IMG/VR virus record: IMGVR_UViG_2061766007_001954
DNA length: 64,000 nt
Direction: 5' to 3' (one strand)
Origin: an uncultured virus (IMG/VR IMGVR_UViG_2061766007_001954)
Lineage: Duplodnaviria > Heunggongvirae > Uroviricota > Caudoviricetes
Made by a program: the position numbers and the translations under genes
The notes under the pieces: model-generated
What the model saw: the letters and a program-made list of their open reading frames with translations, nothing else
The model's database searches: none
Told to the model about the DNA's origin: nothing
In this document: positions 1-64,000 of the stretch, one piece after another
How positions within the stretch are numbered: position 1 is the stretch's first letter
How the letters are laid out: every line of letters starts with the position of its first letter

Positions 1-99
1 TAGACAAAAGGTTAAGTCACCAAACATCTAATTTGGCATCTGTCAGTTCGAATCTGACATTACGTTCCCTTACTGGGATTAATAGTATCCTTCTTACGG

Positions 100-186
100 C
101 CCATCGTAGCTCAGTTGGTAGAGTACGAATTGTGTGTCAGCTTCTGACACCTACTGCAAGTTCTATCCTATTGTAAAGGCGGGGTC
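100..186 (+). ncRNA. tRNA-Thr(UGU)-like RNA with a hairpin+ACUGCAA insertion in the anticodon stem, truncated by a gap
   Basis: TAGCTCAGTTGGTAGAG D-arm. CG[insert 128-166]CCT-ATTGTAA-AGGCG would form an anticodon arm if the insert is looped out. The insert contains a GTGTCAG/CTGACAC hairpin followed by ACTGCAA. Confidence 0.55.
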
Positions 187-196
187 NNNNNNNNNN

Positions 197-395
197 ACAA
201 TTCCCTAAATGGATGAGCTTCGCAAACCCAGAGGATGGGTCTATGCCTGATATTACAGGTGATGCGGATGCTTTTGGCGCCTATCAATTACGCCAGCAAG
301 CCTATATAAACGATCTAAATGGCTTCGTTACAGCAAAACAAGAGCTGCTTACTAAAGAACTGCAGACCCTTGAAAAAGCTGGTATTTTGGGTTAA
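197..395 (+). CDS. 3' end of a hypothetical protein, 5' part lost in the N gap
   Basis: Open frame from the gap to TAA at 395. Confidence 0.4.
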
Positions 396-418
396 TTACT
401 GATTTTCAACGATTTCTG

Positions 419-447
419 TTGATTTTTGCCTGGTTTTAAGGCATAAT
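419..447 (+). promoter_or_regulatory. possible sigma70-type promoter
   Basis: TTGATT-N17-CATAAT upstream of the FNT/tRNA cluster. Confidence 0.3.
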
Positions 448-513
448 ATAATGGAGAGATTTGCGTCTCTTCAAAATCCCATAATTTCAACTCATAATAC
501 GGAGAAAATCACT

Positions 514-1152
514 ATGTTTGCTGGAATCATGATCGCCATCGCGGCGGTCATCAATCTGCAGTGTTCCAACCCCATTGTTGGAGCTTTCCTTTTTAGCCTT
601 GGTCTGCTTTCCATTGTGTACCATCATGGAAGCTTATACACGGGCATGACCGACAGCTGGCTCGATGAGTGGGCCGTAAACAAAGATGCACCCTGGTGGT
701 ACTGTCTGGATCGTGTCATGGGTAAGCTGGCACAACTGGCTACAGTTCTGTTCATGAACTTTGTCGGTGTCTGCACCATTGCTGGATTCGCACATTACTT
801 TGCCGGAGGTCAAGCACAGGAAGTGGTGGCTGCTAAGGCTACACTTCCGTGGTATCATCTTATCTGGTCCGGCGCTATGTGTGGTATGCTTATGTTGCTC
901 GCTGTCAGAAGCTATAAATTGGCTGAGCACTACAAGGAACATCTTATTGGTGTCGTGCTTTTGATCATGTGCGTTATGGCATTCATACTGGCAGGATTTG
1001 ATCACTCAATTGCCAATATGGCTTATGTCGTAACAGCTCATCAAGGCGGAGTTGCTGGGGTTAAGGTCATTATGTGGCCCGTGCTTGGTAACTTCGTCGG
1101 CGGCGCTGTGTTGCATCTCGCGTTGAGAGTCAACTGTAGTCGCTACTTTTAA
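514..1152 (+). CDS. formate/nitrite transporter (FNT) family channel
   Basis: About 6 hydrophobic helices; LYTG, NFVG, FILAGFDHSIANM and GNFVGG motifs; GGAG RBS at ~501. Confidence 0.85.
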   Translation: MFAGIMIAIAAVINLQCSNPIVGAFLFSLGLLSIVYHHGSLYTGMTDSWLDEWAVNKDAPWWYCLDRVMGKLAQLATVLFMNFVGVCTIAGFAHYFAGGQAQEVVAAKATLPWYHLIWSGAMCGMLMLLAVRSYKLAEHYKEHLIGVVLLIMCVMAFILAGFDHSIANMAYVVTAHQGGVAGVKVIMWPVLGNFVGGAVLHLALRVNCSRYF

Positions 1153-1159
1153 GACATAA

Positions 1160-1235
1160 AGCGCTGTAGTGTAATAGGTCAGCACACAGTCTTTTGGTGT
1201 CTGGAGTCCAGATTCGAATTCTGGCGGCGCTGCCA
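1160..1235 (+). tRNA. tRNA-Gln(UUG)
   Basis: Cloverleaf AGCGCTG/CGGCGCT, anticodon loop TTTTGGT, TTCGAAT T-loop, encoded CCA. Confidence 0.9.
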
Positions 1236-1255
1236 ATATTTAGAAAGGAATAACA

Positions 1256-2212
1256 ATGAACCTCACAATCACCGAGAGGGATAAATATATCCGTCACTGC
1301 GATGTAAAGCAGTATCTTAAAGCCGACAGCGCCAAGATCGAACGCTATCTGTTCGGTCACAAAGTCATCCTCGGCAACAACCAGTGGCTCTGGCATACTC
1401 ACATCAAGTTCTGTGAAAGATGCAATGCCAGATGCTCCTTCTGCATTGAACAGAATTCACACAGACAGGAGCTGCCCAAGAAAGTCATCTATAACGCAGA
1501 CATATTCCTGCGGGCAATGAAAGGTCAGGGCATTCTCTATAGCGTGTCCGTAACAGGTGGAGAACCGACCATCATGCCTGAGCTGGTTGATCTGTGTGTT
1601 ATGCTGAAAGCTCACGATATCAAATTTCTGACCATGAATACCAACGGAAGTCTTCTTCATAAGGTGCGTCCCTTTGTGGATGGTCTCTTTGATTTCGTCG
1701 ACATCAGTCGTCACAGTATCGATGATGCACAGAACAGTGGCATTTTCAAGACAATCACTGTGCCGACGCTGGAAGAGCTGAGACAGCTGAAAGAATCGTT
1801 CACAAAAACAAAACTGCGCATTCAGTGTGTTATGCAGGCCGGCATGACAGTGGAGCAATTTTTGAAAATGCTGGAGGCTTACAGCTTTGCAGATAACATC
1901 AGCTTCCGGCGTCTCATGAATCCGTTCGACTGGTTTACTGCCTACAACGACACCTTTGACGATCAGTATTTCAAGATACTCGACTGGGTGGCAGAACACG
2001 GTGAATTCGTCGAGCAGACTATTCAAGATTACTATGTGTACGAGATTTGGAATGTCAACGGCGTGAACGTTACTTTCAGTTACTCCGACATGCGGTCGCT
2101 AGATGCGCTGGAAAAGGTGGAAGATGAAGCAAACATTCGAGAGTTCATCATTCACCCCGATGGCGTGGTAGCCGGAAGCTGGCTGCCCGGCAGAAAGATC
2201 ATTCTCGAATAA
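1256..2212 (+). CDS. radical SAM protein
   Basis: CNARCSFC (CxxxCxxC), VSVTGGEPT, MNTNG. Confidence 0.9.
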   Translation: MNLTITERDKYIRHCDVKQYLKADSAKIERYLFGHKVILGNNQWLWHTHIKFCERCNARCSFCIEQNSHRQELPKKVIYNADIFLRAMKGQGILYSVSVTGGEPTIMPELVDLCVMLKAHDIKFLTMNTNGSLLHKVRPFVDGLFDFVDISRHSIDDAQNSGIFKTITVPTLEELRQLKESFTKTKLRIQCVMQAGMTVEQFLKMLEAYSFADNISFRRLMNPFDWFTAYNDTFDDQYFKILDWVAEHGEFVEQTIQDYYVYEIWNVNGVNVTFSYSDMRSLDALEKVEDEANIREFIIHPDGVVAGSWLPGRKIILE

Positions 2213-2325
2213 AGGATAACAGACATGAGCGAAGATTGGTGTGCATTTGGGTGTTGTATTATTCTTGGCATCATCTTTGCAATCGTGCTAGTGATCCGTG
2301 CGTTACTGTATGTTTGATTTGGTTA

Positions 2326-2402
2326 GGGCGTATAGCTCAGTTGCCTAGAGCGCCTGCTTTGCACGCAGGAGGTCGCGAGTTGAAGCCTCGCTACGTCCAC
2401 CA
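2326..2402 (+). tRNA. tRNA-Ala(UGC)
   Basis: G3:U70 pair, loop TTTGCAC, ACCA end; atypical D-loop CC and T-loop TTGAAGC. Confidence 0.9.
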
Positions 2403-2424
2403 GTTCTTTGAAAAATTGAAATTC

Positions 2425-2710
2425 GCAAATCTAGAAACTGTTGGCTTAGAGGCAGCCATCAGCTAAGGAGTGTGAGGAACCACCAGTAAGTGCGAAATGT
2501 ACGTAATATCATTTGGCATAGCATATAAAACACGAATCAGTTTACCGAACCAACTGGTCTATTAAAGCTATGTGTCGGGTATATGCGTATGATGTGCTGC
2601 TGGGACCAATGGGAGTAAGAGAGGTTAATGACCTTCACGTAGGTAGGCTGGACTAAAGCGCAAAGCCTTGACGTAACTTGCTTTGGCGTAATAGCACATT
2701 TTAGATTTGT
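2425..2710 (+). ncRNA. structured RNA containing a split 23S rRNA H43/H44 (uL11-binding) mimic, copy 1
   Basis: Closing stem GCAAATCTAGAA/TTTTAGATTTGT; TGTTGGCTTAGAGGCAGCCATCAGCTAAGGAGTG ... GCGTAATAGCAC. Confidence 0.7.
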
Positions 2711-2719
2711 TTTAATTTT

Positions 2720-2795
2720 GGCGTATGACCGAGCAACTGAACGGCAGTCTCTGCAAAAGACATGATGCCAGGGGGAGTACCTGGATACGCCTCCA
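2720..2795 (+). tRNA. tRNA-Cys(GCA), non-canonical T-loop
   Basis: GGCGTAT/ATACGCC acceptor, loop CTGCAAA, U73-CCA; T-loop GGGAGTA. Confidence 0.8.
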
Positions 2796-2799
2796 ATTT

Positions 2800-2872
2800 G
2801 TGCCCAGTAGCATAAGAGTAGTGCGCCAGTGGAAACACAAGAAGATCCTGAATGCAAGATCAGGCTGGGCAT
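2800..2872 (+). ncRNA. degenerate tRNA-like element
   Basis: GTGCCCAG/CTGGGCAT acceptor, D-like arm and CCTGA/TCAGG T-like stem, but no canonical anticodon arm. Confidence 0.45.
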
Positions 2873-2881
2873 CCTTGTCGT

Positions 2882-2957
2882 GTAGCTATTAGCATAGCAG
2901 CAAATGCACTCGGCCGTGGCCCGAGGGAAGTGGTGGCAGCAACCACATAGCTACCCA
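2882..2957 (+). tRNA. tRNA-His(GUG), non-canonical T-loop
   Basis: 8-bp acceptor GTAGCTAT/ATAGCTAC (G-1:C73), CTCGG-CCGTGGC-CCGAG, CCA; T-loop GGCAGCA. Confidence 0.8.
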
Positions 2958-2964
2958 ATCATAT

Positions 2965-3047
2965 GGCGGGTTGGCAGAGTAGTCAAATGCGACGGGCTGT
3001 AAACCCGCTGCCTTCGGGCTTCGGTGGTGCAAATCCATCACCCGCCA
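2965..3047 (+). tRNA. tRNA-Tyr(GUA)
   Basis: Loop CTGTAAA, long variable arm, T-loop TGCAAAT. Confidence 0.9.
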
Positions 3048-3062
3048 TATACCTTTTCTTAT

Positions 3063-3137
3063 TGCGGTGCACACTCGCAGTCGAGTGATCTGGTTCATAC
3101 CCAGATAGACCGGGGGCAGCACCCGGCACCGCTACCA
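3063..3137 (+). tRNA. tRNA-Met(CAU), initiator-like (1:72 mismatch), non-canonical T-loop
   Basis: TCTGG-TTCATAC-CCAGA, CCGGG-GGCAGCA-CCCGG, ACCA end. Confidence 0.7.
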
Positions 3138-3144
3138 ATTTCAT

Positions 3145-3234
3145 GGGGAGATGGCTGAGTGGTTTAAGGCAGCGCTTTGCTAAGGCGTCGACGCCGTATA
3201 GCGTCCGTGCGTTCGAATCGCACTCTCCCCGCCA
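3145..3234 (+). tRNA. tRNA-Ser(GCU)
   Basis: Loop TTGCTAA, long variable arm, TTCGAAT, GCCA end. Confidence 0.92.
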
Positions 3235-3237
3235 TAA

Positions 3238-3315
3238 GGAGCTGTAACTCAGATGGTTATGAGTAGGAATCTCATAAATTCTTGGTCGCAGGTTCGAACC
3301 CTGCCAGCTCCACCA
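3238..3315 (+). tRNA. tRNA with CAU anticodon (Met or lysidine-Ile2)
   Basis: GGAGCTG/CAGCTCC, loop CTCATAA, TTCGAAC, ACCA. Confidence 0.9.
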
Positions 3316-3393
3316 TCTTCCTCCACCTGTTACTTACGTCTTCTTTTCTCCGGTTCATGGCGTAGGGTCTCATAACAGTTGGAGGATCCCTTT

Positions 3394-3467
3394 GACAACC
3401 GACAAACTGATCACAGCGATTTTAATTTCAACAAACACACTTCACTGAAATCAAACCGTCGGTTGTC
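3394..3467 (+). ncRNA. stem-ACAGC(G)A RNA family member
   Basis: GACAACCGAC/GTCGGTTGTC closing stem; ACAGCGA at 3413. Confidence 0.45.
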
Positions 3468-3475
3468 TTCATCTT

Positions 3476-3594
3476 AGGATACTAACAGCAATCATTAAGT
3501 AATTAGACAAAAGGTTAAGTCACCAAACATCTAATTTGGCATCTGTCAGTTCGGATCTGACATTACGTTCCCTTACTGGGATTAATAGTATCCT
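3476..3594 (+). ncRNA. stem-ACAGCAA RNA enclosing a whole tRNA-Arg(UCU)-like cloverleaf
   Basis: AGGATACTA/TAGTATCCT stem, ACAGCAA at 3485; inside are a D-like arm, CCAAA-CATCTAA-TTTGG and GTCAG-TTCGGAT-CTGAC. Confidence 0.7.
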
Positions 3595-3754
3595 TCTTAT
3601 GGCCCATCGTAGCTCAGTTGGTAGAGCACGAATTGTGTGTCAGCTTCTGACACCTNNNNNNNNNNCTCCTTTCGTTTTCTACAGCATTCAAGGGAATTAA
3701 TCATCAGTGAACTGGTGGCTTTAGTCGATCTCTTGAATGCTGTTTTTCATTTTC

Positions 3755-3833
3755 GTGACGCATACAGCAATCCACATGGTAAATACAAGTCTTGAAAAAC
3801 TTGTTGTGGTTCAACTCCACAATTCTGCGTCAT
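3755..3833 (+). ncRNA. stem-ACAGCAA RNA with Ser(UGA)-like anticodon arm and T-arm
   Basis: GTGACGCA/TGCGTCAT, ACAGCAA at 3764, ACAAGT-CTTGAAAA-ACTTGT, GTGG-TTCAACT-CCAC. Confidence 0.7.
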
Positions 3834-3852
3834 GTCTTCAACCCATTAACTT

Positions 3853-3899
3853 GGACACCAACAGCAACATTATTGACCACAAATCAATTGATGGTGTCC
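3853..3899 (+). ncRNA. stem-ACAGCAA RNA with 5-bp/7-nt stem-loop, directly upstream of the DUF2828 RBS
   Basis: GGACACCA/TGGTGTCC, ACAGCAA at 3861, ATTGA-CCACAAA-TCAAT. Confidence 0.65.
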
Positions 3900-3913
3900 T
3901 GAAAGGAAACACT

Positions 3914-5374
3914 ATGACAACATTCGCTCGCGCTCTCCGCAAGGAAAGCAGAAAGACCCACACTGAAAATGGTGCTACCGCATATAGCACCACCGGTTCC
4001 GCTGTTTTGGACCTCTTTGGTTGCATCGGCTCGCTCCGTGAACGCAATGATTCTGAGATCGAGCGTCTCTTTGCTGACGCCTATCGTCAGGATCCGCTGC
4101 TTACCACTCGCTGTGTGTTTTATGCCCGTGATATCCGAGGCGGACTCGGTGAGCGCAACACTTTCAGAGTTATCCTACGCTATGCCGCCAAGCATCATCA
4201 GGAAGCAGTCAAGCCGAACATCCCGCTGATCGGTCTCTATGGCCGCTATGACGATTTGTACTGCCTTGTCGGCACCCCGCTGGAGGCTGACATGTGGGAG
4301 TACATGGATGCCCAGTTCAAGCTGGATGAGTTCAATATGAAGCGCGGCAAGCCCTGCAGCCTACTCGCAAAGTGGATCAAGACCCCAGACGGCAGCGCCA
4401 AGCAGACCAGGAAGCTCGGCTGCATGACTGCGCTGCACCTGGATCGTTCGGTGTACATGTTCAAGCGGCGCCTGCGCGCACTCAGAAAGTATCTGCATAT
4501 CGTCGAAGCGCAGATGTCTGCAAACAAGTGGAACGAAATCGACTACAGCATCGTTCCTTCCCGCGCTGCCATGATCTACCGCAAAGCGTTCTTGCGCCAC
4601 GATGAAGCCCGCTACCAGGCCTATATCGGCAAGGTGGAAAAGGGTGAGGAAAATATCCATGCGGATACGCTCTATCCGTATGACCTGGTGCATCAGGCAT
4701 GGCGCAACAGGCGTGAAGACGCCACCGTGGAAGCACAATGGCGGGCGCTGCCGAACTATCTGACAGAGCCTGCCAATGCCATCGTTATCGCCGATACCAG
4801 CGGCTCGATGACCTGCAACGGCGGACGTCCGCTTGACAGCTCGGTTGGTCTGGCGATCTATTTCGCTGAACGCAATACCGGACCGTTCCACAATCTGTGG
4901 ATGAGCTTCTCGGGTGATAGCCGCATTCAGCATCTCCGTGGCGAAACGCTGCATCAGAAGGTCGAAAACATCGACTACAGTCACTGGGCAAACAACACGA
5001 ACCTGGAGCGTGCATTCATGCATGTTCTTCAGATCGCCCAGGAGAACAACGTCAGACAGGAGGACATGGTGAAGAGCCTGATTGTCATCTCCGATATGGA
5101 GATCGATCGCACGGCCGGCAGCTGGTCTTTCTATGATGAGATGCGCAACCGCTTCCAGCAGGCAGGCTATGAAATACCGAATGTCGTTTACTGGAACGTC
5201 AACTCCCGTAACGACATCTTCCATGCGGACAAGAACCGCAAGGGAGTGCAGCTCTGCAGCGGACAGTCTCCGGCGACGTTCAAGCAGTTGATGGCAAGCA
5301 TCGGTATGACACCCATGCAGATGATGCGTAAGGTGCTCAACGGCGAGCGCTATCAGCCTGTCACGCTCGGCTAA
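3914..5374 (+). CDS. DUF2828-family protein (Ro60/TROVE-like helical domain plus vWA)
   Basis: TENGATAYSTTGSAVLDLF, ARDIRGGLGER, LLAKW, TLYPYDLV, MIDAS DTSGSM, ISDME, VVYWNV; AAGGA RBS. Confidence 0.85.
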   Translation: MTTFARALRKESRKTHTENGATAYSTTGSAVLDLFGCIGSLRERNDSEIERLFADAYRQDPLLTTRCVFYARDIRGGLGERNTFRVILRYAAKHHQEAVKPNIPLIGLYGRYDDLYCLVGTPLEADMWEYMDAQFKLDEFNMKRGKPCSLLAKWIKTPDGSAKQTRKLGCMTALHLDRSVYMFKRRLRALRKYLHIVEAQMSANKWNEIDYSIVPSRAAMIYRKAFLRHDEARYQAYIGKVEKGEENIHADTLYPYDLVHQAWRNRREDATVEAQWRALPNYLTEPANAIVIADTSGSMTCNGGRPLDSSVGLAIYFAERNTGPFHNLWMSFSGDSRIQHLRGETLHQKVENIDYSHWANNTNLERAFMHVLQIAQENNVRQEDMVKSLIVISDMEIDRTAGSWSFYDEMRNRFQQAGYEIPNVVYWNVNSRNDIFHADKNRKGVQLCSGQSPATFKQLMASIGMTPMQMMRKVLNGERYQPVTLG

Positions 5375-5384
5375 CATTTAACAT

Positions 5385-5516
5385 TGGGGAAGGGTGCACC
5401 TCAAGACAACACAAACGCACAAAGCTGCAGACGTTAGGATGAGTAGTGTTGTGTCTGATCCTAATGGGGGCACACGTGCAGCGATTGAGCAGTCTGGCGA
5501 GACCTGGGCTGCTCCC
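5385..5516 (+). ncRNA. candidate multi-pseudoknot structured RNA
   Basis: Four interleaved complementary segment pairs plus a terminal hairpin in intergenic DNA. Confidence 0.4.
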
Positions 5517-5968
5517 ATTTTCTAGACAACTGGTGCTTCTTAATGATTAGTTGTAAACTCGGCAAGCGCATCTGATGAATCTTCGCCCACTGCTCGAGGC
5601 ATCTAATCCAACTTCTTGATGGCATCAGCTGTCTTTACTTTTCCAGCCAGCCCAGAACGAAGAAGGGCAATTGCAGTTTCTCTCGGTTTGGGTTATGGGA
5701 TAACTGGGCTGGCTGGATTTCATGTTCCCGGAAACGGGGCATATTACTGCCATGCATATGCGTTCATTGTCATGCCGTGCCCACTCGGTGTGGTTTTGAA
5801 GACAGATCAATGTTCCAATCACATCCGCTGTTTTATATCGTTCCAAAGGTTCAGCTTGAGGGTTCTCCGCCCTGACGTTGTGATGCATCCTGTCAAAGTT
5901 GGCAGTAACTGACCTTCCTTCTCCTTTATAGTAGTGATACTGTATAGGAGAAGGTTTTTGTTTAATGC

Positions 5969-6044
5969 GCCAGCATAGCTCAGCAGGTAGAGCAATTCTT
6001 TTGTAAAGAATGGGTCGCGGGTCCGAATCCTGCTGCTGGCTCCA
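5969..6044 (+). tRNA. tRNA-Thr(UGU)
   Basis: GCCAGCA/TGCTGGC, ATTCT-TTTGTAA-AGAAT, TCCA end. Confidence 0.9.
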
Positions 6045-6057
6045 TATACTTTGTTAT

Positions 6058-6130
6058 CGGCGTGTTGACCAGTTGGTAGGCCGTCGCATTTGGGGTGCGA
6101 AAGTCGGGGGTTCGAGTCCCTCCACGCCGA
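6058..6130 (+). tRNA. tRNA-Pro(UGG)
   Basis: CGGCGTG/CACGCCG, TCGCA-TTTGGGG-TGCGA, TTCGAGT; CCA not encoded. Confidence 0.9.
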
Positions 6131-6166
6131 AATCCTTTACCTTTCCCCTCTCTAGGAGGTACACAT

Positions 6167-6562
6167 ATGAAATACATTCTTGCAATTCTTCTTACTGTTC
6201 TCGCTCTTACTGCAACCGCATCATCTGGTTTACAGCAACTTCTTAAGGATATTCCAGCAGATCATTTGGCTGTCGGAGTCCCCATGGTTCAGGCCCCTGC
6301 TATCAGTGATTTCAACAATATCCCGCGTGAGGGCTACAGACCTGTTACTTACTGGATGACATCAAATGCCAATGAGAGTTTCTATCCTGGCGTTAACTGG
6401 TATCATTCTGACTTTGCTGCCGATCCTTTCGATGGACGTATTGAAGTATTGGTAGTGGGAGAACCGTTGCCCTCTGCATCTATGACGATCTTTATAATGG
6501 CAGCAATTGTGGGAATAATATATTGGTGTAGGTTTAAGCCTGACCGAGAACTTGCTTTCTAA
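6167..6562 (+). CDS. secreted protein with PEP-CTERM-like (GEPLP) C-terminal sorting signal
   Basis: N-terminal signal peptide MKYILAILLTVLALTATAS; C-terminal GEPLPS, TM helix and basic residues; AGGAGGT RBS. Confidence 0.6.
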   Translation: MKYILAILLTVLALTATASSGLQQLLKDIPADHLAVGVPMVQAPAISDFNNIPREGYRPVTYWMTSNANESFYPGVNWYHSDFAADPFDGRIEVLVVGEPLPSASMTIFIMAAIVGIIYWCRFKPDRELAF

Positions 6563-6578
6563 TCAACAAGGACAACAT

Positions 6579-7001
6579 ATGAAAACACTCATTCAAAACC
6601 CGATCAGCCTCTTCTGGCTGTGCATGCTATTGCACCTGCTGGCTGACTTCCATTTCCAGGGCATCCTGGCAAGTATGAAGCAGAAGAACTGGTGGCCCAA
6701 GGCAATGAAATCTCTGCCCTGGAAAACCAGATGCAAAATCAAACAATCGCATCTCTTCGACTATGACTATGTGATGGCGCTGCTGTGTCATGCTCTTATG
6801 TGGAGCCTGATTACGTTATTGCCGCTTATGCTGGCAGTAACGCCCCTGCAGTTCTCTTTGCTTATCGGAGCCAACACTGTTTTTCACGCTATAGTTGACC
6901 ACGCAAAAGCGAACAAGCTTTGGATCAACCTCTGGGTCGACCAACTGCTTCATGTTTTGCAGATTGCGGCAACCGTAGCAGTCGTACATTACTTCATGTA
7001 A
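6579..7001 (+). CDS. DUF3307-family membrane protein
   Basis: HLLADFHFQ, HAIVDHAK, DQLLH motifs. Confidence 0.75.
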   Translation: MKTLIQNPISLFWLCMLLHLLADFHFQGILASMKQKNWWPKAMKSLPWKTRCKIKQSHLFDYDYVMALLCHALMWSLITLLPLMLAVTPLQFSLLIGANTVFHAIVDHAKANKLWINLWVDQLLHVLQIAATVAVVHYFM

Positions 7002-7003
7002 TT

Positions 7004-7337
7004 TACCTTTAGCACAGTTGGCTTAGAGGCAGCCATCTGTTAAAGAGTGACCCACGACATAGTGAACAGACCTTAAGTGGAAACCACGTGATACTCTGAC
7101 ACGCTATGCAAAAACACTCCGGACAAACCCGTGCGCCTAATAGGTCGTTCTAATGGTTGCAGGTTAGGCCTAAGCGAGAGCGATGAGTGATAATGCACAG
7201 CGAATGGTATGAGGTGGACAAAGCATCAGAACGAATGCGAGGTCCTATGGCTAACGAGGCAAGGGGAATAGACCTCTTCACGAACCTCCGGTAACACCGG
7301 GAGTGTGGTCTTTGGCGTAAAAGCACAACTAAAGGTA
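7004..7337 (+). ncRNA. structured RNA containing a split 23S rRNA H43/H44 mimic, copy 2
   Basis: TACCTTTAG/CTAAAGGTA closing stem; GTTGGCTTAGAGGCAGCCATCTGTTAAAGAGTG ... GCGTAAAAGCAC. Confidence 0.7.
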
Positions 7338-7347
7338 TTTTATTCTT

Positions 7348-7408
7348 AGGGCGCTCACAGCAAAAATTAAAATTTAGCTTTCAAGGTTAAGCCAAATTCT
7401 AGCGTCCT
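7348..7408 (+). ncRNA. stem-ACAGCAA RNA with UCA-type anticodon-like loop
   Basis: AGGGCGCT/AGCGTCCT, ACAGCAA at 7357, TTAGC-TTTCAAG-GTTAA. Confidence 0.6.
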
Positions 7409-7425
7409 CTTTCATGATTTCAAAT

Positions 7426-7549
7426 GGCCGTGTAGCTCAACGGTAGAGCGCAAGTCAATTTATATGGTGTCAGACTTCTGTCACTAACAGCAAGCTTACA
7501 TAAATAAGGGAACTTGATGTTAGATGTTCGAATCATCTCGCGGCCACCA
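7426..7549 (+). ncRNA. tRNA body whose anticodon loop is replaced by a 56-nt ACAGCAA module
   Basis: GGCCGTG/CGCGGCC-ACCA, canonical D and T arms; CAAGT/ACTTG stem encloses TGGTGTCAG/CTGTCACTA-ACAGCAA. Confidence 0.75.
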
Positions 7550-7555
7550 TTCTTT

Positions 7556-7614
7556 GGATTCCCACAGCAATCATTAAGGATTTGACTTTTAATCAAACAC
7601 CCTATATGGAATCC
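7556..7614 (+). ncRNA. stem-ACAGCAA RNA with Lys(UUU) anticodon stem-loop
   Basis: GGATTCC/GGAATCC, ACAGCAA at 7564, TTTGA-CTTTTAA-TCAAA. Confidence 0.7.
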
Positions 7615-7625
7615 TGTTACTATTA

Positions 7626-7682
7626 AGGGCACACCCAGCAATCTTCTATAACTTTCGTCGTCATCGAAACTATAGGTGTCCT
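7626..7682 (+). ncRNA. stem-(C)CAGCAA RNA with Asp(GUC)-like stem-loop
   Basis: AGGGCAC/GTGTCCT, CCAGCAA at 7635, TTTCG-TCGTCAT-CGAAA. Confidence 0.65.
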
Positions 7683-8219
7683 GTTTATGTTCTGTCGAAA
7701 GCGAGCAGCGTTTCTTTCATCCTTTCTGCGACGCTTGCAATTAGACAGTACAACCCCACTGCCTATGGCTTTGGGTACGGTGAGTGCCGTAAGGCTCGAT
7801 AAGCGCAAGCTGCTCACCTGTTATGCCGAGTAGGGACGGACGTCCAATTCCCCGAAAGGTACCCCGCTATGCCTCTTGACAATGCACACTTTGGCGGGGA
7901 TTTTTGCATTCATTCAGGTTTTGATTACGAGGACGCTTCGTCTTCACAAAGTAATGTTAGCATGCATTAAAAGAAGACCGTTGAAGATACACGAAACGGG
8001 TACACGCTTCGAGTCAATAGACCGGCTAAAGCCGGCTTAGACTCAGCGTACACCCGTTTCGTGTCATCCTAAACGGTATCCCTTCTGTCTTCTGGCCTAC
8101 CGCATCGCTACCGTTCCGATCCAAATGCAAGCTAATGGATCGCTCACGGAGCGATGCTTAACGCCATTTCAACATTCAACATCTAGAAAACCTGATTTCT
8201 CACGAGCTTTGAACAGGCA

Positions 8220-9146
8220 GACGTTTCGTCCGCACAACCGCATGTACGGAAACACTGGAAAACAGCCAATCGTTATGATAAGCCCATGTCAACAGCAGAG
8301 ATGGCCAGCCTACGTCTGGCCATCTCGTCCTCGACATGCATAACGCTTCCGTAAGAGACGAAGCCTCCAGGTAAACCTTCGGTAGGAGTCTTATCCGGAA
8401 GAGGTCGCATGCGCGACTCTCCGGAACGACATCTACCGACAGGTAACCTGGAGGCTCCCTCAATTACTTGAACTAGAAAGCTCTACCTTCGGTTACTCAT
8501 TTGAAATTGCTGGCGTTCCGTCAGCATAGCAACAAACTAACGAGATATTAGATAGACTTGAGAACAAACATAAAACTGATCGAGATTGTCGAGCTTATGC
8601 ACATATGTTATCGAGTTTCACCAATCCATGGAGCAAACTCTCAACATAAATGCATAATCTCTCGAGCTCTACTCAGTTTTATGTCTTGACAGACAAGTCT
8701 TCAGTTCTCAACAGAAAAGAGTAACTAACCTATCACATTGACTTGACAGCGTTCCGCTGCCACAAACGTAATGACCGGTGATGTTAAAAGCATCTTCGTG
8801 CTACGTGCTCGTGCAGCTCCTCCGTCTTCCCATGCGGGAAGCCTGCATAGCTGCACGCTCACCCACCGGGATCCACCGGATCCCGCTGAGGCTCGAGCTA
8901 GAATGTGATAACAATTTGCGTTTGACTTGCGGACGTTTCGTCCGCACAACCTGAACAGTGCATAGCAATAAAAGCATATGATCAGGGATTTTTCGTCTGT
9001 AACGCAGACCGCTACGACGACGTTCCACCAGAGACAGCTCTGGCTACACGTCGTCCCGCGCTGCTACAGCCGAAAAGCACACACATGACTTTAATCTAGA
9101 AACGCAACATTAACAGCTTGACTCGCGGACGTTTCGTCCGCACAAC
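8220..9146. repeat. three dispersed copies of GACGTTTCGTCCGCACAAC
   Basis: Copies at 8220-8238, 8932-8950 and 9128-9146; the latter two read TTGACTYGCGGACG-TTT-CGTCCGC (hairpin). Confidence 0.85.
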
Positions 9147-9377
9147 AGACCAACAATATGGAATAAAAGCGTTCCATCTTACCGGGCGTTGCCCGGTTGG
9201 CTACGGAATGTCATCCTACGGACAGCGTGTATTACTACCGCCCGGTTTCATCTGCTACGCATCTGAAACCGGCTCGGTACTAATACCGGTCCTAGATGAC
9301 ATCCTTCGTCGATTACACAGAAGCTGTTAGGGATGTCCTGCGGGGCATCCCACAATCTCGATTTTTGGAAGCTTGGC

Positions 9378-9827
9378 TTAGGCTTCCTTTTTAGGCATTA
9401 CTGAACCTTCAAGCTTTAAGACGTCTTCTGGAATAGGCCTTGTAACACCTGTACCAGAAGCATTCTCTTTACGGCGCTGATTTGCAGCTTCCAGGATCTT
9501 TGCGCGAAAGTCTTTAGCGATATCCATCATCGTGTCCCATCCAGCCACACCATTACGGGCGTATGCCATAGTAAGATCCATCCACTCAAAGTAGCGTCTA
9601 ACAGCACGTTCGAGTGGAAATAACACATCACGTTGCCCGTTTCGCCCACGTAGTACAACATCGCCAGCTATCGCTTCAAGCAGACCAATTCCATTAAAAG
9701 ACATACGAGCATCTGCAAGGCCGTCATACATAGTAGCGCCAGTATCTGTAGTGACGCCTTTAATAATACCATGGGAGACGTCTGCATCTGAATAGCCACG
9801 ATCGTCGATTTTATCTATATCTGTCAT
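9378..9827 (-). CDS. hypothetical protein downstream of terminase
   Basis: 149-aa ORF with AGGAG RBS. Confidence 0.75.
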   Translation of the reverse strand: MTDIDKIDDRGYSDADVSHGIIKGVTTDTGATMYDGLADARMSFNGIGLLEAIAGDVVLRGRNGQRDVLFPLERAVRRYFEWMDLTMAYARNGVAGWDTMMDIAKDFRAKILEAANQRRKENASGTGVTRPIPEDVLKLEGSVMPKKEA

Positions 9828-9863
9828 AGGAACTCCTGTTATAAATATTATTAAGGTAGCGCA

Positions 9864-12800
9864 TTAGAAATAGTCATCCTCTGGTAATAACACACCAGGT
9901 GCACAATTTCCGCTTATGGCATCCTGGAAGCGTTCAAAGTCACCACGAGGTCCGTATACAGGATCTAACTCATCTTCCTCAAAGAGGTCAGCAACACGTG
10001 TTGTATCATACTGTCTACCTACAGGCAGATAAGCACCCATATGGTCCTGCAACTGACAGCAGGCAAAGTTAATAGCATGTGCAGTATCATCAGGTCGACC
10101 AGCTGCTCGACTAATTAAGATGATAGGATCTCTGCCACGTATCTCACGAGGATCTTCAATGAGTGCAAGGAAATCTCGAATAGGATGACTTTCATCATCG
10201 TGATTAAATCTAGGCAATCTGATTCGTTTAGATTTGATGCCGGCAATGCACATAGCAAGAGAGCGACTCTTATCTGTCACATAGTAGGTCATGTCCTTCT
10301 CGCGTTGCGCTTTAGAAAGACGCATTATATCACCACCGCTAGGTGGACCGTACTGTTGTGGACAAACAGTGACATTCGGAATATCGAGCAAGCCCTCATG
10401 CTTCATGATTTCTGTTCTAACAAAGCCAGCCCCACCATTATCAAAGGCAAAAGCGTTGGCACCAGCACCCATAATCCAATTCATAAGTATACGAGCTTCA
10501 TCAGTAGGAGAAACTCCTTTAGGGATGCGCTCAACATAAAGAACATCTATTGTCTGGTTATCCTTACGAAGCCCGATTATAGCAAATGCTGTGTAGGAAT
10601 CACTGATAGCAGAGCCCCCACCCCAGTCACACCCCACAGTGATGTAAGAATAGTGGTCCTTAACTCGCTGGATATCCTGTGGCGTTTTGATAGTGACAAT
10701 ATTGCCATAAGCATCAATGGGATCAAACTCTGCTGCAGCAAGATCTGCAAGAGTTAGTGGCTTTGTAGAGTCGTCATAAGGCCAGCCAAACAGCTCATTC
10801 CACGCGGTAGCTGTTGGGTATGTATCTATCTTTCTGAGTAGACGGGCCCACTTGTTTTCATGAGCAGCGTGGATTCGGTGGCACGGCTGTGCTAAATGCA
10901 TGCCAGGGAAAGTGAGGGCTCTATCTGGGTAAGCATGAACCCATCCACCATCTTCTACATAAACGGATCGACCGCATTTAGCGCATACAGGACCGCGTTT
11001 ACCAATCATTTTCAGAAGGTCTTGTTCAGGATTGGGTATGTTGAAATAGCCACAATGAGAACAATGTATAATCCATTCTGCCTGACTGGATGTACTCCAA
11101 AGTCTGCTTAAAGTATTGTCTGTAGTCTTAGGTGTGCCTGTATAAATACTAAAGCCCCAGTTAAGAGATGCGGACATACATTCTTCAATAATAGGAATAA
11201 ATTCCCAGTTGAGATCCTGACAATTCTTTGACAGAATCCCACTGGCTAGAACATAGGCGTGTGTGCCCTCTACTTCAATATCATAGCCTGGCAACACACC
11301 TGCATATTCAATATTTATGATTGGATCGAGGAAGAAATCTCCGACCCATTCTGCATCTGCTGGTACAACTCCCAAGCAGTCGGATCCGCCTTGATCTCTT
11401 CCAGATGATATTCCGGATGCTCCGCAGCATATTGCTCGATTAGCTTCTGCTGTGCTTCTGGATCGTCCTTCAGAGCAAGAAGAGGTCCCCTGCGATGTTT
11501 CCAAGCATACCGTTTGGCAGCTTCTGCAGGATCGTTGATAATCTTCAATGCTCTGCGCTTGCGCTGATACGCTAGTTCCCGTGCTTTCACTTCCGGGCGC
11601 TGTCTGTTTTTTCTCTCCAGTTCTAGCATATGCGCATGACGTTCTGGATCCGCTGCTTTTCGTTTGTAGTAAGCATTGCGTTCTGCCTTCAACTTTGCTT
11701 CGTATTCCGGATCGCCCTTCATGCGCTTCCTGTACGCCCTGCGGACCTCGTTGATATGCTCTCTGTTTGCTTGTTGCCAAGCAGCCATTTGAGCAGCACG
11801 ATGTTCCTTCTGTTCCTGGGTCATATTCTCTCTGTACTCCCTGCCACGCTTCCGAAGCTCTTCCCGATGCTCCTCCCGATATGCAGCTCCACGTGCAAGC
11901 ATCTCCTCCAGATGCTCTTCTCGATATTTCAGGTACCACTCGTGCTTGTGTTCCGACTGATAAATCTCCCTGCACTCCCGAGAGCAAAATCCCGACTGAT
12001 TGTGAACGGTGAATTCTTTTCCACAATGCTGACAGATCCTCGTTTTCACTTTGATTTTGTATTCCATGCATTCTGGAACAAACGGTGAGATTAGATTCAT
12101 CAAGGCAAGAAACGCATCCCGGTTCAGACGAATAACATATCCTATATTTCTCGTAGAACTGTGTTTCACCATCATTGGTTTCGCATCCACCCCCCAACGT
12201 GCCCGAAGCCAGAGACAGAGTAGATTGACCTCTTCCTCGCTGAACCCGTTGGTGGATATGCTCCCGCAGTTGTTGTTCTTGTCCCGGCTCCCGTCGTCCA
12301 TGAACCACCAGGCTAGAGCAATCGGATGTGTAATCTCGTTCAAATATTCCACAGTGACTGTTTTTCTCTCTGAGCCCTGTGGACGGAGAAGGGTGTACAT
12401 AGAGTAAAAGATCGGAAGAGCTTTCAAAGTCAATACAATCCAGAAGTCCCCGTAACCTGGATTCTCTGTCACGAACGGAGGACGCGTAGCGAATTCTTGT
12501 AAGACTTCGTACTTGTGAATCACGTAATCCTCTTGCACCTGTCCATGATTCCAACGTATAGCCTGTGTCTTCTCGCCGCTCTTTCTGAGAGATGCATCCC
12601 CCAATAGGCTGCCCATGATTGCATTGACTTGTTCCTCGGTCATCCCGATTTCCGACGCTTGTTCTACTATAGACATATTCAATAATGTCTCCTATGCGCA
12701 TCGGGCCATGGTTAGTAGGCAAAACGTGATCTGCCGTACAAGTCAGTGAGCGACCTGTTTTGGTGGTAACAGTGAAATAGTTTCTGTAGCCGTGGAACGA

Positions 12801-13454
12801 TGCGTCTTTTGTCACCACGCTTACAGTAGCATTCCCGTCAAAGAAATTACACGATAGTACAAAATCACCAGCCCTCACAGCCTTTATAGGTATGCATTTA
12901 GGAGTTCCTAACTTCCTATCAATAATGTAAATAGGTGTATTTTCCCAGTTAGTCTCGTCACATATACATGCAGAGGCCCCTGAAATCCCGCGCAAGCGAT
13001 CTGCCGATACGAAGGCATGCTCCATGAAAGTCATCGAATTATTTCTGAAAACCTTCAGGGTCATCTTGCTCAACTCTAATGGAGAAATGAAATTGTTGAT
13101 AATGGGACAACTACGCAGAATCGGTTGATAGATCGTGTTGTTCAGGCGTTTGATCATCTCGAATTGTGGCTGGACAATCACGGTGTGATAATTTGGTATA
13201 AACATGCTGCGTAAGCCTGATGCACTACATATGCCAACGCTCTTCCCGTTTTGGCGACTAAGCATCAGAAGCATTTGCTGAGGCTGCACAACATTATATA
13301 AAGGAGCTAGCTGAAAGTGGTTTTCCAGCCCCATTCGTTTCCCGTTTAATTCAAACAAAGAAAGGAGCGGAATCAGAGTCTTTAATTCCCCTGATTTGAT
13401 CCGTCTGTAAAATTCTTCAAATTGTCGTTTTAAGTTCGGTGGCAAAGTAATCAT
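9864..13454 (-). CDS. terminase large subunit (lambda gpA-like) with intein
   Basis: Walker A-like SRQNGKS, Walker B CICDE|CQD split by the intein, YTGTPKT, CSHC/CAKC Zn motifs, VGCDWG nuclease motif, PDDTAHA. Confidence 0.88.
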   Translation of the reverse strand: MITLPPNLKRQFEEFYRRIKSGELKTLIPLLSLFELNGKRMGLENHFQLAPLYNVVQPQQMLLMLSRQNGKSVGICSASGLRSMFIPNYHTVIVQPQFEMIKRLNNTIYQPILRSCPIINNFISPLELSKMTLKVFRNNSMTFMEHAFVSADRLRGISGASACICDETNWENTPIYIIDRKLGTPKCIPIKAVRAGDFVLSCNFFDGNATVSVVTKDASFHGYRNYFTVTTKTGRSLTCTADHVLPTNHGPMRIGDIIEYVYSRTSVGNRDDRGTSQCNHGQPIGGCISQKERREDTGYTLESWTGARGLRDSQVRSLTRIRYASSVRDRESRLRGLLDCIDFESSSDLLLYVHPSPSTGLREKNSHCGIFERDYTSDCSSLVVHGRREPGQEQQLREHIHQRVQRGRGQSTLSLASGTLGGGCETNDGETQFYEKYRICYSSEPGCVSCLDESNLTVCSRMHGIQNQSENEDLSALWKRIHRSQSVGILLSGVQGDLSVGTQARVVPEISRRASGGDACTWSCISGGASGRASEAWQGVQREYDPGTEGTSCCSNGCLATSKQRAYQRGPQGVQEAHEGRSGIRSKVEGRTQCLLQTKSSGSRTSCAYARTGEKKQTAPGSESTGTSVSAQAQSIEDYQRSCRSCQTVCLETSQGTSSCSEGRSRSTAEANRAICCGASGISSGRDQGGSDCLGVVPADAEWVGDFFLDPIINIEYAGVLPGYDIEVEGTHAYVLASGILSKNCQDLNWEFIPIIEECMSASLNWGFSIYTGTPKTTDNTLSRLWSTSSQAEWIIHCSHCGYFNIPNPEQDLLKMIGKRGPVCAKCGRSVYVEDGGWVHAYPDRALTFPGMHLAQPCHRIHAAHENKWARLLRKIDTYPTATAWNELFGWPYDDSTKPLTLADLAAAEFDPIDAYGNIVTIKTPQDIQRVKDHYSYITVGCDWGGGSAISDSYTAFAIIGLRKDNQTIDVLYVERIPKGVSPTDEARILMNWIMGAGANAFAFDNGGAGFVRTEIMKHEGLLDIPNVTVCPQQYGPPSGGDIMRLSKAQREKDMTYYVTDKSRSLAMCIAGIKSKRIRLPRFNHDDESHPIRDFLALIEDPREIRGRDPIILISRAAGRPDDTAHAINFACCQLQDHMGAYLPVGRQYDTTRVADLFEEDELDPVYGPRGDFERFQDAISGNCAPGVLLPEDDYF
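11223..12953 (-). mobile_element. intein (577 aa) in terminase at the Walker B motif
   Basis: Block A TNWENTPI, block B LTCTADH, block F GYDIEVEGTHAY, block G ILSKN followed by Cys+1. Confidence 0.85.
11315..12682 (-). CDS. LAGLIDADG homing endonuclease with Zn finger and charged helical tail, nested out of frame in the intein
   Basis: GSLLGDASL and LAWWFMDDGS motifs, CQHC..FCSREC; own AGGAGA RBS at 12688-12693. Confidence 0.88.
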   Translation of the reverse strand: MNMSIVEQASEIGMTEEQVNAIMGSLLGDASLRKSGEKTQAIRWNHGQVQEDYVIHKYEVLQEFATRPPFVTENPGYGDFWIVLTLKALPIFYSMYTLLRPQGSERKTVTVEYLNEITHPIALAWWFMDDGSRDKNNNCGSISTNGFSEEEVNLLCLWLRARWGVDAKPMMVKHSSTRNIGYVIRLNRDAFLALMNLISPFVPECMEYKIKVKTRICQHCGKEFTVHNQSGFCSRECREIYQSEHKHEWYLKYREEHLEEMLARGAAYREEHREELRKRGREYRENMTQEQKEHRAAQMAAWQQANREHINEVRRAYRKRMKGDPEYEAKLKAERNAYYKRKAADPERHAHMLELERKNRQRPEVKARELAYQRKRRALKIINDPAEAAKRYAWKHRRGPLLALKDDPEAQQKLIEQYAAEHPEYHLEEIKADPTAWELYQQMQNGSEISSSIQS

Positions 13455-13687
13455 TGAATAAGCTGTCCTCGCATTTAACGTTTTCCTTACAGTAACATGT
13501 AACCAGGAGGCGTCCAATGCTTGTACAAGCTGCTAAATATCTTAGAGATAAATTGATCGTCCCCGCTAATCGGTATCTGAGAAAAGACGCGTTTGGAACA
13601 GAGCGAACGCAAGAGCGTCGACGCTCGGCGCGTACAGATGTTGTGCCGATTGACAAACGAACACCCTTTGGCAATACCTCTAAGTGA

Positions 13688-14080
13688 ATGAGAACCACAT
13701 TCCGCTGGCTGGCAGCCATCGTGCTGCTGGCCTTTATTTGTATTAACCCGTTAATAATCGGCGGCCTTGTTTTTATTGTATATATCTTCGGCCGCGCTCT
13801 AACCCTGTATACACCTCTTCAGCGATACTCTGCCGTCGGCGTCATGGCCCTGGCTGGTGCTTGCTTCATACAGCTTGCTGCGGCCGTGTTTCCCACGACG
13901 TGGTTGCTGCTGCCGTTCACGATAGTCCTGACAGTTATCGCGGCCAGGAGCATCCTGCGAAGCACTCAAACAGATAAACCTGTGCGCATGCCCAAGCATC
14001 ATGATGACAACGAAATAATCGACGTAGAGGTGATATCAGTAACAACAATAAACAAAAATGACCAGCTACATACCAATTAA
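13688..14080 (+). CDS. hypothetical membrane protein
   Basis: 3-4 hydrophobic segments. Confidence 0.7.
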   Translation: MRTTFRWLAAIVLLAFICINPLIIGGLVFIVYIFGRALTLYTPLQRYSAVGVMALAGACFIQLAAAVFPTTWLLLPFTIVLTVIAARSILRSTQTDKPVRMPKHHDDNEIIDVEVISVTTINKNDQLHTN

Positions 14081-15128
14081 CTGCCTGATATGCAAGCATA
14101 AAACAGTAGTATCAACATGGCACCACCCAGCTGCGTATGTCTGTAAACTGAATGATATGAAGCCTATCTTTGAAAAAGATTGCAATGAAGGCGAACCATG
14201 GAAAGTCAGTCCTCCGCCACCAATAACAATTCATATGGAGGGGCTAGATGGCTGAATCCGTAAGTAGCATCCCGGATCAATGCTGGAGCTGCAGACAGCG
14301 AACCAATATCAGAACAGGTCAATGGACTTTTCAGAACATTTGCAAGATGCACGATGACAAACCGGAATTCGATGCCACTTGCAATGAATATGATCCCTGG
14401 CCTGTTGTGTTAGTGGAATCAGTTGAGGCTGACGATGGTGTTAGGCCAGTACCTGTACCAGCACCTCCTGTAATATGGCGTGACGATGACTGGCTCAATT
14501 GAACCAACCATAAATTCTCCTGCTGCACAATGCCGTAGTTGCAGATGGCTTCAGTATGACTTCATAGATCGTGTAAGATTCATCAGTCGGCATAGCTGCT
14601 ACCTTCAACAAGACTTCAGCCAGGACTGCAATGAATATGAACCGATAAGAATAACTTTCAGGTTTGTAGATTCCGATGGATCAAGTCACACGTGATTACA
14701 AAGCTGTCCCAGAGTTGTGCAAGGATTGCCAGCACTTCCGGCTGGAACACACAGGTGCAAAAGAAACCGGTTATTATTGCGCATTACCAGATAAAGCTCT
14801 TGACAGCAATTGCAAAAGCTTTGAAAGAAGTTATGAATTGGAGCTTTTCTATGGCATGCTTAAGCAGGACCTACTGGAAAGCTTTGTGGGAAAAACAAAC
14901 CACGAGTAAAACATGCACGGTGCAATAGCTTGCTTCGGCTGCGAGAACAATAGAATCTACTGGTCAGATTCCTATAATGGCTGGATACTGGAGTGCAAAG
15001 TCGGATTGTTCAATGACGACAAATACGACTGCAATGAGTATGAGCCGAGGGATCTGGACCAGATCATGACTTACAGACAACCAAAACACAACCAAGAAAG
15101 AGTCAAGTATGACCAAACAAACAGTTAA
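14058..15128 (+). CDS. five tandem paralogous Cys4 microproteins (14058-14255, 14248-14502, 14480-14695, 14676-14909, 14913-15128)
   Basis: Shared CxxC..C..C pattern, mostly ending CNE(Y)(E/D)P; overlapping or adjacent start/stops. Confidence 0.75.
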
Positions 15129-15480
15129 CCAAATCTGCGACCAGCTTACAAAGCTCGCTGACAACTTCGCAGAGAATGAACGCATCATCAGAGCACTTAC
15201 TGAGACAATCAGGCTGATGAAATACGATGTCACCAAAGAAGAGCTGGAAAAGCGGCCTATGGGTGATGAGTTTGAGGAAATCAAACGGATGTTGCGTGAA
15301 TTGCAGTCGGAAAGAGTTAAGAGAGACTATATCGACTCTCCATTTACATATCCGGGACCTGCATATCCGATGAGAATGCCTGATATCACGTGCAATCCGT
15401 GCAGCAGTACACAGACTGTCAGCAGCATCTATGCCGGGGTGCCAGAAACCACTGTTAAGACGCTGAAGGATTATAAATGA
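15109..15480 (+). CDS. hypothetical protein
   Basis: 123-aa ORF coupled to its neighbours. Confidence 0.65.
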   Translation: MTKQTVNQICDQLTKLADNFAENERIIRALTETIRLMKYDVTKEELEKRPMGDEFEEIKRMLRELQSERVKRDYIDSPFTYPGPAYPMRMPDITCNPCSSTQTVSSIYAGVPETTVKTLKDYK

Positions 15481-15897
15481 TCGCCAAGGCATTGAGTCAG
15501 ACAGCCTACTGCATCCTGCGTTCCGAGAATCCTAAAGATCGTAGGGATTGGAAAATGGAGCTTGTAGCTGTCAAGGTAGTCTGTCTGCGTGAGGATGGAT
15601 GCACGATAAGTGTGCTGGAAGGCCGCTGCAAAGGCAGGCAAGTGGAGACGGGGTATGATTGCCTGTTTGAGACACCGAAGGAGGCTTATTTGGCCTTCCG
15701 GCGTACTCTAAAAGGAATCTGGCTGAANNNNNNNNNNCGAGGATGGATGCACGATAAGCGTGCTGGAAGGCCGCTGCAAGGGCAGGCAAGTGGAGACGGG
15801 CTATGATTGCCTGTTTGAGACACCAAAGGAGGCTTATTTGGCCTTCCGGCGTACTCTAAAAGGAATCTGGCTGAAATATCAGAGGGAGCATAGATGA
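15477..15897 (+). CDS. hypothetical protein (~93 aa once the gap duplication is collapsed)
   Basis: ORF broken by the N gap and duplicated flank; its stop overlaps the coaD start (ATGA). Confidence 0.55.
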
Positions 15898-16388
15898 TTC
15901 GTCTGCTATTTACAGGATCTTTTGATCCGATCACGCTGGGACATCTGGAAGTCATCAACAAGGCTGTTAAAGTGTGCGATGAGCTTATTGTTGGAGTTGG
16001 CATCAATACTGAAAAACAGTATATGTTTTCCGATAACGAGCGCATAGATCTTGTACGCCGTGCAATCAGCCAGCAGAAGTACCATGATAAAGTTATCGTG
16101 GCACCTATCCAGGGTCTGGTTGCAGATGCCGCCGTACAATTCAATGTATCCGCTATTGTCAGAGGCATCAGGAACCATGTGGATCTGGATCGTGAACTGC
16201 AGATAGCGCAAATCAACGAAGATCTGCACTATATCGACACGATACTGATACCATCGGATGCGTATGGCTATATAAGCTCCAGTGCAGTGAAGGAAATGGC
16301 GAAACTCGGTGCAGACAAATACAAGCTTGGATTGTTTGTATTGGATTTCGTCGTAGATGCACTGATGGCAAAAGCCAGACATGAATAA
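15894..16388 (+). CDS. coaD: phosphopantetheine adenylyltransferase
   Basis: TGSFDPITLGH, IVRGIRN..D..RE, YISSSAVKE. Confidence 0.92.
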   Translation: MIRLLFTGSFDPITLGHLEVINKAVKVCDELIVGVGINTEKQYMFSDNERIDLVRRAISQQKYHDKVIVAPIQGLVADAAVQFNVSAIVRGIRNHVDLDRELQIAQINEDLHYIDTILIPSDAYGYISSSAVKEMAKLGADKYKLGLFVLDFVVDALMAKARHE

Positions 16389-16936
16389 AACGCGAGAAAG
16401 GCCTCTAGGAGCGCCGATAAGGGTTCACTTCACCAGATTGTCATGTCTGACACTAAGGTAGGCTTAAATCGCCTTCCAGAGGCCTTAATCACCAAACAAA
16501 CTTAATGGAAGGTTCAATATGAAAATAGAGCGTGTATCGGAGTTACACTGATACAGTCAATGTTTGTTCCTCCCCTAACAACCCCTCTTCTTCGCACACG
16601 TAGCACGTGTATACGTACATGCGTACATACGCGCATATGCGCGCTTCTTATACAATGGGGTTAGCCCATCTACACAGCTAATCTTACGCCGACTTGTGGA
16701 TCTAATTTTCCACAACCGGCAATCTCCAGGACTTCTTTCTTATATACTTCTTTCTTCACTACGTTCATCAAGAAGTATCTAAGCAACAAGCCTGTAGAAT
16801 GCCTGTCGGGAAGCTAGTTTCACTAGCCCGTGTAAGACAAGCTCAGTAGATGACTAACCCCCGAAATTTCCGCTGAATTTGACTGGTTTTGGTCGATAAA
16901 ACACAACCAAAACACAGTCTAAAAATCACAGCAAAA

Positions 16937-17536
16937 ATGATAGGAGATTTATACGAGTTGACATATGAATACAAACATGAGTTCATCAGTGAGTTGACAC
17001 TGATACCAGGTCAAGATAAAGTCTTAGATTTGTTTCAAGAAAGTTGTCTTCAAGTATACAATGCTTTGTTCAGCTACTGTAAAGATAACAAAATAAGAGT
17101 GGACTTTACAAGAAGCACTATCTATGCTGGATGGTTAACTACCTACAAGAGATACCACAAAGAATTGAAGAAGATACCAGCAGTTTTTCTGATATACACT
17201 TGTAACAGCAGTTATGGACGTTGTAAGAAGGCTATTGAAAGAGGTGACTTTGACAACCTTGAACCAAAAACTCTTGACAACTACAATGTTCCTCTGTATA
17301 TGCAGGGAAAGTTCGGTAAACTGACTCAGTTCAATAATAAAACTTACTTCAGGTGTACAGCCTTAACCAAACATGGTGTTGATGCTAATTTAGAGCTCAC
17401 TACAAATTTCACTTTGCCTGTTATAATCAAGTCCTACAGCTTGTTCAAAGACGCTGGTAAGTGGAAGATCCGTATCATTTATGTGAAACCGCCTAAACCA
17501 AGGAGAAGACGTGTCAGAAGTCACAACATTTCATAA
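16937..17536 (+). CDS. TnpB-like N-terminal (WED/REC) protein lacking RuvC
   Basis: Resembles the IS605 OrfB N-terminal pattern (LIPGQ..LD..QESCLQVYNAL, KELKK, IKSYSLFKDAGKWKIRI) and then ends. Confidence 0.45.
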   Translation: MIGDLYELTYEYKHEFISELTLIPGQDKVLDLFQESCLQVYNALFSYCKDNKIRVDFTRSTIYAGWLTTYKRYHKELKKIPAVFLIYTCNSSYGRCKKAIERGDFDNLEPKTLDNYNVPLYMQGKFGKLTQFNNKTYFRCTALTKHGVDANLELTTNFTLPVIIKSYSLFKDAGKWKIRIIYVKPPKPRRRRVRSHNIS

Positions 17537-17804
17537 CGGCGATACAGTTTATTTCAAAGACCTGGAAAACATCCCGTGTAGGGGTCATATCAGATGGATA
17601 GCTATCACCAAGGGTATTGTGTCCATGTCAGTAGCCTTAGATGCGGCTGCTGAGGAAAGTTGCTCCGAAACCCTGCATGAACCTGTCTTTCTGTTCGGAA
17701 GTGAATGCTTTCATACACTGGAAGACCTGGTGAATCATGAACAGGAGCATCACAAATATATGATCGAATACTGGGAGAGTGTTCTGAAGGAGCACAAGAT
17801 ATGA
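17511..17804 (+). CDS. hypothetical protein
   Basis: AGGAG RBS, GTG start. Confidence 0.65.
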   Translation: MSEVTTFHNGDTVYFKDLENIPCRGHIRWIAITKGIVSMSVALDAAAEESCSETLHEPVFLFGSECFHTLEDLVNHEQEHHKYMIEYWESVLKEHKI

Positions 17805-18118
17805 ATGACACACAAGACTTGCAAGTTGCTGAAGAGCATATGGAAGAGTTCACAGGAGAAAATACAGAAGAACAGCATGAACCACTGACTAATTTCGAGA
17901 TCGATACCAGAGGCTTCCTTGTCATATATAGGAACGGACATAGACGAATTATCTTCTGTCCATTTGCTTCCAAAGATATGACGATTCACTGCGGTGATTG
18001 GTGTCCTCTGTTCGGCGATGTTGTCAGATTTGATGACGGTACTGCCGCGCTGCAGTTCTTCTGTGCTTCCACAAGACATGTTATGCATGGTCATCTGGAG
18101 GACCAAAGAAATGACTGA
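17801..18118 (+). CDS. hypothetical protein
   Basis: AAGGAG RBS, ATGA coupling. Confidence 0.65.
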   Translation: MNDTQDLQVAEEHMEEFTGENTEEQHEPLTNFEIDTRGFLVIYRNGHRRIIFCPFASKDMTIHCGDWCPLFGDVVRFDDGTAALQFFCASTRHVMHGHLEDQRND

Positions 18119-18338
18119 AATACCAAAGAACTTCCAGGACATTGTTGCCATGATTTCCTTCGAAGATATCGGACCTATACCGGCATGTGGTTATGCTGTG
18201 ACGGCTGATGATGGCAGCACTTTGTTCTATACTAAAATTCCAAAAGGCTTTGTTACATGGGATCGTGTCCTGTCATGGCGCTATCTTAATGATATCTGGC
18301 CAGATTACGAAACAGAAGGAATCGATTACGATGGCTGA
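18111..18338 (+). CDS. hypothetical protein
   Basis: GGAGG RBS. Confidence 0.6.
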   Translation: MTEIPKNFQDIVAMISFEDIGPIPACGYAVTADDGSTLFYTKIPKGFVTWDRVLSWRYLNDIWPDYETEGIDYDG

Positions 18339-19461
18339 TTCAGGTATTCTGTTCACGGCCGACTGCCATATGAAGCGCAGGACGTGGACGAATTCTACAT
18401 TGCTGAAAGATGATGCCAGCTACGCTTTCAGTAGGATCGTGGAAGCTGCCGTTAACCATAGCAACCTTGACAGTATCGTCATAGGCGGCGATCTCTTCGA
18501 TAGCAACCGTCCGACTTCTCAGGATTTGCTAACGATCAAGGATGTTGTCACAGGTAATTTTAATGCCTGTTATTACATTAGAGGGAATCATGATAATTGT
18601 GAGCCGTCCTATCTAGAAGCTATAACAGGCTCTATAGAGGATGATGACTTTCATTTGGTTCATCTCGGTACAGTGTTCACTCCTATGGATACAGGGGCAT
18701 GGATGACTGGTTTAGACTGGAGTCCGTCGTCTTCCGAGATGTTCGAAAAGCTCAGGCAGATTGTCAAGGACTGGAGACAAGTTGATAACCATGACAATAT
18801 GATTCTGTATGTTGTCATGCATTGCAGTTTTCAGCATTTGCTCGGGTTTGATGGCGCATATGACTTTACTGTTGATATGCTAAAGGATCTGTGTGGCGAC
18901 GACAGGATCAATTTCCTTGTGGGTCATATCCACACGAGAGATACTTTGGTCTATAACAGCAACGGAGCATATATTCATAGTCCTGGTTCATTGTACCCAT
19001 TGTCTACAGATAAGATGGGTGAACCGTGTTATGCGAGTTTCATTACATTGAATACAGGTGCGATCGAAGATATTTCAGCTAATGTCAGAAAATATGCCAC
19101 TGTAAATATCGCCAATGCGGGTGATGATCTGGTTAAGACTCTAGATGATCTTGGATATGCGCCTGATCAGTATTGCCTTCCGACATTTGTGCGCCTGGTA
19201 ATACCTGCTGACTGGACACAACCTATACCTGCGGTAGATGATCCACGCTATATCGTCAAGATTGATAGACAAGTCGCTCAACAACAAGCAGTTACATCTG
19301 TCAGATCTTCCTACAGCATCAATCAGGCAATCAGAGATGAGCTTGCTGATCAGGCAAATCGTGATATGATAGTTGAGATGGCTGAGGAGCTGATCGCATC
19401 GGATGATCCGGTGGGGACTATGGATGGGTGGCTTGAATTCTGGGGAGTCAAGAAATGCTGA
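18331..19461 (+). CDS. SbcD/Mre11-like metallophosphoesterase nuclease
   Basis: ADCH, GGDLFD, RGNHD, VGHIH, PGS motifs. Confidence 0.9.
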   Translation: MADSGILFTADCHMKRRTWTNSTLLKDDASYAFSRIVEAAVNHSNLDSIVIGGDLFDSNRPTSQDLLTIKDVVTGNFNACYYIRGNHDNCEPSYLEAITGSIEDDDFHLVHLGTVFTPMDTGAWMTGLDWSPSSSEMFEKLRQIVKDWRQVDNHDNMILYVVMHCSFQHLLGFDGAYDFTVDMLKDLCGDDRINFLVGHIHTRDTLVYNSNGAYIHSPGSLYPLSTDKMGEPCYASFITLNTGAIEDISANVRKYATVNIANAGDDLVKTLDDLGYAPDQYCLPTFVRLVIPADWTQPIPAVDDPRYIVKIDRQVAQQQAVTSVRSSYSINQAIRDELADQANRDMIVEMAEELIASDDPVGTMDGWLEFWGVKKC

Positions 19462-21696
19462 TTGTTACAAGACTGAAACTATCGAACATCTGTCAGTACG
19501 ATGAAATCGACATACCTATAGCCACTGGTTTGATGGCTGTCTGTGGCCGTAACGGCTCAGGTAAGTCAACGCTGTTGCGCGGGCTTATGTATGGCTTGAC
19601 GGGCCTTGTAGACGGTTCCTGGGGCACTCAGCAGAATCTACAAAAAGATGGTGTGGCTGTTCCTGGTTATGTTGTGGTGACTGTAAGAGATGATCGCACG
19701 GGCCATGAATATATTATCAAGCGTTATGCTACTTCAGGTGCCAAGTTTGCAGATTCCGTCACAGAGTATGCAGACGGTAACTATAAGGAAGTTGCAACTA
19801 GGCGCAAGACCGTTGATACTTATCTCGGCGATCTATATGGAATTTCTGTACAATTGTTGTTCCAGCTTGTTTGGGGTCGTCAGGGACAGCTGGATCTGTT
19901 GCTTACAGCACCGGCTGCTTATGTCAGCACGTTCCTTTCCAGTGTTTTCGATATGAAATACCTGGAGGTGTTGCGCGATAAGCTGAAGCTCTCTATTTCT
20001 AGTATTGCCGCCTATGATGATATGACCACAGGTATTGCAGCCGCTCAGAAAGAGAAAGAACATCTGAATGCCTGGATCGTAGAGCAGCAGCAAAAGGTTG
20101 ATGCTATAGAGCAGAAACTTATACCGCTCAGAGAACAGCATCAGCAGCTCCAGAAGCAGATGAATGCGTTGTCTACCGATGGGCTTCAGAGAACGGCAGC
20201 ACTTCAGGCAACAAAAGCAGCCCTCCTGGAGCAAGCCAAACCGCTAGATCTAATTATAGGCACTGAGGAATATGACAAGTATCGTGGCATGTCGTTGGAG
20301 ACCGTTGTGGGTGCTATTGACAACGCCAATGAGACAATCATACAGTGCCATGACACAGAAGGCGAAAAGCTTGCTTCGATTGACAGCGAACAGCAGGCAG
20401 TCAATAAGTGTAGATTGGAACTTAAAGATGTCGAAGGAAAACTTGTTAGTTTGACAGATATACTTAATACTGTTATGGACGCCAAGCAGAAGCTTTCCGA
20501 CAGCGTGTTCCACGAAGGCACCGATACCTGTATTTTGTGCGGGCATAGCGTCGATGATAAGACGGCTTATGTACAGCAAGTTCTGTGGCTTGTCGGCTAT
20601 GAGGATGTAGAGGCAACGGATATTTGGGACAAACCTTTCAATGATCGCATCATGGAAGTGCAGCAGCAGATCAACGAAGCAAAGCGTGATATTGCTGACA
20701 TCAACTATGCGATCAAAGAGGGCGAAAAGGGCATAGGACTTTTGCAGAAGAAAGTAGAGTTGCTTCGGAAGACCACCAAGGAAGCAGACGGGGAGTTGGT
20801 TCAACTTAATACGCTGAAGCAGTGGCTGCAGTTGAATTCTAAACTCGTCAAAGTAGACCAAGCCCTGGAAGCCGCAGACAATAACGAAGCATATGGTGCA
20901 ATCAAGAATGCCTTTGAGGGCGTCTGCAACGATATACAGACAGGGGAGGACTATAAACGCGTCCTAGACAGCGAGATCATCAAAGCAAGGGCTCAAATCG
21001 CATCTAAAGACGATTATATCACAAAGCTGCAGATCATACACGAACAGGCGGAGGTTAACAATTCTGCAAGGGGCATGCTAACGCTGCTCAGGGATGTGTT
21101 CTCGCAGCAGAGGGCACAGGCACGCTATCTGGCTAGCAAGGCTGACGAGCTGAATGCAAGGCTGGCATCTTTTCTGGAACTGACAGGTATGCCTTTCAAT
21201 TTGTATCTTGATAAGGATCAGAGGGTGTTCAAATACACTAGTGAGGGTGGTNNNNNNNNNNCGGGCACAGGCACGATACCTGGCTAGCAAGGCTGACGAG
21301 TTGAATGCAAGATTAGCATCTTTCCTGGAAATGACAGGTATGCCTTTCAATCTGTATCTTGATAAGGATCAGAGGGTGTTCAAATACACTAGTGAGGGTG
21401 GTTTTGAGCATCCGACTGCGCACCTGTCAGGAGCCCAGAAGAACATCAGTGCAGTTGCACTGCAGATGGCGCTTGTAGAAGTAATCAGTCCGAACATCAA
21501 TCTGTTCCTGTTTGATGAGCCTAGCGAGAGTCTGGATGCTGAGAATAAGATTGTGATGAGCGAGCTGTTTAAGCGAATGAACCGTATGCTGCCGTCTATA
21601 GGCGGCACTATGCTTATTGTCAGCCGTGACGAACAGCTGATAGAGGCATGTGAGAACACGATCAATATCAACGCACGTGAGGAGATTACAAAATGA
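19455..21696 (+). CDS. SbcC/Rad50-like SMC ATPase, interrupted by a scaffold gap/duplication
   Basis: GRNGSGKS, coiled coil with CILC zinc hook, LSGAQ signature, LFDEP. Confidence 0.9.
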
Positions 21697-21968
21697 ACTC
21701 CACAAAAATGAAGATAAAGTTCTGTAATTTAGAAGACACATTTACTGTGAGACAACTGATTGAAGAGCTGCAGAAATGCGAAAACCAGGACGCACCTGTA
21801 ACTGTATGGCTTATGGAGCCAGAGGAAGAGGGTTATGAGTACACCTTCGATGCTACAGGTCGTTATCCGATCAACAGTGTTGATGATACATTTGATAATC
21901 ACCGCATGGTTGATATTAACGTTATGGGTTACCCGGTTCCGAAAAATGATACAAGTCGAATTAGCTGA
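21693..21968 (+). CDS. hypothetical protein
   Basis: GAGGAG RBS, 91 aa. Confidence 0.6.
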   Translation: MNSTKMKIKFCNLEDTFTVRQLIEELQKCENQDAPVTVWLMEPEEEGYEYTFDATGRYPINSVDDTFDNHRMVDINVMGYPVPKNDTSRIS

Positions 21969-24790
21969 TCCTGCTATCACGGTGCATAACTGGCCACGGG
22001 AGATGGATAAGCTTGGACAGTACACGCTCAAGCTGCGCAAGACGCCTGAAGAGTTGAAGGCAGAACGTGAACATCTTAAGCAGACATTTGGTGGAAAAGC
22101 GAAGAAAGTGAATCCGCTGAAGTTTGAAAATGGTACTGTGATTGAGCATGATTCGGCTGATCCTAGCACGGTATATTTTCTGCCGGGTTTGTGGCCTCGC
22201 GTTAAAGGATATCTGGAAGCAAACGGTATCGAGTATAAGATTACTGCTGACTATAGAAATCCAGAGATACGACCATCAATCGATTTTGAGGCAATAAAGG
22301 ATGTGCAGTTCCGTGAAACGCAGGACCTCGCACTAGCATTAATAGCGACGAGTGATTGCGGAATTATAGCAACCACGACATCCTACGGTAAGAGCTTTTT
22401 GGTAGGTGTTGTGTGTAAAGCTTTTCCGACATTGCGTATATTAGTCTGCACAAGCTCCACCATGGTAGTAACAACCTTGTATGAGTATCTGTGTAAGCAG
22501 GTTCCAGGTGAGGTTGGGATTCTATATGGTGGTAAAGATACTTCACATGGTAAACGCATTGTGGTAAGCACCCTTAGAAGTATAGTGAAGATACCTAAGG
22601 ATGGGCCACAGCTGCTCATATGTGACGAGTGTTTGAGTCGACGTCTGGCACTCGTAAAAGAAAGTGAATTGCTGGAACGCTAAACTTGGTATAATATCAA
22701 GCATGCCAATCAGCAGCCGATCAAGGGATTACCTAAACCATAAGGCATGGTACCCGGAAAAGGTTCATCGATCATCCGTAAGGAGTAGGCAGTAGCGTGC
22801 CGAAGCGCTCTTGAGAAGGAAACGACTCAAATGATATGATCAGCTGTAGCAGAAATGTTACTTTACGCTACAGGATATATGTTGGATAGGCTCTGCAGGC
22901 TGACAAATGCGTGACTCTGACGCACTTCCAACCTATGTCCAACAGAGTGTTCAATTTAGAGGATTGACACATGACTGTCAAGAAGAAGTATTATTTCTTG
23001 TACATCACCACGAATTTGGTGAACGGTAAGTATTACAAAGGGCTCCATGCAACCGATGATCTGTTTGATGGGTATCTCGGTTCAGGAAAGGCATTTAGAA
23101 GGGCTCTTCACAAGTATGGCTCAGCCGCTTTTAAGCGTAGAATTGTTTTATTTTTGCCGGACTTTGAGTCGCTATTACAGGCTGAAGCTATGTATATAAC
23201 AAATGAGGATTTATTAAATCCGAATTGTTATAATCTGCGTGGAGGCGGTGGTGGACAGCCAGGACACGCAGTGATTCCTTATGAGCGTACAGAAGAGCAG
23301 CGAGAGGCAATATCCAGAAAAGCAAGGGCTAGATATAAAAAGAAGTTAGAAAGTGGCGCAAAGAAGTACGTGTATCAGCCGCGCCCTAGAAAGACACCAA
23401 TCCTGCATCCGAGCGTTTCAGAAAACCATAAAGGCGCCGGTAATCCGATGTACGGTAGAAAGGGATCTCAGAATCCAACAGCTAAAGCTGTATACTGTGT
23501 TGAATTAGATCGCGAGTTTGGGTCAGCTATGATGGCTGCTGAGGAGCTGCATTTAGCGTTTCAAAATATTTCTAAAGTGTGTCAAGGGAAGCGTAGAACC
23601 TGTGGCGGTTATCATTGGTGTTTCTTAGAGGATAAGGATAAGCTTATAGAGAAATATAAAGAGTTAACCACAAAAGATATTTACATGGGGAACAAAACGT
23701 TGGACACACCGGATACAGGGGATAATGCGGGATACTTAAAGCCGGTTATAAGAGTGGAAACTGAGGAGCGTTTCCCTAGCCTAACTGCGGCTGCAAAAGC
23801 AGTAGGATTAAAGAGCATAAAAGACTTGGCACTCCGTTGCAAAGAGAGTGCTTTTTATAAGGGTACACATTGGATGTTTCTTGAGGATTATGAGCGCATG
23901 ACGTCGGCGCAACTCAATCCGGAAGAGACATCATGCAATTCCCATTCTGCAGAAAGTTCGGATTAACAGCTTCTCCATGTCGTAATGATGGTAGTGGCCT
24001 TGTGATGGAGTCCTTGTTTGGACCTGTTATCATGACCATGACCTATGAAGAGGCGCAACAAGCAGGCATGGTTACTCCTATGAAGTATACCATGCTGCGC
24101 TGCAACTGGGTTCCTTCTATTTGTCACAAGGAGGGTGTTAGTGATGTTATCATGAAACGCTTCGCCTACTGGAGAAACGATGCCAGGAACAAGGTTATTG
24201 CGAACTTTGTTAATGCCTTTCATAAAGCGAATCCAGATGCACAGATTTTGATTGTTGTTGCGGTTATGGAACATGCGTTGGCACTTGCTCAATACTTACC
24301 GTGGTTCAAGGTAGCATATTATGGGGGTTCGGATTTGTCTGATTTGGAGAAGCGCTTTCCTAAGGAGCGTTATCCAAACTTAGATATATCTTCCTATAAG
24401 ATGACAGCCAAGCAACTTGAAATCATGCGCGCAGCATTCGCAAAAGGTACACTAAAATGGGTTATTTCAACTCTCGTTTTTCGTCAAGGGGTATCATTTA
24501 ATAATTTACGTATGTTAGTTAGAGCAGATGGAGCCACATCACAAATAATGGGGATCCAGATTCCTGGGCGCTTAGCCCGTCTTCACGAAGGAAAAGCTTT
24601 TGGCTATCTTGTCGATATTGATGATACAGGTTGTGCGTGGTCTAGACGCAGAGCCTTATGTAGAGAACAACTATATGAGGAGCAAAAATGGCAGAGAACT
24701 ACGCCAGAAGGAATTATACATGATCTCAGCACAACAATTGGAACACACTCTGAGGGCGCTGCTGGAGCAAGCAGTACCGAAGAACATTAA
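21946..24790 (+). CDS. SF2 (UvsW-like) DNA helicase, join(21946..22632,23897..24790)
   Basis: Motif I TSYGKS; splicing restores DEC|H; motif III GLTASP; motif VI QIPGRLAR. Confidence 0.88.
22633..23896 (+). mobile_element. group I intron in helicase
   Basis: P1 GAGTGT/GCACTC with U.G pair, AATTGCTGGAA, AATCAGCAG, P7 GATCA/TGATC, terminal G before CAT. Confidence 0.85.
22971..23966 (+). CDS. intron-encoded GIY-YIG homing endonuclease with NUMOD-type repeats
   Basis: FLYITTNLVNGKYYKG, YLGSG, YNL, GNPMYGRK, ISKVCQGKRRTCGGYHW. Confidence 0.88.
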   Translation: MTVKKKYYFLYITTNLVNGKYYKGLHATDDLFDGYLGSGKAFRRALHKYGSAAFKRRIVLFLPDFESLLQAEAMYITNEDLLNPNCYNLRGGGGGQPGHAVIPYERTEEQREAISRKARARYKKKLESGAKKYVYQPRPRKTPILHPSVSENHKGAGNPMYGRKGSQNPTAKAVYCVELDREFGSAMMAAEELHLAFQNISKVCQGKRRTCGGYHWCFLEDKDKLIEKYKELTTKDIYMGNKTLDTPDTGDNAGYLKPVIRVETEERFPSLTAAAKAVGLKSIKDLALRCKESAFYKGTHWMFLEDYERMTSAQLNPEETSCNSHSAESSD

Positions 24791-25247
24791 TGTGGCCAGC
24801 ATAGCAAACCAGCTAACTTCATTAGAGCAGGTCAACAATATACAACTCAGCGAATATGGCTATGTAATGTATGTGTTAGAAAACGTCGGCCTTGGTGGTA
24901 TATATCATGGCCGGCTCTCTGATCCGGTTTTGATGAAGGGCTATGCAGATACTGCAAAAAAGATGCGTGACGATTTGCCTGCATTATTGGTGAACGCCAA
25001 GGAATATGCTGACAAGGTATTCACAGTAATCTTAGACCCGGCATTGTGTATGCCAAGGCTGGAGGGTATGTCGTTTCCTTATGTATTGTATATTCTATTC
25101 ACAGCTACAGGTAATTCTGAGATGGTGGATCAGTATACAATAGAAACAAAAGAGCTGCTGGCACGATATCCAGGAACACTGGATAAGCTACCAGAAAGCT
25201 TTCAACAAGCAACAAAGGAGGCGTTAGCTAATGCAGATATTGAATAA
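24720..25247 (+). CDS. hypothetical protein
   Basis: ORF between the two helicases. Confidence 0.6.
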   Translation: MISAQQLEHTLRALLEQAVPKNINVASIANQLTSLEQVNNIQLSEYGYVMYVLENVGLGGIYHGRLSDPVLMKGYADTAKKMRDDLPALLVNAKEYADKVFTVILDPALCMPRLEGMSFPYVLYILFTATGNSEMVDQYTIETKELLARYPGTLDKLPESFQQATKEALANADIE

Positions 25248-26703
25248 TGCTGAGTTAGCCTTCCTGTCACTCCTTACCTATCCAAAGCTTGCTGTAAAAT
25301 CGATTCAACTTTGTGCGAATAACGCAAATCTATTCCCACCAGCCATATGGCCGCATATAGCGACTATGTGGAGTTCATTCCTTGCGCTACTTACGAAGAG
25401 TCGTAAAGAAGGCATCAAGCTGGGTAAGGATGCTATTGCCGCAAATTTGTTGGAAGCAATTCAAGCTGATCCAAATACACCAGCCGAGACAGAAGCTCGT
25501 TGTGAGCAGCTGCTAAAACGCTTTTTGGCGGGGGATGTTCCATCTCAGGAAGAAGGTACTATCTTTGTTCAAAAGGTGGCACAGATGGATGCCGGTCGTA
25601 AGATCATGGCATCTATTGGGCAGAATGCAGACTTTCAGCAGCTTGAATCGGTTATTAACAAGGCTAAGCAGTCCATTGATGACCTATCTGATACAGGACA
25701 TCAGAGTAAGCAAGTTGTCTATACACCGTTACGTAATATTGACGAATTAGCAAAATATGAGCCAAGGATACCCACAGGAATCAACTGGCTCGATGATATT
25801 TCGTCTGGCGGTGGCCGTGAAGGAGAGCTTTGGCTTGTATTGGGCCCATCAGGCGGTGGTAAATCCATGTGGACAGTGCATTATGCTTGTTCACAGGCTC
25901 TGATGGGTAACTATACTGTCTGGTGTTCATATGAACAATCTTTGGAGGGTGATCTGGCGGAAAGAATTATAGCAAATGTCACAGATGAAAGCCTGGATAA
26001 GATTCGTGATAAGGGCTTTAATAATCTGGAGGAAGACATCCAGAGGAAATTCTGGGCTTCTGTCGCCGGAGCTGACGATAAGCTTGTCGTTATGGACATG
26101 ACTAAGAAAGAATATAATCCATCGCTTGATCCAAGAGATAATGGTGGAATGTATTCTGTATGGCAGGAAGTTAAAAAGCTGAAAGCTGAAGGTAAACAGA
26201 TCAAAACCGTTGTTATCGACTGGGTTGGCGCAATGATGTCCGTCATAGCATCGTTGACAGGCCGAGAGCTGGAGTCTGCTTTCCAGTTCATGGCTCAGGC
26301 AGAAATCGACATTGCCAGGCGTATGGTAAAGGAAGAGCATCTTATGGTGATTTTCTTGCATCAGACTGATACTAAGTCGCAGCATGCAAGACCAACATAT
26401 ATTCCTGACAAGACTTGTGCGCTGAATATGAAAACGATGGCCAACTTTATGGATTTGGTAATTACTTTATCTAATCGAGATAACCATAATGTTTTATGGA
26501 TGTCTGCGGTCAAATCCAGAAAGGGTAATCCAATCAGCCGTACAGTTAGACTCATAGGAGACAAGTGCAAGTTCGTAAACGCACCTGGCTGGCTCCCTAA
26601 TACGGATGGTAACTTCTACAATCCGAAGGAAGATGGCCTGATTGGTTCTGATGCTGCACCTGCCGAAAATGAACCTTCACCCTTCTCCAGGGAAATCGAA
26701 TGA
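25231..26703 (+). CDS. DnaB-like replicative helicase
   Basis: IPTGINWLD, GPSGGGKS, SYE, VVIDW, LHQ, KSR. Confidence 0.85.
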   Translation: MQILNNAELAFLSLLTYPKLAVKSIQLCANNANLFPPAIWPHIATMWSSFLALLTKSRKEGIKLGKDAIAANLLEAIQADPNTPAETEARCEQLLKRFLAGDVPSQEEGTIFVQKVAQMDAGRKIMASIGQNADFQQLESVINKAKQSIDDLSDTGHQSKQVVYTPLRNIDELAKYEPRIPTGINWLDDISSGGGREGELWLVLGPSGGGKSMWTVHYACSQALMGNYTVWCSYEQSLEGDLAERIIANVTDESLDKIRDKGFNNLEEDIQRKFWASVAGADDKLVVMDMTKKEYNPSLDPRDNGGMYSVWQEVKKLKAEGKQIKTVVIDWVGAMMSVIASLTGRELESAFQFMAQAEIDIARRMVKEEHLMVIFLHQTDTKSQHARPTYIPDKTCALNMKTMANFMDLVITLSNRDNHNVLWMSAVKSRKGNPISRTVRLIGDKCKFVNAPGWLPNTDGNFYNPKEDGLIGSDAAPAENEPSPFSREIE

Positions 26704-27146
26704 CAGAACAAGCTTTTCAACAACTGACGCTTTTATTGCGCAGGAATTGGACAAAACGGTCTGGCATTCTCATGCGGTTGCAGCGGCATGAGGAAGACTC
26801 GAAATCACTGTTGCTGACCGTAGGACGCATCAAGAATAAAGGTCTCCGTGCCGAGTATTGCAAGCTTTGGGATGGGACTAATCTTCTGTATGACGGACCT
26901 TTCGAGAGTGCCGATCTATTGTCAATCTTAAATCACAGGAATATCTGTTATGGTGAGCTTAATACGGCCACCAAGCTGGATGTCAGGCAGGGCGCCTGTT
27001 ATTGCTTTGGCGAACAGGTGGCTCCTGGCTGTGATCTCTTTTGCTCGTTGAGGAACAAACCATGCTCAACCAGTCACTCTATAACGCCCTCACAAAGCTG
27101 TTCGGACAAGTCCGAGTTGCAAATGAAGGCTGTCACTCAAGAATAA
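26700..27146 (+). CDS. hypothetical protein
   Basis: ATGA-coupled ORF. Confidence 0.55.
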   Translation: MTEQAFQQLTLLLRRNWTKRSGILMRLQRHEEDSKSLLLTVGRIKNKGLRAEYCKLWDGTNLLYDGPFESADLLSILNHRNICYGELNTATKLDVRQGACYCFGEQVAPGCDLFCSLRNKPCSTSHSITPSQSCSDKSELQMKAVTQE

Positions 27147-28183
27147 TCCCAGATCCGTCGGGTAACGGAGATTGGCATGCGGATAAGAACGGTGAATCAG
27201 GAGAAGAGTATATCGTCAGATGTCCCTTCTGCAAAGACCGTTCAGGCCATCTGTATATCAGCCACCTGTCGTATGCATCTCCGATAGTCGCCGGGATGAC
27301 GCTGCGTGTTAGTCCTTTATTGGCTCACTGCTTCAGACGTAATTGCATCGCTGACCAGGCCAATAGAGAAGCACTTGAAGGTCGCATAGGGCTTGCCATG
27401 CAAGACGAGTGCCAGGTGACTCCTGAGATAAACATGGAAGCGGCCGACGAGCCAGATTTCAAACTTAATCTGTCGAATGAGCTGTCGTTGGAGGGTCTGC
27501 GTACATGGATCCCCGATTGGCAGCTCATAGACGAAAATACTGATCCAGTGATCCTCCAGTATTTAGAGGAACGGCGCATCACACAGGATGATATTAATTG
27601 GCTGCAGATAGGCTGGGGACCTATCAAATCAGCCAGAAGCGGTGTATACCTGAATATGGGTCGCCCCTGGGTGTTATTTCCTGTCACGAGAAACGGGCAG
27701 CTTGCAGGCGTACAAGCTCGCTGCCCTACGCAATATCTTGATGATCAAGGAATTAAGTACTATTTTCACCCGGCATGCCGCAAGAAGACGGTCGTCTTTA
27801 ACCTTGATGTCGCAACGCAGATAGGTATTGGCGTATTGTGTGAAGGCGTATTTGATGTGGCCGCCATCGGTAAGCCTGGCGTGTGCGTATTCGGGCATAC
27901 ACCGAGCATTACACAGAAGCGCCTGCTGGCAGCTAACCTGCAAGGGGTGATATGGCTGCCGGACACTGATGTGACACCTACACTGGATGCTCCTGCCATA
28001 GCGCGGTCACAGATCACAGAATGGAACGCCGCCGGCGTGTTTACCAAAGGAGCACATATGGTACTGCTTCCGGAGAAAGATGCAGGCAGCATGACCAGAC
28101 AGCAGGTATGGGAAACGATATTGCAACAGGTACCGCCTACTATGCAGGAATATATACTGAAGGAGGTAGTACCAAAACTGTAG
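27062..28183 (+). CDS. DNA primase (Zn finger plus TOPRIM)
   Basis: CPFC..H..C, YLEERRI, LCEGVFD, PDTD, KDAG. Confidence 0.85.
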   Translation: MLNQSLYNALTKLFGQVRVANEGCHSRIIPDPSGNGDWHADKNGESGEEYIVRCPFCKDRSGHLYISHLSYASPIVAGMTLRVSPLLAHCFRRNCIADQANREALEGRIGLAMQDECQVTPEINMEAADEPDFKLNLSNELSLEGLRTWIPDWQLIDENTDPVILQYLEERRITQDDINWLQIGWGPIKSARSGVYLNMGRPWVLFPVTRNGQLAGVQARCPTQYLDDQGIKYYFHPACRKKTVVFNLDVATQIGIGVLCEGVFDVAAIGKPGVCVFGHTPSITQKRLLAANLQGVIWLPDTDVTPTLDAPAIARSQITEWNAAGVFTKGAHMVLLPEKDAGSMTRQQVWETILQQVPPTMQEYILKEVVPKL

Positions 28184-28190
28184 GAGGCAA

Positions 28191-31100
28191 ATGCAGCAGC
28201 TAGCCACAGTTGATGTCCATATAAAGGACATATTCAACGGGTCTGTCCGTGTCGCGCAGTGGACAAGAGCAGACCCGTTCCCGCAAATGGGCCCGTGTGT
28301 CGGAGTTGATACCGAGACTGAACTTATAACCGAAACTAATTCAGCGCCTCCTTTGGTGGTGCTCGGAGTTTTTGATCCGCAAAGCGCCACATGCTATATT
28401 AGCTACTGGGAAGACGCTGCTGTGTTCATCAACTGGTTGAGTAAACAGGAGATTCGGCAAGTCTATTTCAATTTGGGATTTGATGAGCATGTGTTGAATG
28501 ATGTGGACACTGAAAAGGCATTAATGGACTCCATCGAGTATGGTCGAGTCAGGGATATGCAGATCAGGACACAACTCAATGACATAGCAACAATTGGTTT
28601 CATTCCATGGAATCACTGGAAGCTGGCAGAACTCAGCGAGATCTTCCTCGGCGTACACCTTGACAAAGGAGAGGAAGATGATCCAAATTCTCACAGACTT
28701 ACATTCCGCAGAGGTACTCCAATAACACAGGAGCAAGCCATATATCTGATGTGGGACTGTGTGAGCACCTGGGCGCTCAGCGAGATTCAGCCAGAAGCAC
28801 CTACCGAGGTTCAACACACCAAAGGCATGGTCGTACTGTCGCATATCAGCCATAACGGTTTCCCTATAGATATGGTTGTATTCGAGGCCTTTGAGCGCAA
28901 ACTGCAAGCTCAGCGAGATGAGTATCGTCTCAGGCTCATGGAATTCGGATTCCCGGATCCCTACAAGAAGAATCAGGACGAGAACGGGGACTATAAACGG
29001 TTTGTGGAAAAACAGACCAGACAGTTCCTGGAGCTAACTGGTGAGGAGCTTAATAAGCCATTGAACCTGTGCAAAGGCAATATGCGTATGGCGCTCTTGT
29101 ACATGTTCAACTTTGCTGGTGAACCGGATGAGACTGAGGACTTCGAACAAAGCGTAGGTTATTGGCTGACACAAGAAAAGCCAAAGAATATACGCAAAGC
29201 AGAGAAGCCTGTATTCGATGCAATGATGACTGAGTATGAGTTGGATGCCTTCTTTGATGCCGGCAAAGAGATCGTCATGAATGCACTATTTGGGCATGTA
29301 ATGGAAGATCTGATAAACCAGCAGGGAACGAAGAAGGAAAAAGGCTATGATCTTGGTCACGCTATCGAGTATGCAGGTGATATCATAGATGACCATTCGC
29401 ACTGGTTGTCCAAAGAGGTACAGATAGGGCCAAAAACGTTTCTGCAAAATCACTATAAGCAGTTAGAGCAGAATAATCCTGGATTGGAATTACCGCGTAC
29501 TCCAAAAAGTGGAGAGATTAAACTCTCACTGCAGGACATGTGGCTTCTAGAAGATGCTGGGGTCAAGGATCCCTTTGTAGAAGTGTATACAAAATATACA
29601 CATGCTACCAAATATTTAAGCACCTACCTCAACAGGGAATTTATAAAAACGGATGGAAAGATACACGCCAAATTCACCAATTTGATGAAAACAGGTAGAA
29701 CATCATGTACCCGGCCTAATATTCAAAATCTCCCAAGTCGGGATAAGATCTATCCGTTAAAAAATATTTTTCAACCGCCTGAAGGGGCCGTATTGTGTGC
29801 GACGGACTTCTCATTTATAGAACTTTGTGCATTTGCACAGACGTGTTACAGTAGATTCGGCTACTCGGTAATGCGCGATGTTATCAATGCAGGAATAGAT
29901 CCTCATAGATGGTTCTCAGGCGTAATGAACAAAGTCATAACCCCAGACCTCAGCAATAAAGACGATCCCGAGTGGGTTGCGGAACTGAATGCCTTCTTGA
30001 AAGAGAAGATCAGCAGTGATGCCAGACAACTGGCAAAGGCAGCGAATTTTGGCCTACCTGGTAGGATGGGACCAGCTCGCTTTTATATCCACCTGAGGAG
30101 CAACGGGTTAAAGGCAACACCTGCGGAGGCAGAGGCAATGTGTAATGCATGGACACGAACCTTCAAGGAGATGCAACAACACAAAAATCCATTAAAAGCC
30201 AAAAGTACAAAACTTGCTAAAGTATTCTTCGGTATCCAACAACGTTCCGACGGGGAGGAAGATGAAGAGGACGCAGCACCGGGTGACTTCATGGCTATCT
30301 TACCATGTGGTCAAATAAGAAATCGTTGCTCGATAAACGCAGCTTGTAATGTACAGTTCCAGGGAACTACTTCGGTTGGCGCCAAGATGGCAGGCTGGAA
30401 TCTAGTATATCATGGTTACGGCGATAGGTTACTCAATTTTGTGCATGAAACCATTTGACCTGTTACAGTAGTAATAGGAGGTTTTCTATCATGTATAAAG
30501 TTTATGTCTGGACAAATCATATTACTGGATTGAAGTATGTTGGCACAACAGGTACCAGTATGGAGAAAAGGGCTGGTATCAACGGATATCACTATAGAGG
30601 ATCTCCGAGATTTTATAACGCTATACAGAAGTATGGCTTTGATAATTTCTCTTACGAGATTATTGCGGATGATTTAACTAAGGCAGATGCTGCAGAGATC
30701 GAGAAAGAATATATAGAAAAACTCGGTACTATGGATCCTGCTAAAGGTTATAATTTGCAAGAAGGTGGTTTTTCGGATAATGTGCCATTATCCAACGAAT
30801 CCAGGTCAAAACGCATATCAGATACATTGAAAGAGCAGAGAGCGTCAGCAGAATATAGAGCTATTATGAGCTCCAGGATGCAAAAAGTGTGGGATGATCC
30901 TGTACGAAGAGCAGAGATGTTGAAAAAGCGTTCTGGTAAATATGCCGGACGGCATCCAATAGCTGTATTCTGTGATGAGACAGGAGAAGTATATCCAGAT
31001 CTGCATAAAGCATCAAATGCTTTACATATATCAGCTTCGAGTATAAGTAATGCGCTTAAATGTTCAGACGTAGCTACTATCGGTGTACGGTTAGGTACAC

Positions 31101-31646
31101 CATATACAGTTAGAAAAATAAAAGTGCACGTTAAAGAGGGTGAATTGCTGGAAGCCTCAGCGGGTTATGCCGGTGGTAATCAGCAGCCAAGCTCAGAATA
31201 GCTAGAATTTGATTTCTGAGAAGGTTCAACGACTATTCGCAAGAAGTACAACCAAGTGGTTGGAAGTGCCCTCATGTTACATTAAATATGTGACATATGA
31301 TATAGTCTAATCTGCATAGAAATATGCAGCAGCTATACGGCGGTCGTTGCGTAACGAACAACGATGAATATAAATGGATGAGTTCCTTTATTGGTTGTGG
31401 CCAAATGAGTTACAAACTCATATTCCCATCATTGAAAATTTAATGATAGGTGGCATGAAGACCGTGATACCAGATGTAAAAGTAGGAGTTGAGTCTTCCT
31501 GTATGCTACACTGGGACAAGAAAGCAACCGAGTTTTCTAAACTTCAATGGACACCAGACGGTCTCCCCATACTGGAGGAACCGCCCTTCGTCCAAGAACT
31601 ACACAAGGCGCTAGAGGCGCAGAAAGAACAGGTAACGCATGATTAA
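28191..31646 (+). CDS. polA: family A DNA polymerase, join(28191..30446,31377..31646)
   Basis: VDTET exonuclease motif, TGRTSCTRPNIQN, DFSFIEL, RQLAKAANFG; splicing restores motif C VH|DE. Confidence 0.92.
30447..31376 (+). mobile_element. group I intron in DNA polymerase motif C
   Basis: P1 GTGCAT/GTGCAC (at 31124), GAATTGCTGGAA, AATCAGCAG, P7 GACTA/TAGTC, terminal G at 31376. Confidence 0.9.
30491..31201 (+). CDS. intron-encoded GIY-YIG homing endonuclease
   Basis: KVYVWTNHITGLKYVG, AIQKYG, GYNL; AGGAGGT RBS. Confidence 0.9.
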   Translation: MYKVYVWTNHITGLKYVGTTGTSMEKRAGINGYHYRGSPRFYNAIQKYGFDNFSYEIIADDLTKADAAEIEKEYIEKLGTMDPAKGYNLQEGGFSDNVPLSNESRSKRISDTLKEQRASAEYRAIMSSRMQKVWDDPVRRAEMLKKRSGKYAGRHPIAVFCDETGEVYPDLHKASNALHISASSISNALKCSDVATIGVRLGTPYTVRKIKVHVKEGELLEASAGYAGGNQQPSSE

Positions 31647-33069
31647 AGCGTACCAACAACCCACACGGAGAGCTGCTTCAAGCGGCCCATTTTTCTCATT
31701 TGTTAAGCCGGCTTACAAGAAGGGTTACGAAATCCCAGGAATGGCGTATCAGACCGGAGGTATCAAGTCTATCAGTCTTTGGACGACGCGGGAGCAAATC
31801 CTGCGAATTGTTCCTGGCTATGACAAGGTAACCGGACAGATCTATCCGCAGAACATCAACGTGAATGAGTTCTCTACGGATACCGGCTATGACGATTATC
31901 TGTCTGACACCTTCATTACGGCATCCGTTGTCAGCAACTTCGGCGCTCGTAATCAGACGTTCATCACCTCGTATGATCCTAAGTCTGAAGATGCGCAGCG
32001 CTATGGTGGTAATACGGTCATCGACCAGTTCGTCAAGAATGTCACTAACTCTGTGCTGAACGCAGAGAAGGGAAAGAAGACCAAGTTCGCAGTAACTGAT
32101 GATATGCGGCAGTGGTGTGCCAAGGATGGTCCTATCAAGTATCCTCGACGTGCTATTCTGATGCAGGCATTGGTGTTTAAGCGCAACGGCATGAACAACC
32201 AAGATGAAAACCGTCAGGATCTTCTTGACGGCGAGGGTAATCCGCTTCCTATTTACGGTGTCGTGTCTGTGGAAGGTAAGGCGACGCTGATCGAATTCAT
32301 GAAGGCACTTGTTGAGCCTATGAATCCCGGGCTTCCGCTGAATCCTGCAGCTAATAATCGTTACGGAAGTCTTGCGGAATTGGATTCTAACTGTCTTTAT
32401 CTCAACCCTGTGCAGGATCCGACTACCGGCGCACGTATGCTTCGGCCGTCTGTTCAGGGCCCCGGTAAGGGCTGGACGCCTACGCCGTTCCCGCTGACGG
32501 AAGAAGATGTGAAGGCTCTGTGGATCCCTTGGGATGATCTGCTGCAGTATCAGACTGCCCAGGAGCAGTGCCAGTTCCTTGCCCAGGAATTCGGTGCCGA
32601 TTCTGTAAATTATTTTATCGGCACTGATCCTATTTTCAACGGACTGGAAATGCCCGGTGAGATCAAGAATGCAGGTCTCGGACGCTATTCCCGTTTTGTC
32701 AGCAATCCTAATGCTGGCTTCGGCTCCGCTCCCAGTCGTCCGAATGCGGCGGTACCAGCCGCGCGTTCCTTCGGCATGCCTAAGCAGGCTGCGGTCGGGA
32801 TTGCCTCCCAGGGGTTCGCTCCTAAGGCAAATCCTGCAGAAGCTGCACTGTCCGAAGGCTACACGGCAGCACCTAAGCCGAAGCCCGCTCTTGCGGGACT
32901 TCGTGCCAACGCAGCCATCGATCAGGACAAGTTGAAAGCCGCTCTCAACGGGATTCATAAGGCCCAGCAACCTGCTGGTCAGGCGTCTCTCGCTCAGAAC
33001 CTTCTGAATGACGATGATCTGGAAGATTTCATGGATCCTAATCTTCCTGAAGACAGCGAGGCGTTCTGA
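31639..33069 (+). CDS. hypothetical protein, candidate ssDNA-binding protein
   Basis: Lies between Pol and RecA; Pro/Ala linker and acidic tail ending in Phe. Confidence 0.5.
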   Translation: MIKAYQQPTRRAASSGPFFSFVKPAYKKGYEIPGMAYQTGGIKSISLWTTREQILRIVPGYDKVTGQIYPQNINVNEFSTDTGYDDYLSDTFITASVVSNFGARNQTFITSYDPKSEDAQRYGGNTVIDQFVKNVTNSVLNAEKGKKTKFAVTDDMRQWCAKDGPIKYPRRAILMQALVFKRNGMNNQDENRQDLLDGEGNPLPIYGVVSVEGKATLIEFMKALVEPMNPGLPLNPAANNRYGSLAELDSNCLYLNPVQDPTTGARMLRPSVQGPGKGWTPTPFPLTEEDVKALWIPWDDLLQYQTAQEQCQFLAQEFGADSVNYFIGTDPIFNGLEMPGEIKNAGLGRYSRFVSNPNAGFGSAPSRPNAAVPAARSFGMPKQAAVGIASQGFAPKANPAEAALSEGYTAAPKPKPALAGLRANAAIDQDKLKAALNGIHKAQQPAGQASLAQNLLNDDDLEDFMDPNLPEDSEAF

Positions 33070-34355
33070 TGGGTGTTTCAGCAATCCATTCTATGATGGA
33101 GGCGCTGCGCAAGGATGACGGAGGAATTGTAACCTCCGTAAAAGAGCTGAAGGAGAACCAGTACGGTTTTCCTCTGGCTCATTATGCGCAGCAATATCTG
33201 TTTGGCAGCACGGGCCTTCGTATCAAGGTTTTCAATTCCATCAGTGGTATGCCACAGGCATGCAAGTCTCCGCTGCTGTTTGATCTTATGGGGCATGTTT
33301 GTGCCTCTCCAGAGCATGGCGGTCTTGGAGGACTTGGCTTCCTGTATGAACTCGAGGATAAAATCTCACCAACTCTGCTTGAAGGCGTCATGGCTAATTA
33401 TGGTGATGACGTCTATGAGCGGTTCAGCGTTGTGAAAGATCTCACTATCGATGGTGCATTTAAGCATATCTGTAAGAAGATCATTCCTATGTACCGAAAA
33501 CACATGGGAAGTTGCGAGACGCCTATCATTTTGGGACTGGACTCTATCGGAGGTGCTGCATCGTCTGATACCTTGTCCAAGCTGGAAAGCGATGGTGTTG
33601 CCGGTAAGGGGTTCTGGGAAAAAGCGCACTTTATGAAATATTTTTGCGAGAACGCTGGCGCCCTCATTGGTGATATTCCGATGGTGATCATCTGCATTAA
33701 CCAGGAAAAGGAAGCCGCCGCAGCTGCATATGGTCCGCCGCAGAAGACTATTACCGGTGGCAAGAGCCAGGTTTTCAAAGATGGGCACATGATCAGCTCG
33801 TCATATAAGGCTCTGGCTTCAGGTGACGGTAAGATTCTGACTCTTAGGACGACCAAGACTTCTTTCTGTGATGCCCGTAAGATTGAAGTTGCATTCCGAT
33901 GGAACAAGTATGGCACAGAGAAGGAAGGCTATGGTCATCACTTTGATTGGGCCCTAGCAACAGCAAAGTGTCTGGCAGATCCTGATAAAGGTGTAGGTGA
34001 GATTCGCGATATCTGTGACGTGAAAGTCAGTGACATGGGTCTTGTGACTTGTACTACATTCGGACTCAGAAGCGTGCCTGCTGAAGAGTTCGAGGCAGCG
34101 CTGTTTGATCCAGCCAATAGCAAGACACTGGATGCGCTGTATACCTATCAGAAGATTGAGCGAATCAAAGATCTGAGTGCGTATAAGGCATATCTTAAGA
34201 GTAAAAAGGATGGCACTTTTCATGCAGAGCCTGAACCCGAAGTAAAGGTAACCGTGACTCCGACCAAGAAGCGTGGAAGAAAGCCAGTACCAGTGAGTCT
34301 GCCTGAGGATGCGCCAGCAACAGATCTTATTGATGGACTTGCAGACGAGGCCTAA
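33069..34355 (+). CDS. RecA/UvsX-like recombinase
   Basis: SGMPQACKS P-loop variant, LDSIG, INQEKE, ITGGK. Confidence 0.8.
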   Translation: MGVSAIHSMMEALRKDDGGIVTSVKELKENQYGFPLAHYAQQYLFGSTGLRIKVFNSISGMPQACKSPLLFDLMGHVCASPEHGGLGGLGFLYELEDKISPTLLEGVMANYGDDVYERFSVVKDLTIDGAFKHICKKIIPMYRKHMGSCETPIILGLDSIGGAASSDTLSKLESDGVAGKGFWEKAHFMKYFCENAGALIGDIPMVIICINQEKEAAAAAYGPPQKTITGGKSQVFKDGHMISSSYKALASGDGKILTLRTTKTSFCDARKIEVAFRWNKYGTEKEGYGHHFDWALATAKCLADPDKGVGEIRDICDVKVSDMGLVTCTTFGLRSVPAEEFEAALFDPANSKTLDALYTYQKIERIKDLSAYKAYLKSKKDGTFHAEPEPEVKVTVTPTKKRGRKPVPVSLPEDAPATDLIDGLADEA

Positions 34356-34868
34356 ATGGATGACATTAAAGCTTTCATGGGTGATATAGCCCAGGCTTAT
34401 AAACAGGAAAAGCGCCTGCAGAAATCCAATGACATTATATGCTTTATAGCTGATCATTGGAAGCTGTTCACACGGACCCGGTCCGAAATGCTGGCTGTAG
34501 TGAATCAGCTGGGCAATCAAGTACCCTACACTGTAGATGCGCTATGTGATGGTCTGGGCGTGCCAGACAATGTCTTTTTCAAACGGATGCCAGTGAAGGA
34601 TGTGGCTGGCGCCATTATCAACTTCACAACGAGTCCGCTGCTTGAACTGTTCCTGAAATGTAAGGCTGCCTCCCGTAACAGGGAGGCTTGCCTTGTCCTA
34701 GTAGCAGGCAAAAAGTCTATCGTAGTTACCAATATGCAGACATCATTCGACATATGTCAGTATGACATCTGGTTTCGTAATGGAGAGGATGAGCTGCATA
34801 TCTTCAAGATCGATGACGCACCGCATAGGTTGCCAAATCTTTTCAATCCAAAGGAGAAAGCAGAATGA
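34356..34868 (+). CDS. hypothetical protein
   Basis: Operon-coupled ORF. Confidence 0.65.
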   Translation: MDDIKAFMGDIAQAYKQEKRLQKSNDIICFIADHWKLFTRTRSEMLAVVNQLGNQVPYTVDALCDGLGVPDNVFFKRMPVKDVAGAIINFTTSPLLELFLKCKAASRNREACLVLVAGKKSIVVTNMQTSFDICQYDIWFRNGEDELHIFKIDDAPHRLPNLFNPKEKAE

Positions 34869-35887
34869 GCGAGGATACCGAACTCGACGAACAAACTTCA
34901 TTGCAGGTATATGATCCTGCAGAACTTACGCTTGAAGATCAGGACGATCTGATTGTCAAGCTCAAATTGCCTACATATGATGATGTGACAGATGCCAATA
35001 TCATCAAGTCGATCCGTGAAGTTTATCATGGATTTACTTTTGATGCAGCTGAAGATTTCAGCAAGATTTTCGCTGATGAAGAATCCCTTGCCGAATATAT
35101 CAAAGATACGATGGCGGATATCGGTGAACACCAGAAGATCGGACAGGTAGCCCTTCGTACCAGCAATTCTGCATCACTGGCGCGCTTCTGGGTGATGGGT
35201 TATTCGGCTGATCAGGCTATCAGCAAGTCCACATATGGTGACGGCGCCTGTAAGCGTATTGCCGACAGAATCAACCGTTCTGTGCCGTATGTGTATCAGG
35301 TGCGGTCGGTTGGAACCAGGCTTACCATTAAGGACTGCTTCCTGCTTGGAATGCGCGAAGGTTGCAATACGACGACGCTGCGCAAGCTGGCACAGATTCG
35401 TGACCAGGATCTTTGCAGGCAGATCATTACGACCTTTATCCAGTCCACGCAGGATACCTCTGATGTTATCAATGTGGAGCGTGCTACACGTGCATTCAAA
35501 CAGGCTATCAGAGATGCTCTCAGACCGGAGAATGCAGTTGAGGAGGCAACCACCAATCCTATGGAAGCTTCCGAGAATCTGGAAGAGATCGCAGGTACTG
35601 CCTACGTTGCCGGTAGGTCTGCGGTGAAAAAGATCATCAAAGAGACTAAGTTCTTTTCGAATGAAGAGAATGTCTGTGCGGTATGTGACGCAATGGCTGA
35701 TTTCGCTATTGTGGAATCTGTGCCAAATGCGGATAAGTTGCTCGCAGACTTCAAGGTCGAAGTCGATGAGGCTATTACCCAATCAAAGAAGATGCTCGAG
35801 TATCTGGATGACATGCTTGTCCAGCTTAATAGCTGCATGGCTGTAGAGGTGCTTGGTGAGGGTTCCAAGCGCAAACGCAGTAAGTAA
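34865..35887 (+). CDS. hypothetical protein
   Basis: AAGGAG RBS, 340 aa. Confidence 0.7.
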   Translation: MSEDTELDEQTSLQVYDPAELTLEDQDDLIVKLKLPTYDDVTDANIIKSIREVYHGFTFDAAEDFSKIFADEESLAEYIKDTMADIGEHQKIGQVALRTSNSASLARFWVMGYSADQAISKSTYGDGACKRIADRINRSVPYVYQVRSVGTRLTIKDCFLLGMREGCNTTTLRKLAQIRDQDLCRQIITTFIQSTQDTSDVINVERATRAFKQAIRDALRPENAVEEATTNPMEASENLEEIAGTAYVAGRSAVKKIIKETKFFSNEENVCAVCDAMADFAIVESVPNADKLLADFKVEVDEAITQSKKMLEYLDDMLVQLNSCMAVEVLGEGSKRKRSK

Positions 35888-36572
35888 GCGATTCGCCCTT
35901 ATCTCAGATAAGCTTAGTGATATGGTCGACAAGGTATGTGACAAGCATATCTTGTCGGCCTATTGTTCCATGCTGGCAGCTGCCTGTACGAAACAGAAGT
36001 TGTCAAAGGAACAATGGGATATGCTTGTAGCGTCCACAGAACACCTGATAGGACAGACACTGACAAGGAAGCTTTTAGTAAGTAACGCCTATAGGGTATT
36101 GGCTAATTTCCACTTTATCGCAGAGGGAATGGCTATACCGATTTGGGACGGTGGTTCTATAGAAGTTTCCATAGTATTTACAGGCTTATACAAGAAGCGG
36201 GAACAAGTGAAAGACAAAGTTTATGTCAAAGCTCAAATGAAGTTTAGAAACGGCATTTCTGCGGGCATAATAAGTTGGAGTGCTTTCACTCCCCGCCAGA
36301 TTCAGTTCTTTCTACAGAGGCATTCAGGCTGTAAAAGCTTGAATCCAGCAATAGAGGAAATATCTGGAATGAGGGCATCGTTAGTCGTCGAGATGCAGGG
36401 AGACCAGCTTAAAGTGCTGGATTGGAAATGTACCAACGACGAGAAGAAATATAACAAAGCACTAACAGAAGCCAGGCGTAACGTTCGAAAGTGTACGCCA
36501 TTCAGGCCATGTAATACCTGCCCTAAGACAATAGAGCAGTGCCCACTGGCAATATGGCTTCCGGAGGAATAA
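35853..36572 (+). CDS. hypothetical protein with C-terminal Cys cluster
   Basis: CTPFRPCNTC..C; start uncertain. Confidence 0.6.
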   Translation: MVRVPSANAVSKRFALISDKLSDMVDKVCDKHILSAYCSMLAAACTKQKLSKEQWDMLVASTEHLIGQTLTRKLLVSNAYRVLANFHFIAEGMAIPIWDGGSIEVSIVFTGLYKKREQVKDKVYVKAQMKFRNGISAGIISWSAFTPRQIQFFLQRHSGCKSLNPAIEEISGMRASLVVEMQGDQLKVLDWKCTNDEKKYNKALTEARRNVRKCTPFRPCNTCPKTIEQCPLAIWLPEE

Positions 36573-36574
36573 CA

Positions 36575-37321
36575 ATGACAGAAAACGAACCAACCATCCT
36601 GCATTTCACAAGAGTGCGGGCAAAAGGTGATTCAACATACTATGATCCACAATCGGATATCAGGGCAATCTTCCCGACTGCGGCGAAGCTGACTCTGGAT
36701 CTGCTTATGGAAACGACACAAGATGATAATGCCAAGAGAGAATTTGAATATTTGGCAAAGTGTTATCACATCTATCAGATAAGGCTAACCGAAGATGGAA
36801 CAAGCCTTCTGAAACAAGCTCTTGAGTTTGCTAATGCAATAAAGAAAGTCAGGCCAGCTATCCGCTGGGCCTGGCAAACCACCATGCTGACACTTCTCAA
36901 TAGTCTGTATGCTCTTTTTACTCGTCGGGACGTTAAGACTGATGGGAAAGCTATTAAGGGCATGCTGAACATGGCACAGGAAGCCGCATTATTGCAACAG
37001 TTGCCAAAAGACAAACAGGAAGTGCTCTATGCGGCGTTTAATAACATTGGCGCTATCCCGGAAGAAGATCCTACTACAGATCCAAACGGTAAGGTTGTTT
37101 GTGAGGAGACGGAACAGGTTATTGAGAACATCAAAGATCTTGCGCAAGTCTTCATCTCGCATACAGGTGACGGTTCTTGGGATAGCCTTGCAGCAGCATG
37201 TGATGCATTCTTCTCATCGCCAGATGCTGATAAAGCAACTGACGAACAGAAGATAGCTGTGGCGCTTGCATATCCAACATACGAGACGCCGTATCTTACA
37301 GTGGAGAAGACTGAAGAATGA
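36575..37321 (+). CDS. hypothetical protein
   Basis: GGAGG RBS. Confidence 0.7.
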   Translation: MTENEPTILHFTRVRAKGDSTYYDPQSDIRAIFPTAAKLTLDLLMETTQDDNAKREFEYLAKCYHIYQIRLTEDGTSLLKQALEFANAIKKVRPAIRWAWQTTMLTLLNSLYALFTRRDVKTDGKAIKGMLNMAQEAALLQQLPKDKQEVLYAAFNNIGAIPEEDPTTDPNGKVVCEETEQVIENIKDLAQVFISHTGDGSWDSLAAACDAFFSSPDADKATDEQKIAVALAYPTYETPYLTVEKTEE

Positions 37322-38073
37322 TCGATTTCCATAGTAAGATGGTGAAACTCAGACATCTTGAGGATGTAGCCGTCTTCAGATGGACAGGAGGGCATAAGCG
37401 CATTGCAGGAGATTATTTGCTTCTGTCGAACTTGCGGCTTAACGTGTTATCCTGTTCTGGAGGACATATCTATTACTCCTCATCGGCGCCTATTATGTAT
37501 CAAGTGCATGGCCGACCAGTAATATCATTTCGCGATCGTGATCTGATGACTGTTATAGCAGGCAGTAATAGGGTTGGTATCAATGTGCCCTCCAATATGC
37601 TGAAACAGGGAGAGGAAGCAACACAGACCAGGTTCTGTGAATGGCGCGAGGTCGATGAAGAGCATACACCTAAATGGCTTGAGCAGCGCATCATGTCTAT
37701 GGTGACGGGTACGATTTATCATGCATACCAGATGCGTCTTCCAGATCTTTATCGCATTTCCAAGAAGCCCGAAACATTGAAACCGATTTTTTCAGCAAAT
37801 CTGATAAATGCAATCGGAGGTGAGCCTGGCGACAGCACGGAAGAGCTTCTTAGGAAGTTCCATGCCAATCTGGAGCTTTTTGGAGAATACAAGGAAGACG
37901 GCTATATTTGTCCTGCAGAATATATTTGCGCTGGCGGTTGCTGTGTTGTAGCCTCCAAAGGAATCCCGGCAACAAACGGAAGTGTTGTGTTTACGATGCC
38001 GCTGAAATCATTTGTTGCAGAAGCATCCAGACAGCACTGGCAGATCACAACTGCTGTGGAGGTGGGACAATGA
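37318..38073 (+). CDS. hypothetical protein
   Basis: ATGA coupling. Confidence 0.65.
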   Translation: MIDFHSKMVKLRHLEDVAVFRWTGGHKRIAGDYLLLSNLRLNVLSCSGGHIYYSSSAPIMYQVHGRPVISFRDRDLMTVIAGSNRVGINVPSNMLKQGEEATQTRFCEWREVDEEHTPKWLEQRIMSMVTGTIYHAYQMRLPDLYRISKKPETLKPIFSANLINAIGGEPGDSTEELLRKFHANLELFGEYKEDGYICPAEYICAGGCCVVASKGIPATNGSVVFTMPLKSFVAEASRQHWQITTAVEVGQ

Positions 38074-38681
38074 AATGGGGCGAATACATTACATCGCTAC
38101 TCAAGAAACCAGTTGTGTTATTCTCAACTGCTACGACTGGTGTTAATTCGGACGACTGCCTGTTGGCGGTCTCCTACCAGTTCAAAGGCGGAGATAACAG
38201 TTCCGGAACGCTCTTTTATTCTGCACCGGCCAGCTGTGCGTTACAGGGCGTCGAGTATCATAAGATTACGATGCATACGCTGTCTACCAGAGGTCTGCAG
38301 GCACCGGATTTTGCAGAAGCAGTAAACAATCTGTTCAAGCTTGGTACGCCTTTCAGCTATAATCCTGCATTCCAGGCGAGTGCTCTGACGGATATGGCAG
38401 ATTGCGAACCTGTATTCATCCATGATCTTCCGTTATTGATGAAACTGGCTATGTCAAGATTCGCGCTTCCTGCAGAGGACCTGGATAAGATTTGCACTCT
38501 GCCGGAGCTGGAATACATGGCTAAAAAGATGGCAGGTCAGCCTCCGCCGTTCAAACGGCTGATGCGTGCCTGCAACATAACAACTGATCCCTACACTGAT
38601 GAGCTGCCTGTTGTCACCAACGTGCAGATTCTTAATCAGTTGTGGGAGAAGCTGTGCGATATAGAGATGGCAACATACTAG
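38070..38681 (+). CDS. DnaQ/DEDD exonuclease-like fold, probably inactive
   Basis: VLFSTATTG in place of FDxETTG; YHKIT, SYNPAF. Confidence 0.45.
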   Translation: MKWGEYITSLLKKPVVLFSTATTGVNSDDCLLAVSYQFKGGDNSSGTLFYSAPASCALQGVEYHKITMHTLSTRGLQAPDFAEAVNNLFKLGTPFSYNPAFQASALTDMADCEPVFIHDLPLLMKLAMSRFALPAEDLDKICTLPELEYMAKKMAGQPPPFKRLMRACNITTDPYTDELPVVTNVQILNQLWEKLCDIEMATY

Positions 38682-39165
38682 CGGCTGCAGTCAGTCTGCG
38701 TTTGGTGATAGCATCACGCAGCATACCCGCACGACCGCATTTTGCGATGGTGAGCTTCTTGTTGCTGAATTGCAGCGAGAGGCTCCTGTCGTTTGCCTTG
38801 ATGAGCACATTCTGCATATTCTTGTTTACAAGCAGCAGCATTTTGCCGCTGATGCCGCAAGGATCCAGGATGCTCATGTTCTCGGTTGAGTAACACAGCT
38901 TCCATTTAGACGGATCCACGGCAATGATGACATGGTCAGCCGACTCCTTGTCGCCTTTCTTAGCTTCATGGAGAAAGACGAGACTGGTTTCTGTCACATT
39001 GTTCGTGGCCGTCGTTTCTGGAGAGAGTACCGGAACCATTTCGATCGTAGCTTTCTTGATCGACTCAGTAGCAGGGTCTGCAGTAATTATACTCTCGAAG
39101 TCGGAGACATAGATACCCTCTTCTATGCCAGAATCATTAATACTAAAGCAATTAAGGTATTCCAT
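38632..39165 (-). CDS. possible hypothetical protein (alternatively the retron ncRNA region)
   Basis: Only long frame between the exonuclease-like gene and the RT; on the opposite strand to the operon. Confidence 0.35.
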   Translation of the reverse strand: MEYLNCFSINDSGIEEGIYVSDFESIITADPATESIKKATIEMVPVLSPETTATNNVTETSLVFLHEAKKGDKESADHVIIAVDPSKWKLCYSTENMSILDPCGISGKMLLLVNKNMQNVLIKANDRSLSLQFSNKKLTIAKCGRAGMLRDAITKRRLTAAASMLPSLYRTASPTTD

Positions 39166-40171
39166 GTTAAACCTGTATGACTTGAATAAAGTTGACACGA
39201 CGTGGAGAGACGGACGAATCCCCAAGAAGACGCCGGGTGAATTTCGGGAGATTAAAATCCCGAACGATGATCTGAAGCGTGTACAGAAGGATGTCCTAGA
39301 GTATCTGTATGCGTTGATCAGAGCTGGTACCATTAAAGTATCCGCATGCGCACATGGGTTCATCCCAGGCAGGGGCTGTATGAGTTCCATCGTCAAGCAT
39401 AGCCGGGAACCGAGATGTATGATTACGTTGGATATGAAGGATTTCTTCAACAACTGCAAGCCCGAGTTCTCGGAGGCTCCTATGCTGGACGGCGGTGTAC
39501 CAAAGCCCTATGTCAGAGGCATCATGCGAGTATGTGTTTGCAATGGCATCCTGCCGCAAGGTGGTCCAGCAAGCCCGATGCTGACGAACATCGCGATGTT
39601 CAACGCCGACAACATGATCGCTGCTTATGCGAAAGAGCACGGATTCGTGTACACCCGTTATGCGGATGACATGTGTTTCACACTAGAAGACATAAGCCCT
39701 TCGACCGAACACATGCTACAGAAAGCACACGAGGCACACTCGAAGAATCCGTTCGTCTGGTTCATCATGGGTGTGGAGACAATTCTGAAGAACAGTATGG
39801 GACTGGAACTCAATCACAAGAAAGACCACATTGTGTTCTACAGATCCCCGCATGCCAGCATGAAAACGCTTGGTATCGTCATTCGTCAGGATGGTTTCGG
39901 CTATGATGCTCCCATGTTGTATCGCCGCAAAACACGCGCCGCTGTGTGCAACCTTTATCACAAAGTGTTCGATCAACAGGGCGGAAAAATTGAGTACGAT
40001 GACAAGAAAGAATGGGCGTGCATCGTTGGCCGCATCATGTACATGAACGCTGTCAGAGCCGAATCAGACGACGGCCATGATGGATTCGATCCGCTGATCC
40101 AGGAAAAGTTCTTCAAACCATTGGAGGTCCATTTTGGAGCAGCAGCAGAAGTACAACGAACTGCTGGCTAA
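39164..40171 (+). CDS. retron-type reverse transcriptase
   Basis: IPKK..FREI, AHGF..GR, SIVKH, LDMKDFF, LPQGGPASP, YTRYADD, TLG. Confidence 0.88.
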   Translation: MLNLYDLNKVDTTWRDGRIPKKTPGEFREIKIPNDDLKRVQKDVLEYLYALIRAGTIKVSACAHGFIPGRGCMSSIVKHSREPRCMITLDMKDFFNNCKPEFSEAPMLDGGVPKPYVRGIMRVCVCNGILPQGGPASPMLTNIAMFNADNMIAAYAKEHGFVYTRYADDMCFTLEDISPSTEHMLQKAHEAHSKNPFVWFIMGVETILKNSMGLELNHKKDHIVFYRSPHASMKTLGIVIRQDGFGYDAPMLYRRKTRAAVCNLYHKVFDQQGGKIEYDDKKEWACIVGRIMYMNAVRAESDDGHDGFDPLIQEKFFKPLEVHFGAAAEVQRTAG

Positions 40172-42092
40172 GGCGCTGGAAGCAGAGCGTGCGTATTACG
40201 AGTTCGACAATCCGATTATGTCGGATGCTGACTATGATGCAATCATACGAAGTCTGAAAGCGCTGGAAGACGCGGCCCCCGACATCAAGAGTCCCAACAG
40301 TCCAACAACCAGAGTAGGCGGCAAGCCTGTTAATACATTTGCAAAGATTCAGTTTCCTTATAGGATGCTGTCCCTAAAGAATGCGTTTACGGAAGACGAC
40401 ATCAACGACTATCTTGCTAAGACCAAAGAATATGCTGGCCTTGGCTGGTGTGTACAGCCGAAACTGGACGGGTTGACATTGGTGTTGTTCTATGAGCATG
40501 GTACTCTTGTGAAAGCAGCCACCCGAGGAAACGGTGATGTTGGCGAAGATGTCACACTGAATGCTATGGCAATAAAAACAATCCCCGTGACAGTACAGCA
40601 GGAACAGTTAATTGTCCGTGGGGAAGTTGTCATGCATAAGCAGGACTTCGAGGAGCTTAACGCTCACAGAGCTGACAGAGGATTGCCGCTCTATGCCAAT
40701 GCACGCAATGTCGCAGCTGGCTCCATACGTCAGAAGGACCCGTCAATAACAGCATCCAGGAATCTCGTATTCTATGCTTACGACGTGCCGGGCTATAATG
40801 CCGGTACAGAAAAGCAGATGCTGGCACTTCTTGAAAAGAACGGATTCACGGTTCCACAGACCAGCTTCGTTCCTATCAGCTTCCCGAATTACGATGATAT
40901 CGCAAACATCGAGATCCAGGAAGTCAAGAAACATGAAGTCGATATCCCATATGCAATCGACGGGGCTGTCATTAAAACAGATGACCGCCGGCAGAGAGCA
41001 TCACTGGGAGTAGGCACACATGATCCCAACTGGGCTATAGCGTTCAAATTCACACCTGTGGAAGCCGTTACCATGCTGAAAGGAGTCACATGGCAGATAG
41101 GCAGAAAAGGTACGCTTACACCTGTTGCAGTTCTTGATCCTGTTGATCTGTGTGGAACTACAGTGGAGCACGCAAGTCTGCATAACATCGACTATATACG
41201 GGAAATGGATCTTAAACTGGGTGATATGGTTGCCGTCTATAAGGCAGCTGAAATTATTCCGCAGCTGGATCATGTCGTTGAGTCGATGGGGGGTGCACCT
41301 GTTGTGTTTCCAAAGCTGTGTCCTGAATGCGGTGCAGAACTCGTGAGAGATGGTGCAGCGCTTCTGTGTGTCAATGAAGACTGTATGGCAAAGACGAAAG
41401 CAGAAATCTGCTATTTCGTCAGCCGGCAGTGCATGGACATCAGGGGCATTGCAATCGCCATGATAGAAAGACTGGTCGAGAAAGGCAAGCTACGGTCGCC
41501 TGCTGATCTGTATAAACTGACAAAGGAAGATCTTATGCTTCCTGGCATCAGCAAGGATCTGAAGGCTGACTCGGTACTGGCTGAAATCGAAAAGTCCAAA
41601 CAGAAACCCTTTGATCGTGTGTTGTGCGCAATCGGTATCGACTGCATCGGTACGACAGGTGCCACTACTGTGGCTAATCACTTCGGCTCCATGCTGGCAT
41701 TGCTTAAGGCATCCATTCCGGAGATAGCAGCTATCGAAGGATTCGCTGAAACAACCGCACGCGCTATCTTCACCAGCATTCACAGTCCACGCAAAGCAGA
41801 GCTTATCAACGAGCTTTCGTTGCAGGGGCTTTGTATGAAGCAGGAGAGGAAAGAGCTCTCCAGCGAAAAGCTGAAAAGTCTATCATTCTGCATTACAGGA
41901 ACTCTGTCACAAAGCAGAGATCAAATCAAGAAACTTATTGAGGACAATGGAGGCAAATTCGTAACATCGATTTCTTCCAGCACGTCCTATCTCGTAGCCG
42001 GGGATGGTGGAGGTTCAAAAAGATCCAAAGCAGAGAAACTCGGTATTACAATCATCAATGAACAACAACTCAAGGATCTCCTATGTCAATAG
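40134..42092 (+). CDS. ligA: NAD-dependent DNA ligase
   Basis: MSDADYD, PKLDG, TRGNG, VRGE, DGAVIK, CPEC, BRCT domain. Confidence 0.95.
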   Translation: MEQQQKYNELLAKALEAERAYYEFDNPIMSDADYDAIIRSLKALEDAAPDIKSPNSPTTRVGGKPVNTFAKIQFPYRMLSLKNAFTEDDINDYLAKTKEYAGLGWCVQPKLDGLTLVLFYEHGTLVKAATRGNGDVGEDVTLNAMAIKTIPVTVQQEQLIVRGEVVMHKQDFEELNAHRADRGLPLYANARNVAAGSIRQKDPSITASRNLVFYAYDVPGYNAGTEKQMLALLEKNGFTVPQTSFVPISFPNYDDIANIEIQEVKKHEVDIPYAIDGAVIKTDDRRQRASLGVGTHDPNWAIAFKFTPVEAVTMLKGVTWQIGRKGTLTPVAVLDPVDLCGTTVEHASLHNIDYIREMDLKLGDMVAVYKAAEIIPQLDHVVESMGGAPVVFPKLCPECGAELVRDGAALLCVNEDCMAKTKAEICYFVSRQCMDIRGIAIAMIERLVEKGKLRSPADLYKLTKEDLMLPGISKDLKADSVLAEIEKSKQKPFDRVLCAIGIDCIGTTGATTVANHFGSMLALLKASIPEIAAIEGFAETTARAIFTSIHSPRKAELINELSLQGLCMKQERKELSSEKLKSLSFCITGTLSQSRDQIKKLIEDNGGKFVTSISSSTSYLVAGDGGGSKRSKAEKLGITIINEQQLKDLLCQ

Positions 42093-43030
42093 GCGACATT
42101 GATAGCACACTGCCTGTCGGGCAGATGCATCTTGTCGAGCGTTCATCAGATCTTTTCCATCAGCACGGAGGTATAGCAACAGCTGTGCAGTTCGATTCGC
42201 TGGAGGAAATGTCCCTTGATAAATTTCTGACCGAAGTGGCTCCGACCATGAAAGACAGAAAGGATACCTTCATGGTGATCAAGGACACGACGCATGATCA
42301 GCTCGTCCGTATCCTGGGAGACAACGTTGCCATTTACCACGTGACTGGCATGCAGGATGTCTTCTATGATGCATTCGTGGAGCGGCTGGTCTCTGGTGAG
42401 AAGATCACGATTACACCAAATCTTCGCTATCCACTTATCCAGTGGAAAGTGGATGAAGACGGTTCCCGTGACATCACTGTCGAAATTCCTCCGCAGCTCT
42501 TCGAGATGGAAGTCAACGGAATCTCAAAAAGATTTCCGATCTACCATCCTTTGATGTGGATGCGTGTGAGGCTGACTCCTGCGAACGTTCCGACCATGAC
42601 CCGTATGGCAGCCCTAAGAGAGCATGTCGATGATCTTGACAATGCGCAGCTCGGCCACATGCCGTTCCCCAATGTGCATGATAGCGGTGATATCTGCTGG
42701 GGACACACTGCCTACCAGACTCCAAAAGGTGTAAAACTCACGGAATCGGTGGCAATTGAACTCACATACAGACGCTTCTTCAACTCACAGTTCAATTACG
42801 ACTTGCTGTCAAGTCGTGATATGAGCGAGATCGAACGCATCTATGATAAGATGCCGAAAATCAAGGAGTTTCATGATATGCTCACAAGTCGTCGTGGCGA
42901 CAGCGGAAGCAGCTATCGTCACATGATCCGACTTGCCCGTGTCTTTTCGGAGCTGGATGGTGTGCGACAGTTCAAGCCTTACAACAGCATGTCAGCGACC
43001 GACTTCCTGGCTCGGAGCAGCCGGCGATGA
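42083..43030 (+). CDS. prokaryotic E2-like ubiquitin-conjugating protein
   Basis: HMPFPNVHDSGDICWG, FFNSQFNYDL. Confidence 0.75.
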   Translation: MSIGDIDSTLPVGQMHLVERSSDLFHQHGGIATAVQFDSLEEMSLDKFLTEVAPTMKDRKDTFMVIKDTTHDQLVRILGDNVAIYHVTGMQDVFYDAFVERLVSGEKITITPNLRYPLIQWKVDEDGSRDITVEIPPQLFEMEVNGISKRFPIYHPLMWMRVRLTPANVPTMTRMAALREHVDDLDNAQLGHMPFPNVHDSGDICWGHTAYQTPKGVKLTESVAIELTYRRFFNSQFNYDLLSSRDMSEIERIYDKMPKIKEFHDMLTSRRGDSGSSYRHMIRLARVFSELDGVRQFKPYNSMSATDFLARSSRR

Positions 43031-43236
43031 GAACACTGAAACACCGTAAGCACATGACCCGTGTTCGCAGACAGCCGCTCATGATAAAGGGTCTTCCTGA
43101 TCCTTTCGATAGAGCGGTAAAGTTCAATGCGAGTTTCGAGTCCGCACTAACCGTTACGCGGAGCTTCACACTGTCAAGGGATGTCCAAGGCTGTGTCGAA
43201 GATGCCCTGCGTCGGGAGATGAAAAAGAATGTCTAA
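43027..43236 (+). CDS. hypothetical protein
   Basis: Coupled ORF inside the Ub cassette. Confidence 0.5.
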   Translation: MRTLKHRKHMTRVRRQPLMIKGLPDPFDRAVKFNASFESALTVTRSFTLSRDVQGCVEDALRREMKKNV

Positions 43237-44752
43237 AAATTTGGTGGTTTGCCAGGACGGTTGCCGTGTCCGCCTGGAATCCGCGGTATTTGAAGGTTGG
43301 ATCAAACCAAAGAATGTCGATGACCTGCAGACGTACTCTTCCAAGACACTTGATGAGACCAAGTACCCTGGCCCCAAGTGGATCGGTTCGAAGATGCCAG
43401 CAGCACTCATGCAGCAAGTTCTGGGTACGATCCATGAGTTTCCGCGCATGGAAACAGCCTATACGCTCTACTACAATACGGCGACACGCGAATGGGCAGT
43501 CAAGTGTCCGGACCAGTCAGGTGCCGGAGCTTCTGTGCATTTCTATGACGACGGTACAGGAATGCCTGAAGGTTTCACTTTGATGGGCAGCATCCATACG
43601 CATCCAGAAATGGGTGCGTTCTGGAGCGGCACCGACCTGAACGATCAGCAGTTCAAAGCTGGGCTCCATATCGTCTTCGGCCTCAGAAATGGCCTCGTTT
43701 CCCAGTACAAATGTACCGGATTCTTCCCGAGCATGCAACAGGATCAGGAACTGTGGGATGTGCTTGAAGAGGTGGACTTCGGTCAGGTCTATGAACCTGT
43801 GGCTGAATGGGTCGAAACGATCAAGAAGCAGGCTTATCACCCTCCGGTCAGGACCACCTGGTATGGGCAGTATTCCTATCCTGCCGGCGGTGGTTACTAT
43901 TCGGTCAACAAGGATGGCTCTTACACCTACCATTACGGTTATCCGCAGAAGCCTGCAAATCAGTGCTATGGCGGATACGGTGGGTATGGAGGTGTTGACT
44001 ACGGCTATGGCTATGGAGGCTATGGTTATGGCTGGAACTGGGGCGGTAAGAAGGACAAGCACAGCAAACACAACAAGCAGCGTTCCTACTGGCGTGATTA
44101 CTGGGATGACTATGATGAAGGCGAGTACGACTATGATCTGCTTCCGTCCGTCGTCAAGGGGCAGACCAGTAGCACCGCAGGTGTCAAGATCACCACCCAG
44201 AAAGAGAAGGACGACGATGATGCTACCCCTGCAGCAGCCCCTACGGAGACGCAGGATATCGGTGACACCACTGAGTTCAAAGTTGCGTTGCTGGATGCAC
44301 TGAATGATCCAACCCTGGCAGCCAGACTCGTCGACGTCTTCACGGACCCGGATGTTCGTCAGCCACTGGAGATGATCGCCGGCCTCTCTGTGACCGATAC
44401 TTTCGACAAGTCAGACGTGCTGCTGTCGATCGAAACGTTCATGACAGGCGAAACTGTGCTGGCTGATATGGACGACGAGGAAGCCCGTCAGATCTTCGAA
44501 GGACTGATGGATCTGAAACCAGATCTCAATGTGGTCGATTCCACAAATGCGCTCGGAAATGACACCAATATTACTTCGCTGTGCAATCTGATGGTTAACG
44601 CTGTCAATGCATACACAGAGTCTGAGTGTGTGTCTTCCGATGTGCTGAATGAGTGGCTTCGCATCCTGAAAGACTCCTATGAAGCGTTGCTCACCATGAA
44701 GGCTGCCTATGACAATCCTGAAGTCGAGGAGCCCGGAGAAGAGCAATGCTGA
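43229..44752 (+). CDS. JAB/JAMM peptidase with G/Y-rich linker and acidic C-terminal domain
   Basis: E..., GSIHTHPEMGAFWSGTD (HxH-x7-SxxD). Confidence 0.85.
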   Translation: MSKNLVVCQDGCRVRLESAVFEGWIKPKNVDDLQTYSSKTLDETKYPGPKWIGSKMPAALMQQVLGTIHEFPRMETAYTLYYNTATREWAVKCPDQSGAGASVHFYDDGTGMPEGFTLMGSIHTHPEMGAFWSGTDLNDQQFKAGLHIVFGLRNGLVSQYKCTGFFPSMQQDQELWDVLEEVDFGQVYEPVAEWVETIKKQAYHPPVRTTWYGQYSYPAGGGYYSVNKDGSYTYHYGYPQKPANQCYGGYGGYGGVDYGYGYGGYGYGWNWGGKKDKHSKHNKQRSYWRDYWDDYDEGEYDYDLLPSVVKGQTSSTAGVKITTQKEKDDDDATPAAAPTETQDIGDTTEFKVALLDALNDPTLAARLVDVFTDPDVRQPLEMIAGLSVTDTFDKSDVLLSIETFMTGETVLADMDDEEARQIFEGLMDLKPDLNVVDSTNALGNDTNITSLCNLMVNAVNAYTESECVSSDVLNEWLRILKDSYEALLTMKAAYDNPEVEEPGEEQC

Positions 44753-45660
44753 GGACCTACGTCGTCGGCTGTGGTGGTATCGGAGGATACATCACCCAGC
44801 TGCTGTCAGAGTGCTGCGCAAGCCTCTGTCTGGACTATCTGGAAAAGCATCATATCGACATTACGCCCTATATGGCGAATGCAGGCAACTGTGTGCTTCC
44901 GTCCATCGTCAACAGCATTACGCTGATCGATGGGGACACGTTCGACCCGCATAATGCCATCAGACAAGGTGCCGGTGCAGGTAACAAGATGCTGCAGCGA
45001 ATGCTCGAACTGCAGGACAAGATGGTCCGCAAAACATTCCTCCGTAACGTCCGATTGGACGGATTCAACCAGTATGTGAATCCGCAAAACATCGGACAGA
45101 TCATTCCGATCACCGAAACCATCGAGAACGAGGAAAACCAGAAAGCCTTTGAGGCAATCGGCAGCCCCGCTTCTATGATGGCTGACTATTTCTATTCACA
45201 AGACGTTCCTGTCATCTTTGTTTGCGTCGACAACGCCAAGACAAGGTACGAGCTCTCCATGTACGCTGAAGGGTTCGACAATATCCTGGTGATCAACGGC
45301 GGAAATGAGAAGACAACGGGACAGGTCAATGTCTATGAAAGGCGTGGAGGGCAAGCTCTTGATCCGAATCTGCCGGAGCTGTTCCCCAATATTCGGCCTG
45401 ATGTGGACAAGCGGCCTGACGAGTTGGCTTGCACGATGATCGCGCCCAAGCACGACCAAATCGCGTTAACTAACTGCGCCGTTGCCATCAAGATGATGGA
45501 AATGTTTGTGCACTGGGTATCACATGGAACGCTTGACGACTTCCCCGGTCGTAGAGGCGCAAAGTGCAGATACAACGAAGTGGTACTGGACGAAGAGACT
45601 CTCAAGTCCGTACCGATTTACCACTCTCTCGCAACCTCACAAGGAGAACAATCAGCATGA
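44746..45660 (+). CDS. ThiF/E1-like ubiquitin-activating enzyme
   Basis: VVGCGGIGG, LIDGDTFDPHNAIRQ, VCVDN.KTR, candidate catalytic DELAC. Confidence 0.88.
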   Translation: MLRTYVVGCGGIGGYITQLLSECCASLCLDYLEKHHIDITPYMANAGNCVLPSIVNSITLIDGDTFDPHNAIRQGAGAGNKMLQRMLELQDKMVRKTFLRNVRLDGFNQYVNPQNIGQIIPITETIENEENQKAFEAIGSPASMMADYFYSQDVPVIFVCVDNAKTRYELSMYAEGFDNILVINGGNEKTTGQVNVYERRGGQALDPNLPELFPNIRPDVDKRPDELACTMIAPKHDQIALTNCAVAIKMMEMFVHWVSHGTLDDFPGRRGAKCRYNEVVLDEETLKSVPIYHSLATSQGEQSA

Positions 45661-46028
45661 GAGAAAAGACTGTGACCTTCCTGGTCCGCAGTGCCCGAAA
45701 CAACCGCATGACGGTTCCGGGCGACACCACTGTGAACAAGCTGCGCTCTGCGCTTGAACGCGGTGGCTACGATGTCGAAGATGCGAAGATTCGCATCATT
45801 CGCGATGGCCGCTCCTTCATCGGCCATGTCAAGAACGTGCTTCTGCATGACAATGACCTCGTTGTCTTTGACACCAAGGACGTCCAGGTCCGTGTGTCCC
45901 GCGACATCAAGCGGACGCCCGTTGCCGCTGGCTGCAGCCCCGAATGCTGCACTGACCGCGCAGAACAGATGAAGACCAACATCCTGAAGGCCCTTGAAGA
46001 TTTCAAGAAGGCCGTCGTTAACGCCTGA
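45657..46028 (+). CDS. ubiquitin-like (beta-grasp) protein with C-terminal extension
   Basis: TVTFLV..MTVPGDTTVNKLRSAL..LHDNDLVVF pattern; AAGGAG RBS. Confidence 0.6.
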   Translation: MREKTVTFLVRSARNNRMTVPGDTTVNKLRSALERGGYDVEDAKIRIIRDGRSFIGHVKNVLLHDNDLVVFDTKDVQVRVSRDIKRTPVAAGCSPECCTDRAEQMKTNILKALEDFKKAVVNA

Positions 46029-46078
46029 TACAGGCAACCTTTTCTGATCCAAAACAACAAAACACAAAGGACACAACT

Positions 46079-46666
46079 ATGTCTCTGACCATCACCCTCA
46101 TCGACTCCGACAACAACACCAAGAACGTCGTCGTCCCGAACGGCTACACCTTCAATCAGATCCTCGCCATGGACGAAGTGGAAGACCTCTTCTCCGTCAC
46201 CACTGCTGACGACGCCGTCGTCGCAATCAATGACACTGACATCACCGAAGGCGGCCGCCTCGCTGACATGCTGCGCGGCGCCGAAGCCCAGAGCGGCGAT
46301 ACCATCGAATTCGACGCCATGTTCGACATGGATGAGGAAGACCTCGCTGAAGAGCTCGACGGCGCCGGGACCGGTTCCGCCGATGCTCCGACCGTGAGCT
46401 CCACTGTCGGCCACGTCATCGTCCAGATCTCCGGCGGTATCATCTCCGTGAAGCTCGCTATCACCCCGGGCGTCACCACCCTCGCCGATGCTCTCTCCAA
46501 CAGCGCCGTTCAGGTCCGCTCCGGCATGTCCGCCGCACAGCTGGCCGAGGCCACCGTCCAGTACCAGGGCTCCTACTACAATGACGCAGCGTCCCGCCGT
46601 GGCGCCATCCTCCGCGATGGTACGGTAATCGACGTCAATCCGCGTCAGGCCTCCACGAAGGGCTAA
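46079..46666 (+). CDS. tandem two-domain ubiquitin-like protein ending in Gly
   Basis: Two beta-grasp-like repeats (..SGDTIEF; ..LRDGTVIDV), acidic linker, C-terminal STKG. Confidence 0.7.
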   Translation: MSLTITLIDSDNNTKNVVVPNGYTFNQILAMDEVEDLFSVTTADDAVVAINDTDITEGGRLADMLRGAEAQSGDTIEFDAMFDMDEEDLAEELDGAGTGSADAPTVSSTVGHVIVQISGGIISVKLAITPGVTTLADALSNSAVQVRSGMSAAQLAEATVQYQGSYYNDAASRRGAILRDGTVIDVNPRQASTKG

Positions 46667-46689
46667 TCAAATCTAAGGAGCTATAACTC

Positions 46690-47157
46690 ATGCAACCTCG
46701 CACTTGGCACATTTCTATTCCTGTAAGGCCTAAAGCCGTCCAATCCGCACGACATTCCGGAAGGTTTGTCTATGTGGATCCCAAAATCCGTAAATGGAAG
46801 GACGAGATCAGGCCCTACATTGAAAGTGCTTGTGCGGGGCTGCCTCCGTCTAAGCTACCCATACGTGTACTGGCTTTACGCTATTACTACAGGCTCCCAA
46901 AAGGAGCCAAGAAGAAAGTCATCCAATATGTCAAAGACGGCGGGATTATTCCATATCTTGCTCCTGCAGACATTACAGACAATCTCAATAAGGGTGTTAT
47001 AGACGTGTGCAAGGGTCTAGTATTTGAAGACGATGCTCAAATATGGATGATCAACGGAGAGGTTACCAAGCAGTATGCTCTTGAAGATCACATCGAACTC
47101 GAATTCGAAGAGACACCCGGAGTTATGCTCATAGACGGCTCAATCATCGGTGAGTGA
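46690..47157 (+). CDS. rusA: RusA-like Holliday junction resolvase
   Basis: PADITDNLNKGVID..FEDDAQI. Confidence 0.8.
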   Translation: MQPRTWHISIPVRPKAVQSARHSGRFVYVDPKIRKWKDEIRPYIESACAGLPPSKLPIRVLALRYYYRLPKGAKKKVIQYVKDGGIIPYLAPADITDNLNKGVIDVCKGLVFEDDAQIWMINGEVTKQYALEDHIELEFEETPGVMLIDGSIIGE

Positions 47158-47527
47158 AGCGACGCGTTTCCACACAACGGAAGCGCTACTCCACGAACGC
47201 GAACAACTGCATAAGCTGGTTGACTATTGCTGGGTGATACTTCCCTACACAAGGGATGACGTCTACCGGATGATAGCAACCAGCCTTTCTGTAGATGCTA
47301 TTCACATCAGTGACATGTCTACAGAGCAGATTAAAACAACAGCAGCATTCTTTCACTCGCTGCTCGAAGAGTACGCACCATGTAGGGACTGTGAGCGCGG
47401 CAGACCTTCCTCATATGGAGTCTACCAGTGTCCATATCCTTACTGGTGTAGACCGGAAAACAGCCACAGGAAGTGTGATTACTATGTTCCGCGAAATATT
47501 TCCTCCAAAGGATCCTCACAATCCTGA
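47150..47527 (+). CDS. hypothetical phage protein (DUF3268-like) with Cys cluster
   Basis: RE.LH..VD..W, RDDVY..IA, HISDMS. Confidence 0.5.
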   Translation: MSEATRFHTTEALLHEREQLHKLVDYCWVILPYTRDDVYRMIATSLSVDAIHISDMSTEQIKTTAAFFHSLLEEYAPCRDCERGRPSSYGVYQCPYPYWCRPENSHRKCDYYVPRNISSKGSSQS

Positions 47528-47972
47528 TCCTGAAAAACGCATCGATTGTGGTGCACCCACTTGGATGGAACAGCTCACGGGCAAACAGCAAATAGCCTTC
47601 AACATCAAAGGTAAGGCAAAACTGGACTTTGAACTTATATTCAGGCTATTCCAATCGCAGCTGCTAGAATATGTTCCGATACTGGAGCGAGAGTTTCCAG
47701 GTGTGGACTTCACTGTTAAGTGCAATAGGCTCTATGTTCATGTCGATGTTCAGGAACTGTGTGACACACGGCCCCTGACATCACAATTCACACCGGCATC
47801 CTATGTGCATAATCAGACTTATGTCAAGATCAGGGATATCACAAGTATCATCGACTGCATCTATGACAGAGTCCTGGAGATACATGTAACAAAGATGCTG
47901 AAAGGACGGGCAATATCTGATGAAGCAAATTCTGAAGGATATCTGGGCAGCGACAGCCAGAGCCAATCCTAA
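47484..47972 (+). CDS. hypothetical protein
   Basis: Operon ORF. Confidence 0.55.
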   Translation: MFREIFPPKDPHNPDPEKRIDCGAPTWMEQLTGKQQIAFNIKGKAKLDFELIFRLFQSQLLEYVPILEREFPGVDFTVKCNRLYVHVDVQELCDTRPLTSQFTPASYVHNQTYVKIRDITSIIDCIYDRVLEIHVTKMLKGRAISDEANSEGYLGSDSQSQS

Positions 47973-49098
47973 AGATAAGACAGCATGTCGCTTTCAGACG
48001 ATGCTTGTAGACAGCCTTGCAGACATTTACGCATGTTCAAGAGGTGTTTACTACGATTACGCGCCAACCGAAAAGCTGGAGCTCAACAAGCATTATGCGG
48101 TAGACGACCTGCCGTTTAAGAAATTGCAGGATCCGGAAAAGGTGCTAGCAGAGAGTATGTTCTATCCTGGAGCAATTCCACTGACAGACAACTCGACGTT
48201 GGAAGCACTATTCCTGAACGACGGTCCTTGTAAGGCTAACCATGAGCTCGCAGTCTTCGATCGCAAAGGTAACACAGCATGCTTCAGAGGAGGGCTCCCA
48301 TGGGGAGACGCAACCTACTTTGAGTGGGTACGCAAGGTGCTGTTCTTCATACCTGATGAAGTTAAATGGCGCGTTCAGAAGTCAGTCACGTTGAAAGAGC
48401 TGAATGCACAACTTGTACGTCTTAAGACGTCACCGGATATAGCATTACTCCTGGGCAGTGCTACGTCCTGGTTGCTTGTTCCAATGTCCAGGATTTCAAA
48501 CAGCAGCGAGTTGAATGAGAATCTGTTCATAGACGGCTGTCAGTTCAGGCTTGACGGTTGGAATAACGAGAGCAGAACTTATTCGAGACTCGTCGAGGTG
48601 GTAAGTAAGACCATGAGAGGACTTGCAAACCCGACAAAAGCGGCGAAGCAGACAGCTCAGGCTGCACCGCCTCCCGCCCCAGCGGCACCTCCTGAGCCAG
48701 AGATGCCACCCGCTCAGCTAATCGAAGAACCGGTTCCACAGGTTGAAGAGGTTCAGCCGGAACTGGCAGAAGAAATTGCTGAACAGGCTCCTGAAGCAAC
48801 GGCACCTGTGCCGGAGCATCAGCTAATCGAACCCCAGGAGGATGAGGCGCCAAAGCGTACAAGAACACGCAAGGCTCCCACCGCAGCTACTCCTGCAAAT
48901 GCAAAAGCACTTGAAGAAGTGGCTGCCTATCTGGGATCTCCTGTTGCCGATTCAATGACGATGGAAGAAATCGATGAAGAGATTCGGAAATGTCGGGATC
49001 TCGGCGTGGTGCTCTCCCGTCGTATGGCTAATCTCTACGCAGCAGGCACGCTTATTCCAAAGAAGAAGCTTGCAGCTGTTAGAGAAGCCATGAACTGA
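47920..49098 (+). CDS. hypothetical protein with Pro/Glu-rich linker
   Basis: 392-aa ORF followed by a terminator. Confidence 0.7.
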   Translation: MKQILKDIWAATARANPKDKTACRFQTMLVDSLADIYACSRGVYYDYAPTEKLELNKHYAVDDLPFKKLQDPEKVLAESMFYPGAIPLTDNSTLEALFLNDGPCKANHELAVFDRKGNTACFRGGLPWGDATYFEWVRKVLFFIPDEVKWRVQKSVTLKELNAQLVRLKTSPDIALLLGSATSWLLVPMSRISNSSELNENLFIDGCQFRLDGWNNESRTYSRLVEVVSKTMRGLANPTKAAKQTAQAAPPPAPAAPPEPEMPPAQLIEEPVPQVEEVQPELAEEIAEQAPEATAPVPEHQLIEPQEDEAPKRTRTRKAPTAATPANAKALEEVAAYLGSPVADSMTMEEIDEEIRKCRDLGVVLSRRMANLYAAGTLIPKKKLAAVREAMN

Positions 49099-49108
49099 CA
49101 AGAAGGAT

Positions 49109-49135
49109 GTCGCCCGGAAACCGGGCGACTTTTTT
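49109..49135 (+). terminator. intrinsic terminator
   Basis: GTCGCCCGG-AAA-CCGGGCGAC-TTTTTT. Confidence 0.85.
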
Positions 49136-49139
49136 AATC

Positions 49140-50267
49140 ATGCGAAACTATATCGAGAAAAACATTAAACAGCCTGCACAGGACTATGTGAAGGAGACAT
49201 ATGATGCGGCAAGTGCTGCATTTGATGCGGAAACCTTCATCGGAAACAGCGTCCAGGGAAGTATCAACGACCGCACGCATGCGAAGAATTGCTTCATAAT
49301 GGGTGCTGTGGTCTTGAAGGGCAGTGCAAAGATGCTGGAATGTGTCGTGGCAAAGAATGCCAAGGTAATACTCGAAGATGGTGCCATAGCATACAAATGT
49401 ATGTTCGGCGGCTTCTATGAGAACAAGGACGTTCCTGTTGAGATTCATATCGGAAAGAACTCGGTGGTGTCCGAATCCAACATCGTGATGTCTCTGAAGC
49501 TCGGCGATAACAGCGGAATTATCATATCCAGCATTCATTCGAAGCAGCTCGGTCTGTATAAGGAGCATGCTCCTGTCTACACGTTTGGAAAGCAGTCGTT
49601 GCTGGCAAATGCAATGATCTCGTTGAGCAAACCGTGCGTCGAAGAGCAGCCTGCGCGTCAGGCTGAATGCACTTTCGGCAACCGCACCGTCATGGTGAAG
49701 AACCATATGCAGATGCGAGACATCGTTATCAAGTCCGGAGACGATAACACGTTTGGCGCTTACAGGACGATGCTGACAGCCTGTACGCAAGGGCTCAAAT
49801 ATGTCATCAAACCCGCAACAGTCAATCCAGCACATACCAATGCGTGTGACCCGCTTGGGGGAAATCTCAGCAGCTCCAGGCAGAGTCAGATGCTGTCTAC
49901 GAATCTGACAATCGGAAATCGTTGTTATATTGCCAGCTGCCTGCACTTCCATGCAGTCGCCAATGAAAGACAGCGTGCGTCTGTCACAATGGATGACGAG
50001 GTCATCTGTATCTTTGCAGACCGTCTGACAGGTGATCGCTATATCGAGCAATATGGTCCAGGTATCAGCGCAATGTGTGCCAATGTTTCCTTTGCGGAAG
50101 GCAGCACTATCGTTGTGAAGGACTGCGACAATAGCGATGGCGTGACGTATACAAGTCTTACTGTCGGGGAGGGTGCTACTGTCGTGTGGGACAACCGCAG
50201 ACAGGACAACCACACTGCCCTGCCGACTGCGATCAGGATCTCTCCATATGCGACTGCCCGTATTTAA
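49140..50267 (+). CDS. hypothetical protein, probable beta-helix repeats
   Basis: Recurrent IGKNS/LGDNS/FGNRT/IGNRC turns. Confidence 0.6.
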   Translation: MRNYIEKNIKQPAQDYVKETYDAASAAFDAETFIGNSVQGSINDRTHAKNCFIMGAVVLKGSAKMLECVVAKNAKVILEDGAIAYKCMFGGFYENKDVPVEIHIGKNSVVSESNIVMSLKLGDNSGIIISSIHSKQLGLYKEHAPVYTFGKQSLLANAMISLSKPCVEEQPARQAECTFGNRTVMVKNHMQMRDIVIKSGDDNTFGAYRTMLTACTQGLKYVIKPATVNPAHTNACDPLGGNLSSSRQSQMLSTNLTIGNRCYIASCLHFHAVANERQRASVTMDDEVICIFADRLTGDRYIEQYGPGISAMCANVSFAEGSTIVVKDCDNSDGVTYTSLTVGEGATVVWDNRRQDNHTALPTAIRISPYATARI

Positions 50268-50276
50268 GGAGATACA

Positions 50277-50822
50277 ATGTCTGTAACACAACGCTCGCAA
50301 GAGCTTAATACAAAAGTCGAGCCGAGGCCGGCTGGTACTATGACGCAGTCTGGCTTGCTTAAGCTGTCTGATGGCACGCTTATGGCAAGGCACAGCACAG
50401 AGTCAGGTGCACGCGAAGGGGAGGATCTCGACGCAAAGCTTGCTCAAGTTGACGAACAGATGGCACAGCTTGAAGCCATGCGGCAGCAACCGGAAAAGTC
50501 CAAGAAGACAACCCGTAAGAAAGCGACAAAGGTTGTTGAAGAACCGGATGATGTTGTTGACAGTGTTGTCACAGTCGAAGGCTTCGGCGGTATTCCGTCC
50601 CAGTACGACCAGGTATGCATCGGTTACGGATGCGCCATGCTGGGACTCACTACCAGATCATTCATTCCGCAGCAGGCAATGATGGGCCCTGACGGCAAAC
50701 CGACTCAGGTAATTCGCTTGAGTCAGGCGCCTGATCGTCGTTATATTTACACAGGTAACCAGGTCAGAGACAAAAGAGGTGTCACAATCCTCTTCCTGAT
50801 CGAAATACCAGAAGGAGCATAA
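50277..50822 (+). CDS. hypothetical protein
   Basis: AAGGAG RBS. Confidence 0.7.
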   Translation: MSVTQRSQELNTKVEPRPAGTMTQSGLLKLSDGTLMARHSTESGAREGEDLDAKLAQVDEQMAQLEAMRQQPEKSKKTTRKKATKVVEEPDDVVDSVVTVEGFGGIPSQYDQVCIGYGCAMLGLTTRSFIPQQAMMGPDGKPTQVIRLSQAPDRRYIYTGNQVRDKRGVTILFLIEIPEGA

Positions 50823-50975
50823 CATGGACAAAAACTCAGCCGAGCATATTCCTTGCACCTATTGCGAGAAGGATGCGATACCCGATACGTATCCTCCGGT
50901 GTGTGAGGAACACAAGAACATTAAGAAGGCATCTGCGGGTGACGAACCCACCACGCTTAAGGAACTCGGTACGAA

Positions 50976-51947
50976 ATGAGCGAAAATAACGTACTTCTGC
51001 CACAGGTCGCCAGTGCGCTACTCGGCAAGACGCGCAAGTGGCTTCTGCAGATCCACAATCCTGGGCATACGCTATTCTGGTGCAGCAGCGATCCTGATTT
51101 CCGGCTTGGCGTCGGTGATCAGAAGCCGCTGGACTGGATGCTGCAGCATGGAATCGCTAATGCAGGAGAGCGCTTCCGTTGGGCTATCAGCGCTGTAACG
51201 GAGCCTGCTCTCAGTGATGCAGACGCTCATAAGGCGTTGGATCTGATGTTCCCGCTGAAGGATGGACCTGTTGCAAAGGTCTATAATCCCAAGGAAGTTC
51301 TGCAGTGCCTCATGAACTATGCGGAACGCGCTGCAAGAATGATTGGGCTGCATGCCGCCTTCAGAGGTTTTCCGGAAATTCAGCCAAGCCTGCCAGAAGG
51401 TCTTCCTATGCCAGAAGCTGTTCTTGTTGCTCAGCATGGACAGCTGCTTGCAGACGATGAAGTTGAATACAATCCCAAAGTGGAAACTGGCGGTGAGAAG
51501 GACAAGCACTACTGGTATTGCCGGGCACTCTATGAGCTGTTGCCGTACAAATATTATCAGCGTGTTGTCGGAGATCCTGCAGGTGTTATGCACTACGTAA
51601 TGGCAGCTCCTGAAAGCCTCGACGGTGCAAACGCTGTATGGGATTTGGAGATCGCGGCATTTGCAAGCTATGCACCGCATAATCTGAACGACAAGCAGCT
51701 GCTGTATCGTGTACTTGCAACGGATACCAAGGACTATGTCGATGCTATGCTGGATGGTTCTCCGAAGAAGGTGACCCAGTCGCTGATGGAAGCAGGACAC
51801 AAGCTGATTACTCTGTGCAACTATGCCAGACGTCAGCCCTATGCAGAAGTCGACATCCAGAACGAAACCAAGAAGCAGTTGATGCGTGACCATTTTACCG
51901 ATGCACTTGAGCCTATCACTAGATTCGCATTTGGAGACATGGCATAA
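50976..51947 (+). CDS. hypothetical protein
   Basis: 323-aa ORF. Confidence 0.7.
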   Translation: MSENNVLLPQVASALLGKTRKWLLQIHNPGHTLFWCSSDPDFRLGVGDQKPLDWMLQHGIANAGERFRWAISAVTEPALSDADAHKALDLMFPLKDGPVAKVYNPKEVLQCLMNYAERAARMIGLHAAFRGFPEIQPSLPEGLPMPEAVLVAQHGQLLADDEVEYNPKVETGGEKDKHYWYCRALYELLPYKYYQRVVGDPAGVMHYVMAAPESLDGANAVWDLEIAAFASYAPHNLNDKQLLYRVLATDTKDYVDAMLDGSPKKVTQSLMEAGHKLITLCNYARRQPYAEVDIQNETKKQLMRDHFTDALEPITRFAFGDMA

Positions 51948-52040
51948 TGACAATCATCGGTTTTATTGGAGGCGTTTTCATCGGGCTTATTTTCTGGAGT
52001 TTTGTTGCAGGTATCATCGCAATCTTTACGAGGTAATCCT

Positions 52041-53081
52041 ATGGAAGTAATTCCGCAATCAGCAAAACTTATCACAGGTCTTCGTCCTCTGGAGCTTGTG
52101 GAGTTGTCTGCAAGGATTTGCTACGCAAGCACCGATAAGATCAAACCCGGTTCTGCAAAGCAATTTGTAGCCAACCTGGTATCAAGAGGGCACTTCACTC
52201 CTTTGGAGCATGCATATCTGCACATCTATCCAGACAGGGTTCAGGATGCAGCCATGAAGACATATCTCACAGGGCTGTACAATGCAGCAGCGGCTGGTGA
52301 CTATCCGTTTGCGAACAGAAGGTTGACACGTGGAGCCTTCTATCGTGGAGAGGACAGCAACGGTCGTTATGTTGCAGGCAATCTTCGTGATGTCTATATG
52401 TATCTGGGTGTGCATGATCCGTCTCTGGATCTCTATGAAACGGATGTTGTGCAGCTCGCTTCGGATTATGCTGTCTTCGAGATTGTCACAGATCGGGGCA
52501 TTGCCACAGAGTTCTTTCGCCATCGTACCATGTCTTATGACGACAGCGGTTATGAGAACGGCTATATCAGCTATTCTGTGGAATATGTTCCGGAACTTGC
52601 AGTCAATCAGCAGTCTACCAGATACGTTAATTTTACAACGCATCCTGGAGCTTTGATTCTTCCGGAGCCTTTCAAGTATGCATATGATCCGGCTTCTGCA
52701 GAATACCAGACATGGTACAATACCTGTGCAGCAGCGTTCGATGACTATAAACTTCTGAGAGAACACAATATTGCTCCAGAAGCAGCAAGAGATGTTCTCC
52801 CACTCAGTACAGCGACAACCGTGGTCCTCAGCGGATCGGTTCTCAATTGGCTGTATCTGCTGAATCTCAGAATCCCGAAAGGAGCGCATCCGAGAGCCAG
52901 AATGCTCGCTAGTGCTATTTGGGACATCCTGAAGGAACAGTTTGGGCAGTATGTCGTGAGCTACATTAAGGACGGTAAACTTGATGGGTCGTATGAAATT
53001 TGTGACTTCGACAAATGGAACACCGACATCAAGGAGTTGGCACTCAATAACAAGAAGGCTGCTAAAGGCCGGACACAATAA
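52041..53081 (+). CDS. thyX: flavin-dependent thymidylate synthase
   Basis: GHFTPLEH, RGIATEFFRHR, QQSTRYV, PEAARDVLP. Confidence 0.88.
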   Translation: MEVIPQSAKLITGLRPLELVELSARICYASTDKIKPGSAKQFVANLVSRGHFTPLEHAYLHIYPDRVQDAAMKTYLTGLYNAAAAGDYPFANRRLTRGAFYRGEDSNGRYVAGNLRDVYMYLGVHDPSLDLYETDVVQLASDYAVFEIVTDRGIATEFFRHRTMSYDDSGYENGYISYSVEYVPELAVNQQSTRYVNFTTHPGALILPEPFKYAYDPASAEYQTWYNTCAAAFDDYKLLREHNIAPEAARDVLPLSTATTVVLSGSVLNWLYLLNLRIPKGAHPRARMLASAIWDILKEQFGQYVVSYIKDGKLDGSYEICDFDKWNTDIKELALNNKKAAKGRTQ

Positions 53082-53304
53082 GGAGAAGAGTTATGGCTAT
53101 GGACGAGGACTACGGTTTCAATCGAGAATCTATGGGTTCCAGAGAACGCCGCAAGAAAGAACAGCTGAAGCTCGAGGAGCTCGACGCGATCGTCAAACAG
53201 CTCCAGCAACAAGTCGAGCAGCTGAAGATCGATCAGGCGATGCTGGAACTCAAGGTGCAACAGAACAGCTAAATTCAATCTTACACCGACAGTATAGGAT
53301 TTAT

Positions 53305-53331
53305 GGGCGGCAGTAATGTCGCCCTTTCTTT
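53305..53331 (+). terminator. intrinsic terminator
   Basis: GGGCGGCA-GTAA-TGTCGCCC-TTTCTTT. Confidence 0.7.
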
Positions 53332-53334
53332 GTC

Positions 53335-53904
53335 ATGAAACAGGTACAATTACCAGATAGCTGCTGTGACATCATTCGCAGCCTGTGTTCCACCAAAGCA
53401 GAGATGCATAGGGTATTTGGCATCGATAATAACATAGCCGGTGCCATACTATCCTTCCAACCTGTAATGGTAACTCCGCAGAGAGCAGACCTGATCCAAT
53501 CAATATGCATGAATGAGCTGAAATATGCAATTCCGGCTCGAGTCAATGCCATTATGAAAGATCCGAAAAGGGCTGGATTATTCGCTCTCTGGGTAAATAC
53601 AGCTGCCCGCATGATGGATAGCTTTAGAAATGTGCAAGAGGCTGGGATTCATGAAACTTTCATGACAGGATGTGATGCTTTATTGTCGAGCCTTGTACAT
53701 ATGACTGCGAGTATGTATGAGGTGGAGCCGCTTCTTGAGCATTTACATAGATATTGTCCACAGTTTGACCAGCTGTTTTTCCATGGGACCCGGTTCCTGG
53801 AAAGGCAGTCTGAAAGTGCGGAAATGCTACCAGACCGGGTCCTTTCGTCTGTAGATGTCTTGGCATTGAGTCCTGAAGATGCCGAGACTTATTCGCAACT
53901 TTAA
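53335..53904 (+). CDS. hypothetical protein
   Basis: 189-aa ORF. Confidence 0.6.
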   Translation: MKQVQLPDSCCDIIRSLCSTKAEMHRVFGIDNNIAGAILSFQPVMVTPQRADLIQSICMNELKYAIPARVNAIMKDPKRAGLFALWVNTAARMMDSFRNVQEAGIHETFMTGCDALLSSLVHMTASMYEVEPLLEHLHRYCPQFDQLFFHGTRFLERQSESAEMLPDRVLSSVDVLALSPEDAETYSQL

Positions 53905-53913
53905 GGAGTTAAT

Positions 53914-56900
53914 ATGCAAATAATTAAACGTGATGGCTCGAAAGTCGACTTTGACCGAAACAAGATCACTGTAGCCATCAAGAAAGCCCTGGAAGCCTGC
54001 GATATGGCAAGCGATACCATAGCTCTGAGTGTGACAGAGGATGTGGTACAGGCTATAGGGGACGTCGAAGAAATAGACCAGGAACGTGTCCAAGACCTGG
54101 TCGAAGATGCCTTGATGAAAAGAGGCATGCTGAAAGTAGCGAAGGCTTATATTAAGTATCGCTATAGACACGCAATGGTGAGAGATCATCATATGGAATT
54201 GGTTAACGGAGTGCTCGATAAGCTATCCGCTAAACATGTTGTAAACCAGAATGCCAATATCGATGAAGCATCATTTGGTGGCAGGATGGGAGAGGCAAAC
54301 ACGTTTGTTCTTAAAACGCTTGCCATGGACTTCAAAATGTCCGATAAGACAAAGAACAATTATGTGCAAAACATTGTATATCAACATGATGCGGAACATT
54401 GGGCTACCGGCGAGCATAATTGCCTTACCCTTCCTTTGGATAAGCTTTTGGAGAAAGGCTTCCTACTCAGACAGGGCGACATCAGACCACCCCAGTCCAT
54501 CAGTACAGCGTTGCAGCAGCTGGTAGTCATCATGCAGCTGCAGTCTACGCAGATGTATGGTGGAGTAGCCGCCATGGCTGATTTCGCGTTGGTTCCTTAT
54601 GTGCGTAAGTCCTTCAAGAAGCACTATTTGAAAAGAGCTTTCGAAGAGTACATGCATGACCGCATACTTATGGACAAAGAACCGACTGGAGATATGAAGG
54701 ATGCTCTGTGGAAGTTCCCAACTAAGGCAAGCTGGTATGCTCTAGATGATGAACATCTGGATTTCGTGGAGAAAGCATTCAATAAATGGTATATGGAAGT
54801 TATGGGTCTTGATGACGCTGACTTCTGCTTTGCCTGCACGAAGCTTGATGCCTCTATGAAATCTGCAGCTATGCAGGATACAAGAAAAGAGACGTTACAA
54901 GCCGTCGAGGGTCTATACCATAACTTAGTTTCAATCCAGGCGCGTTCAGGAGCAGCTCTTCCTTTTTCCAGTCTGAACTATGGATGCTGCACAGAGCCAG
55001 AAGGCCGCCTTGTAACTGAGTGCATTATCCTCGGATGCATGCGTGGTATTGGCAAACATCATTCAACTGCTATCTTCCCCTGTGGGATCTTCATCAGTAA
55101 GGCTGGTGTGAATCGTCATCCTGGTGAGCCAAACTACGATCTGTTCCAACTGGCGCTTGCATCTACTGCTAAACGCCTGTATCCCAACTATGCGAATGCC
55201 AATTGGACAAATCAACATAGTTGGGTTAAGGCTGACAGAGAGAAAAAGGCGCAGATCCTCGAGTCACTGACAGAGACGGAATATGCCCAGTTGAAAGATC
55301 GCGTTGCTGCAAATCCAGCAGTGGCCGATAAACTTATGCTGCTTATCAAGGACGACAAACTGATCGTAGATGAAACGGAACGTCCCTTCGAGTATATGAG
55401 CAGTATGGGCTGTGTTTCTGGTGATTCTATCATCGACTACAAAATAGGAGAGCGGCGTTTTGTTGAGTCTTTCCAACGTGCCTGGAACAGGCTTGCTGGT
55501 ATGTATGAAATAAAGACGCAGCCAAATGGCAGAGACCTGTATATTGATACACCGGATGTTAGCGTCTACGATTGTGTCGTACAGAAGTATGTCAAACAAT
55601 ATCGAATCATCAGAAACAGATCTCGGCAGTGGTTGACTGTTGATTTTTCAGGCGGAAGGACGCTTGATGTTACACCTGATCATCCATTTGAGGTTCTTGA
55701 GAAGGGTGTGGTTATGGCCCGAGATCTGGTTATCGGTGATGTTATTCACAGAGATGTGAATAATAATAGACAGCCGGAAGCACCAGACTTTGACAGGAAA
55801 ATGTGGCTAGAGGGTCTTGTTCTGTGTGATGCAAGCATTGCGGGCTCTTTGAATCTGGCCCTTGGGCTTGATGAAACAGATCTGCTAGATGAAGCAGAGA
55901 GAGGTTTTAACGACCTTGGTTATGAGTGCACAAGACGCGAACAGCATCGTGGAAGTAAAGGCGACTATGCCGAGCTTTATGTAAAGATGTCACGCCAGCT
56001 TTGTTGTACCTATATGAATGCGTTCGAAGGAAATATAAAGCTGGAACGCAAGATACCAACTGCTATCTTCAATGCATCACGCTCGCAAAAACTGTCATTC
56101 ATGGCTGGTATGATAGATGCAGACGGTTATGTAAATGATTATGGCAACACTATACGTGTGCAAATAGGTTCAACAAACAGAGAGCTTGCCATGGGTCAGA
56201 TGATACTTGCCAAAGATATAGGATTAAATGCTGTTATGTATCGTAACAGATATAACTCAGCAGATCCTTCAAAAATTCGTTGGCGCATAGAGTTCCCTGC
56301 ATCTTATGAGCTGTTCTCATACCTGGTATCCGGCAAGAAGCGTGCACATCTACACGAAGAGCACAAGTTTGTGTCCTGGGCTGTCATAGACGCAGACACC
56401 TGCAGCGTGACGCAAATTACGCCGTATGAGAAAGGCGACTACAGTTATGATGTTACTACAGAGTCTGATCATTTCACTGTAAATGGCGTCTATTCTCACA
56501 ACTGCCGTACAGTGAATGGCTACGACATAAACTCTGATATTAGCTATAAGCAGGCTATACATGAAGTGATTGAAACAGGTGATACAACCGTGGATCTTCT
56601 TTCTGGTGCACAGAAGACAGGTCGTGGTAATATTGCCCCTGTTACGATCATTCTTCCAGAGCTTGCTATGATGGCTAACAGAGATGTCGAGACATTTATG
56701 CAGCTTCTTGAGATTACTATTCAGGAGGCAGCTGATTCGCTAATTGAGCGTTATGCGATTGTTAAGTCTCAGCCACCGTCAGCAGCACCTTTTCAGTACG
56801 GTAATCACACAATGGCTGGCTACATAGAAGGAGAAGGTATTGATACCGCTATCCGACATGGAACCTTCGCTATTGGTCAACTGGGTGTGGCAGAAACGCT

Positions 56901-57504
56901 GCAGTTGCTTATCGGCACAGATCAGACAACACCAGAAGGCCTAGAACTCGCCAGGCGTATCGAACAGCTGTACAAGGACAAGATCAATGCGCTTCGTGTC
57001 AAGTACAAAATCAATTTTGGGGTCTACGCCTCTCCGGCCGAGAATTTAGCATATACAGCGCTTAAGAAGTTCCAAGCTAAGTATGGCAAGATTCCAAATG
57101 TCTCTGACAAGGAGTTCTTTACTAACTCGATGCACGTGCCTGTCTGGCGCAAAATGTCACCTTTTGACAAGATTGACATCGAGTCTCAGCTGACCGGTTA
57201 TTTCACTGCCGGAATAATCACCTATGTGGAGCTTGACTCAAGTGTGCGCCATAATTTGGAAGCACTTGAGAAGCTTGTGCTCTATGCTATGGACCGCGAT
57301 ATTCCTTATTTTGCAATCAACACACCGAATGATCAGTGTCAGGATTGCGGATATGAGGGAGATCTCCCTGGTCCCTGCATTAAATGCGGGTCTTCTAATA
57401 TAAAAAGACTGCGCAGGATCACAGGATATTTGAGCTCGGATTATCATCATTTCAATCTCGGTAAGCAAGACGAAGTCGAGCATCGAGTTAAACACATAGG
57501 GTAA
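53914..57504 (+). CDS. nrdD: anaerobic (class III) ribonucleotide reductase with ATP cone and intein
   Basis: IIKRDG ATP cone, HNC, MG|CR, CQDC/CIKC, RITGYL glycyl-radical loop. Confidence 0.95.
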   Translation: MQIIKRDGSKVDFDRNKITVAIKKALEACDMASDTIALSVTEDVVQAIGDVEEIDQERVQDLVEDALMKRGMLKVAKAYIKYRYRHAMVRDHHMELVNGVLDKLSAKHVVNQNANIDEASFGGRMGEANTFVLKTLAMDFKMSDKTKNNYVQNIVYQHDAEHWATGEHNCLTLPLDKLLEKGFLLRQGDIRPPQSISTALQQLVVIMQLQSTQMYGGVAAMADFALVPYVRKSFKKHYLKRAFEEYMHDRILMDKEPTGDMKDALWKFPTKASWYALDDEHLDFVEKAFNKWYMEVMGLDDADFCFACTKLDASMKSAAMQDTRKETLQAVEGLYHNLVSIQARSGAALPFSSLNYGCCTEPEGRLVTECIILGCMRGIGKHHSTAIFPCGIFISKAGVNRHPGEPNYDLFQLALASTAKRLYPNYANANWTNQHSWVKADREKKAQILESLTETEYAQLKDRVAANPAVADKLMLLIKDDKLIVDETERPFEYMSSMGCVSGDSIIDYKIGERRFVESFQRAWNRLAGMYEIKTQPNGRDLYIDTPDVSVYDCVVQKYVKQYRIIRNRSRQWLTVDFSGGRTLDVTPDHPFEVLEKGVVMARDLVIGDVIHRDVNNNRQPEAPDFDRKMWLEGLVLCDASIAGSLNLALGLDETDLLDEAERGFNDLGYECTRREQHRGSKGDYAELYVKMSRQLCCTYMNAFEGNIKLERKIPTAIFNASRSQKLSFMAGMIDADGYVNDYGNTIRVQIGSTNRELAMGQMILAKDIGLNAVMYRNRYNSADPSKIRWRIEFPASYELFSYLVSGKKRAHLHEEHKFVSWAVIDADTCSVTQITPYEKGDYSYDVTTESDHFTVNGVYSHNCRTVNGYDINSDISYKQAIHEVIETGDTTVDLLSGAQKTGRGNIAPVTIILPELAMMANRDVETFMQLLEITIQEAADSLIERYAIVKSQPPSAAPFQYGNHTMAGYIEGEGIDTAIRHGTFAIGQLGVAETLQLLIGTDQTTPEGLELARRIEQLYKDKINALRVKYKINFGVYASPAENLAYTALKKFQAKYGKIPNVSDKEFFTNSMHVPVWRKMSPFDKIDIESQLTGYFTAGIITYVELDSSVRHNLEALEKLVLYAMDRDIPYFAINTPNDQCQDCGYEGDLPGPCIKCGSSNIKRLRRITGYLSSDYHHFNLGKQDEVEHRVKHIG
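55411..56502 (+). mobile_element. intein (364 aa) with in-frame LAGLIDADG endonuclease
   Basis: CVSGDS..VTPDHP..EGLVLCDA..AGMIDADG..YDVTT..VYSHN|C. Confidence 0.93.
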
Positions 57505-57509
57505 CACAA

Positions 57510-58013
57510 ATGAATTACGCACGCATCTATAAAGCTGATATGATAAATGGCAAGGGAGTACGAGTGACTCTTTTTGTCTCTGGTTGCTCTCATCATTGTC
57601 CAGGCTGTTTTAACCAGAAAGCATGGAACGAGGACTACGGGAAACCGTACACTCAAGAGGTTGAGGACCAGATAATTGAGTATTTGAAAGTTCCATATGT
57701 AGATGGATTGACTTTCCTGGGCGGTGAGCCTATGGAACCAAATCATCAGGAATATGTGTGGAAGCTTATAGATAGGGTGCGTAAGGAATTGCCAGATAAA
57801 AACATCTGGCTTTATTCCGGAAGTACGCTGGAACAGCTGAGAGCTATGGACACGCCTTATGTGAAAAAGATCCTTAGTAATGTCGATGTACTGGTTGATG
57901 GAATATTTGTGCAAGATCTGCGCGATCCTGATCTGCCTTTCCGTGGCAGTTCCAACCAACGTGTCATTGATATGCGAAGGACCGGTGACGGAGACCCCGT
58001 CACTATGTTCTAA
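57510..58013 (+). CDS. nrdG: anaerobic RNR activating enzyme
   Basis: GCSHHCPGC, LGGEP, FRGSSNQR. Confidence 0.95.
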   Translation: MNYARIYKADMINGKGVRVTLFVSGCSHHCPGCFNQKAWNEDYGKPYTQEVEDQIIEYLKVPYVDGLTFLGGEPMEPNHQEYVWKLIDRVRKELPDKNIWLYSGSTLEQLRAMDTPYVKKILSNVDVLVDGIFVQDLRDPDLPFRGSSNQRVIDMRRTGDGDPVTMF

Positions 58014-58038
58014 TAGTTCTCAATTGTTCGTAATTCTT

Positions 58039-58070
58039 GCCCCGTCAGGCTCTGCTTGGCGGGGCTTTTT
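58039..58070 (+). terminator. intrinsic terminator
   Basis: GCCCCGTCAG..TTGGCGGGGC-TTTTT. Confidence 0.8.
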
Positions 58071-58102
58071 CGTTTAATAGCTATTAACAAGGAGAAATAA
58101 AA

Positions 58103-58756
58103 ATGGCTACTTACACCTGTAATGCCTGTGGTCTAGCTGAGTGCACCATTGGTATTAGTAGAGACGAGGTTGAATCAGCTAAATTGATTCATACTGCTAC
58201 ATGTCCAGTTTATGGAGATTCTATTATTGCTGGATTTACTTTGGATAAACCAGAGCAGTATCATATGAAAGCAGACGGTTATCCAGTTCGCTACAAAGAT
58301 GAGGCTGGGCGGCCTAATCGTTGCCTGGTCTGTGACATGGAATGCCCGACACCAGAGCTCGATTGTCTGGATTGTGAGACATTTGAGAAAGATGTCGGTA
58401 CATACACAGTCAAGAAAATGCGGGCCATCAGAGAAAATCCAACGAAGTATGTTCCAGGCATGACGCTAGAGGAGGAAGATAAAGAGAAAGAAATCTTCCA
58501 GGACGACGAAGAGGATGAAAGCTGCGCTGAAAATGACATTTACGAACCAGTGAAGATCAATGATGTGTGGCGGTGTCCACTAACTGGTGATCATTTGTGT
58601 GATCATCAGGCAATAGCAGAGGCGCGTAATTGTGATAAATGCGAACATGTCCTGGATTATGGTCCAGCAGATACTTTTACAGCAGCACAATCTGCTATCT
58701 ACGAAGAAATGAAGAAGGCAGCAAATGTCGAAACCAATCCAAATACCAACGCCTAA
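58103..58756 (+). CDS. Cys-rich hypothetical protein
   Basis: Several CxxC pairs; AAGGAG RBS. Confidence 0.7.
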   Translation: MATYTCNACGLAECTIGISRDEVESAKLIHTATCPVYGDSIIAGFTLDKPEQYHMKADGYPVRYKDEAGRPNRCLVCDMECPTPELDCLDCETFEKDVGTYTVKKMRAIRENPTKYVPGMTLEEEDKEKEIFQDDEEDESCAENDIYEPVKINDVWRCPLTGDHLCDHQAIAEARNCDKCEHVLDYGPADTFTAAQSAIYEEMKKAANVETNPNTNA

Positions 58757-58862
58757 ATACAACCAGGATGACTATGTCTGGTATGTAAAGGACGAGGAGA
58801 GCCTCTTTAAGCGTGCATATGTATGCGGCTGAAAGATTGTCACTTGGAGTCATGGTCACAGT

Positions 58863-59117
58863 ATGATCTACTACACCGTGGAATACTATGATCCAGACAA
58901 TGAAGAGTGCGAATATGACAACTACGTAACTGACTACGAGGTTGCCGAGAATAGGCTCTATGATAACGAGCTGGATGCACTGCGCAAACAGCTGGAACTT
59001 TGGAGCTCTGAACACACCAGACAGCAGAGCACACTGGAATCGTTAGACAGGATTCGTGCAAATATCATGAAGCGAATTCTGGAACTTGAGCAGGCAGAGA
59101 ATGGGAGTGACAAATGA
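58863..59117 (+). CDS. hypothetical protein, possibly starting at 58725 across an in-frame TGA
   Basis: The same frame is open from 58725 except for TGA at 58830. Confidence 0.5.
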   Translation: MIYYTVEYYDPDNEECEYDNYVTDYEVAENRLYDNELDALRKQLELWSSEHTRQQSTLESLDRIRANIMKRILELEQAENGSDK

Positions 59118-59686
59118 TAGATAAAAAGAAATGGACCCCATGGAAGCTGCTCATACATGTACAGCTCAGAAGCTATGATCCAAATCTGGAGGAGTCGGTC
59201 AGAGAAGCGGCGGAGTTACTGTCTTTTATCCATAAAGCCAGTTCATCAGTCAGACGCACAAGAACAAGTATAGATTTATGCTATAGTTGTATATGGCCGG
59301 ATTTCAAGGCATTGCATTTGCTGGTTCAGCGGATCAAGGGCAGATTTGATAATCTTGCTGAGTTTGATCTGTGCATATACCGTGATGGCCGTACAAGGCG
59401 TCTCATATGGGAACATAATAACTATATGGGCATCTACGATACTACTTTGGCGCTACACGTTTCAACCGCTTCAGCAGCACAATATAGAAGCACACTTCTT
59501 GCTGCATGGGAAACCGAAGACCATGTGGCTAAGGCAAGATCTATGTGGATAGACAAAGAACTTCATCAATATCCGAGCCGACCAAGAAGATATGGTTTCT
59601 GTTATGACGGTTACGATCCAGATTACAGCCCCGAGGACATGGATCCATATATTCTGGAGGCCGGTCCATTCGATGCGGGCTGGTAA
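59114..59686 (+). CDS. hypothetical protein
   Basis: Coupled ORF. Confidence 0.6.
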   Translation: MIDKKKWTPWKLLIHVQLRSYDPNLEESVREAAELLSFIHKASSSVRRTRTSIDLCYSCIWPDFKALHLLVQRIKGRFDNLAEFDLCIYRDGRTRRLIWEHNNYMGIYDTTLALHVSTASAAQYRSTLLAAWETEDHVAKARSMWIDKELHQYPSRPRRYGFCYDGYDPDYSPEDMDPYILEAGPFDAGW

Positions 59687-59707
59687 ACTTAACACAAAGG
59701 AGTCCAA

Positions 59708-60049
59708 ATGATCTACGCAATCGATTTTGATGGCACGATCGTAGAGAACAAGTTCCCTGGCATAGGTGCCATTAATCCAGAAGCTGAGCAGTTCATCAGA
59801 GATCTGAAAGCAAATGGAGACAAATGGATTCTGTATACTATGCGTGAGGGTAAACTGCTTGATGAAGCTGTTGCTTTTCTGACGGACCTCGGTATTGCTC
59901 CAGATGCTGCTAACGACAATCTGCCTGAACTGTGCGAAGCTTTCAAGAACAATCCACGCAAGGTGTTCGCCAATGTTTACATCGATGATCACAATGCCGG
60001 TGGGTTGCGTTTTGAAACAGCACACAAAACACAAGGAGGCACCAAATGA
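59708..60049 (+). CDS. small HAD-superfamily hydrolase
   Basis: IYAIDFDGTIV, LYTMR, RKVFANVYIDD. Confidence 0.85.
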   Translation: MIYAIDFDGTIVENKFPGIGAINPEAEQFIRDLKANGDKWILYTMREGKLLDEAVAFLTDLGIAPDAANDNLPELCEAFKNNPRKVFANVYIDDHNAGGLRFETAHKTQGGTK

Positions 60050-60480
60050 CAGAATCACCCATTAAAGGCTGGACGACATTTGAATTCGCAAAGATCTGCG
60101 ATACCTGGAATGCTGTCGAGGACAAGATCAGAGCATTGTTCGACGATGGCGTGATGTTCAATGAGCCTGCTGATACCGAGTGTGTCTATCATCCGGATGA
60201 AGACACGATGCTCGGCATTCTGCGTTGGTGGCTCAAAGACGGCTTCCTGTTCGTAACGGTTACCGAGTATGACTGTAACGGCGATGTGTATGGACCCGGA
60301 AGTGCTTGCTACGGTGGTCCGCAGACATACTGTTGCCCTGAAGCATGGCTTGCTATGCCCAAGGAGCAATATATGCAAGAGTTCAAGGCACGCTACACGC
60401 CCTATAACCCACACAAAGAGGACCGAGAGCAGAGCGAATACGCAGAATATCTTCGACTCAGGGAGAAATTCGAGAAATGA
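60046..60480 (+). CDS. hypothetical protein
   Basis: GGAGG RBS. Confidence 0.65.
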   Translation: MTESPIKGWTTFEFAKICDTWNAVEDKIRALFDDGVMFNEPADTECVYHPDEDTMLGILRWWLKDGFLFVTVTEYDCNGDVYGPGSACYGGPQTYCCPEAWLAMPKEQYMQEFKARYTPYNPHKEDREQSEYAEYLRLREKFEK

Positions 60481-61376
60481 CAATCCAAGAACAGATAGCC
60501 GATCTTAAACAGCAGAGACAGGCTATCATCCTTGCGCACAACTACACGATGCCTGAAGTGCAGGACATTGCAGACTATACAGGAGATTCTCTGGAGCTGT
60601 CCAAGAAGGCAGCTGAATGTAAGGCACCTGTTATTGTCTTCTGCGGCGTCCGCTTCATGGCGGAGACTGCGAAGATCCTGTCGCCGGAGTCCATCGTGCT
60701 GCATCCGAATCCATCCTCCGGCTGTCCTATGGCTGATATGGTTGATCCTGATGAGCTGTTGCAGTGGCGCCGCTATCATCCACGGGCGACTGTGATCGCC
60801 TATGTAAACACTACGGCGCAGACCAAGACATTGGTCGACATCTGCTGCACATCCGGCAATGCAGATAGAATCGTCAGCAGGTTCCCACCCGATACAGAGA
60901 TCCTGTTCGTGCCTGATCAGAACCTTGGTGCCAACCTTAACAAGCAGCTGCATCGTAATATGCATCTGTGGCCCGGCTGCTGTCCGACACACAACAAGAT
61001 TCAGCCGCATCACATCAATGATGCAAAAATTGCACACCCTGACGCGGTTGTGTTGGTGCACCCGGAATGCAGCCCTGCAGTAGTAGAGCTTGCTGATTTT
61101 GCATTGTCTACTGGTGGTATGCTAAGATTCGTGAAGGCCGATGGGCGCAAGGAGTTCGTCATTGGCACGGAGACCGGTATTATCCACCGTATGCAGAAAG
61201 AGAATCCTGACAAGGTCTTCTATCCTTTGGATCCTGAACCCATTTGTCCGAACATGAAGAAGATCACGCTGGAGGATATTCTTTTCTGCATGCAGGATAT
61301 GAGCAATCAGGTAGAGCTGGATGCCATTACCATGCAGAATGCCCGAGTACCCATTGAGCGTATGCTTGGAGGATAA
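60477..61376 (+). CDS. nadA: quinolinate synthase
   Basis: ILAHNY, GDSLEL, FCGVRFMAE, GCPMA, YVNT, CCTSGNA, HPEC, CPNMKK. Confidence 0.95.
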   Translation: MTIQEQIADLKQQRQAIILAHNYTMPEVQDIADYTGDSLELSKKAAECKAPVIVFCGVRFMAETAKILSPESIVLHPNPSSGCPMADMVDPDELLQWRRYHPRATVIAYVNTTAQTKTLVDICCTSGNADRIVSRFPPDTEILFVPDQNLGANLNKQLHRNMHLWPGCCPTHNKIQPHHINDAKIAHPDAVVLVHPECSPAVVELADFALSTGGMLRFVKADGRKEFVIGTETGIIHRMQKENPDKVFYPLDPEPICPNMKKITLEDILFCMQDMSNQVELDAITMQNARVPIERMLGG

Positions 61377-61378
61377 CG

Positions 61379-62104
61379 ATGCTTCGAGATGCGTTCATGC
61401 GGTGGATGGCTATGCAAAACAGATTCCATCAGCATGATGAGCCAGCAGAAACAGAGCCAGCATTCCAGCAGGAATCTGGCACGGGTACAGCTGTTCCAAC
61501 GCCAGACGAAGTAGAGCCCGATGCGTACACACGCATGGCTGAATTGAGGGAACAGATTCGTGCAGAGCATCCTATGGCTTTCGATTGGTTCACACCTACA
61601 GATGTTGTGCGAGAACATCATGAGGAAGTGGACACAGACGTTGCAAATGAGCTGGCTGAGGCTATGGCTGAGCTTACTGAAGCCAGAAGGCAAGCACAGT
61701 TACTTGCGTCACCTGCGCATCTTACAACCATAACAGGTCATACTATCGGTCTGACACCAAGGAGACCAAACGCAATGTATCACTATGATACTACTGGATT
61801 GTATCATCGCAATCCATATGGGCTCGACAGCATATACGACAGTGTCATCACTCGCAGTGAGCCTCGCGAAACGCATCAACGTCTATGGCATGAACCATCG
61901 GATATTCCGCAGTACACAATACATACGCCGGTTACCATTCTCTACATCACAGAGGATGGTGATTCTAAAAGAGCGGTCCAGGAGACATTGCCTGCAGAAG
62001 GCAGTGTCAATTGGGAAGCTTTTGTATCTGAGTGTCATGTGTTGCGCTGGTGCTACTTCGATGATCTAATTAGTGAGCAGCCATTTATAAGGAGAAGAGC
62101 ATGA
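61379..62104 (+). CDS. hypothetical protein
   Basis: GGAGG RBS. Confidence 0.65.
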   Translation: MLRDAFMRWMAMQNRFHQHDEPAETEPAFQQESGTGTAVPTPDEVEPDAYTRMAELREQIRAEHPMAFDWFTPTDVVREHHEEVDTDVANELAEAMAELTEARRQAQLLASPAHLTTITGHTIGLTPRRPNAMYHYDTTGLYHRNPYGLDSIYDSVITRSEPRETHQRLWHEPSDIPQYTIHTPVTILYITEDGDSKRAVQETLPAEGSVNWEAFVSECHVLRWCYFDDLISEQPFIRRRA

Positions 62105-62655
62105 ACCTACCTAACCTGCTAGAAAAAGATTCAAGCCTGTATCTCTATCTGGAGGGTGACTGCATACGCATAGCCGATCGGAGTGATGAGGCAGAAGGCG
62201 AGCGTCTGGCGTTGGAGCTTGATGCCAATGGCTGGGTTGTTTCTGTTCCACAAGGAGATGATCTTCCGCTATTCGGATACAATGATAGCCATAGGATCGA
62301 GCTTGAGTTCTGGCGTAATAAAACTATGCCAAGTGATGATACTATCGTCAACTTCTTTTGGAATCTGATCCGACATTATGGCATCACCCGTTTTGCAGCA
62401 GAATTGAAGATTATAGGTCCTATGGACAATTGGGAGCTCATACTCGCATGGTACAGGTACGATGCAAGATACCCGAAACATATTTCCAGAACATGGATGT
62501 CGGACAGCGAAATTGACGTGTTCCGGGATACTTGTCCTAAAACGGCATGGGATATGATCTGCTATGGCATGCTGATGAGCCGCACACCAGGGAAGGCAGA
62601 CCCCGGTGGTTATACATACATCAATAATAAAAACCAGGAGGTGGGGGAGGTGTGA
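62101..62655 (+). CDS. hypothetical protein
   Basis: AGGAG RBS. Confidence 0.65.
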   Translation: MNLPNLLEKDSSLYLYLEGDCIRIADRSDEAEGERLALELDANGWVVSVPQGDDLPLFGYNDSHRIELEFWRNKTMPSDDTIVNFFWNLIRHYGITRFAAELKIIGPMDNWELILAWYRYDARYPKHISRTWMSDSEIDVFRDTCPKTAWDMICYGMLMSRTPGKADPGGYTYINNKNQEVGEV

Positions 62656-62876
62656 AGGAATTCAAAAACGATAGCGAGCGTCTTGAGTATGCTCTTACAG
62701 TGCTGAATAACATCAGCGAGCTGGCAGATAATGCCAAGACACTTGATGACCCCGATGAGAGCTTGTCTAATATAGCCGAGCTCGCAACAGCTGCTCATAT
62801 TCTCATCACGAGATCACAGCATGAGCCAGCTGTCGAGATGAACGATCTGCTTTTGGAGATCCACGAGCAGATGTAA
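62652..62876 (+). CDS. hypothetical protein
   Basis: GTGA coupling. Confidence 0.6.
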   Translation: MKEFKNDSERLEYALTVLNNISELADNAKTLDDPDESLSNIAELATAAHILITRSQHEPAVEMNDLLLEIHEQM

Positions 62877-62887
62877 GGAAGAAACAA

Positions 62888-63313
62888 ATGAAATTTTACT
62901 GCGCTGACCCGGAACTCAAACAATTGTATCGAAAACATGCCGATGACGCCGGGTTTGATATTTGTGCAAGTGAAGAGCTGCTTATCGAAGATCATGATTG
63001 GCACGTCATTAAGACTGGTCTGCATGTCGCTATTCCAAAGCGGTATGTTGGTATCGTGAAGCCTCGCAGCGGTCTCTCTTTGCAGTTTAACACTGACATC
63101 CATGCAGGAGTCATTGATGCATCGTACAGGGGAGAAATCCGTGTACTCATCAGTGCCCGGCAGACACCATTCAAGATTGAGAAGGGCGACAGAATTGCAC
63201 AGCTATGCGTACTAAGGCTGTACCCTGGTCCTGCTCAACAGGTGAGTAGCCTTGATGAACTCGAAGAAACCGAACGGGGATCGGATGGATTTGGGTCGAC
63301 TGGAGGCTACTGA
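62888..63313 (+). CDS. dut: trimeric dUTPase
   Basis: AGFDI, PRSG, GVIDASYRGE, RIAQL, RGSDGFGSTG. Confidence 0.95.
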   Translation: MKFYCADPELKQLYRKHADDAGFDICASEELLIEDHDWHVIKTGLHVAIPKRYVGIVKPRSGLSLQFNTDIHAGVIDASYRGEIRVLISARQTPFKIEKGDRIAQLCVLRLYPGPAQQVSSLDELEETERGSDGFGSTGGY

Positions 63314-63395
63314 TGGCAACTGGGTTTTGGTTCGCATTTCTGCTGATGGGCTTCTTGCTGTGCTATGGAGCAGTCGGCAGTAAAGGAAACAAGAA

Positions 63396-64000
63396 ATGAA
63401 CATCACAAAATTCGATCCGCATGATCGAGAAGCGCTTGTCAAGCTTGGCGCATATCCTGCCATTGTCGCGCTGCCTGCTACCTTTGTCCAGACATTTATG
63501 GCGGATGGTGGCAGACATCTTACGTCAATCGGCAGTGCTGCTGCCGGTAAGGACGCTCGGGTTATCTCTGATGTCTACACACCTGCATTGAACAGACTCA
63601 ATCTGACAGTGCAGTCTCAGGGTGGTTCTATCGAGCAGACTTTCCGTGCAAGGCTGAGTGTCGGTAGACGCGAAGCAAAGAATCATCGCACGCTGCGGGT
63701 AAAGCTTATTGAGGCTCCACATATGGAAGGCCGCAAAGAGCGTTCCGGTATCGTGCTCGATGCTTCAGGAGCAAGACATCGGCTGCGTATGCGTAAGTTC
63801 AATCGGAATCTGCAGGAACAGTTCCGACATCAGATCATCAAGATCTACGAGACCACAGGCATTCCGCAGAACGTCGATTGGAAGCTTGCAGGCGGTAAGC
63901 GCATCAAAGATGCTCTGGAATTCGACAAGATTGTAAAGTACACATGGTGTGACGGTGATTACCGAAATACTGTGGCAGCTACCAGGCTTGTCTTCCAGCT
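63396..64000 (+). CDS. hypothetical protein, runs off the window end
   Basis: AAGGA RBS; frame MNITKFDPHD... is open to 64000. Confidence 0.6.
   Translation, partial: MNITKFDPHDREALVKLGAYPAIVALPATFVQTFMADGGRHLTSIGSAAAGKDARVISDVYTPALNRLNLTVQSQGGSIEQTFRARLSVGRREAKNHRTLRVKLIEAPHMEGRKERSGIVLDASGARHRLRMRKFNRNLQEQFRHQIIKIYETTGIPQNVDWKLAGGKRIKDALEFDKIVKYTWCDGDYRNTVAATRLVFQ

Follow-up and report, generated by a model that had tools for sequence, protein, structure and literature searches.

Why does a phage genome carry two copies of a piece of 23S rRNA, each closed by a stem of its own and each holding a different insert? The question arises from positions 7004-7337 (W2) and 2427-2708 (W1), both on the (+) strand, of the window, i.e. 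the whole 64,000-nt stretch of DNA analyzed, from an uncultured virus of the Caudoviricetes (IMG/VR IMGVR_UViG_2061766007_001954). An earlier note made from the sequence had marked W2 as a second, diverged mimic of rRNA helices H43 and H44, and the coordinates it gave are the exact limits of the element. With moderate confidence, we favor the reading that W2 is a phage non-coding RNA gene, an off-ribosome mimic of the uL11-binding GTPase-associated centre (GAC) that would compete for whatever recognizes this site.

Comparison with E. coli 23S rRNA assigned the 5' block of the copies to 1057-1090 and the 3' block to 1091-1102. Together the blocks make up H43, the junction turn and H44 of the GAC, which is the tip of H42, H43 and H44 and which binds uL11 and meets the translation GTPases. 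In the 64-kb window the first block occurs exactly twice (2440-2460 and 7017-7037), as does the second (2681-2697 and 7310-7326), and the chance expectation is nil, with two matches in 0/100 shuffles. W2 is closed by a 9-bp stem (7004-7012 with 7329-7337, from the sequence and the MFE fold), and W1 by an unrelated stem of 10 bp (2427-2436 with 2699-2708). Within the head, two pairs show double compensatory changes, 1058:1080 being U-A in W1 and A-U in W2, and 1082:1086 being C-G in W1 and U-A in W2. The insert, located between GAGU and UUUGG at the identical site between 1090 and 1091, measures 211 nt in W1 (2471-2681) and 262 nt in W2. The two inserts appear alike barely beyond chance: their local alignment scored 15 vs 11.5 ± 1.7 for shuffles, 13/300 of which reached at least 15, and 26/300 shuffles had an equal or higher global score. 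These results agree with the description in the earlier note of both blocks in both copies, different closing stems, and a longer, largely different W2 insert at the same site with only short motifs in common.

Read from its 5' end, W2 opens with the closing-stem arm at 7004-7012, in the position of the H42 tip, followed by two unpaired bases (7013-7014) opposite 7327-7328, equivalent to rRNA 1055-1056 versus 1103-1104. Here W2 lacks the 1055-1104 pair, which 99/103 relatives keep, and it retains the rRNA-like purine-A mismatch at 1056/1103. The H43 copy (7015-7039) contains the stems 7015-7017/7037-7039 and 7019-7022/7032-7035, a U.U at 7018/7036 and a nine-base loop (7023-7031) in which 7025 is the equivalent of A1067. 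After it come the junction turn (7040-7044, equivalent to 1082-1086), with a U7040-A7044 pair that covaries in the family, and the H44 5' strand GAGU (7045-7048, equivalent to 1087-1090), in which 7046 is A1088, the partner of U1060 (7018). The 262-nt insert (7049-7310) is closed by GACC (7049-7052) with GGUC (7307-7310). The UUUG linker (7311-7314), a family signature not in rRNA, connects it to the H44 hairpin (7315-7326), which consists of G7315-C7324, C7316-G7323, the six-base loop 7317-7322, in which 7319 is equivalent to A1095, and the 3' strand bases A7325 and C7326. Two unpaired bases and the 3' arm of the closing stem complete the element (7327-7337; sequence and MFE fold). The predicted fold and the family covariation give W2 the three-way junction of closing stem, H43 hairpin and H44 hairpin, and W1 has the same head.

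The closing helix of the W2 insert obeys the family rule, and its first two pairs covary in the family. Because no relatives of this insert were found, its inner fold is taken from energy prediction alone, a multi-branched MFE structure with z of -1.4 to -1.9. When both inserts were queried by blastn against about 130 family members, only self matches were returned; a head-specific pattern in viral contigs gave two loci, both of another insert class and neither with a relative of the W2 insert; and the W2 3'-junction pattern in metagenome contigs gave four loci, three being family members of other classes and one a chance match. blastn of W2 and W1 against INPHARED (GenBank phages) gave no match. 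The W1 insert belongs to the class 'GUGCGAAAUG ... AUGAUGUGC', which is common to other phages (about 15 other loci). Two checks proposed in the earlier note came out negative: the six short ORFs of W2 (20-58 aa, mostly with GTG starts) are not persuasive, and the best complementarity between the W2 insert and the rest of the window was 12 nt, the same as in shuffles. As for known RNAs inside the inserts, copies of 5S rRNA, the SRL or domain II were rejected: chance words of 10-14 nt were all that blastn returned from E. coli 23S, from partial 16S and from an rRNA fragment. In the absence of an Rfam match, 5S or any other known RNA was rejected as well.

The element is not peculiar to this phage. 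The exact H43-loop pattern was found in at least 119 IMG/VR stretches, nearly all with the same build. Searching one-genome-per-species contigs for the 3' block gave at least 121 loci, of which the head search flagged 24, the rest being chance 16-mers; 20 distinct elements among the flagged loci had all three motif anchors, and at least two look false. The flagged contigs are labelled Clostridia, Ruminococcus, Neisseriaceae, Bacteroidota, Chloroflexota, Thioploca and a Pseudobdellovibrionaceae bin, among others, and the habitats of the family cover gut, soil, freshwater and marine phages. Our family sample comprised 103 distinct elements from viral and genome contigs, among the matches listed.

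For the covariation analysis, 85 elements with no second insert and with inserts of up to 270 nt were aligned with MAFFT, leaving out 18/103. The tested structure contained 23 pairs, made up of the closing stem, H43, 1082:1086 and H44 plus the initial two pairs of the helix that opens the insert. Across the 85 elements, 93.0% of the cells were paired, as against 70.2% in shuffles (0/500 as high) and 31-50% in slid controls, and the covariation score was 0.567, as against 0.140 for shuffles and 0.06-0.18 for slid partners. Changes on both sides occurred in 17/23 pairs, including all nine pairs of the closing stem, whose sequence is not conserved, and the 1082:1086 pair was UA in 40, CG in 29 and AU in seven of the aligned elements.

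Other positions define the family rather by what stays fixed. Position 1056/1103 forms a standard pair in 0/103 elements, 1060/1078 is U.U or U.C in 92/103, and the U1090-A1101 pair, a signature not in rRNA, is present in 101/103. The insert always lies between 1090 and 1091 and ranges from 40 to 337 nt. Its opening helix of 3-10 bp starts directly after GAGU, closes directly before the linker and covaries, and the UUUG linker itself is kept at U 80/81, U 80/81, U 78/81 and G 76/81 in loci found via the other block. The shortest inserts are plain hairpins, the longer ones fall into several unrelated sequence classes, some members have an additional insert in the H43 3' strand, and self-closed copies with no insert occur as well (L117/L051). 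W2 has every family feature: the GAC head, U1090-A1101, a closed insert at 1090/1091, UUUG and an arbitrary stem. The central claim of the earlier note, a conserved ribosome-mimic head carrying a variable insert and kept by selection instead of being a chance rRNA fragment, is thereby upheld: compensatory changes run through the relatives in the sample of 103, the family has features foreign to rRNA (U1090-A1101, the UUUG linker, self-closure), and the insert varies in length and in sequence class at one fixed site. The note had named a lack of expression and of homologues as counting against it; homologues are abundant, and RNA-library contigs lie over W2.

Databases and literature were then compared. 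Rfam 15 contains no model for the element, and W1 and W2 matched no family at E <= 10 except for a weak LSU alignment, in which 7015-7054 falls on the H43/H44 columns of RF02541 (17.9 bits, E 0.0015, below the gathering score of 50). blastn against E. coli 23S detected no similarity to the rest of the rRNA in the W2 flanks and insert. We found no description of a phage GAC mimic in the literature, bioRxiv supplements and most subscription journals being outside the search. Within this scope, W2 is a member of a phage GAC-mimic RNA family without previous database or literature description.

Which bases of the head are constrained? Motif patterns served both to find the loci and to anchor them, and this biases the conservation figures in part; with this limit, U1060, U1065/1066, G1071, C1072 and A1077 are kept in 20/20 and G1093, U1094 and A1098 in 81/81 loci found via the opposite block, A1085, G1087 and A1088 in 103/103 elements, and U1090 in 101/103. 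W2 has all of the bases that serve the tertiary fold and uL11 contact (U1060-A1088, G1071, C1072, 1082:1086, G1091-C1100 and C1092-G1099), and relatives keep them in 20/20 to 103/103 cases. On the other hand, A1067 is replaced by G in 4/20, G1068 by A in 4/20 and A1096 by G in 17/81, at positions that meet the factors and thiostrepton; the Rfam LSU consensus prints 1067, 1068 and 1096 in capitals, and the family is looser there. Kept fold bases together with looser factor and thiostrepton bases fit selection on the fold and on uL11 binding. The C-terminal domain of uL11 is described as making an important hydrogen-bond contact with the U1060-A1088 pair and as lying for the rest on the minor groove of the 1067 stem via backbone contacts (PMC2175356). 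Only 3/21 genomes contained both a mimic and the 23S rRNA of its own host, and in these three, a number too small for a trend, the variable positions agree in two and differ in one. The uL10 site is located further down H42. The closing stem of W2 ends after 9 bp and the uL10 site lies beyond it, and therefore the mimic should not bind the uL10-bL12 stalk.

The gene context of the family is one of tRNA genes and other stable RNAs. tRNA genes were present in the fetched flanks of 53/101 elements (flank medians 686 and 501 nt), all of them on the strand of the element (150/150), and 36 elements have a tRNA within 100 nt. In one locus (L096, 155-583) a complete element with a class-A insert sits inside the P6 loop of a group I intron (64.8 bits) that interrupts a phage ORF. 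In another (L062) the element is followed by a tRNA and, about 150 nt away, by a ROOL RNA (1-357 (-), 216 bits, cut by the locus end). In view of these tRNA-island, ROOL and intron-loop settings, the element is a stand-alone RNA gene that rides whatever stable non-coding transcript is available. W2 itself starts 3 nt past the stop codon of ORF 6552-7001 with no (+) promoter-like site directly before it, so it is probably on the transcript of this ORF.

Among 30 phage records that are long and contain the element (101-433 kb), a single copy was counted in 29 and two copies in one; in the two-copy record both copies have the same insert class, and the two copies on the L187/L188 contig have different classes. 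A uL11 gene was found in 0/30 of these records and in 14/14 genomes of a control search, so that any bound uL11 would be the host's. DUF2828 is encoded in 7/30 records, 2-15 kb from the element in 6/7. As an obligate partner gene, uL11 (0/30) and DUF2828 (7/30) were both rejected.

The window has the genes of a large phage (family-A DNA polymerase, ThyX, NAD-dependent ligase, reverse transcriptase and NadA), and the public runs containing its sequence are bovine, goat and sheep gut metagenomes. Its first 9 kb form an RNA-gene island with eight tRNAs (ARAGORN), to which Rfam adds a tRNA-like match with a long insert and an abiF-motif RNA, and in which several long structured spacers stand amid few small ORFs. 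We compared four RNA-library runs with positions 200-9000, all as contigs, which show neither strand, ends nor level, and DNA is possible in RNA libraries. W2 was covered in three rumen RNA libraries from two studies, by a 359-nt contig of run X15 (7007-7364, two differences), a 276-nt contig of run X17 (7059-7334, no difference) and a 221-nt contig of run X18 (7107-7327, no difference). These contigs are consistent with transcription and do not prove it. That the contigs of X17 and X18 stop short of the head is probably due to its being common to real rRNA; indeed, real rRNA contigs align on 7017-7049 and then continue as rRNA (loose ends at 7049), and the bin depth, high at 6962-7255 in X17 and X18, is inflated by them. 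In X15, X17 and X18 the W2 contig exceeds every other listed phage piece in depth, although contig depths cannot rank genes, and the single listed variant, G7214A (X15), disrupts a predicted pair and has no bearing either way. No contig among those listed for the four runs covered the W1 insert, a result to which we attach no inference; other contigs match the W1 5' block and then continue as unrelated sequence (loose ends at 2471), a hint that these libraries contain additional family members.

The fourth run, X16, captured the turnover of these elements. Its 2,673-nt contig, from a phage about 96% identical, joins 7002 to 7348 with seven other letters between them. This phage is without exactly 7003-7347, which makes W2 a gain/loss cassette. 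A 4,968-nt X16 contig matches both W1 head blocks and fails to match the 207 nt that separate them (joint 2473->2681), so that inserts turn over between close relatives. Since a close relative lives without W2 and 29/30 phages have a single copy, W2 is dispensable. The X16 phage is also without 5558-5594 (37 nt), and its equivalent of 2319-3740 has about 1.8 kb more sequence; the RNA island is an indel hotspot.

Several other features of the window deserve mention in their own right. At 7426-7546 (+) there is a tRNA-like gene whose anticodon region contains an insert of about 50 nt; the Rfam tRNA model scores it at 52.1 bits over 121 nt, and ARAGORN makes no call. An RNA-library contig covers 7439-7639 here. 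Similar insert-bearing genes lie at 100-186 and 3600-3655, both entering N-masked stretches, and the inserts have a common small hairpin of the 'GUGUCAG..CUGACAC' type. Positions 1-186 and 3484-3655 form a direct repeat of about 170-190 nt flanking a 3.3-kb segment that contains W1; each copy holds a tRNA-Arg(tct)-type gene and the start of an insert-bearing tRNA-like gene, and ends N-masked. The spacers at 2700-2960, 3050-3140, 3320-3480 and 7550-8500, between tRNA genes, are long and non-coding with strong local hairpins and matched no Rfam family, and an X17 RNA-library contig covers 2780-3044. An abiF RNA motif was found at 7863-7899 (+), scoring 37.3 against a gathering score of 37. Its usual place is ahead of bacterial abiF abortive-infection genes, and the phage version could be a counter-defence decoy. 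Between W1 and W2, 3737-5371 (+) encodes a DUF2828 and DUF7788 protein and is followed by long structured spacers (5380-5960); DUF2828 is, we presume, Ro60/TROVE-like, which would suggest a Y-RNA-type partner. Farther away, a group I intron at 31077-31329 (+) (Rfam, 84.6 bits), accompanied by a GIY-YIG endonuclease gene (ORF 30455-31198), lies directly after the family-A DNA polymerase ORF 28191-30455 and ahead of ORF 31374-31643 and splits the polymerase gene. The anaerobic ribonucleotide reductase NrdD (53914-57501 (+)) is split by an intein with a LAGLIDADG domain.

From the observed sequence, covarying fold, family, gene context and RNA-library presence, we infer for W2 the binding of uL11, an action in trans and the role of a competitor. 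W2, the ORF upstream of it and the tRNA-type genes downstream would be transcribed jointly on the (+) strand, and W2 would then be excised as a stable piece, the ends of which would fold as a self-closed GAC copy while the lineage-specific 262-nt domain would emerge from H44 between 1090 and 1091. The GAC surface would thus be displayed away from the ribosome, most likely occupied by host uL11, and might compete with ribosomes, be it for uL11 or for an agent that targets the uL11-GAC site (a factor, a toxin or an antibiotic), the insert being an expansion that differs between lineages and even between close relatives. Among candidate agents at this site are the thiopeptides and RelA, whose alarm pathway needs uL11. 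Attack on this site has a precedent in Tre23, a T6SS toxin that modifies the loop of H44 (1095-1098) by ADP-ribosylation and impairs the GTPase activity of EF-G (PMC8661411). More tentatively, and as a possibility short of being probable, large phages across many bacterial phyla may make a uL11-GAC decoy particle that carries host uL11 and shields translation in infection by absorbing site-directed agents (Tre23-type ADP-ribosyltransferases of immunity or warfare, thiopeptides, the RelA pathway), its fast-changing insert being tuned to opponents. Simple titration is quantitatively doubtful, because ribosomes far outnumber any plausible decoy. This excess, the dispensability of W2 and its missing 1055-1104 pair are counted against the mimic reading, as is the exit of the insert from H44 beside the base pairs that dock the H43 loop.

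The main rival, which we regard as rather unlikely, reverses the roles of the two parts: the insert would be the working part, e.g. as an aptamer, as an antitoxin-like RNA or as a domain for protein binding, and the head a very stable chassis, perhaps protected by uL11, that would help it to fold, cap it and stabilize it in the manner of tRNA-like scaffolds. In favor of this, inserts form conserved classes in which internal-loop motifs recur and a GNRA/UAAC-type hairpin is present ('CACCCC..GGUAAG' occurs in 22/85 aligned elements). Inserts also differ between W1 and W2, and between L187 and L188 on another contig, and the relative of about 96% identity keeps the W1 head blocks and not the W1 insert. 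However, an insert can be a plain hairpin of 40-46 nt (L020, L014, L115) or be missing altogether, as in the self-closed L117/L051, which leaves the head as the sole universal and strongly constrained part, and the W2 insert has no relatives and only chance-level complementarity to the window.

The cassette could instead be selfish, a mobile RNA gene that colonizes the tRNA islands and intron loops of phages and brings its carrier little or no gain. We consider this improbable as the whole explanation, and it is compatible with the mimic reading. The exact presence or absence of 7003-7347 between near-identical phages is what such a cassette would leave behind, two copies occur here and on a few other contigs, one element is nested in an intron P6 loop, and the contigs are labelled with several bacterial phyla. 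The cassette ends, however, show no transposase, target duplication or terminal repeats, and strong purifying selection on a specific, rRNA-like tertiary fold needs a functional reason even in a mobile element.

A cis-regulator of the ribosomal-protein-leader type, through which uL11 or uL10 would control the translation or stability of a neighbouring mRNA, seems highly improbable to us. Autoregulatory leaders that mimic rRNA are an established principle, and W2 follows the stop of ORF 6552-7001 so closely that both are probably on the same transcript. But relatives sit amid tRNA genes or in an intron loop and not beside one kind of ORF, homologues of the upstream ORF in four viral loci have no such element within 1.5 kb, and W1 and W2 match no ribosomal-protein leader family at E <= 10. 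Hardly tenable is a self-splicing intron, of group I or another kind, in a mini-exon composed of rRNA sequence. With U at the end of the 5' block and G at the end of the insert, the boundaries (U|...G|) fit group I rules, and the window does contain a true group I intron (31077-31329); yet Intron_gpI (RF00028) matched neither W1 nor W2 nor any of 20 relatives even at E <= 10, inserts of 40 nt are too short, the insert ends pair together with no P1/P10, and the L096 element is cargo inside an intron and not the intron itself. Finally, an inert fragment of host 23S rRNA acquired by the phage, suggested by a head close enough to rumen rRNA for real rRNA contigs to align on 7017-7049, is refuted by covariation, i.e. 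by the compensatory changes between W1 and W2 and over 85 relatives, and is further opposed by self-closure through unrelated stems, by family-specific bases not in rRNA and by inserts with no other rRNA similarity.

If the mimic reading holds, what would it mean? Rfam 15 and the literature within our search reach contain no stand-alone virus-encoded mimic of an rRNA domain, and the family is nonetheless abundant. Should uL11 be bound or an agent of the uL11-GAC be diverted, this would be a new phage route to manipulate or protect translation. The family may also point to host defences or toxins acting on the stalk base, and it would offer a natural, compact and insertion-tolerant RNA scaffold. 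The present window adds one phage with two copies and unrelated inserts, a gain/loss cassette between near-identical phages, and presence in rumen RNA libraries.

Among known systems, ribosomal-protein leaders (e.g. Rfam L10_leader) are likewise off-ribosome RNAs that mimic the site of a ribosomal protein. They are partial mimics in cis, placed before the regulated host operon, whereas the phage RNA is a near-exact copy amid phage tRNA genes and has no such Rfam match. Y RNAs (YrlA) with Ro60-type proteins likewise combine a long terminal stem with a module mimicking another cellular RNA, and the likeness extends to the DUF2828/DUF7788 protein gene between W1 and W2; unlike them, W1 and W2 have no YrlA match, and DUF2828 is present in just 7/30 element-bearing records. 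ROOL and GOLLD are, like the phage RNA, phage-borne, highly structured and found in tRNA islands, but W1 and W2 match neither in sequence or model. ROOL and GOLLD copy no rRNA domain, a text search of the source having given nothing relevant on 23S, L11 or rRNA (PMC5737381). The closest counterpart is the bacterial 23S GAC itself (E. coli 1051-1108, the uL11/thiostrepton domain). The phage RNA agrees with it in three-way architecture, in loop sequences and in the positions that stay non-canonical (purine-A at 1056/1103, U.U or U.C at 1060/1078). Covariation affects the pairs 1057-1059/1079-1081 and 1082/1086 in both, and the family and the Rfam LSU consensus vary alike at 1058, 1080, 1082, 1086 and 1097. 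In contrast to the 23S GAC, it is a separate gene outside the 2.9-kb rRNA, with an arbitrary closing stem (9-10 bp or longer) in place of H42 with its uL10 site; its constraint is relaxed at 1067, 1068 and 1096, and it has the fixed U1090-A1101 pair, the UUUG linker and an insert of 40-337 nt at 1090/1091.

What the first reader, a model, noticed from the sequence alone, without database searches (positions are those of the whole stretch)
7426..7549. tRNA with its anticodon replaced by a circularly permuted ACAGCAA module
Seen: intact acceptor (with ACCA), D arm and T arm, but the CAAGT/ACTTG anticodon stem encloses 56 nt. In that insert the partner strand lies upstream (TGGTGTCAG..CTGTCACTA-ACAGCAA), so it is a circular permutation of the free-standing units. 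Known: in YrlA RNAs the Ro-binding stem occupies the anticodon-arm position. Inference: this is a processed, CCA-ended, non-decoding tRNA mimic that tethers DUF2828.
Basis: partly seen in the sequence, partly recalled or inferred. Interest (0 to 1): 0.8.

Follow-up and report, generated by a model that had tools for sequence, protein, structure and literature searches.

The report
Anticodon-less tRNA mimic for phage Ro-like protein
This rumen-phage gene encodes a tRNA-shaped RNA whose anticodon loop is replaced by a conserved hairpin-plus-ACAGCAA module, one form of a widespread and apparently undescribed family of small RNAs that always sits beside a phage relative of the Ro60 RNA-binding protein.

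Summary
Window 7426-7549 (+) has intact acceptor, D and T arms and an encoded CCA. Its anticodon stem encloses 56 nt instead of 7. That insert holds a capped helix followed directly by ACAGCAA.

The same motif sits next to a 7-9 bp terminal stem in six free-standing ~60-120 nt units in the window. Such units lie beside the DUF2828/DUF7788 gene in all 8 named phages examined that have different hosts, and in 99 further uncultured loci. The window's own gene is at 3914-5374, and its predicted fold is Ro60.

Insert-bearing tRNAs like this one were called 276 times in 116 of 171 sources, always on the DUF2828 strand. A model built without the window scores the element at 78.6 bits, against at most 44.7 for ordinary tRNAs. 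The capped helix covaries.

No single excision can restore a canonical anticodon loop, because position 33 stays A. RNA-library contigs retain the insert.

Best reading: a non-decoding tRNA mimic that is a circular permutation of YrlA-like units and carries the docking module for the phage Ro-like protein. Binding, processing and function are inferred, not shown. I found no matching Rfam family or paper. The free-standing units closely resemble Dictyostelium Class I RNAs.

The parts
7426..7549 (+). tRNA-shaped RNA in native tRNA topology ('type 3'). Acceptor 7426-7432/7539-7545; D arm 7435-7449; anticodon stem 7451-7455/7512-7516; A/U helix 7458-7463/7500-7505; capped helix 7465-7473/7478-7486; ACAGCAA 7487-7493; T arm 7522-7538; A73 7546; CCA 7547-7549.
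   Evidence: Rfam tRNA 52.1 bits with a 55-nt insertion. The leave-one-out family model R2 gives 78.6 bits, against at most 44.7 for ordinary tRNAs. Fold.
7348..7409 (+). Free-standing unit A: 8-bp terminal stem, CACAGCAA at 7356-7363, inner hairpin.
   Evidence: Model R1 49.0 bits. The minimum-free-energy fold keeps the terminal stem and leaves most of the motif unpaired, z -2.87.
7556..7618 (+). Free-standing unit B: stem GGAUUCC/GGAAUCC, CACAGCAA at 7563-7570, 3' UGUU tail.
   Evidence: R1 48.2 bits. Rfam Dicty_Class_I_RNA 22.1 bits, below its cut-off of 41.5. Fold z is only -0.89.
7626..7685 (+). Free-standing unit C: stem AGGGCAC/GUGUCCU, variant motif CCCAGCAA at 7634-7641, 3' GUUU tail.
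   Evidence: R1 41.8 bits. Fold z -2.22.
3914..5374 (+). DUF2828 + DUF7788 protein (486 aa), a Ro60-fold ring with a vWA domain. The true start is ATG 3914, not the ORF start at 3737.
   Evidence: Pfam PF11443 1.2e-38 and PF25043 1.7e-41. Homology to relatives begins near ORF residue 62. AlphaFold model pLDDT 91.4. The top 13 PDB fold matches are all Ro60 chains, best E 2.1e-8.
3853..3901 (+). Free-standing unit that ends 12 nt before the DUF2828 start codon; AACAGCAA at 3860-3867.
   Evidence: R1 29.0 bits, not in the training set. Fold z -2.76.
3754..3834 (+). Unit with a T-arm-like hairpin inside; TACAGCAA at 3763-3770.
   Evidence: R1 27.2 bits, not in the training set. Fold z -3.25.
3476..3595 (+). 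Long unit with a 9-bp terminal stem and AACAGCAA at 3484-3491. It encloses a T-arm-like hairpin that ARAGORN called 'tRNA-Arg' at 3497-3571.
   Evidence: R1 gives only 17.2 bits on 3474-3546. The fold has the terminal stem, z -2.81. Rfam does not call a tRNA here.
3603..3730 (+). Possible second type-3 element: a D arm plus a 7-bp capped helix. It is interrupted by a run of N and has no clear T arm, so it was not assessable.
   Evidence: Sequence only. Neither Rfam nor ARAGORN calls it.

Best explanation
7426-7549 encodes a stable, non-decoding, tRNA-shaped small RNA.

**What it is.** Its anticodon loop is replaced by the signature module of a phage RNA family: a helix whose 3'-going strand runs straight into single-stranded NACAGCAA. 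The family is encoded next to, and on the strand of, a Ro60-fold protein (DUF2828/DUF7788).

**How it most likely works.**
- The module is most likely the docking site for that protein.
- The tRNA body (acceptor, D and T arms, encoded CCA) lets the RNA be cut out of the tRNA-type transcript by the tRNA-processing enzymes. It then presents a tRNA-like handle to a second factor.
- The RNA would therefore act as a Y-RNA-like adaptor between the Ro-like ring and the tRNA-handling machinery. The likely role is tRNA surveillance or repair, or counter-defence.

**Relation to other forms.** It is the circular permutation of the YrlA-like form seen in other phages, in which the RNA ends lie in the module stem and the acceptor is closed by a loop.

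**Shown here:** the anatomy, family membership, covariation of the capped helix and the tRNA stems, exclusive neighbourhood with DUF2828, and the Ro60 fold of the protein.

**Inferred:** RNA-protein binding, end processing, retention of the insert in the mature RNA, and the biological role.
For: 1. **The free module is tied to DUF2828.**
   - Units of stem + NCAGCAA lie beside the gene in 8 of 8 phages examined with different hosts (Bacillus, Escherichia, Mycobacterium, Listeria, Synechococcus, Vibrio, Enterococcus, Campylobacter). In Vibrio phage nt-1 only the motif was found, with no paired stem.
   - CAGCAA is invariant in 17 of 17 aligned units. The terminal stem is 91.9% paired, against 34-47% when the partner strand is slid.
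   - Model R1 finds 14 matches in 5 whole phage genomes (678,563 bases). Thirteen lie within 2.7 kb of the gene.
   - R1 finds 151 matches at E <= 0.001 in 99 loci that were not used to build it. All are on the gene's strand, and by my reading of the table 150 lie within about 0.66 kb upstream of the gene.
   - The tRNA-rich phages T4 and T5 have no PF11443 match and no R1 match better than 16.3 bits.
2. **The tRNA-with-module form is a family.**
   - 276 calls in 116 of 171 sources, all on the + strand, 260 with the motif.
   - 90 of 112 loci with at least 2.5 kb of upstream flank hold at least one copy.
   - On a sequence-only alignment of 68 low-redundancy members, the acceptor stem is 99.2% paired, the D stem 96.7% and the T stem 99.7%. 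The capped helix is 88.1% paired, with both-sided changes in all 8 of its pairs (for example AU 26, UA 26, GC 8, CG 6 at one pair).
3. **The window's copy is a member.** R2, built from 67 members without the window, gives 78.6 bits (E 1.7e-17). The window's true tRNAs score 23-39.5 bits, and the best ordinary tRNA anywhere scores 44.7.
4. **The protein is Ro-like.** The model has pLDDT 91.4. Its top 13 PDB matches are Ro60, Rsr and Thermus phage phiLo Ro60, aligned over 500-574 columns.
5. **It is not a decoder.** The loop is 56 nt, and A would sit at position 33 after any single excision.
6. **RNA-library contigs keep the insert.** They bridge the 5' insert junction (X10 record 1, X17 record 16) and the 3' junction (X10 record 1, X18 record 24). 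No joint skips the insert.
7. **There is a precedent.** Ro60 partners that mimic tRNA are known (PMC4201824, passages). A preprint reports that the Felixounavirus Bas63 homologue gp130 has a Ro60-like structure, counters the Ppl defence, and lies just upstream of the tRNA genes. Its authors guessed that some of those 'tRNAs' are Y RNAs (PMC11482910, passage).
Against: - No binding, expression-end or processing data exist for this RNA.
- The contigs come from RNA libraries but could derive from carried-over DNA, and contigs drop rare spliced forms.
- The window's capped helix has a U-U mismatch and lacks the UCAUG...GUGA core kept in most relatives. It was one of 7 of 108 unique copies without a perfect 5-bp hairpin.
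- The minimum-free-energy fold pairs part of the motif instead.
- This copy lies 2.05 kb downstream of the gene, behind two tRNAs and two ORFs. In contrast, 240 of 254 relatives' copies lie upstream, at a median of 646 nt; 14 are downstream, at 16-2095 nt.
- No close orthologue of this particular copy was found, so there is no covariation for its own anticodon stem or A/U helix.
- Across the family the inner-arm pairing is not general. Only 42 of 68 members form at least 4 inter-arm pairs, and 39 of 68 fold better than shuffles.
- The stems of the training units for R1 were picked by a scan that required a stem, so the pairing figure is partly circular.
Confidence: 0.7

Rival explanations
1. 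It is an intron-containing tRNA gene. The 50-odd nt are removed and the exons are ligated (for example by an RtcB-type ligase) to give a decoding tRNA.
For: The insertion sits in the anticodon loop, where tRNA introns lie. The acceptor, D and T arms are perfect and CCA is encoded. A Listeria phage has an RtcB gene 1.3 kb from its DUF2828 gene.
Against: Any single excision leaves A, not U, at position 33. ARAGORN assigns different anticodons and intron positions to near-identical copies, for example Arg(gcg) and Lys(ttt) for one paralogue. The insert carries the same invariant motif as free-standing RNAs, and its helix covaries, which is not expected of a discarded intron. The Rfam group I intron model matches only at 31077-31329, not here. 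No joint skipping the insert was seen in four RNA libraries' contigs.
Confidence: 0.05
2. The RNA is real and keeps its module, but the module serves something other than DUF2828. It could be a processing or stability signal of phage tRNA-cluster transcripts, or the site of another, unidentified protein.
For: The units are packed 5-16 nt from tRNA-like genes, like punctuation in a polycistronic transcript. This cluster is nearer to ORFs 6095-7001 than to DUF2828. In most phages DUF2828 also sits next to the tRNA cluster, so neighbourhood with the tRNAs and with the protein are confounded. Dictyostelium Class I RNAs, which have the same motif, bind an RRM protein (PMC7919456, passages).
Against: T4 and T5 have tRNA clusters but neither the units nor DUF2828 (only two controls). 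Mycobacteriophage LeBron has units directly after its DUF2828 gene but no tRNA in the 13.5 kb fetched. The other flanking genes differ between the phages, and only DUF2828 is shared.
Confidence: 0.12
3. It is mainly a decoy. An anticodon-less tRNA look-alike would soak up or mislead host tRNA-targeting defence nucleases or tRNA-binding sensors, with DUF2828 only stabilising it.
For: Several paralogues per locus use different tRNA bodies, as if they copy several tRNA species. The anticodon loop, the usual target of anticodon nucleases (established knowledge), is the part that has been replaced. The Bas63 homologue is reported to counter a defence system (PMC11482910, passage).
Against: It does not explain the free-standing units that lack any tRNA part. 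It also does not explain why the replacement is always this one module. The Ppl defence countered by gp130 is described as an ATPase plus PHP-domain protein that degrades DNA, not as a tRNA nuclease (same passage).
Confidence: 0.1
4. It is a decaying tRNA pseudogene that was hit by a small repeated or mobile element.
For: The motif-bearing unit is repeated at least seven times in the window.
Against: The tRNA stems are 97-99% paired with many compensatory changes across 68 diverged members. This shows selection on the tRNA shape after the insertion. The insertion point and orientation are constant.
Confidence: 0.03

Closest known systems
YrlA-type bacterial and phage Y RNAs with Ro60/Rsr (Rfam RF02553; Chen et al. 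2014, PMC4201824)
   Same: A small RNA encoded beside a Ro60-fold protein gene on the same strand. Several different copies occur per locus. A tRNA-like body (T arm, D arm, acceptor) has its anticodon arm replaced by the presumed protein-docking element. Some DUF2828-side units have exactly the YrlA topology, and two in an Enterococcus phage score 45.2 and 34.3 bits with the YrlA model.
   Different: Here the tRNA has its native topology, with open acceptor ends and CCA, and the docking helix is the capped one. The conserved element is helix + ACAGCAA, which the YrlA passages I read do not mention. The protein belongs to Pfam DUF2828/DUF7788, not TROVE, and shows no sequence match to any solved Ro60. 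The YrlA model stays below its cut-off of 69 bits and gives no hit at E <= 5 in 6100-9000.
Dictyostelium Class I RNAs (Rfam RF01414; Kjellin et al. 2021, PMC7919456)
   Same: For the free-standing units: about 60 nt, a 6-8 bp stem joining the two ends, and a 5' G. The motif (CC)UUACAGCAA lies directly after the 5' strand, with the same invariant C, C, A, A positions. The middle is variable, there is a 3' C-UG(U) tail, and several different genes are clustered. The Rfam model's best hit in the whole genome is a DUF2828-side unit in 3 of 5 phages.
   Different: Those RNAs are eukaryotic, have a DUSE promoter, and are reported as unique to dictyostelids with an RRM protein (Rnp1A) as direct binder. 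All phage hits are below the cut-off (12-24 bits against 41.5), and 8 of 14 control genomes also give weak hits. The element 7426-7549 itself has the module in permuted order. Whether dictyostelids have a DUF2828 protein could not be tested here.
Thermus phage phiLo Ro60 with Yrl1/Yrl2 (PMC12135203; PDB 9KOP, 9L5Y)
   Same: A phage-encoded Ro60-fold protein with small RNAs encoded just upstream that it binds in vitro. It is the second-best fold match of the window's protein.
   Different: Those RNAs were picked by a CGAA motif and a stem-bulge-stem shape, with no ACAGCAA and no tRNA topology (passages).
Stable RNAs of unknown function in phage tRNA clusters (T4 rnaC; T5 RNA I, RNA III and 'tRNA-like' RNA 1)
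   Same: Small stable RNAs interleaved with phage tRNA genes, one of them annotated as tRNA-like (record annotation).
   Different: T4 and T5 have no DUF2828 and no match to the unit model. Any relationship was not tested further.
tRNA genes with anticodon-loop introns (bacterial group I, archaeal bulge-helix-bulge)
   Same: Extra sequence between the two strands of the anticodon stem.
   Different: At 56 nt it is too short for a group I core, and Rfam gives no such match here. No canonical loop can be restored. The insert is conserved and shared with free-standing RNAs.

Membership tests
tRNA (Rfam RF00005) | Cloverleaf with acceptor, D and T arms that scores above the gathering threshold | tested here: met
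   52.1 bits against a gathering score of 29.
tRNA (Rfam RF00005) | 7-nt anticodon loop with U33 and a readable anticodon | tested here: not met
   56 nt lie between the stem strands. Position 33 would be A after any single excision. The loop positions are replaced by a 55-nt insertion in the model alignment.
DUF2828-associated tRNA-with-module RNAs ('type 3', defined here) | Scores with a family model built without it, well above ordinary tRNAs | tested here: met
   R2 gives 78.6 bits, E 1.7e-17. Ordinary tRNAs in the window and 7 loci score 13-44.7 bits.
DUF2828-associated tRNA-with-module RNAs ('type 3', defined here) | Capped helix ending 0-4 nt before NCAGCAA inside the anticodon loop | tested here: met
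   Helix 7465-7473/7478-7486 directly abuts ACAGCAA 7487-7493 and lies in the same alignment register as the relatives' helices. It has one U-U mismatch and lacks the usual UCAUG/GUGA core.
DUF2828-associated tRNA-with-module RNAs ('type 3', defined here) | Same strand as a DUF2828 gene and within about 2 kb of it | tested here: met
   It lies 2.05 kb downstream of the gene on the + strand. Relatives' copies are 35-2002 nt upstream or 16-2095 nt downstream.
YrlA / bacterial Y RNA (Rfam RF02553) | Encoded next to a Ro60-fold protein gene on the same strand | tested here: met
   The fold search puts Ro60 chains at ranks 1-13. Gene at 3914-5374 on the + strand.
YrlA / bacterial Y RNA (Rfam RF02553) | RNA ends form the protein-binding stem and the acceptor-like stem is closed by a loop | tested here: not met
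   7426-7549 has open acceptor ends and a capped module helix. The YrlA topology is seen only in other units.
YrlA / bacterial Y RNA (Rfam RF02553) | Match to the Rfam model at its gathering score (69 bits) | tested here: not met
   No YrlA or Y_RNA hit at E <= 5 in 6100-9000. The best hit in relatives is 45.2 bits.
YrlA / bacterial Y RNA (Rfam RF02553) | Physical binding to the Ro-type protein | not testable with these tools
   The complex predictor takes proteins only, and no RNA-protein assay is available here.
Dictyostelium Class I RNA (Rfam RF01414) | Terminal stem, 11-nt motif next to its 5' strand, and a model score above 41.5 bits | tested here: not met
   The free units score 12-24 bits. 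The architecture matches but the threshold is not reached, and in 7426-7549 the order is permuted.
Dictyostelium Class I RNA (Rfam RF01414) | Dictyostelid gene with a DUSE promoter | tested here: not met
   The window is a phage-like sequence held in ruminant gut metagenomes.
Intron-bearing tRNA | Group I catalytic core or bulge-helix-bulge splice motif | tested here: inconclusive
   There is no group I match here; the only one is at 31077-31329. The bulge-helix-bulge motif was not searched for formally.

The most novel reading that the evidence does not exclude
The helix + ACAGCAA module is the general recognition element of DUF2828-type Ro paralogues wherever they occur. The family is reported in phages, mimivirus-like viruses and plants. 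On this reading, the Class I RNAs of Dictyostelium are the eukaryotic members of the same RNA family. They have been known for two decades without an established mechanism and are thought unique to dictyostelids. They would then be Y-RNA-like partners of a DUF2828 protein, possibly acquired from or shared with viruses. The phage loci would also show that one docking module can be fused to a tRNA body in either circular permutation.
Probability: 0.25. Interest if true: 0.9.

Novelty: new variant of a known kind. Interest (0 to 1): 0.82.

Why it matters
**Reach of the protein family.** DUF2828 proteins were found in 710 of 50,697 phage records. These include the well-used Felix O1-like, Listeria P100-like, staphylococcal, enterococcal and campylobacter phages and cluster L mycobacteriophages. 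Their RNA partner has not been named in anything I could find.

**What this finding provides.**
- It gives a concrete and easily searchable candidate RNA family, with a sharp sequence signature and three architectures.
- It explains 'tRNA-Undet' or pseudo-tRNA annotations, such as the one in Synechococcus phage B23. It also explains an over-long ORF call for the protein in this window.
- It makes testable a published guess that some Felixounavirus 'tRNAs' are Y RNAs working with a Ro-like counter-defence protein.

**Why the topology is of interest.** The native-topology, CCA-ended form differs from the YrlA topology. It therefore raises new questions about whether such an RNA is charged, modified or recognised as a tRNA.

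**Wider lead.** The likeness to Dictyostelium Class I RNAs offers a direct lead into an old open problem.

Tried and rejected
**Searches for relatives that found nothing**
- blastn (distant mode) of 7000-9400 against the phage collection: no match.
- The search for related loci with the single protein in viral contigs: no relative. It worked only with an alignment.
- blastn of the 124-nt element against all 171 sources found only a 25-nt D-arm match. No close orthologue of this copy was therefore available, and no covariation could be obtained for its own anticodon stem or A/U helix.
- No whole genome is held for the window.

**Protein checks that added little**
- phmmer of the protein against PDB sequences gave nothing relevant, best E 0.26.
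- The Atlas search only returned DUF2828 clusters from viruses.

**Structure tests that were inconclusive**
- The motif alone is not enriched in the window.
- The general inner-arm (anticodon stem plus A/U helix) pairing test gave mean energy -4.56 against -3.60 for shuffles, with 26 of 68 members forming no inter-arm pairs.
- The anticodon-stem columns of alignment A4 are only 52% paired, probably through misalignment.

**RNA-library contigs**
- They cannot show RNA ends, strand or abundance.
- Parts without cover, and the very deep bin at 7008-7141, say nothing about this RNA.

**Literature**
- The searches were 'DUF2828' (5 papers, none on phage RNA), Ro-like / phage / Y RNA / tRNA-like, YrlA / bacteriophage / Ro60, a six-term search, and ACAGCAA + 'Y RNA'. 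The last was swamped by chance matches. None describes these RNAs.
- Avesson et al. 2011, which names the four Class I RNA-associated proteins, is not held. A search for UCP015417 / TROVE / Dictyostelium / vWA gave nothing useful. Whether dictyostelids have DUF2828 therefore stays open.
- Supplements of PMC4201824 and PMC7919456 were not read and could bear on phage YrlA lists and on outgroup Class I candidates.

**Other**
- The earlier-findings look-ups returned only classical Ro60/YrlA notes on other genomes.
- R1 was run on 99 of the 160 uncultured loci: L111-L170 were not searched, and L093 was left out.
Full report
**The observation**

The window is phage-like. It has a tRNA cluster, a group I intron and a terminase-like ORF. 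No genome is held for it, and the stretch is found in cattle, goat and sheep gut metagenomes.

At 7426-7549 the sequence shows the following:
- a 7-bp acceptor stem, A73 and an encoded CCA;
- a D arm and a T arm with loop TTCGAAT;
- a 5-bp anticodon stem (7451-7455 with 7512-7516) that encloses 56 nt.

Rfam's tRNA model scores the element at 52.1 bits, with a 55-nt insertion where six loop positions should be. Default ARAGORN misses it and finds it only when introns are allowed.

The insert holds three parts:
- an A/U helix, 7458-7463 with 7500-7505;
- a capped helix, 7465-7473 with 7478-7486, of 9 bp with one U-U mismatch;
- directly after it, ACAGCAA at 7487-7493.

**The free-standing units**

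Three units flank the element, at 7348-7409, 7556-7618 and 7626-7685. Each has a 7-8 bp stem joining its ends and (C)ACAGCAA or CCCAGCAA right after the 5' strand. A variable hairpin follows, and then usually G or UGU after the 3' strand.

A covariance model of such units (R1, from 17 units of 8 phages) found three more in the window, at 3476-3595, 3754-3834 and 3853-3901. The last ends 12 nt before an in-frame ATG at 3914. Homology of the DUF2828 ORF to its relatives starts only near residue 62 of the ORF called from 3737. The real gene is therefore 3914-5374, and the first 177 nt of the mechanical ORF are RNA genes.

**The protein**

The 486-residue product carries Pfam DUF2828 and DUF7788. 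It has thousands of relatives: 6673 of the 8000 candidates scored pass E <= 1e-5. It has no sequence match to any solved structure.

An AlphaFold model built from 33 sequences has pLDDT 91.4. Its 13 best PDB fold matches are all Ro60 proteins: Xenopus and human Ro60, Deinococcus Rsr and Thermus phage phiLo Ro60. They align over 500-574 columns, with best E 2.1e-8. D294, S296 and S298 are invariant in the alignment. That they form a D-x-S-x-S MIDAS motif like that of Ro60's vWA domain is my reading from recalled knowledge.

tblastn finds the family in 710 of 50,697 phage records. Many are annotated 'Ro-like RNA binding protein'.

**The units go with the protein**

I fetched the gene's surroundings from eight phages of different hosts. 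Stem + NCAGCAA units lay beside the gene in seven of them. In the eighth, Vibrio phage nt-1, the motif lies 28 nt before the gene but my scan found no paired stem.

- On a MAFFT alignment, CAGCAA is invariant in 17 of 17 units. The stem is 91.9% paired against 34-47% for slid partners, with 38 cells changed on both sides against 9.6 in shuffles. The units had been picked by a scan that demanded a stem, so this pairing figure is partly circular.
- The location evidence is independent. In five whole phage genomes (678,563 bases) R1 gives 14 matches at E <= 0.1, and 13 lie within 2.7 kb of the DUF2828 gene.
- In 99 uncultured loci that played no part in building R1, there are 151 matches at E <= 0.001. 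All are on the gene's strand. By my reading of the table, 150 lie within about 0.66 kb upstream of the start.
- T4 and T5 have tRNA clusters but no PF11443 match, and no R1 match above 16.3 bits. These are only two negative controls.

**The tRNA-with-module form is a family, and the window's copy belongs to it**

ARAGORN with introns allowed gave 276 insert-bearing calls in 116 of 171 sources. (The script printed 172 because it counted ARAGORN's end line.) All calls are on the DUF2828 strand, and 260 have the motif or a one-letter variant in the insert.

Of the first 108 unique copies, 101 have a perfect hairpin of at least 5 bp ending no more than 4 nt before the motif. The window's copy is among the 7 that do not, because of its U-U mismatch.

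Ninety of 112 loci with at least 2.5 kb of upstream flank hold at least one copy, usually 1-4. In all, 240 copies lie upstream of the gene (median distance 646 nt) and 14 lie downstream (16-2095 nt). The window's position, 2.05 kb downstream, is unusual but not unique. A cyanophage copy is annotated 'tRNA-Undet'.

On a sequence-only alignment of 68 low-redundancy members the pairing is as follows:

| Helix | Cells paired |
|---|---|
| Acceptor stem | 99.2% |
| D stem | 96.7% |
| T stem | 99.7% |
| Capped helix | 88.1% |

All 8 pairs of the capped helix change on both sides.

A model built from the other 67 members (R2) scores the window's element at 78.6 bits. The window's true tRNAs score 23-39.5 bits, and the best ordinary tRNA anywhere scores 44.7.

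**Circular permutation**

In a free unit the order is: stem strand a, motif, inner helix, partner strand a'. In the insert the order is: a', loop, a, motif. The tRNA body takes the place of the inner helix.

Some relatives carry the other permutation of the whole RNA. These are units whose inner part is a T arm, a closed acceptor hairpin and a D arm, which is the YrlA topology. Examples are Tsamsa L003 4227-4349, VpaE1 L004 8365-8489, and Enterococcus phage L009 4287-4408 and 4625-4745. The last has an A/U helix next to the motif, like the window's copy. Rfam's YrlA model gives two of them 45.2 and 34.3 bits, below its cut-off of 69.

**It is not a spliced, decoding tRNA**

- Whatever single stretch is removed, position 33 is A. 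U33 is nearly universal; this is recalled, established knowledge.
- ARAGORN's anticodon and intron calls differ between near-identical copies.
- The only group I intron match in the window is elsewhere.
- In contigs of four RNA libraries, the 5' junction of the insert is bridged by X10 record 1 and X17 record 16. The 3' junction is bridged by X10 record 1 and X18 record 24. The only joints listed are elsewhere. This is weak evidence: contigs show presence only, and DNA carry-over is possible.

**Mechanism**

What is shown:
- the anatomy;
- selection on both the tRNA shape and the module;
- exclusive neighbourhood with a Ro60-fold protein.

What is inferred, by analogy with Ro60-Y RNA and YrlA (PMC4201824, passages; PMC12135203, passages):
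- The module docks the protein.
- The tRNA body is released by tRNA processing enzymes. By comparing ARAGORN and Rfam end coordinates, 5 of the window's 8 ordinary tRNAs also seem to encode CCA.
- The tRNA body serves as a handle for a tRNA-recognising partner.

A role in tRNA repair or counter-defence is suggested by two observations. An RtcB gene lies 1.3 kb from DUF2828 in a Listeria phage. A preprint also reports that the Bas63 homologue gp130 is Ro60-like in structure, counters the Ppl defence and sits just upstream of the phage's tRNA genes (PMC11482910, passage). The role itself remains open.

**Comparison with what is known, and novelty**

No Rfam 15 family reaches its threshold on any unit in the window or in ten loci. 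None of my literature searches found a description.

The concept of a Ro-type protein with tRNA-mimicking RNAs is known. The following are not known, as far as I could search:
- the RNA family;
- its motif;
- its link to DUF2828;
- the native-topology, CCA-ended form.

I therefore rate it a new variant of a known kind.

**The Class I RNA likeness**

The only Rfam model that responds at all is that of Dictyostelium Class I RNA.

From passages of PMC7919456, that class has these features:
- a 6-bp terminal stem with an invariant 5' G;
- an 11-nt motif next to the 5' strand, whose nearly invariant letters include C6, C9, A10 and A11;
- a variable middle;
- a 3' CUGU tail;
- a length of about 60 nt;
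- clustered genes.

The phage units share each of these features.

In whole-genome scans the model's top hit is a DUF2828-side unit in 3 of 5 phages. All scores are far below the cut-off, and 8 of 14 control genomes also give weak hits.

Passages confirm DUF2828 in mimivirus-like sequences and in potato. I could not test whether dictyostelids have it. The paper that names the Class I RNA-bound proteins is not held. This is the boldest reading that the evidence leaves open.

Noticed in passing
window 7014-7053: A ~40-nt stretch draws depth of 5000-7000 from two metatranscriptomes. Their contigs run on into sequence that reads like 23S rRNA. From memory, the stretch resembles the L11 / GTPase-associated-centre region of 23S rRNA. 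It may be an rRNA-fragment mimic in a phage non-coding region.
   Followed up: no
window 7003-7347: A relative in run X10 lacks these 345 nt and has 7 other letters instead. In it, unit A starts right after the upstream ORF.
   Followed up: no
window 7001-9378: A 2.4-kb stretch has no ORF above 87 aa. Besides the units it holds an abiF RNA motif match at 7863-7899 (37.3 bits, gathering score 37). It also holds five copies of a 34-nt repeat with a GC hairpin at 7918, 8206, 8498, 8918 and 9114, which may be promoter or operator sites or RNA starts.
   Followed up: partly
window 3497-3571: ARAGORN's 'tRNA-Arg (tct)' lies inside a longer ACAGCAA unit (3476-3595), and Rfam does not call it a tRNA. 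It is probably a tRNA-like domain of that unit, not a tRNA.
   Followed up: partly
window 3737-3913: The mechanical ORF for the DUF2828 protein starts 177 nt too early and runs over two RNA units. One database cluster (P0001, 561 aa, 99% identical) seems to carry an over-long start of the same kind.
   Followed up: partly
window 31077-31329: A full-length group I intron match of 84.6 bits. Its host gene was not examined.
   Followed up: no
window 100-186: The type-3 model R2 gives 31.6 bits here, in the range of ordinary tRNAs, but neither ARAGORN nor Rfam lists a tRNA at this place.
   Followed up: no
L001 1625-1718 and L002 1692-1785: A further tRNA-like form has an acceptor stem and a T arm but an odd D region. 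It has a hairpin + UUACAGCAA (or UUACUGCAA) in the middle, and it lies between the type-3 genes and the free units.
   Followed up: no
alignment A4 (loci L001-L169): Paralogous type-3 RNAs within one locus use clearly different tRNA bodies (different acceptor and D-arm sequences), as if several tRNA species were copied. Four of the 68 representatives encode CCA.
   Followed up: no
L006 (Listeria phage LMTA-57) 1983-2081 and 8850-10061: A drum RNA match of 50.2 bits lies in the tRNA cluster, and an RtcB-type 'tRNA-splicing ligase' gene lies 1.3 kb downstream of DUF2828.
   Followed up: no
NC_023007.1 (Tsamsa) 1239-1307, minus strand: The Dictyostelium Class I model's best hit in this phage (19.4 bits) lies about 145 kb from the DUF2828 gene, on the same strand. 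It could be chance or a stray unit.
   Followed up: no
L171 (T5 30284-30644) and L172 (T4 70908-71046): The records annotate stable RNAs of unknown function inside the tRNA clusters (T5 RNA III, RNA I and 'tRNA-like' RNA 1; T4 rnaC). They do not match R1.
   Followed up: partly

Follow-up and report, generated by a model that had tools for sequence, protein, structure and literature searches.

The large terminase gene (terL) of an uncultured tailed phage very probably contains a non-canonical splicing intein that is overprinted by a separately started homing endonuclease (HEN). The overlap itself, in which two proteins are encoded over 1.37 kb of the same strand within an essential gene, is statistically unambiguous: we confirmed that the double coding is real and is maintained by selection rather than chance. 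Inteins with an out-of-frame HEN are already in print, and the present case is a further example of this rare layout.

Results

Organization of the locus

All parts of the terL locus lie on the minus strand of the window, as we call the whole 64,000-nucleotide stretch of DNA analysed. The terL ORF (9864..13517) comprises 1217 aa and is free of stops through the 577 codons of the intein. Although the ORF is open from 13517, the likely start of the precursor gene (9864..13454) is ATG 13454, a choice supported by the intein-less homologue P0076, which begins MITLPPNLKRQF and aligns to ORF residue 22. The tblastn matches of the gene are annotated terminase large subunits, and its intein-less homologues carry GpA_ATPase (PF05876). 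The N-extein (12954..13454), delimited by alignment with relatives and with an intein-less allele, terminates in the Walker-B-like ...CICDE, and the insert follows directly after the DE of this motif. The intein (11223..12953, Thr1 to Asn577 in the terL frame) was delimited by its junctions (CICDE|TNWEN... and ...GILSKN|CQD), by profile matches at both ends and by the predicted Hint fold; at the insertion site the intein-free P0076 reads ...ICIDES|QDVPYQ. The Cys+1 codon (11220..11222) opens the C-extein (9864..11222, stop codon included), which is 62% identical to residues 173-623 of P0076.

The HEN gene (11315..12682) occupies the +1 frame, since its ORF is offset by 835 nt relative to the terL ORF. 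It has 455 codons when counted from TTG 12682 and 453 from ATG 12676, and it ends in a TAA (11317..11315) that shares bases with the I-I-N codons of DPIINIEY, the first C-terminal splicing strand. The initial annotation had proposed an open terminase frame through an intein with exactly these boundaries, and a 455-aa LAGLIDADG ORF on the same strand that ends at block F; both stand.

The host frame encodes a Hint-type intein

Three parts can be told apart in the host frame of the intein. The N-terminal splicing domain (residues 1-94, 12672..12953), recognized by pLDDT, profiles and invariant residues, contains block B (TCTADH) and matches the gp41-1 intein (6qaz, E=8e-9, the best match) and the NpuDnaB intein (4o1r, E=6.6e-7). 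The C-terminal splicing region (11223..11324; blocks F and G, ...YDIEVEGTHAYVLASGILSKN) gives E=1.8e-7 against the C-terminal end of the NpuDnaB intein and E=4.1e-7 against the Spl DnaX mini-intein. Between them lies an S/G/R-rich filler (residues 95-543, 11325..12671), set apart by pLDDT, composition and low host-frame identity. The structural model of the host frame is weak overall (mean pLDDT 34.4, from an alignment of 11 sequences only); within it the N-terminal domain is beta-rich (pLDDT 54-82), and the filler stays below 50 throughout (about 25) and is predicted to be disordered. When the model was compared with 48,161 chains by VIA-align, the top 26 matches were all inteins or Hint domains (Z 9.1-5.7), among them 4o1r (Z 9.1, rmsd 4.1, 119 residues aligned) and 6riz (Z 8.9), and the span covered model residues 1..571.

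Conserved residues agree with this assignment. Across 11 sequences C72 and H76 of block B are invariant and T73 nearly so, which gives the T-x-x-H signature, and the terminal N577 is invariant in the sequences compared. The window and L001 start with Thr as residue 1, whereas L002, L005, L016, L017 and L019 have Ser there and L003, L004, L010, L011, L012 and L014 have Cys. At the penultimate position the window and L001 carry Lys and most relatives Tyr; the His looked for here occurs only in L008 and L010. A penultimate His is common in inteins but not universal, and inteins without it are known. The unusual Thr1 together with the penultimate Lys suggests that the splicing chemistry is less standard than in the Cys1 relatives. 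On sequence and model, the insert is very probably an intein with a Hint domain of the class 1 type, which would be expected to splice.

The insert might instead never splice and be tolerated as a surface loop of TerL, as has been proposed for the ShiLan insertion; non-splicing insertions with an out-of-frame nuclease have a precedent (PMC11855218), and a Pfam search of the 1217-aa ORF did not recognize the intein. We regard this as very improbable, because the insert sits directly behind the Walker-B DE, both of its ends match solved inteins and fold as a Hint domain in the model, and residue 1 (C/S/T), the block B T..H pair and the terminal Asn are conserved. Moreover, Cys occupies the +1 position at all 13 C-terminal junctions read (the window and 12 loci), whereas 81 homologues without the intein differ freely at this position (V, S, C, A, T and others).

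The +1 frame encodes an I-SceI-like endonuclease

The HEN matches Pfam LAGLIDADG_2 (E=1.6e-25; 90.5 bits against a cut-off of 25) and, by profile, I-SceI (E=1.2e-17). Its strong homologues (E below 1e-70) fall into 53 clusters and are called as separate proteins of 359-534 aa. The AF2 model is confident (mean pLDDT 90.5), has the monomeric double alpha-beta-beta-alpha-beta-beta-alpha fold, and resembles I-SceI (5a0m; Foldseek E=3.8e-13, TMt 0.75) and I-WcaI (6x1j, E=2.2e-12). The LAGLIDADG core (12116..12622, HEN residues 21-189, from Pfam) carries the motifs ...LLGDASL and ...WFMDDGS, in which, over 53 sequences, D127 and G129 are invariant and G26, D27 and D128 nearly invariant. It is followed by a zinc-ribbon-like CxxC...CSxxC element (approximately 11972..12034), where C215, C218 and C231 are invariant and C235 nearly so in the same 53 sequences, and where the model has short strands at residues 212-223. 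The K/E/R-rich tail of about 220 aa (approximately 11321..11980) is modelled as helices (residues 233-452, pLDDT 84-92) with conserved DPE-type repeats; searches of Pfam and Atlas gave no informative match for it, and it presumably provides extra DNA binding. By homology and fold, the protein appears to be an I-SceI-like LAGLIDADG homing endonuclease of the free-standing type with a zinc ribbon and a helical tail, and its cleavage activity is putative.

Both frames are kept open by selection

Over the HEN span the host frame contains no stop, and the third frame contains 28. Among HEN codons followed by a codon that starts with AA, AG or GA, none of 139 ends in T, versus 105 of 316 elsewhere (Fisher 4.7e-20); in ordinary genes of the window T precedes AA, AG or GA in 743 of 2933 cases. 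The equivalent frame of 24 ordinary window genes has 3.6-10.4 stops per 100 codons. The nrdD ORF of the same window carries an in-frame LAGLIDADG_3 intein, as the initial annotation had said, and there the other frames hold 22 and 29 stops over 370 codons.

We fetched 17 related loci (L001-L005, L007-L017 and L019), giving 18 DNA copies with the window; of these, L007 repeats the contig of L001 and L009 that of L002, and L015 has a HEN span identical to the one in L005. The out-of-frame layout is common to all 17, down to about 35% HEN identity, with no host-frame stop in the HEN span of any of them and 14-34 stops in the third frame. Stops in the terminase frame of homologues would have spoken against the initial annotation, and none was found. 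T before AA, AG or GA is likewise missing locus by locus (0 of 129-160; p 5e-11 to 2e-19, except for the truncated L011 with p 0.03), and the depletion that had been predicted for these junctions proved absolute when pooled over 8 distinct loci (0/1168).

These data also bear on an assembly or sequencing artefact, in which the HEN would truly be in frame and displaced by two compensating indel errors. Metagenome assemblies can contain indels, and the sole full-length contig identical to the window may be the source of its DNA. However, the contigs of 4 runs (contigs, not raw reads) contain no indel, an independent goat-gut variant differs by 86 + 66 substitutions (152) with no gap, and the 17 loci come from different assemblies with the same offset. 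In addition, 20,000 synonymous permutations of the HEN gave a mean of 31 host-frame stops (minimum 18) where the actual number is 0, and the HEN frame meets a stop 3 codons upstream of the TTG. We consider an artefact extremely improbable. A contig from an RNA library covers 11497-11900 and carries neither strand nor frame information.

The two frames evolve differently. Between the window and L001, differences in the HEN at codon positions 1/2/3 number 58/39/166, and the third-position excess recurs in two further comparisons (17/11/63 and 28/20/112); amino acid identity is 83% in the HEN frame versus 59% in the host frame. The HEN frame is therefore under purifying selection, and the host-frame filler is kept stop-free yet is not conserved as protein. 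Its composition (S 14.3, G 11.6, R 9.6 and C 5.3%) bears out the earlier description of an S/G/C/R-rich, non-protein-like sequence, and the depleted junctions together with purifying selection on the HEN uphold the proposal that both frames are selected. Beyond stops, T is also scarce before GG, which would yield Trp (22/143 versus 216/699 in ordinary genes), and before AT or AC, which would yield Tyr (102/458 versus 456/1562). This shortfall hints that the filler is perhaps held soluble and flexible as a linker, beyond the avoidance of stops.

The endonuclease frame has its own start signals

The Shine-Dalgarno-like AGGAGA (12688..12693) that had been proposed for the HEN is present and is built from the I-G-D codons of the intein. 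It lies 5 nt upstream of TTG 12682 and 11 nt upstream of ATG 12676, two codons further on; the latter is a long spacing, and TTG is the better-spaced start. In each of the 14 loci inspected a GGAG-like element precedes the matching ATG by 8-12 nt, and it is kept even where the host residues are S-E and not G-D. From these signals we infer that the HEN is translated independently by internal initiation.

Alternatively, the HEN could arise by ribosomal frameshifting, fused to N-extein and N-intein and with no internal start. Both frames lie on one strand and one mRNA, and a low-level shift would be compatible with this arrangement. However, there is hardly any space for a shift site: in the window the HEN frame is closed 3 codons upstream of the TTG, and in L001 it is open only from the TTG itself. 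How far the HEN frame stays open ahead of its start differs between loci (0 to 38 codons), while the ATG and the GGAG-like element are conserved. Judged from the open frames and start signals, frameshifting seems highly unlikely, and internal initiation is the reading that we carry forward.

The cassette appears to have moved between terminases

Among the homologues, 83 of 590-640 aa are intein-free, and some of them are close to intein-bearing terminases: once spliced, the exteins of L001 and L002 share 89% identity with P0076 and 95% with P0166, respectively. The extein tree groups the window with L010 (100/100), and the HEN tree groups it with L001 (100/100); the opposite pairings are rejected by AU tests (p 5.1e-5 and 8e-8), for which the clades were chosen with pairwise identities already known. 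Near-identical intein-free terminases and conflicting cassette and extein trees together point to horizontal movement of the cassette between terminase lineages. Five loci (L003, L004, L005, L014 and L017) look vertically related.

That vertical pattern would fit a HEN that is now a decaying relic, or else domesticated and no longer homing, in a cassette that is at present inherited only vertically; so would the extein of the window, whose nearest intein-free allele found is only 63% identical. Strong purifying selection in the HEN frame, the conserved catalytic acidic residues and a fold that is confident down to the tail argue against a relic, as do the close intein-free alleles and the incongruent histories, and we judge it improbable.

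Discussion

The locus shows the features of a non-canonical intein: a HEN ORF between the splicing blocks in another frame, an open host frame, purifying selection on the HEN frame and start signals of its own. In the explanation that fits best, the ribosome would read the terL frame straight across the insert, and intein residues 1-94 and 544-577 would assemble into a Hint domain, which would remove the intein together with its disordered filler of about 450 residues. Splicing would begin with an attack by Thr1 (relatives have Ser or Cys there), pass to Cys+1 and end with Asn577 cyclisation, joining ...CICDE to CQDLNWE... and restoring the ATPase. In the +1 frame the same 1.37 kb, with a Shine-Dalgarno element and a start codon that belong to it, would be translated into the HEN, which presumably cleaves intein-free terL alleles of co-infecting relatives, and repair of the cut would copy the whole cassette. 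Splicing, internal initiation and the cleavage target are steps that we infer.

The layout was described by Gorbalenya (1998, 'Non-canonical inteins'), as cited by Phillips, DeSimone & Gogarten (bioRxiv 10.64898/2026.09.14.751524), who report a cyanobacterial DnaX intein with an out-of-frame LAGLIDADG endonuclease. As that preprint describes it, the DnaX intein shares with the terL intein a same-strand LAGLIDADG gene over the stretch between the splicing domains, an in-frame reading of this stretch that is predicted to be disordered, and a HEN ORF with its own Shine-Dalgarno motif under purifying selection. The DnaX HEN resembles I-WcaI (6X1J), also a top match of the terL HEN, and the Spl DnaX mini-intein is the one matched by the C-terminal region of the terL intein. 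The two differ in host gene (terL of uncultured rumen-type phages versus bacterial dnaX), in the name given to the frame offset (+1 versus +2) and, compared by description, in the zinc ribbon and helical tail of about 220 aa added in the terL HEN.

Non-canonical inteins of actinobacteriophages (Gosselin, Arsenault & Gogarten, bioRxiv 10.1101/2025.01.02.630785) are also phage inteins, many in the terminase large subunit, with the HEN in another frame than the splicing domain. The types presented include LAGLIDADG and VSR-like endonucleases encoded anti-sense and an endonuclease VII-like one in frame 3; LAGLIDADG out of frame on the same strand does not appear among the four types listed, and the supplements may hold more. 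Their proposed origin is a mini-intein invaded by a free-standing HEN, with evidence for continued transfer.

In the fractured genes of Dassa et al. (2009, PMC2677866), the halves of a split intein flank a free-standing, separately translated HEN in phage replication or packaging genes, terminase included, and gp41-1, the best sequence match to our N-terminal splicing domain, belongs to this set. The HENs described there are GIY-YIG or Vsr-like, whereas ours is LAGLIDADG. We considered a fractured gene for the present locus and rejected it: the host frame runs on uninterrupted (no stop in the window or in any of the 17 loci), so the intein would be contiguous and cis-splicing. Split database calls, such as the 503-aa C-fragment P0069, are products of gene callers. 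In ShiLan, the ORF of an HNH endonuclease in a different frame is hidden in a phage methylase insertion that the host frame reads without a stop (Arsenault et al. 2025, PMC11855218); that insertion is reported to have no detectable splicing domain, whereas the terL insert has both Hint halves.

Since gene callers fragment such terminases (P0069, P0001), inteins of this layout are probably under-counted. The principle is already published, and the gain here is breadth and not a new mechanism: the family (53 HEN clusters, 18 DNA copies) is large and divergent enough for the study of how overprinting is kept up. The natural Cys1, Ser1 and Thr1 variants of one mini-intein with a 450-residue unstructured insert may interest intein engineers. 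Our results support the view that inteins gain endonucleases through the capture of free-standing HEN genes. A further reading, which we offer tentatively and think less likely than its opposite, is an actively homing partnership caught midway, in which a mini-intein invaded by a free-standing I-SceI-type endonuclease would be on its way to a canonical in-frame intein or a fractured gene, with a host frame shaped beyond stop avoidance. If that were true, the 53 HEN clusters and the C/S/T residue-1 alleles could allow the steps by which intein and HEN were assembled to be reconstructed.

Organization of the terminase gene and its insert

The gene for the terminase large subunit (terL) lies on the minus strand as a stop-free ORF of 1217 codons (9864..13517), both ends of which belong to a phage terminase large subunit. 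Translation probably begins at the ATG at 13454, since the start of the intein-free homologue P0076, MITLPPNLKRQF, aligns to residue 22. Among GenBank phages, annotated terminases were matched by tblastn only distantly (27-28% identity), and megablast found no match to the gene. Pfam GpA_ATPase is present in terL homologues of 611-623 aa; for the 1217-aa ORF, the search of Pfam returned no intein model, and its sole match was GpA_ATPase, below threshold.

The initial annotation placed an intein of 577 codons within this gene, and its boundaries (12953..11223, minus strand) proved to be exact, the insert sitting between ...CICDE and CQDLNWE.... A LAGLIDADG homing endonuclease (HEN) was likewise found where it had been proposed, in the +1 frame over the intein, as a 455-codon ORF (12682..11315, minus strand; offset 835 nt) that starts with TTG and has an ATG two codons downstream. 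The third frame contains 28 stops across the HEN span. The HEN stop lies 92-131 nt from the intein end in the eight loci compared, and thus the HEN ORF fills the gap between the splicing domains exactly. In databases the terL gene calls are fragmented, with the HEN (453 aa, P0001) and a 503-aa C-terminal piece of terL (P0069) listed as separate proteins, so that the intein-bearing terminase is broken up in protein databases.

Both reading frames are maintained by selection

Two open frames over one stretch could be produced by a sequencing or assembly error. We therefore carried out the suggested check against reads on the contigs (not raw reads) of four public runs. No insertion or deletion was found in the contigs of any of them, two runs (X6 and X7) covering the stretch partially and being uninformative for the uncovered parts. 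The contigs of an independent goat-gut run span 11000-13300 with 86 + 66 (152) substitutions and no gap, and on these grounds we reject such an error. One RNA-library contig of X7 (404 nt, covering 11497-11900) shows neither transcription strand nor frame. An identical contig of 21,591 nt was also found, which may be the source of the window DNA; since this matching public contig is only of that length, the window seems to be a scaffold or some longer assembly. It contains four runs of 10 N (187-196, 3656-3665, 15728-15737 and 21252-21261).

Searches with the HEN revealed 53 homologues at E < 1e-70 (35-85% identity), annotated as stand-alone proteins of 359-534 aa; the start position is common to most of the full-length ones. 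DNA was available for 17 loci of the family (5 from IMG/VR, 11 from metagenomes and 1 from a 9.3-kb contig assigned to the bin of an uncultured Clostridia MAG). The host ORFs of these relatives are terminases, with the insert at the identical site. Stops in the terminase frame of homologues would have spoken against the overlap; the frame one base behind the HEN is, however, stop-free over the full HEN span in 17/17 loci (L007 and L009 being the same contigs as L001 and L002), whereas the third frame has 14-34 stops. The single more distant match, L006, proved to be an SNF2 helicase with an ordinary LAGLIDADG_2 intein in frame, the other frames having 56 and 112 stops. Scanning IMG/VR with the whole 1217-codon ORF gave no match, and with the C-extein only a spurious match of 12 residues (L018).

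Each T-ending HEN codon that is followed by a codon starting with AA, AG or GA creates a stop in the host (terL) frame, and depletion of these junctions had been predicted. As expected, T precedes such risky codons in 0/139 cases in the HEN, compared with 105/316 elsewhere (Fisher 4.7e-20). A T-ending synonym was available for 106 of the 139 preceding residues. In ordinary window genes, T stands before AA, AG or GA in 743/2933 cases, and the equivalent frame of 24 such genes has a median of 6.4 stops per 100 codons (range 3.6-10.4). Synonymous permutations of the HEN (n=20,000) produced 31 stops on average and never fewer than 18. The absence of T before risky codons and the permutation minimum lead us to reject a frame that is open by chance. 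The same test in individual loci gave 0/129-160 (p 5e-11 to 2e-19), in the truncated L011 0/68 (p 0.03), and 0/1168 when pooled over 8 distinct loci.

In the HEN spans of the 8 loci, T is also rarer before GG, which gives Trp in the host frame (22/143 versus 216/699 in ordinary window genes), and before AT or AC, which gives Tyr (102/458 versus 456/1562); this may mean that aromatic residues are mildly avoided in the filler (the host-frame reading between the splicing domains), judged against a background from one genome only.

The insert has the hallmarks of an intein

For the first 98 intein positions, a profile search gave gp41-1 (E=8e-9) and NpuDnaB (E=6.6e-7), both inteins; for the last 45 positions it gave the C-terminal ends of the NpuDnaB intein (E=1.8e-7) and of the Spl DnaX mini-intein (E=4.1e-7). 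In a structural comparison of the model with 48,161 chains, each of the 26 best matches was an intein or a Hint domain (Z from 9.1 down to 5.7), the matched region spanning model residues 1 to about 571. Conservation across intein copies is seen at block B (TCTADH) and at the terminal Asn; the penultimate residue is Lys or Tyr in most of them and His rarely. At residue 1 (12951-12953, minus strand), the window and L001 have Thr, five relatives have Ser and six have Cys, indicating that one intein family uses all three nucleophiles; a literature search yielded nothing explicit about natural Thr1 inteins. At 13/13 junctions read, Cys occupies the +1 position, whereas in 81 intein-free homologues the position is variable (V 24, S 23, C 13, A 10, T 5, others 6). 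Such constancy at the junctions read is a signature of a splicing requirement.

An RNA intron was rejected, since nothing would require the host frame to stay open across it. A split intein, known in a version with a free-standing HEN between the halves (Dassa 2009, PMC2677866), was rejected since the host frame is unbroken (0 stops).

The overlapping frame encodes a conserved LAGLIDADG protein

The HEN matches Pfam LAGLIDADG_2 (E=1.6e-25), and by profile I-SceI (E=1.2e-17) and I-WcaI (E=1.2e-15). Its predicted structure (mean pLDDT 90.5, 53-sequence alignment) comprises a LAGLIDADG core (residues 1-208), a zinc-ribbon-like element with invariant C215, C218 and C231, and a helical tail (233-452), and matches the folds of I-SceI (E=3.8e-13, TMt 0.75) and I-WcaI. 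A search of the ESM Atlas with the tail gave no lead (top score 0.84). The host-frame model (11 sequences) has an overall mean pLDDT of 34.4, with 54-82 at residues 1-94, below 50 (about 25) at 95-543 and 56-68 at 544-563.

Between the window and L001, differing sites at HEN codon positions 1/2/3 number 58/39/166 (17/11/63 for L003-L004 and 28/20/112 for L005-L017), and over the same columns identity is 83% in the HEN frame versus 59% in the host-frame reading. The third-position excess and this difference in identity indicate purifying selection on the HEN frame, whereas the host reading is only kept free of stops. The structure predictions for the two frames fit this picture.

The proposed ribosome-binding site, AGGAGA (12693..12688), is present in the window, with spacings of 5 nt to the TTG and 11 nt to the ATG. 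In 14/14 loci inspected an ATG is found 17-32 codons upstream of the NAIMGS motif, with a GGAG-like element 8-12 nt ahead of it, including loci in which the host frame has S-E instead of G-D at this place. A stop closes the HEN frame 3 codons ahead of the TTG in the window, and in L001 the frame opens only at the TTG itself, leaving little room for entry by frameshifting.

Exteins and cassettes differ in their relationships, pointing to mobility

Intein-free terminase homologues of 590-640 aa number 83. The spliced extein of L001 is 89% identical to intein-free P0076 over 623 aa, and that of L002 95% identical to P0166; the best intein-free match to the window's own spliced extein is 63%. In exteins, L010 is closest to the window (83% and 74% aa identity). 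In the cassette (intein plus overprinted HEN) it is L001, with nt identity of 0.80-0.86 versus 0.57-0.65 in exteins. The extein tree groups window + L010, L001 + P0076 + P0079, and L002 + P0166, each at 100/100, and the HEN tree groups window + L001 at 100/100. AU tests reject window + L001 on the extein tree (p 5.1e-5) and window + L010 on the HEN tree (p 8e-8), with groups chosen after the identities had been seen and with long branches present. Within the intein, the N-terminal parts of L003 (3655-3924) and L005 (661-930) share 73% of nt and differ in residue 1 (Cys versus Ser), while the surrounding sequence is 0.92-0.99 identical (exteins 94-97%, C-terminal intein part 99%), which suggests mosaic recombination inside the intein.

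Other features of the window

The anaerobic ribonucleotide reductase gene nrdD (53914-57504, plus strand) carries, as originally noted, an in-frame intein (Intein_splicing + LAGLIDADG_3), in which 22 and 29 stops interrupt the two remaining frames over 370 codons; as a control for the double coding in terL it agrees with the ordinary window genes. At 22971-23966 (plus strand), a free-standing ORF contains an I-HmuI NUMOD-like DNA-binding domain and is probably another homing-type nuclease gene. An RVT_1 reverse transcriptase ORF (E=1.1e-21; 39125-40171, plus strand), just upstream of an NAD-dependent DNA ligase, could belong to a DGR, a retron or a group II intron. Prok-E2_D (prokaryotic E2-like) and ThiF/E1-like ORFs lie close together (42083-45660, plus strand), an arrangement resembling a phage-borne ubiquitin-like conjugation module.

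Five antisense ORFs of 293-462 codons (4361-5377, 31696-33084, 49134-50393, 51072-51953 and 52182-53078, minus strand) lie opposite plus-strand genes. Further overprinting was rejected here: TTA, CTA and TCA codons occur only 0.26-1.6 times per 100 in the sense genes, so codon usage explains why the antisense frames are open. The three scanned against Pfam (4361-5377, 31696-33084 and 49134-50393) had no match.

Relation to known inteins

Actinophage inteins, many of them in terminases, have been described with the HEN in a frame separate from the splicing domain, the types including anti-sense LAGLIDADG, anti-sense VSR-like and frame-3 endonuclease VII-like (Gosselin, Arsenault & Gogarten, bioRxiv 10.1101/2025.01.02.630785). 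In a cyanobacterial dnaX intein a LAGLIDADG enzyme occupies the +2 ORF over a disordered in-frame stretch, with a Shine-Dalgarno motif, purifying selection on the HEN frame and a structure overlaid on I-WcaI 6X1J (Phillips, DeSimone & Gogarten, bioRxiv 10.64898/2026.09.14.751524). Both preprints cite Gorbalenya 1998. A same-strand, out-of-frame LAGLIDADG in phage terL is not among the four types listed in section 8 of the 2025 preprint. An intein with an out-of-frame HEN is thus an already described layout, and the terL case is a rare known kind that involves no new principle. The double coding of terL and HEN is real and selected, and the system probably works as the initial annotation proposed, with the HEN translated independently and the intein splicing out the filler.
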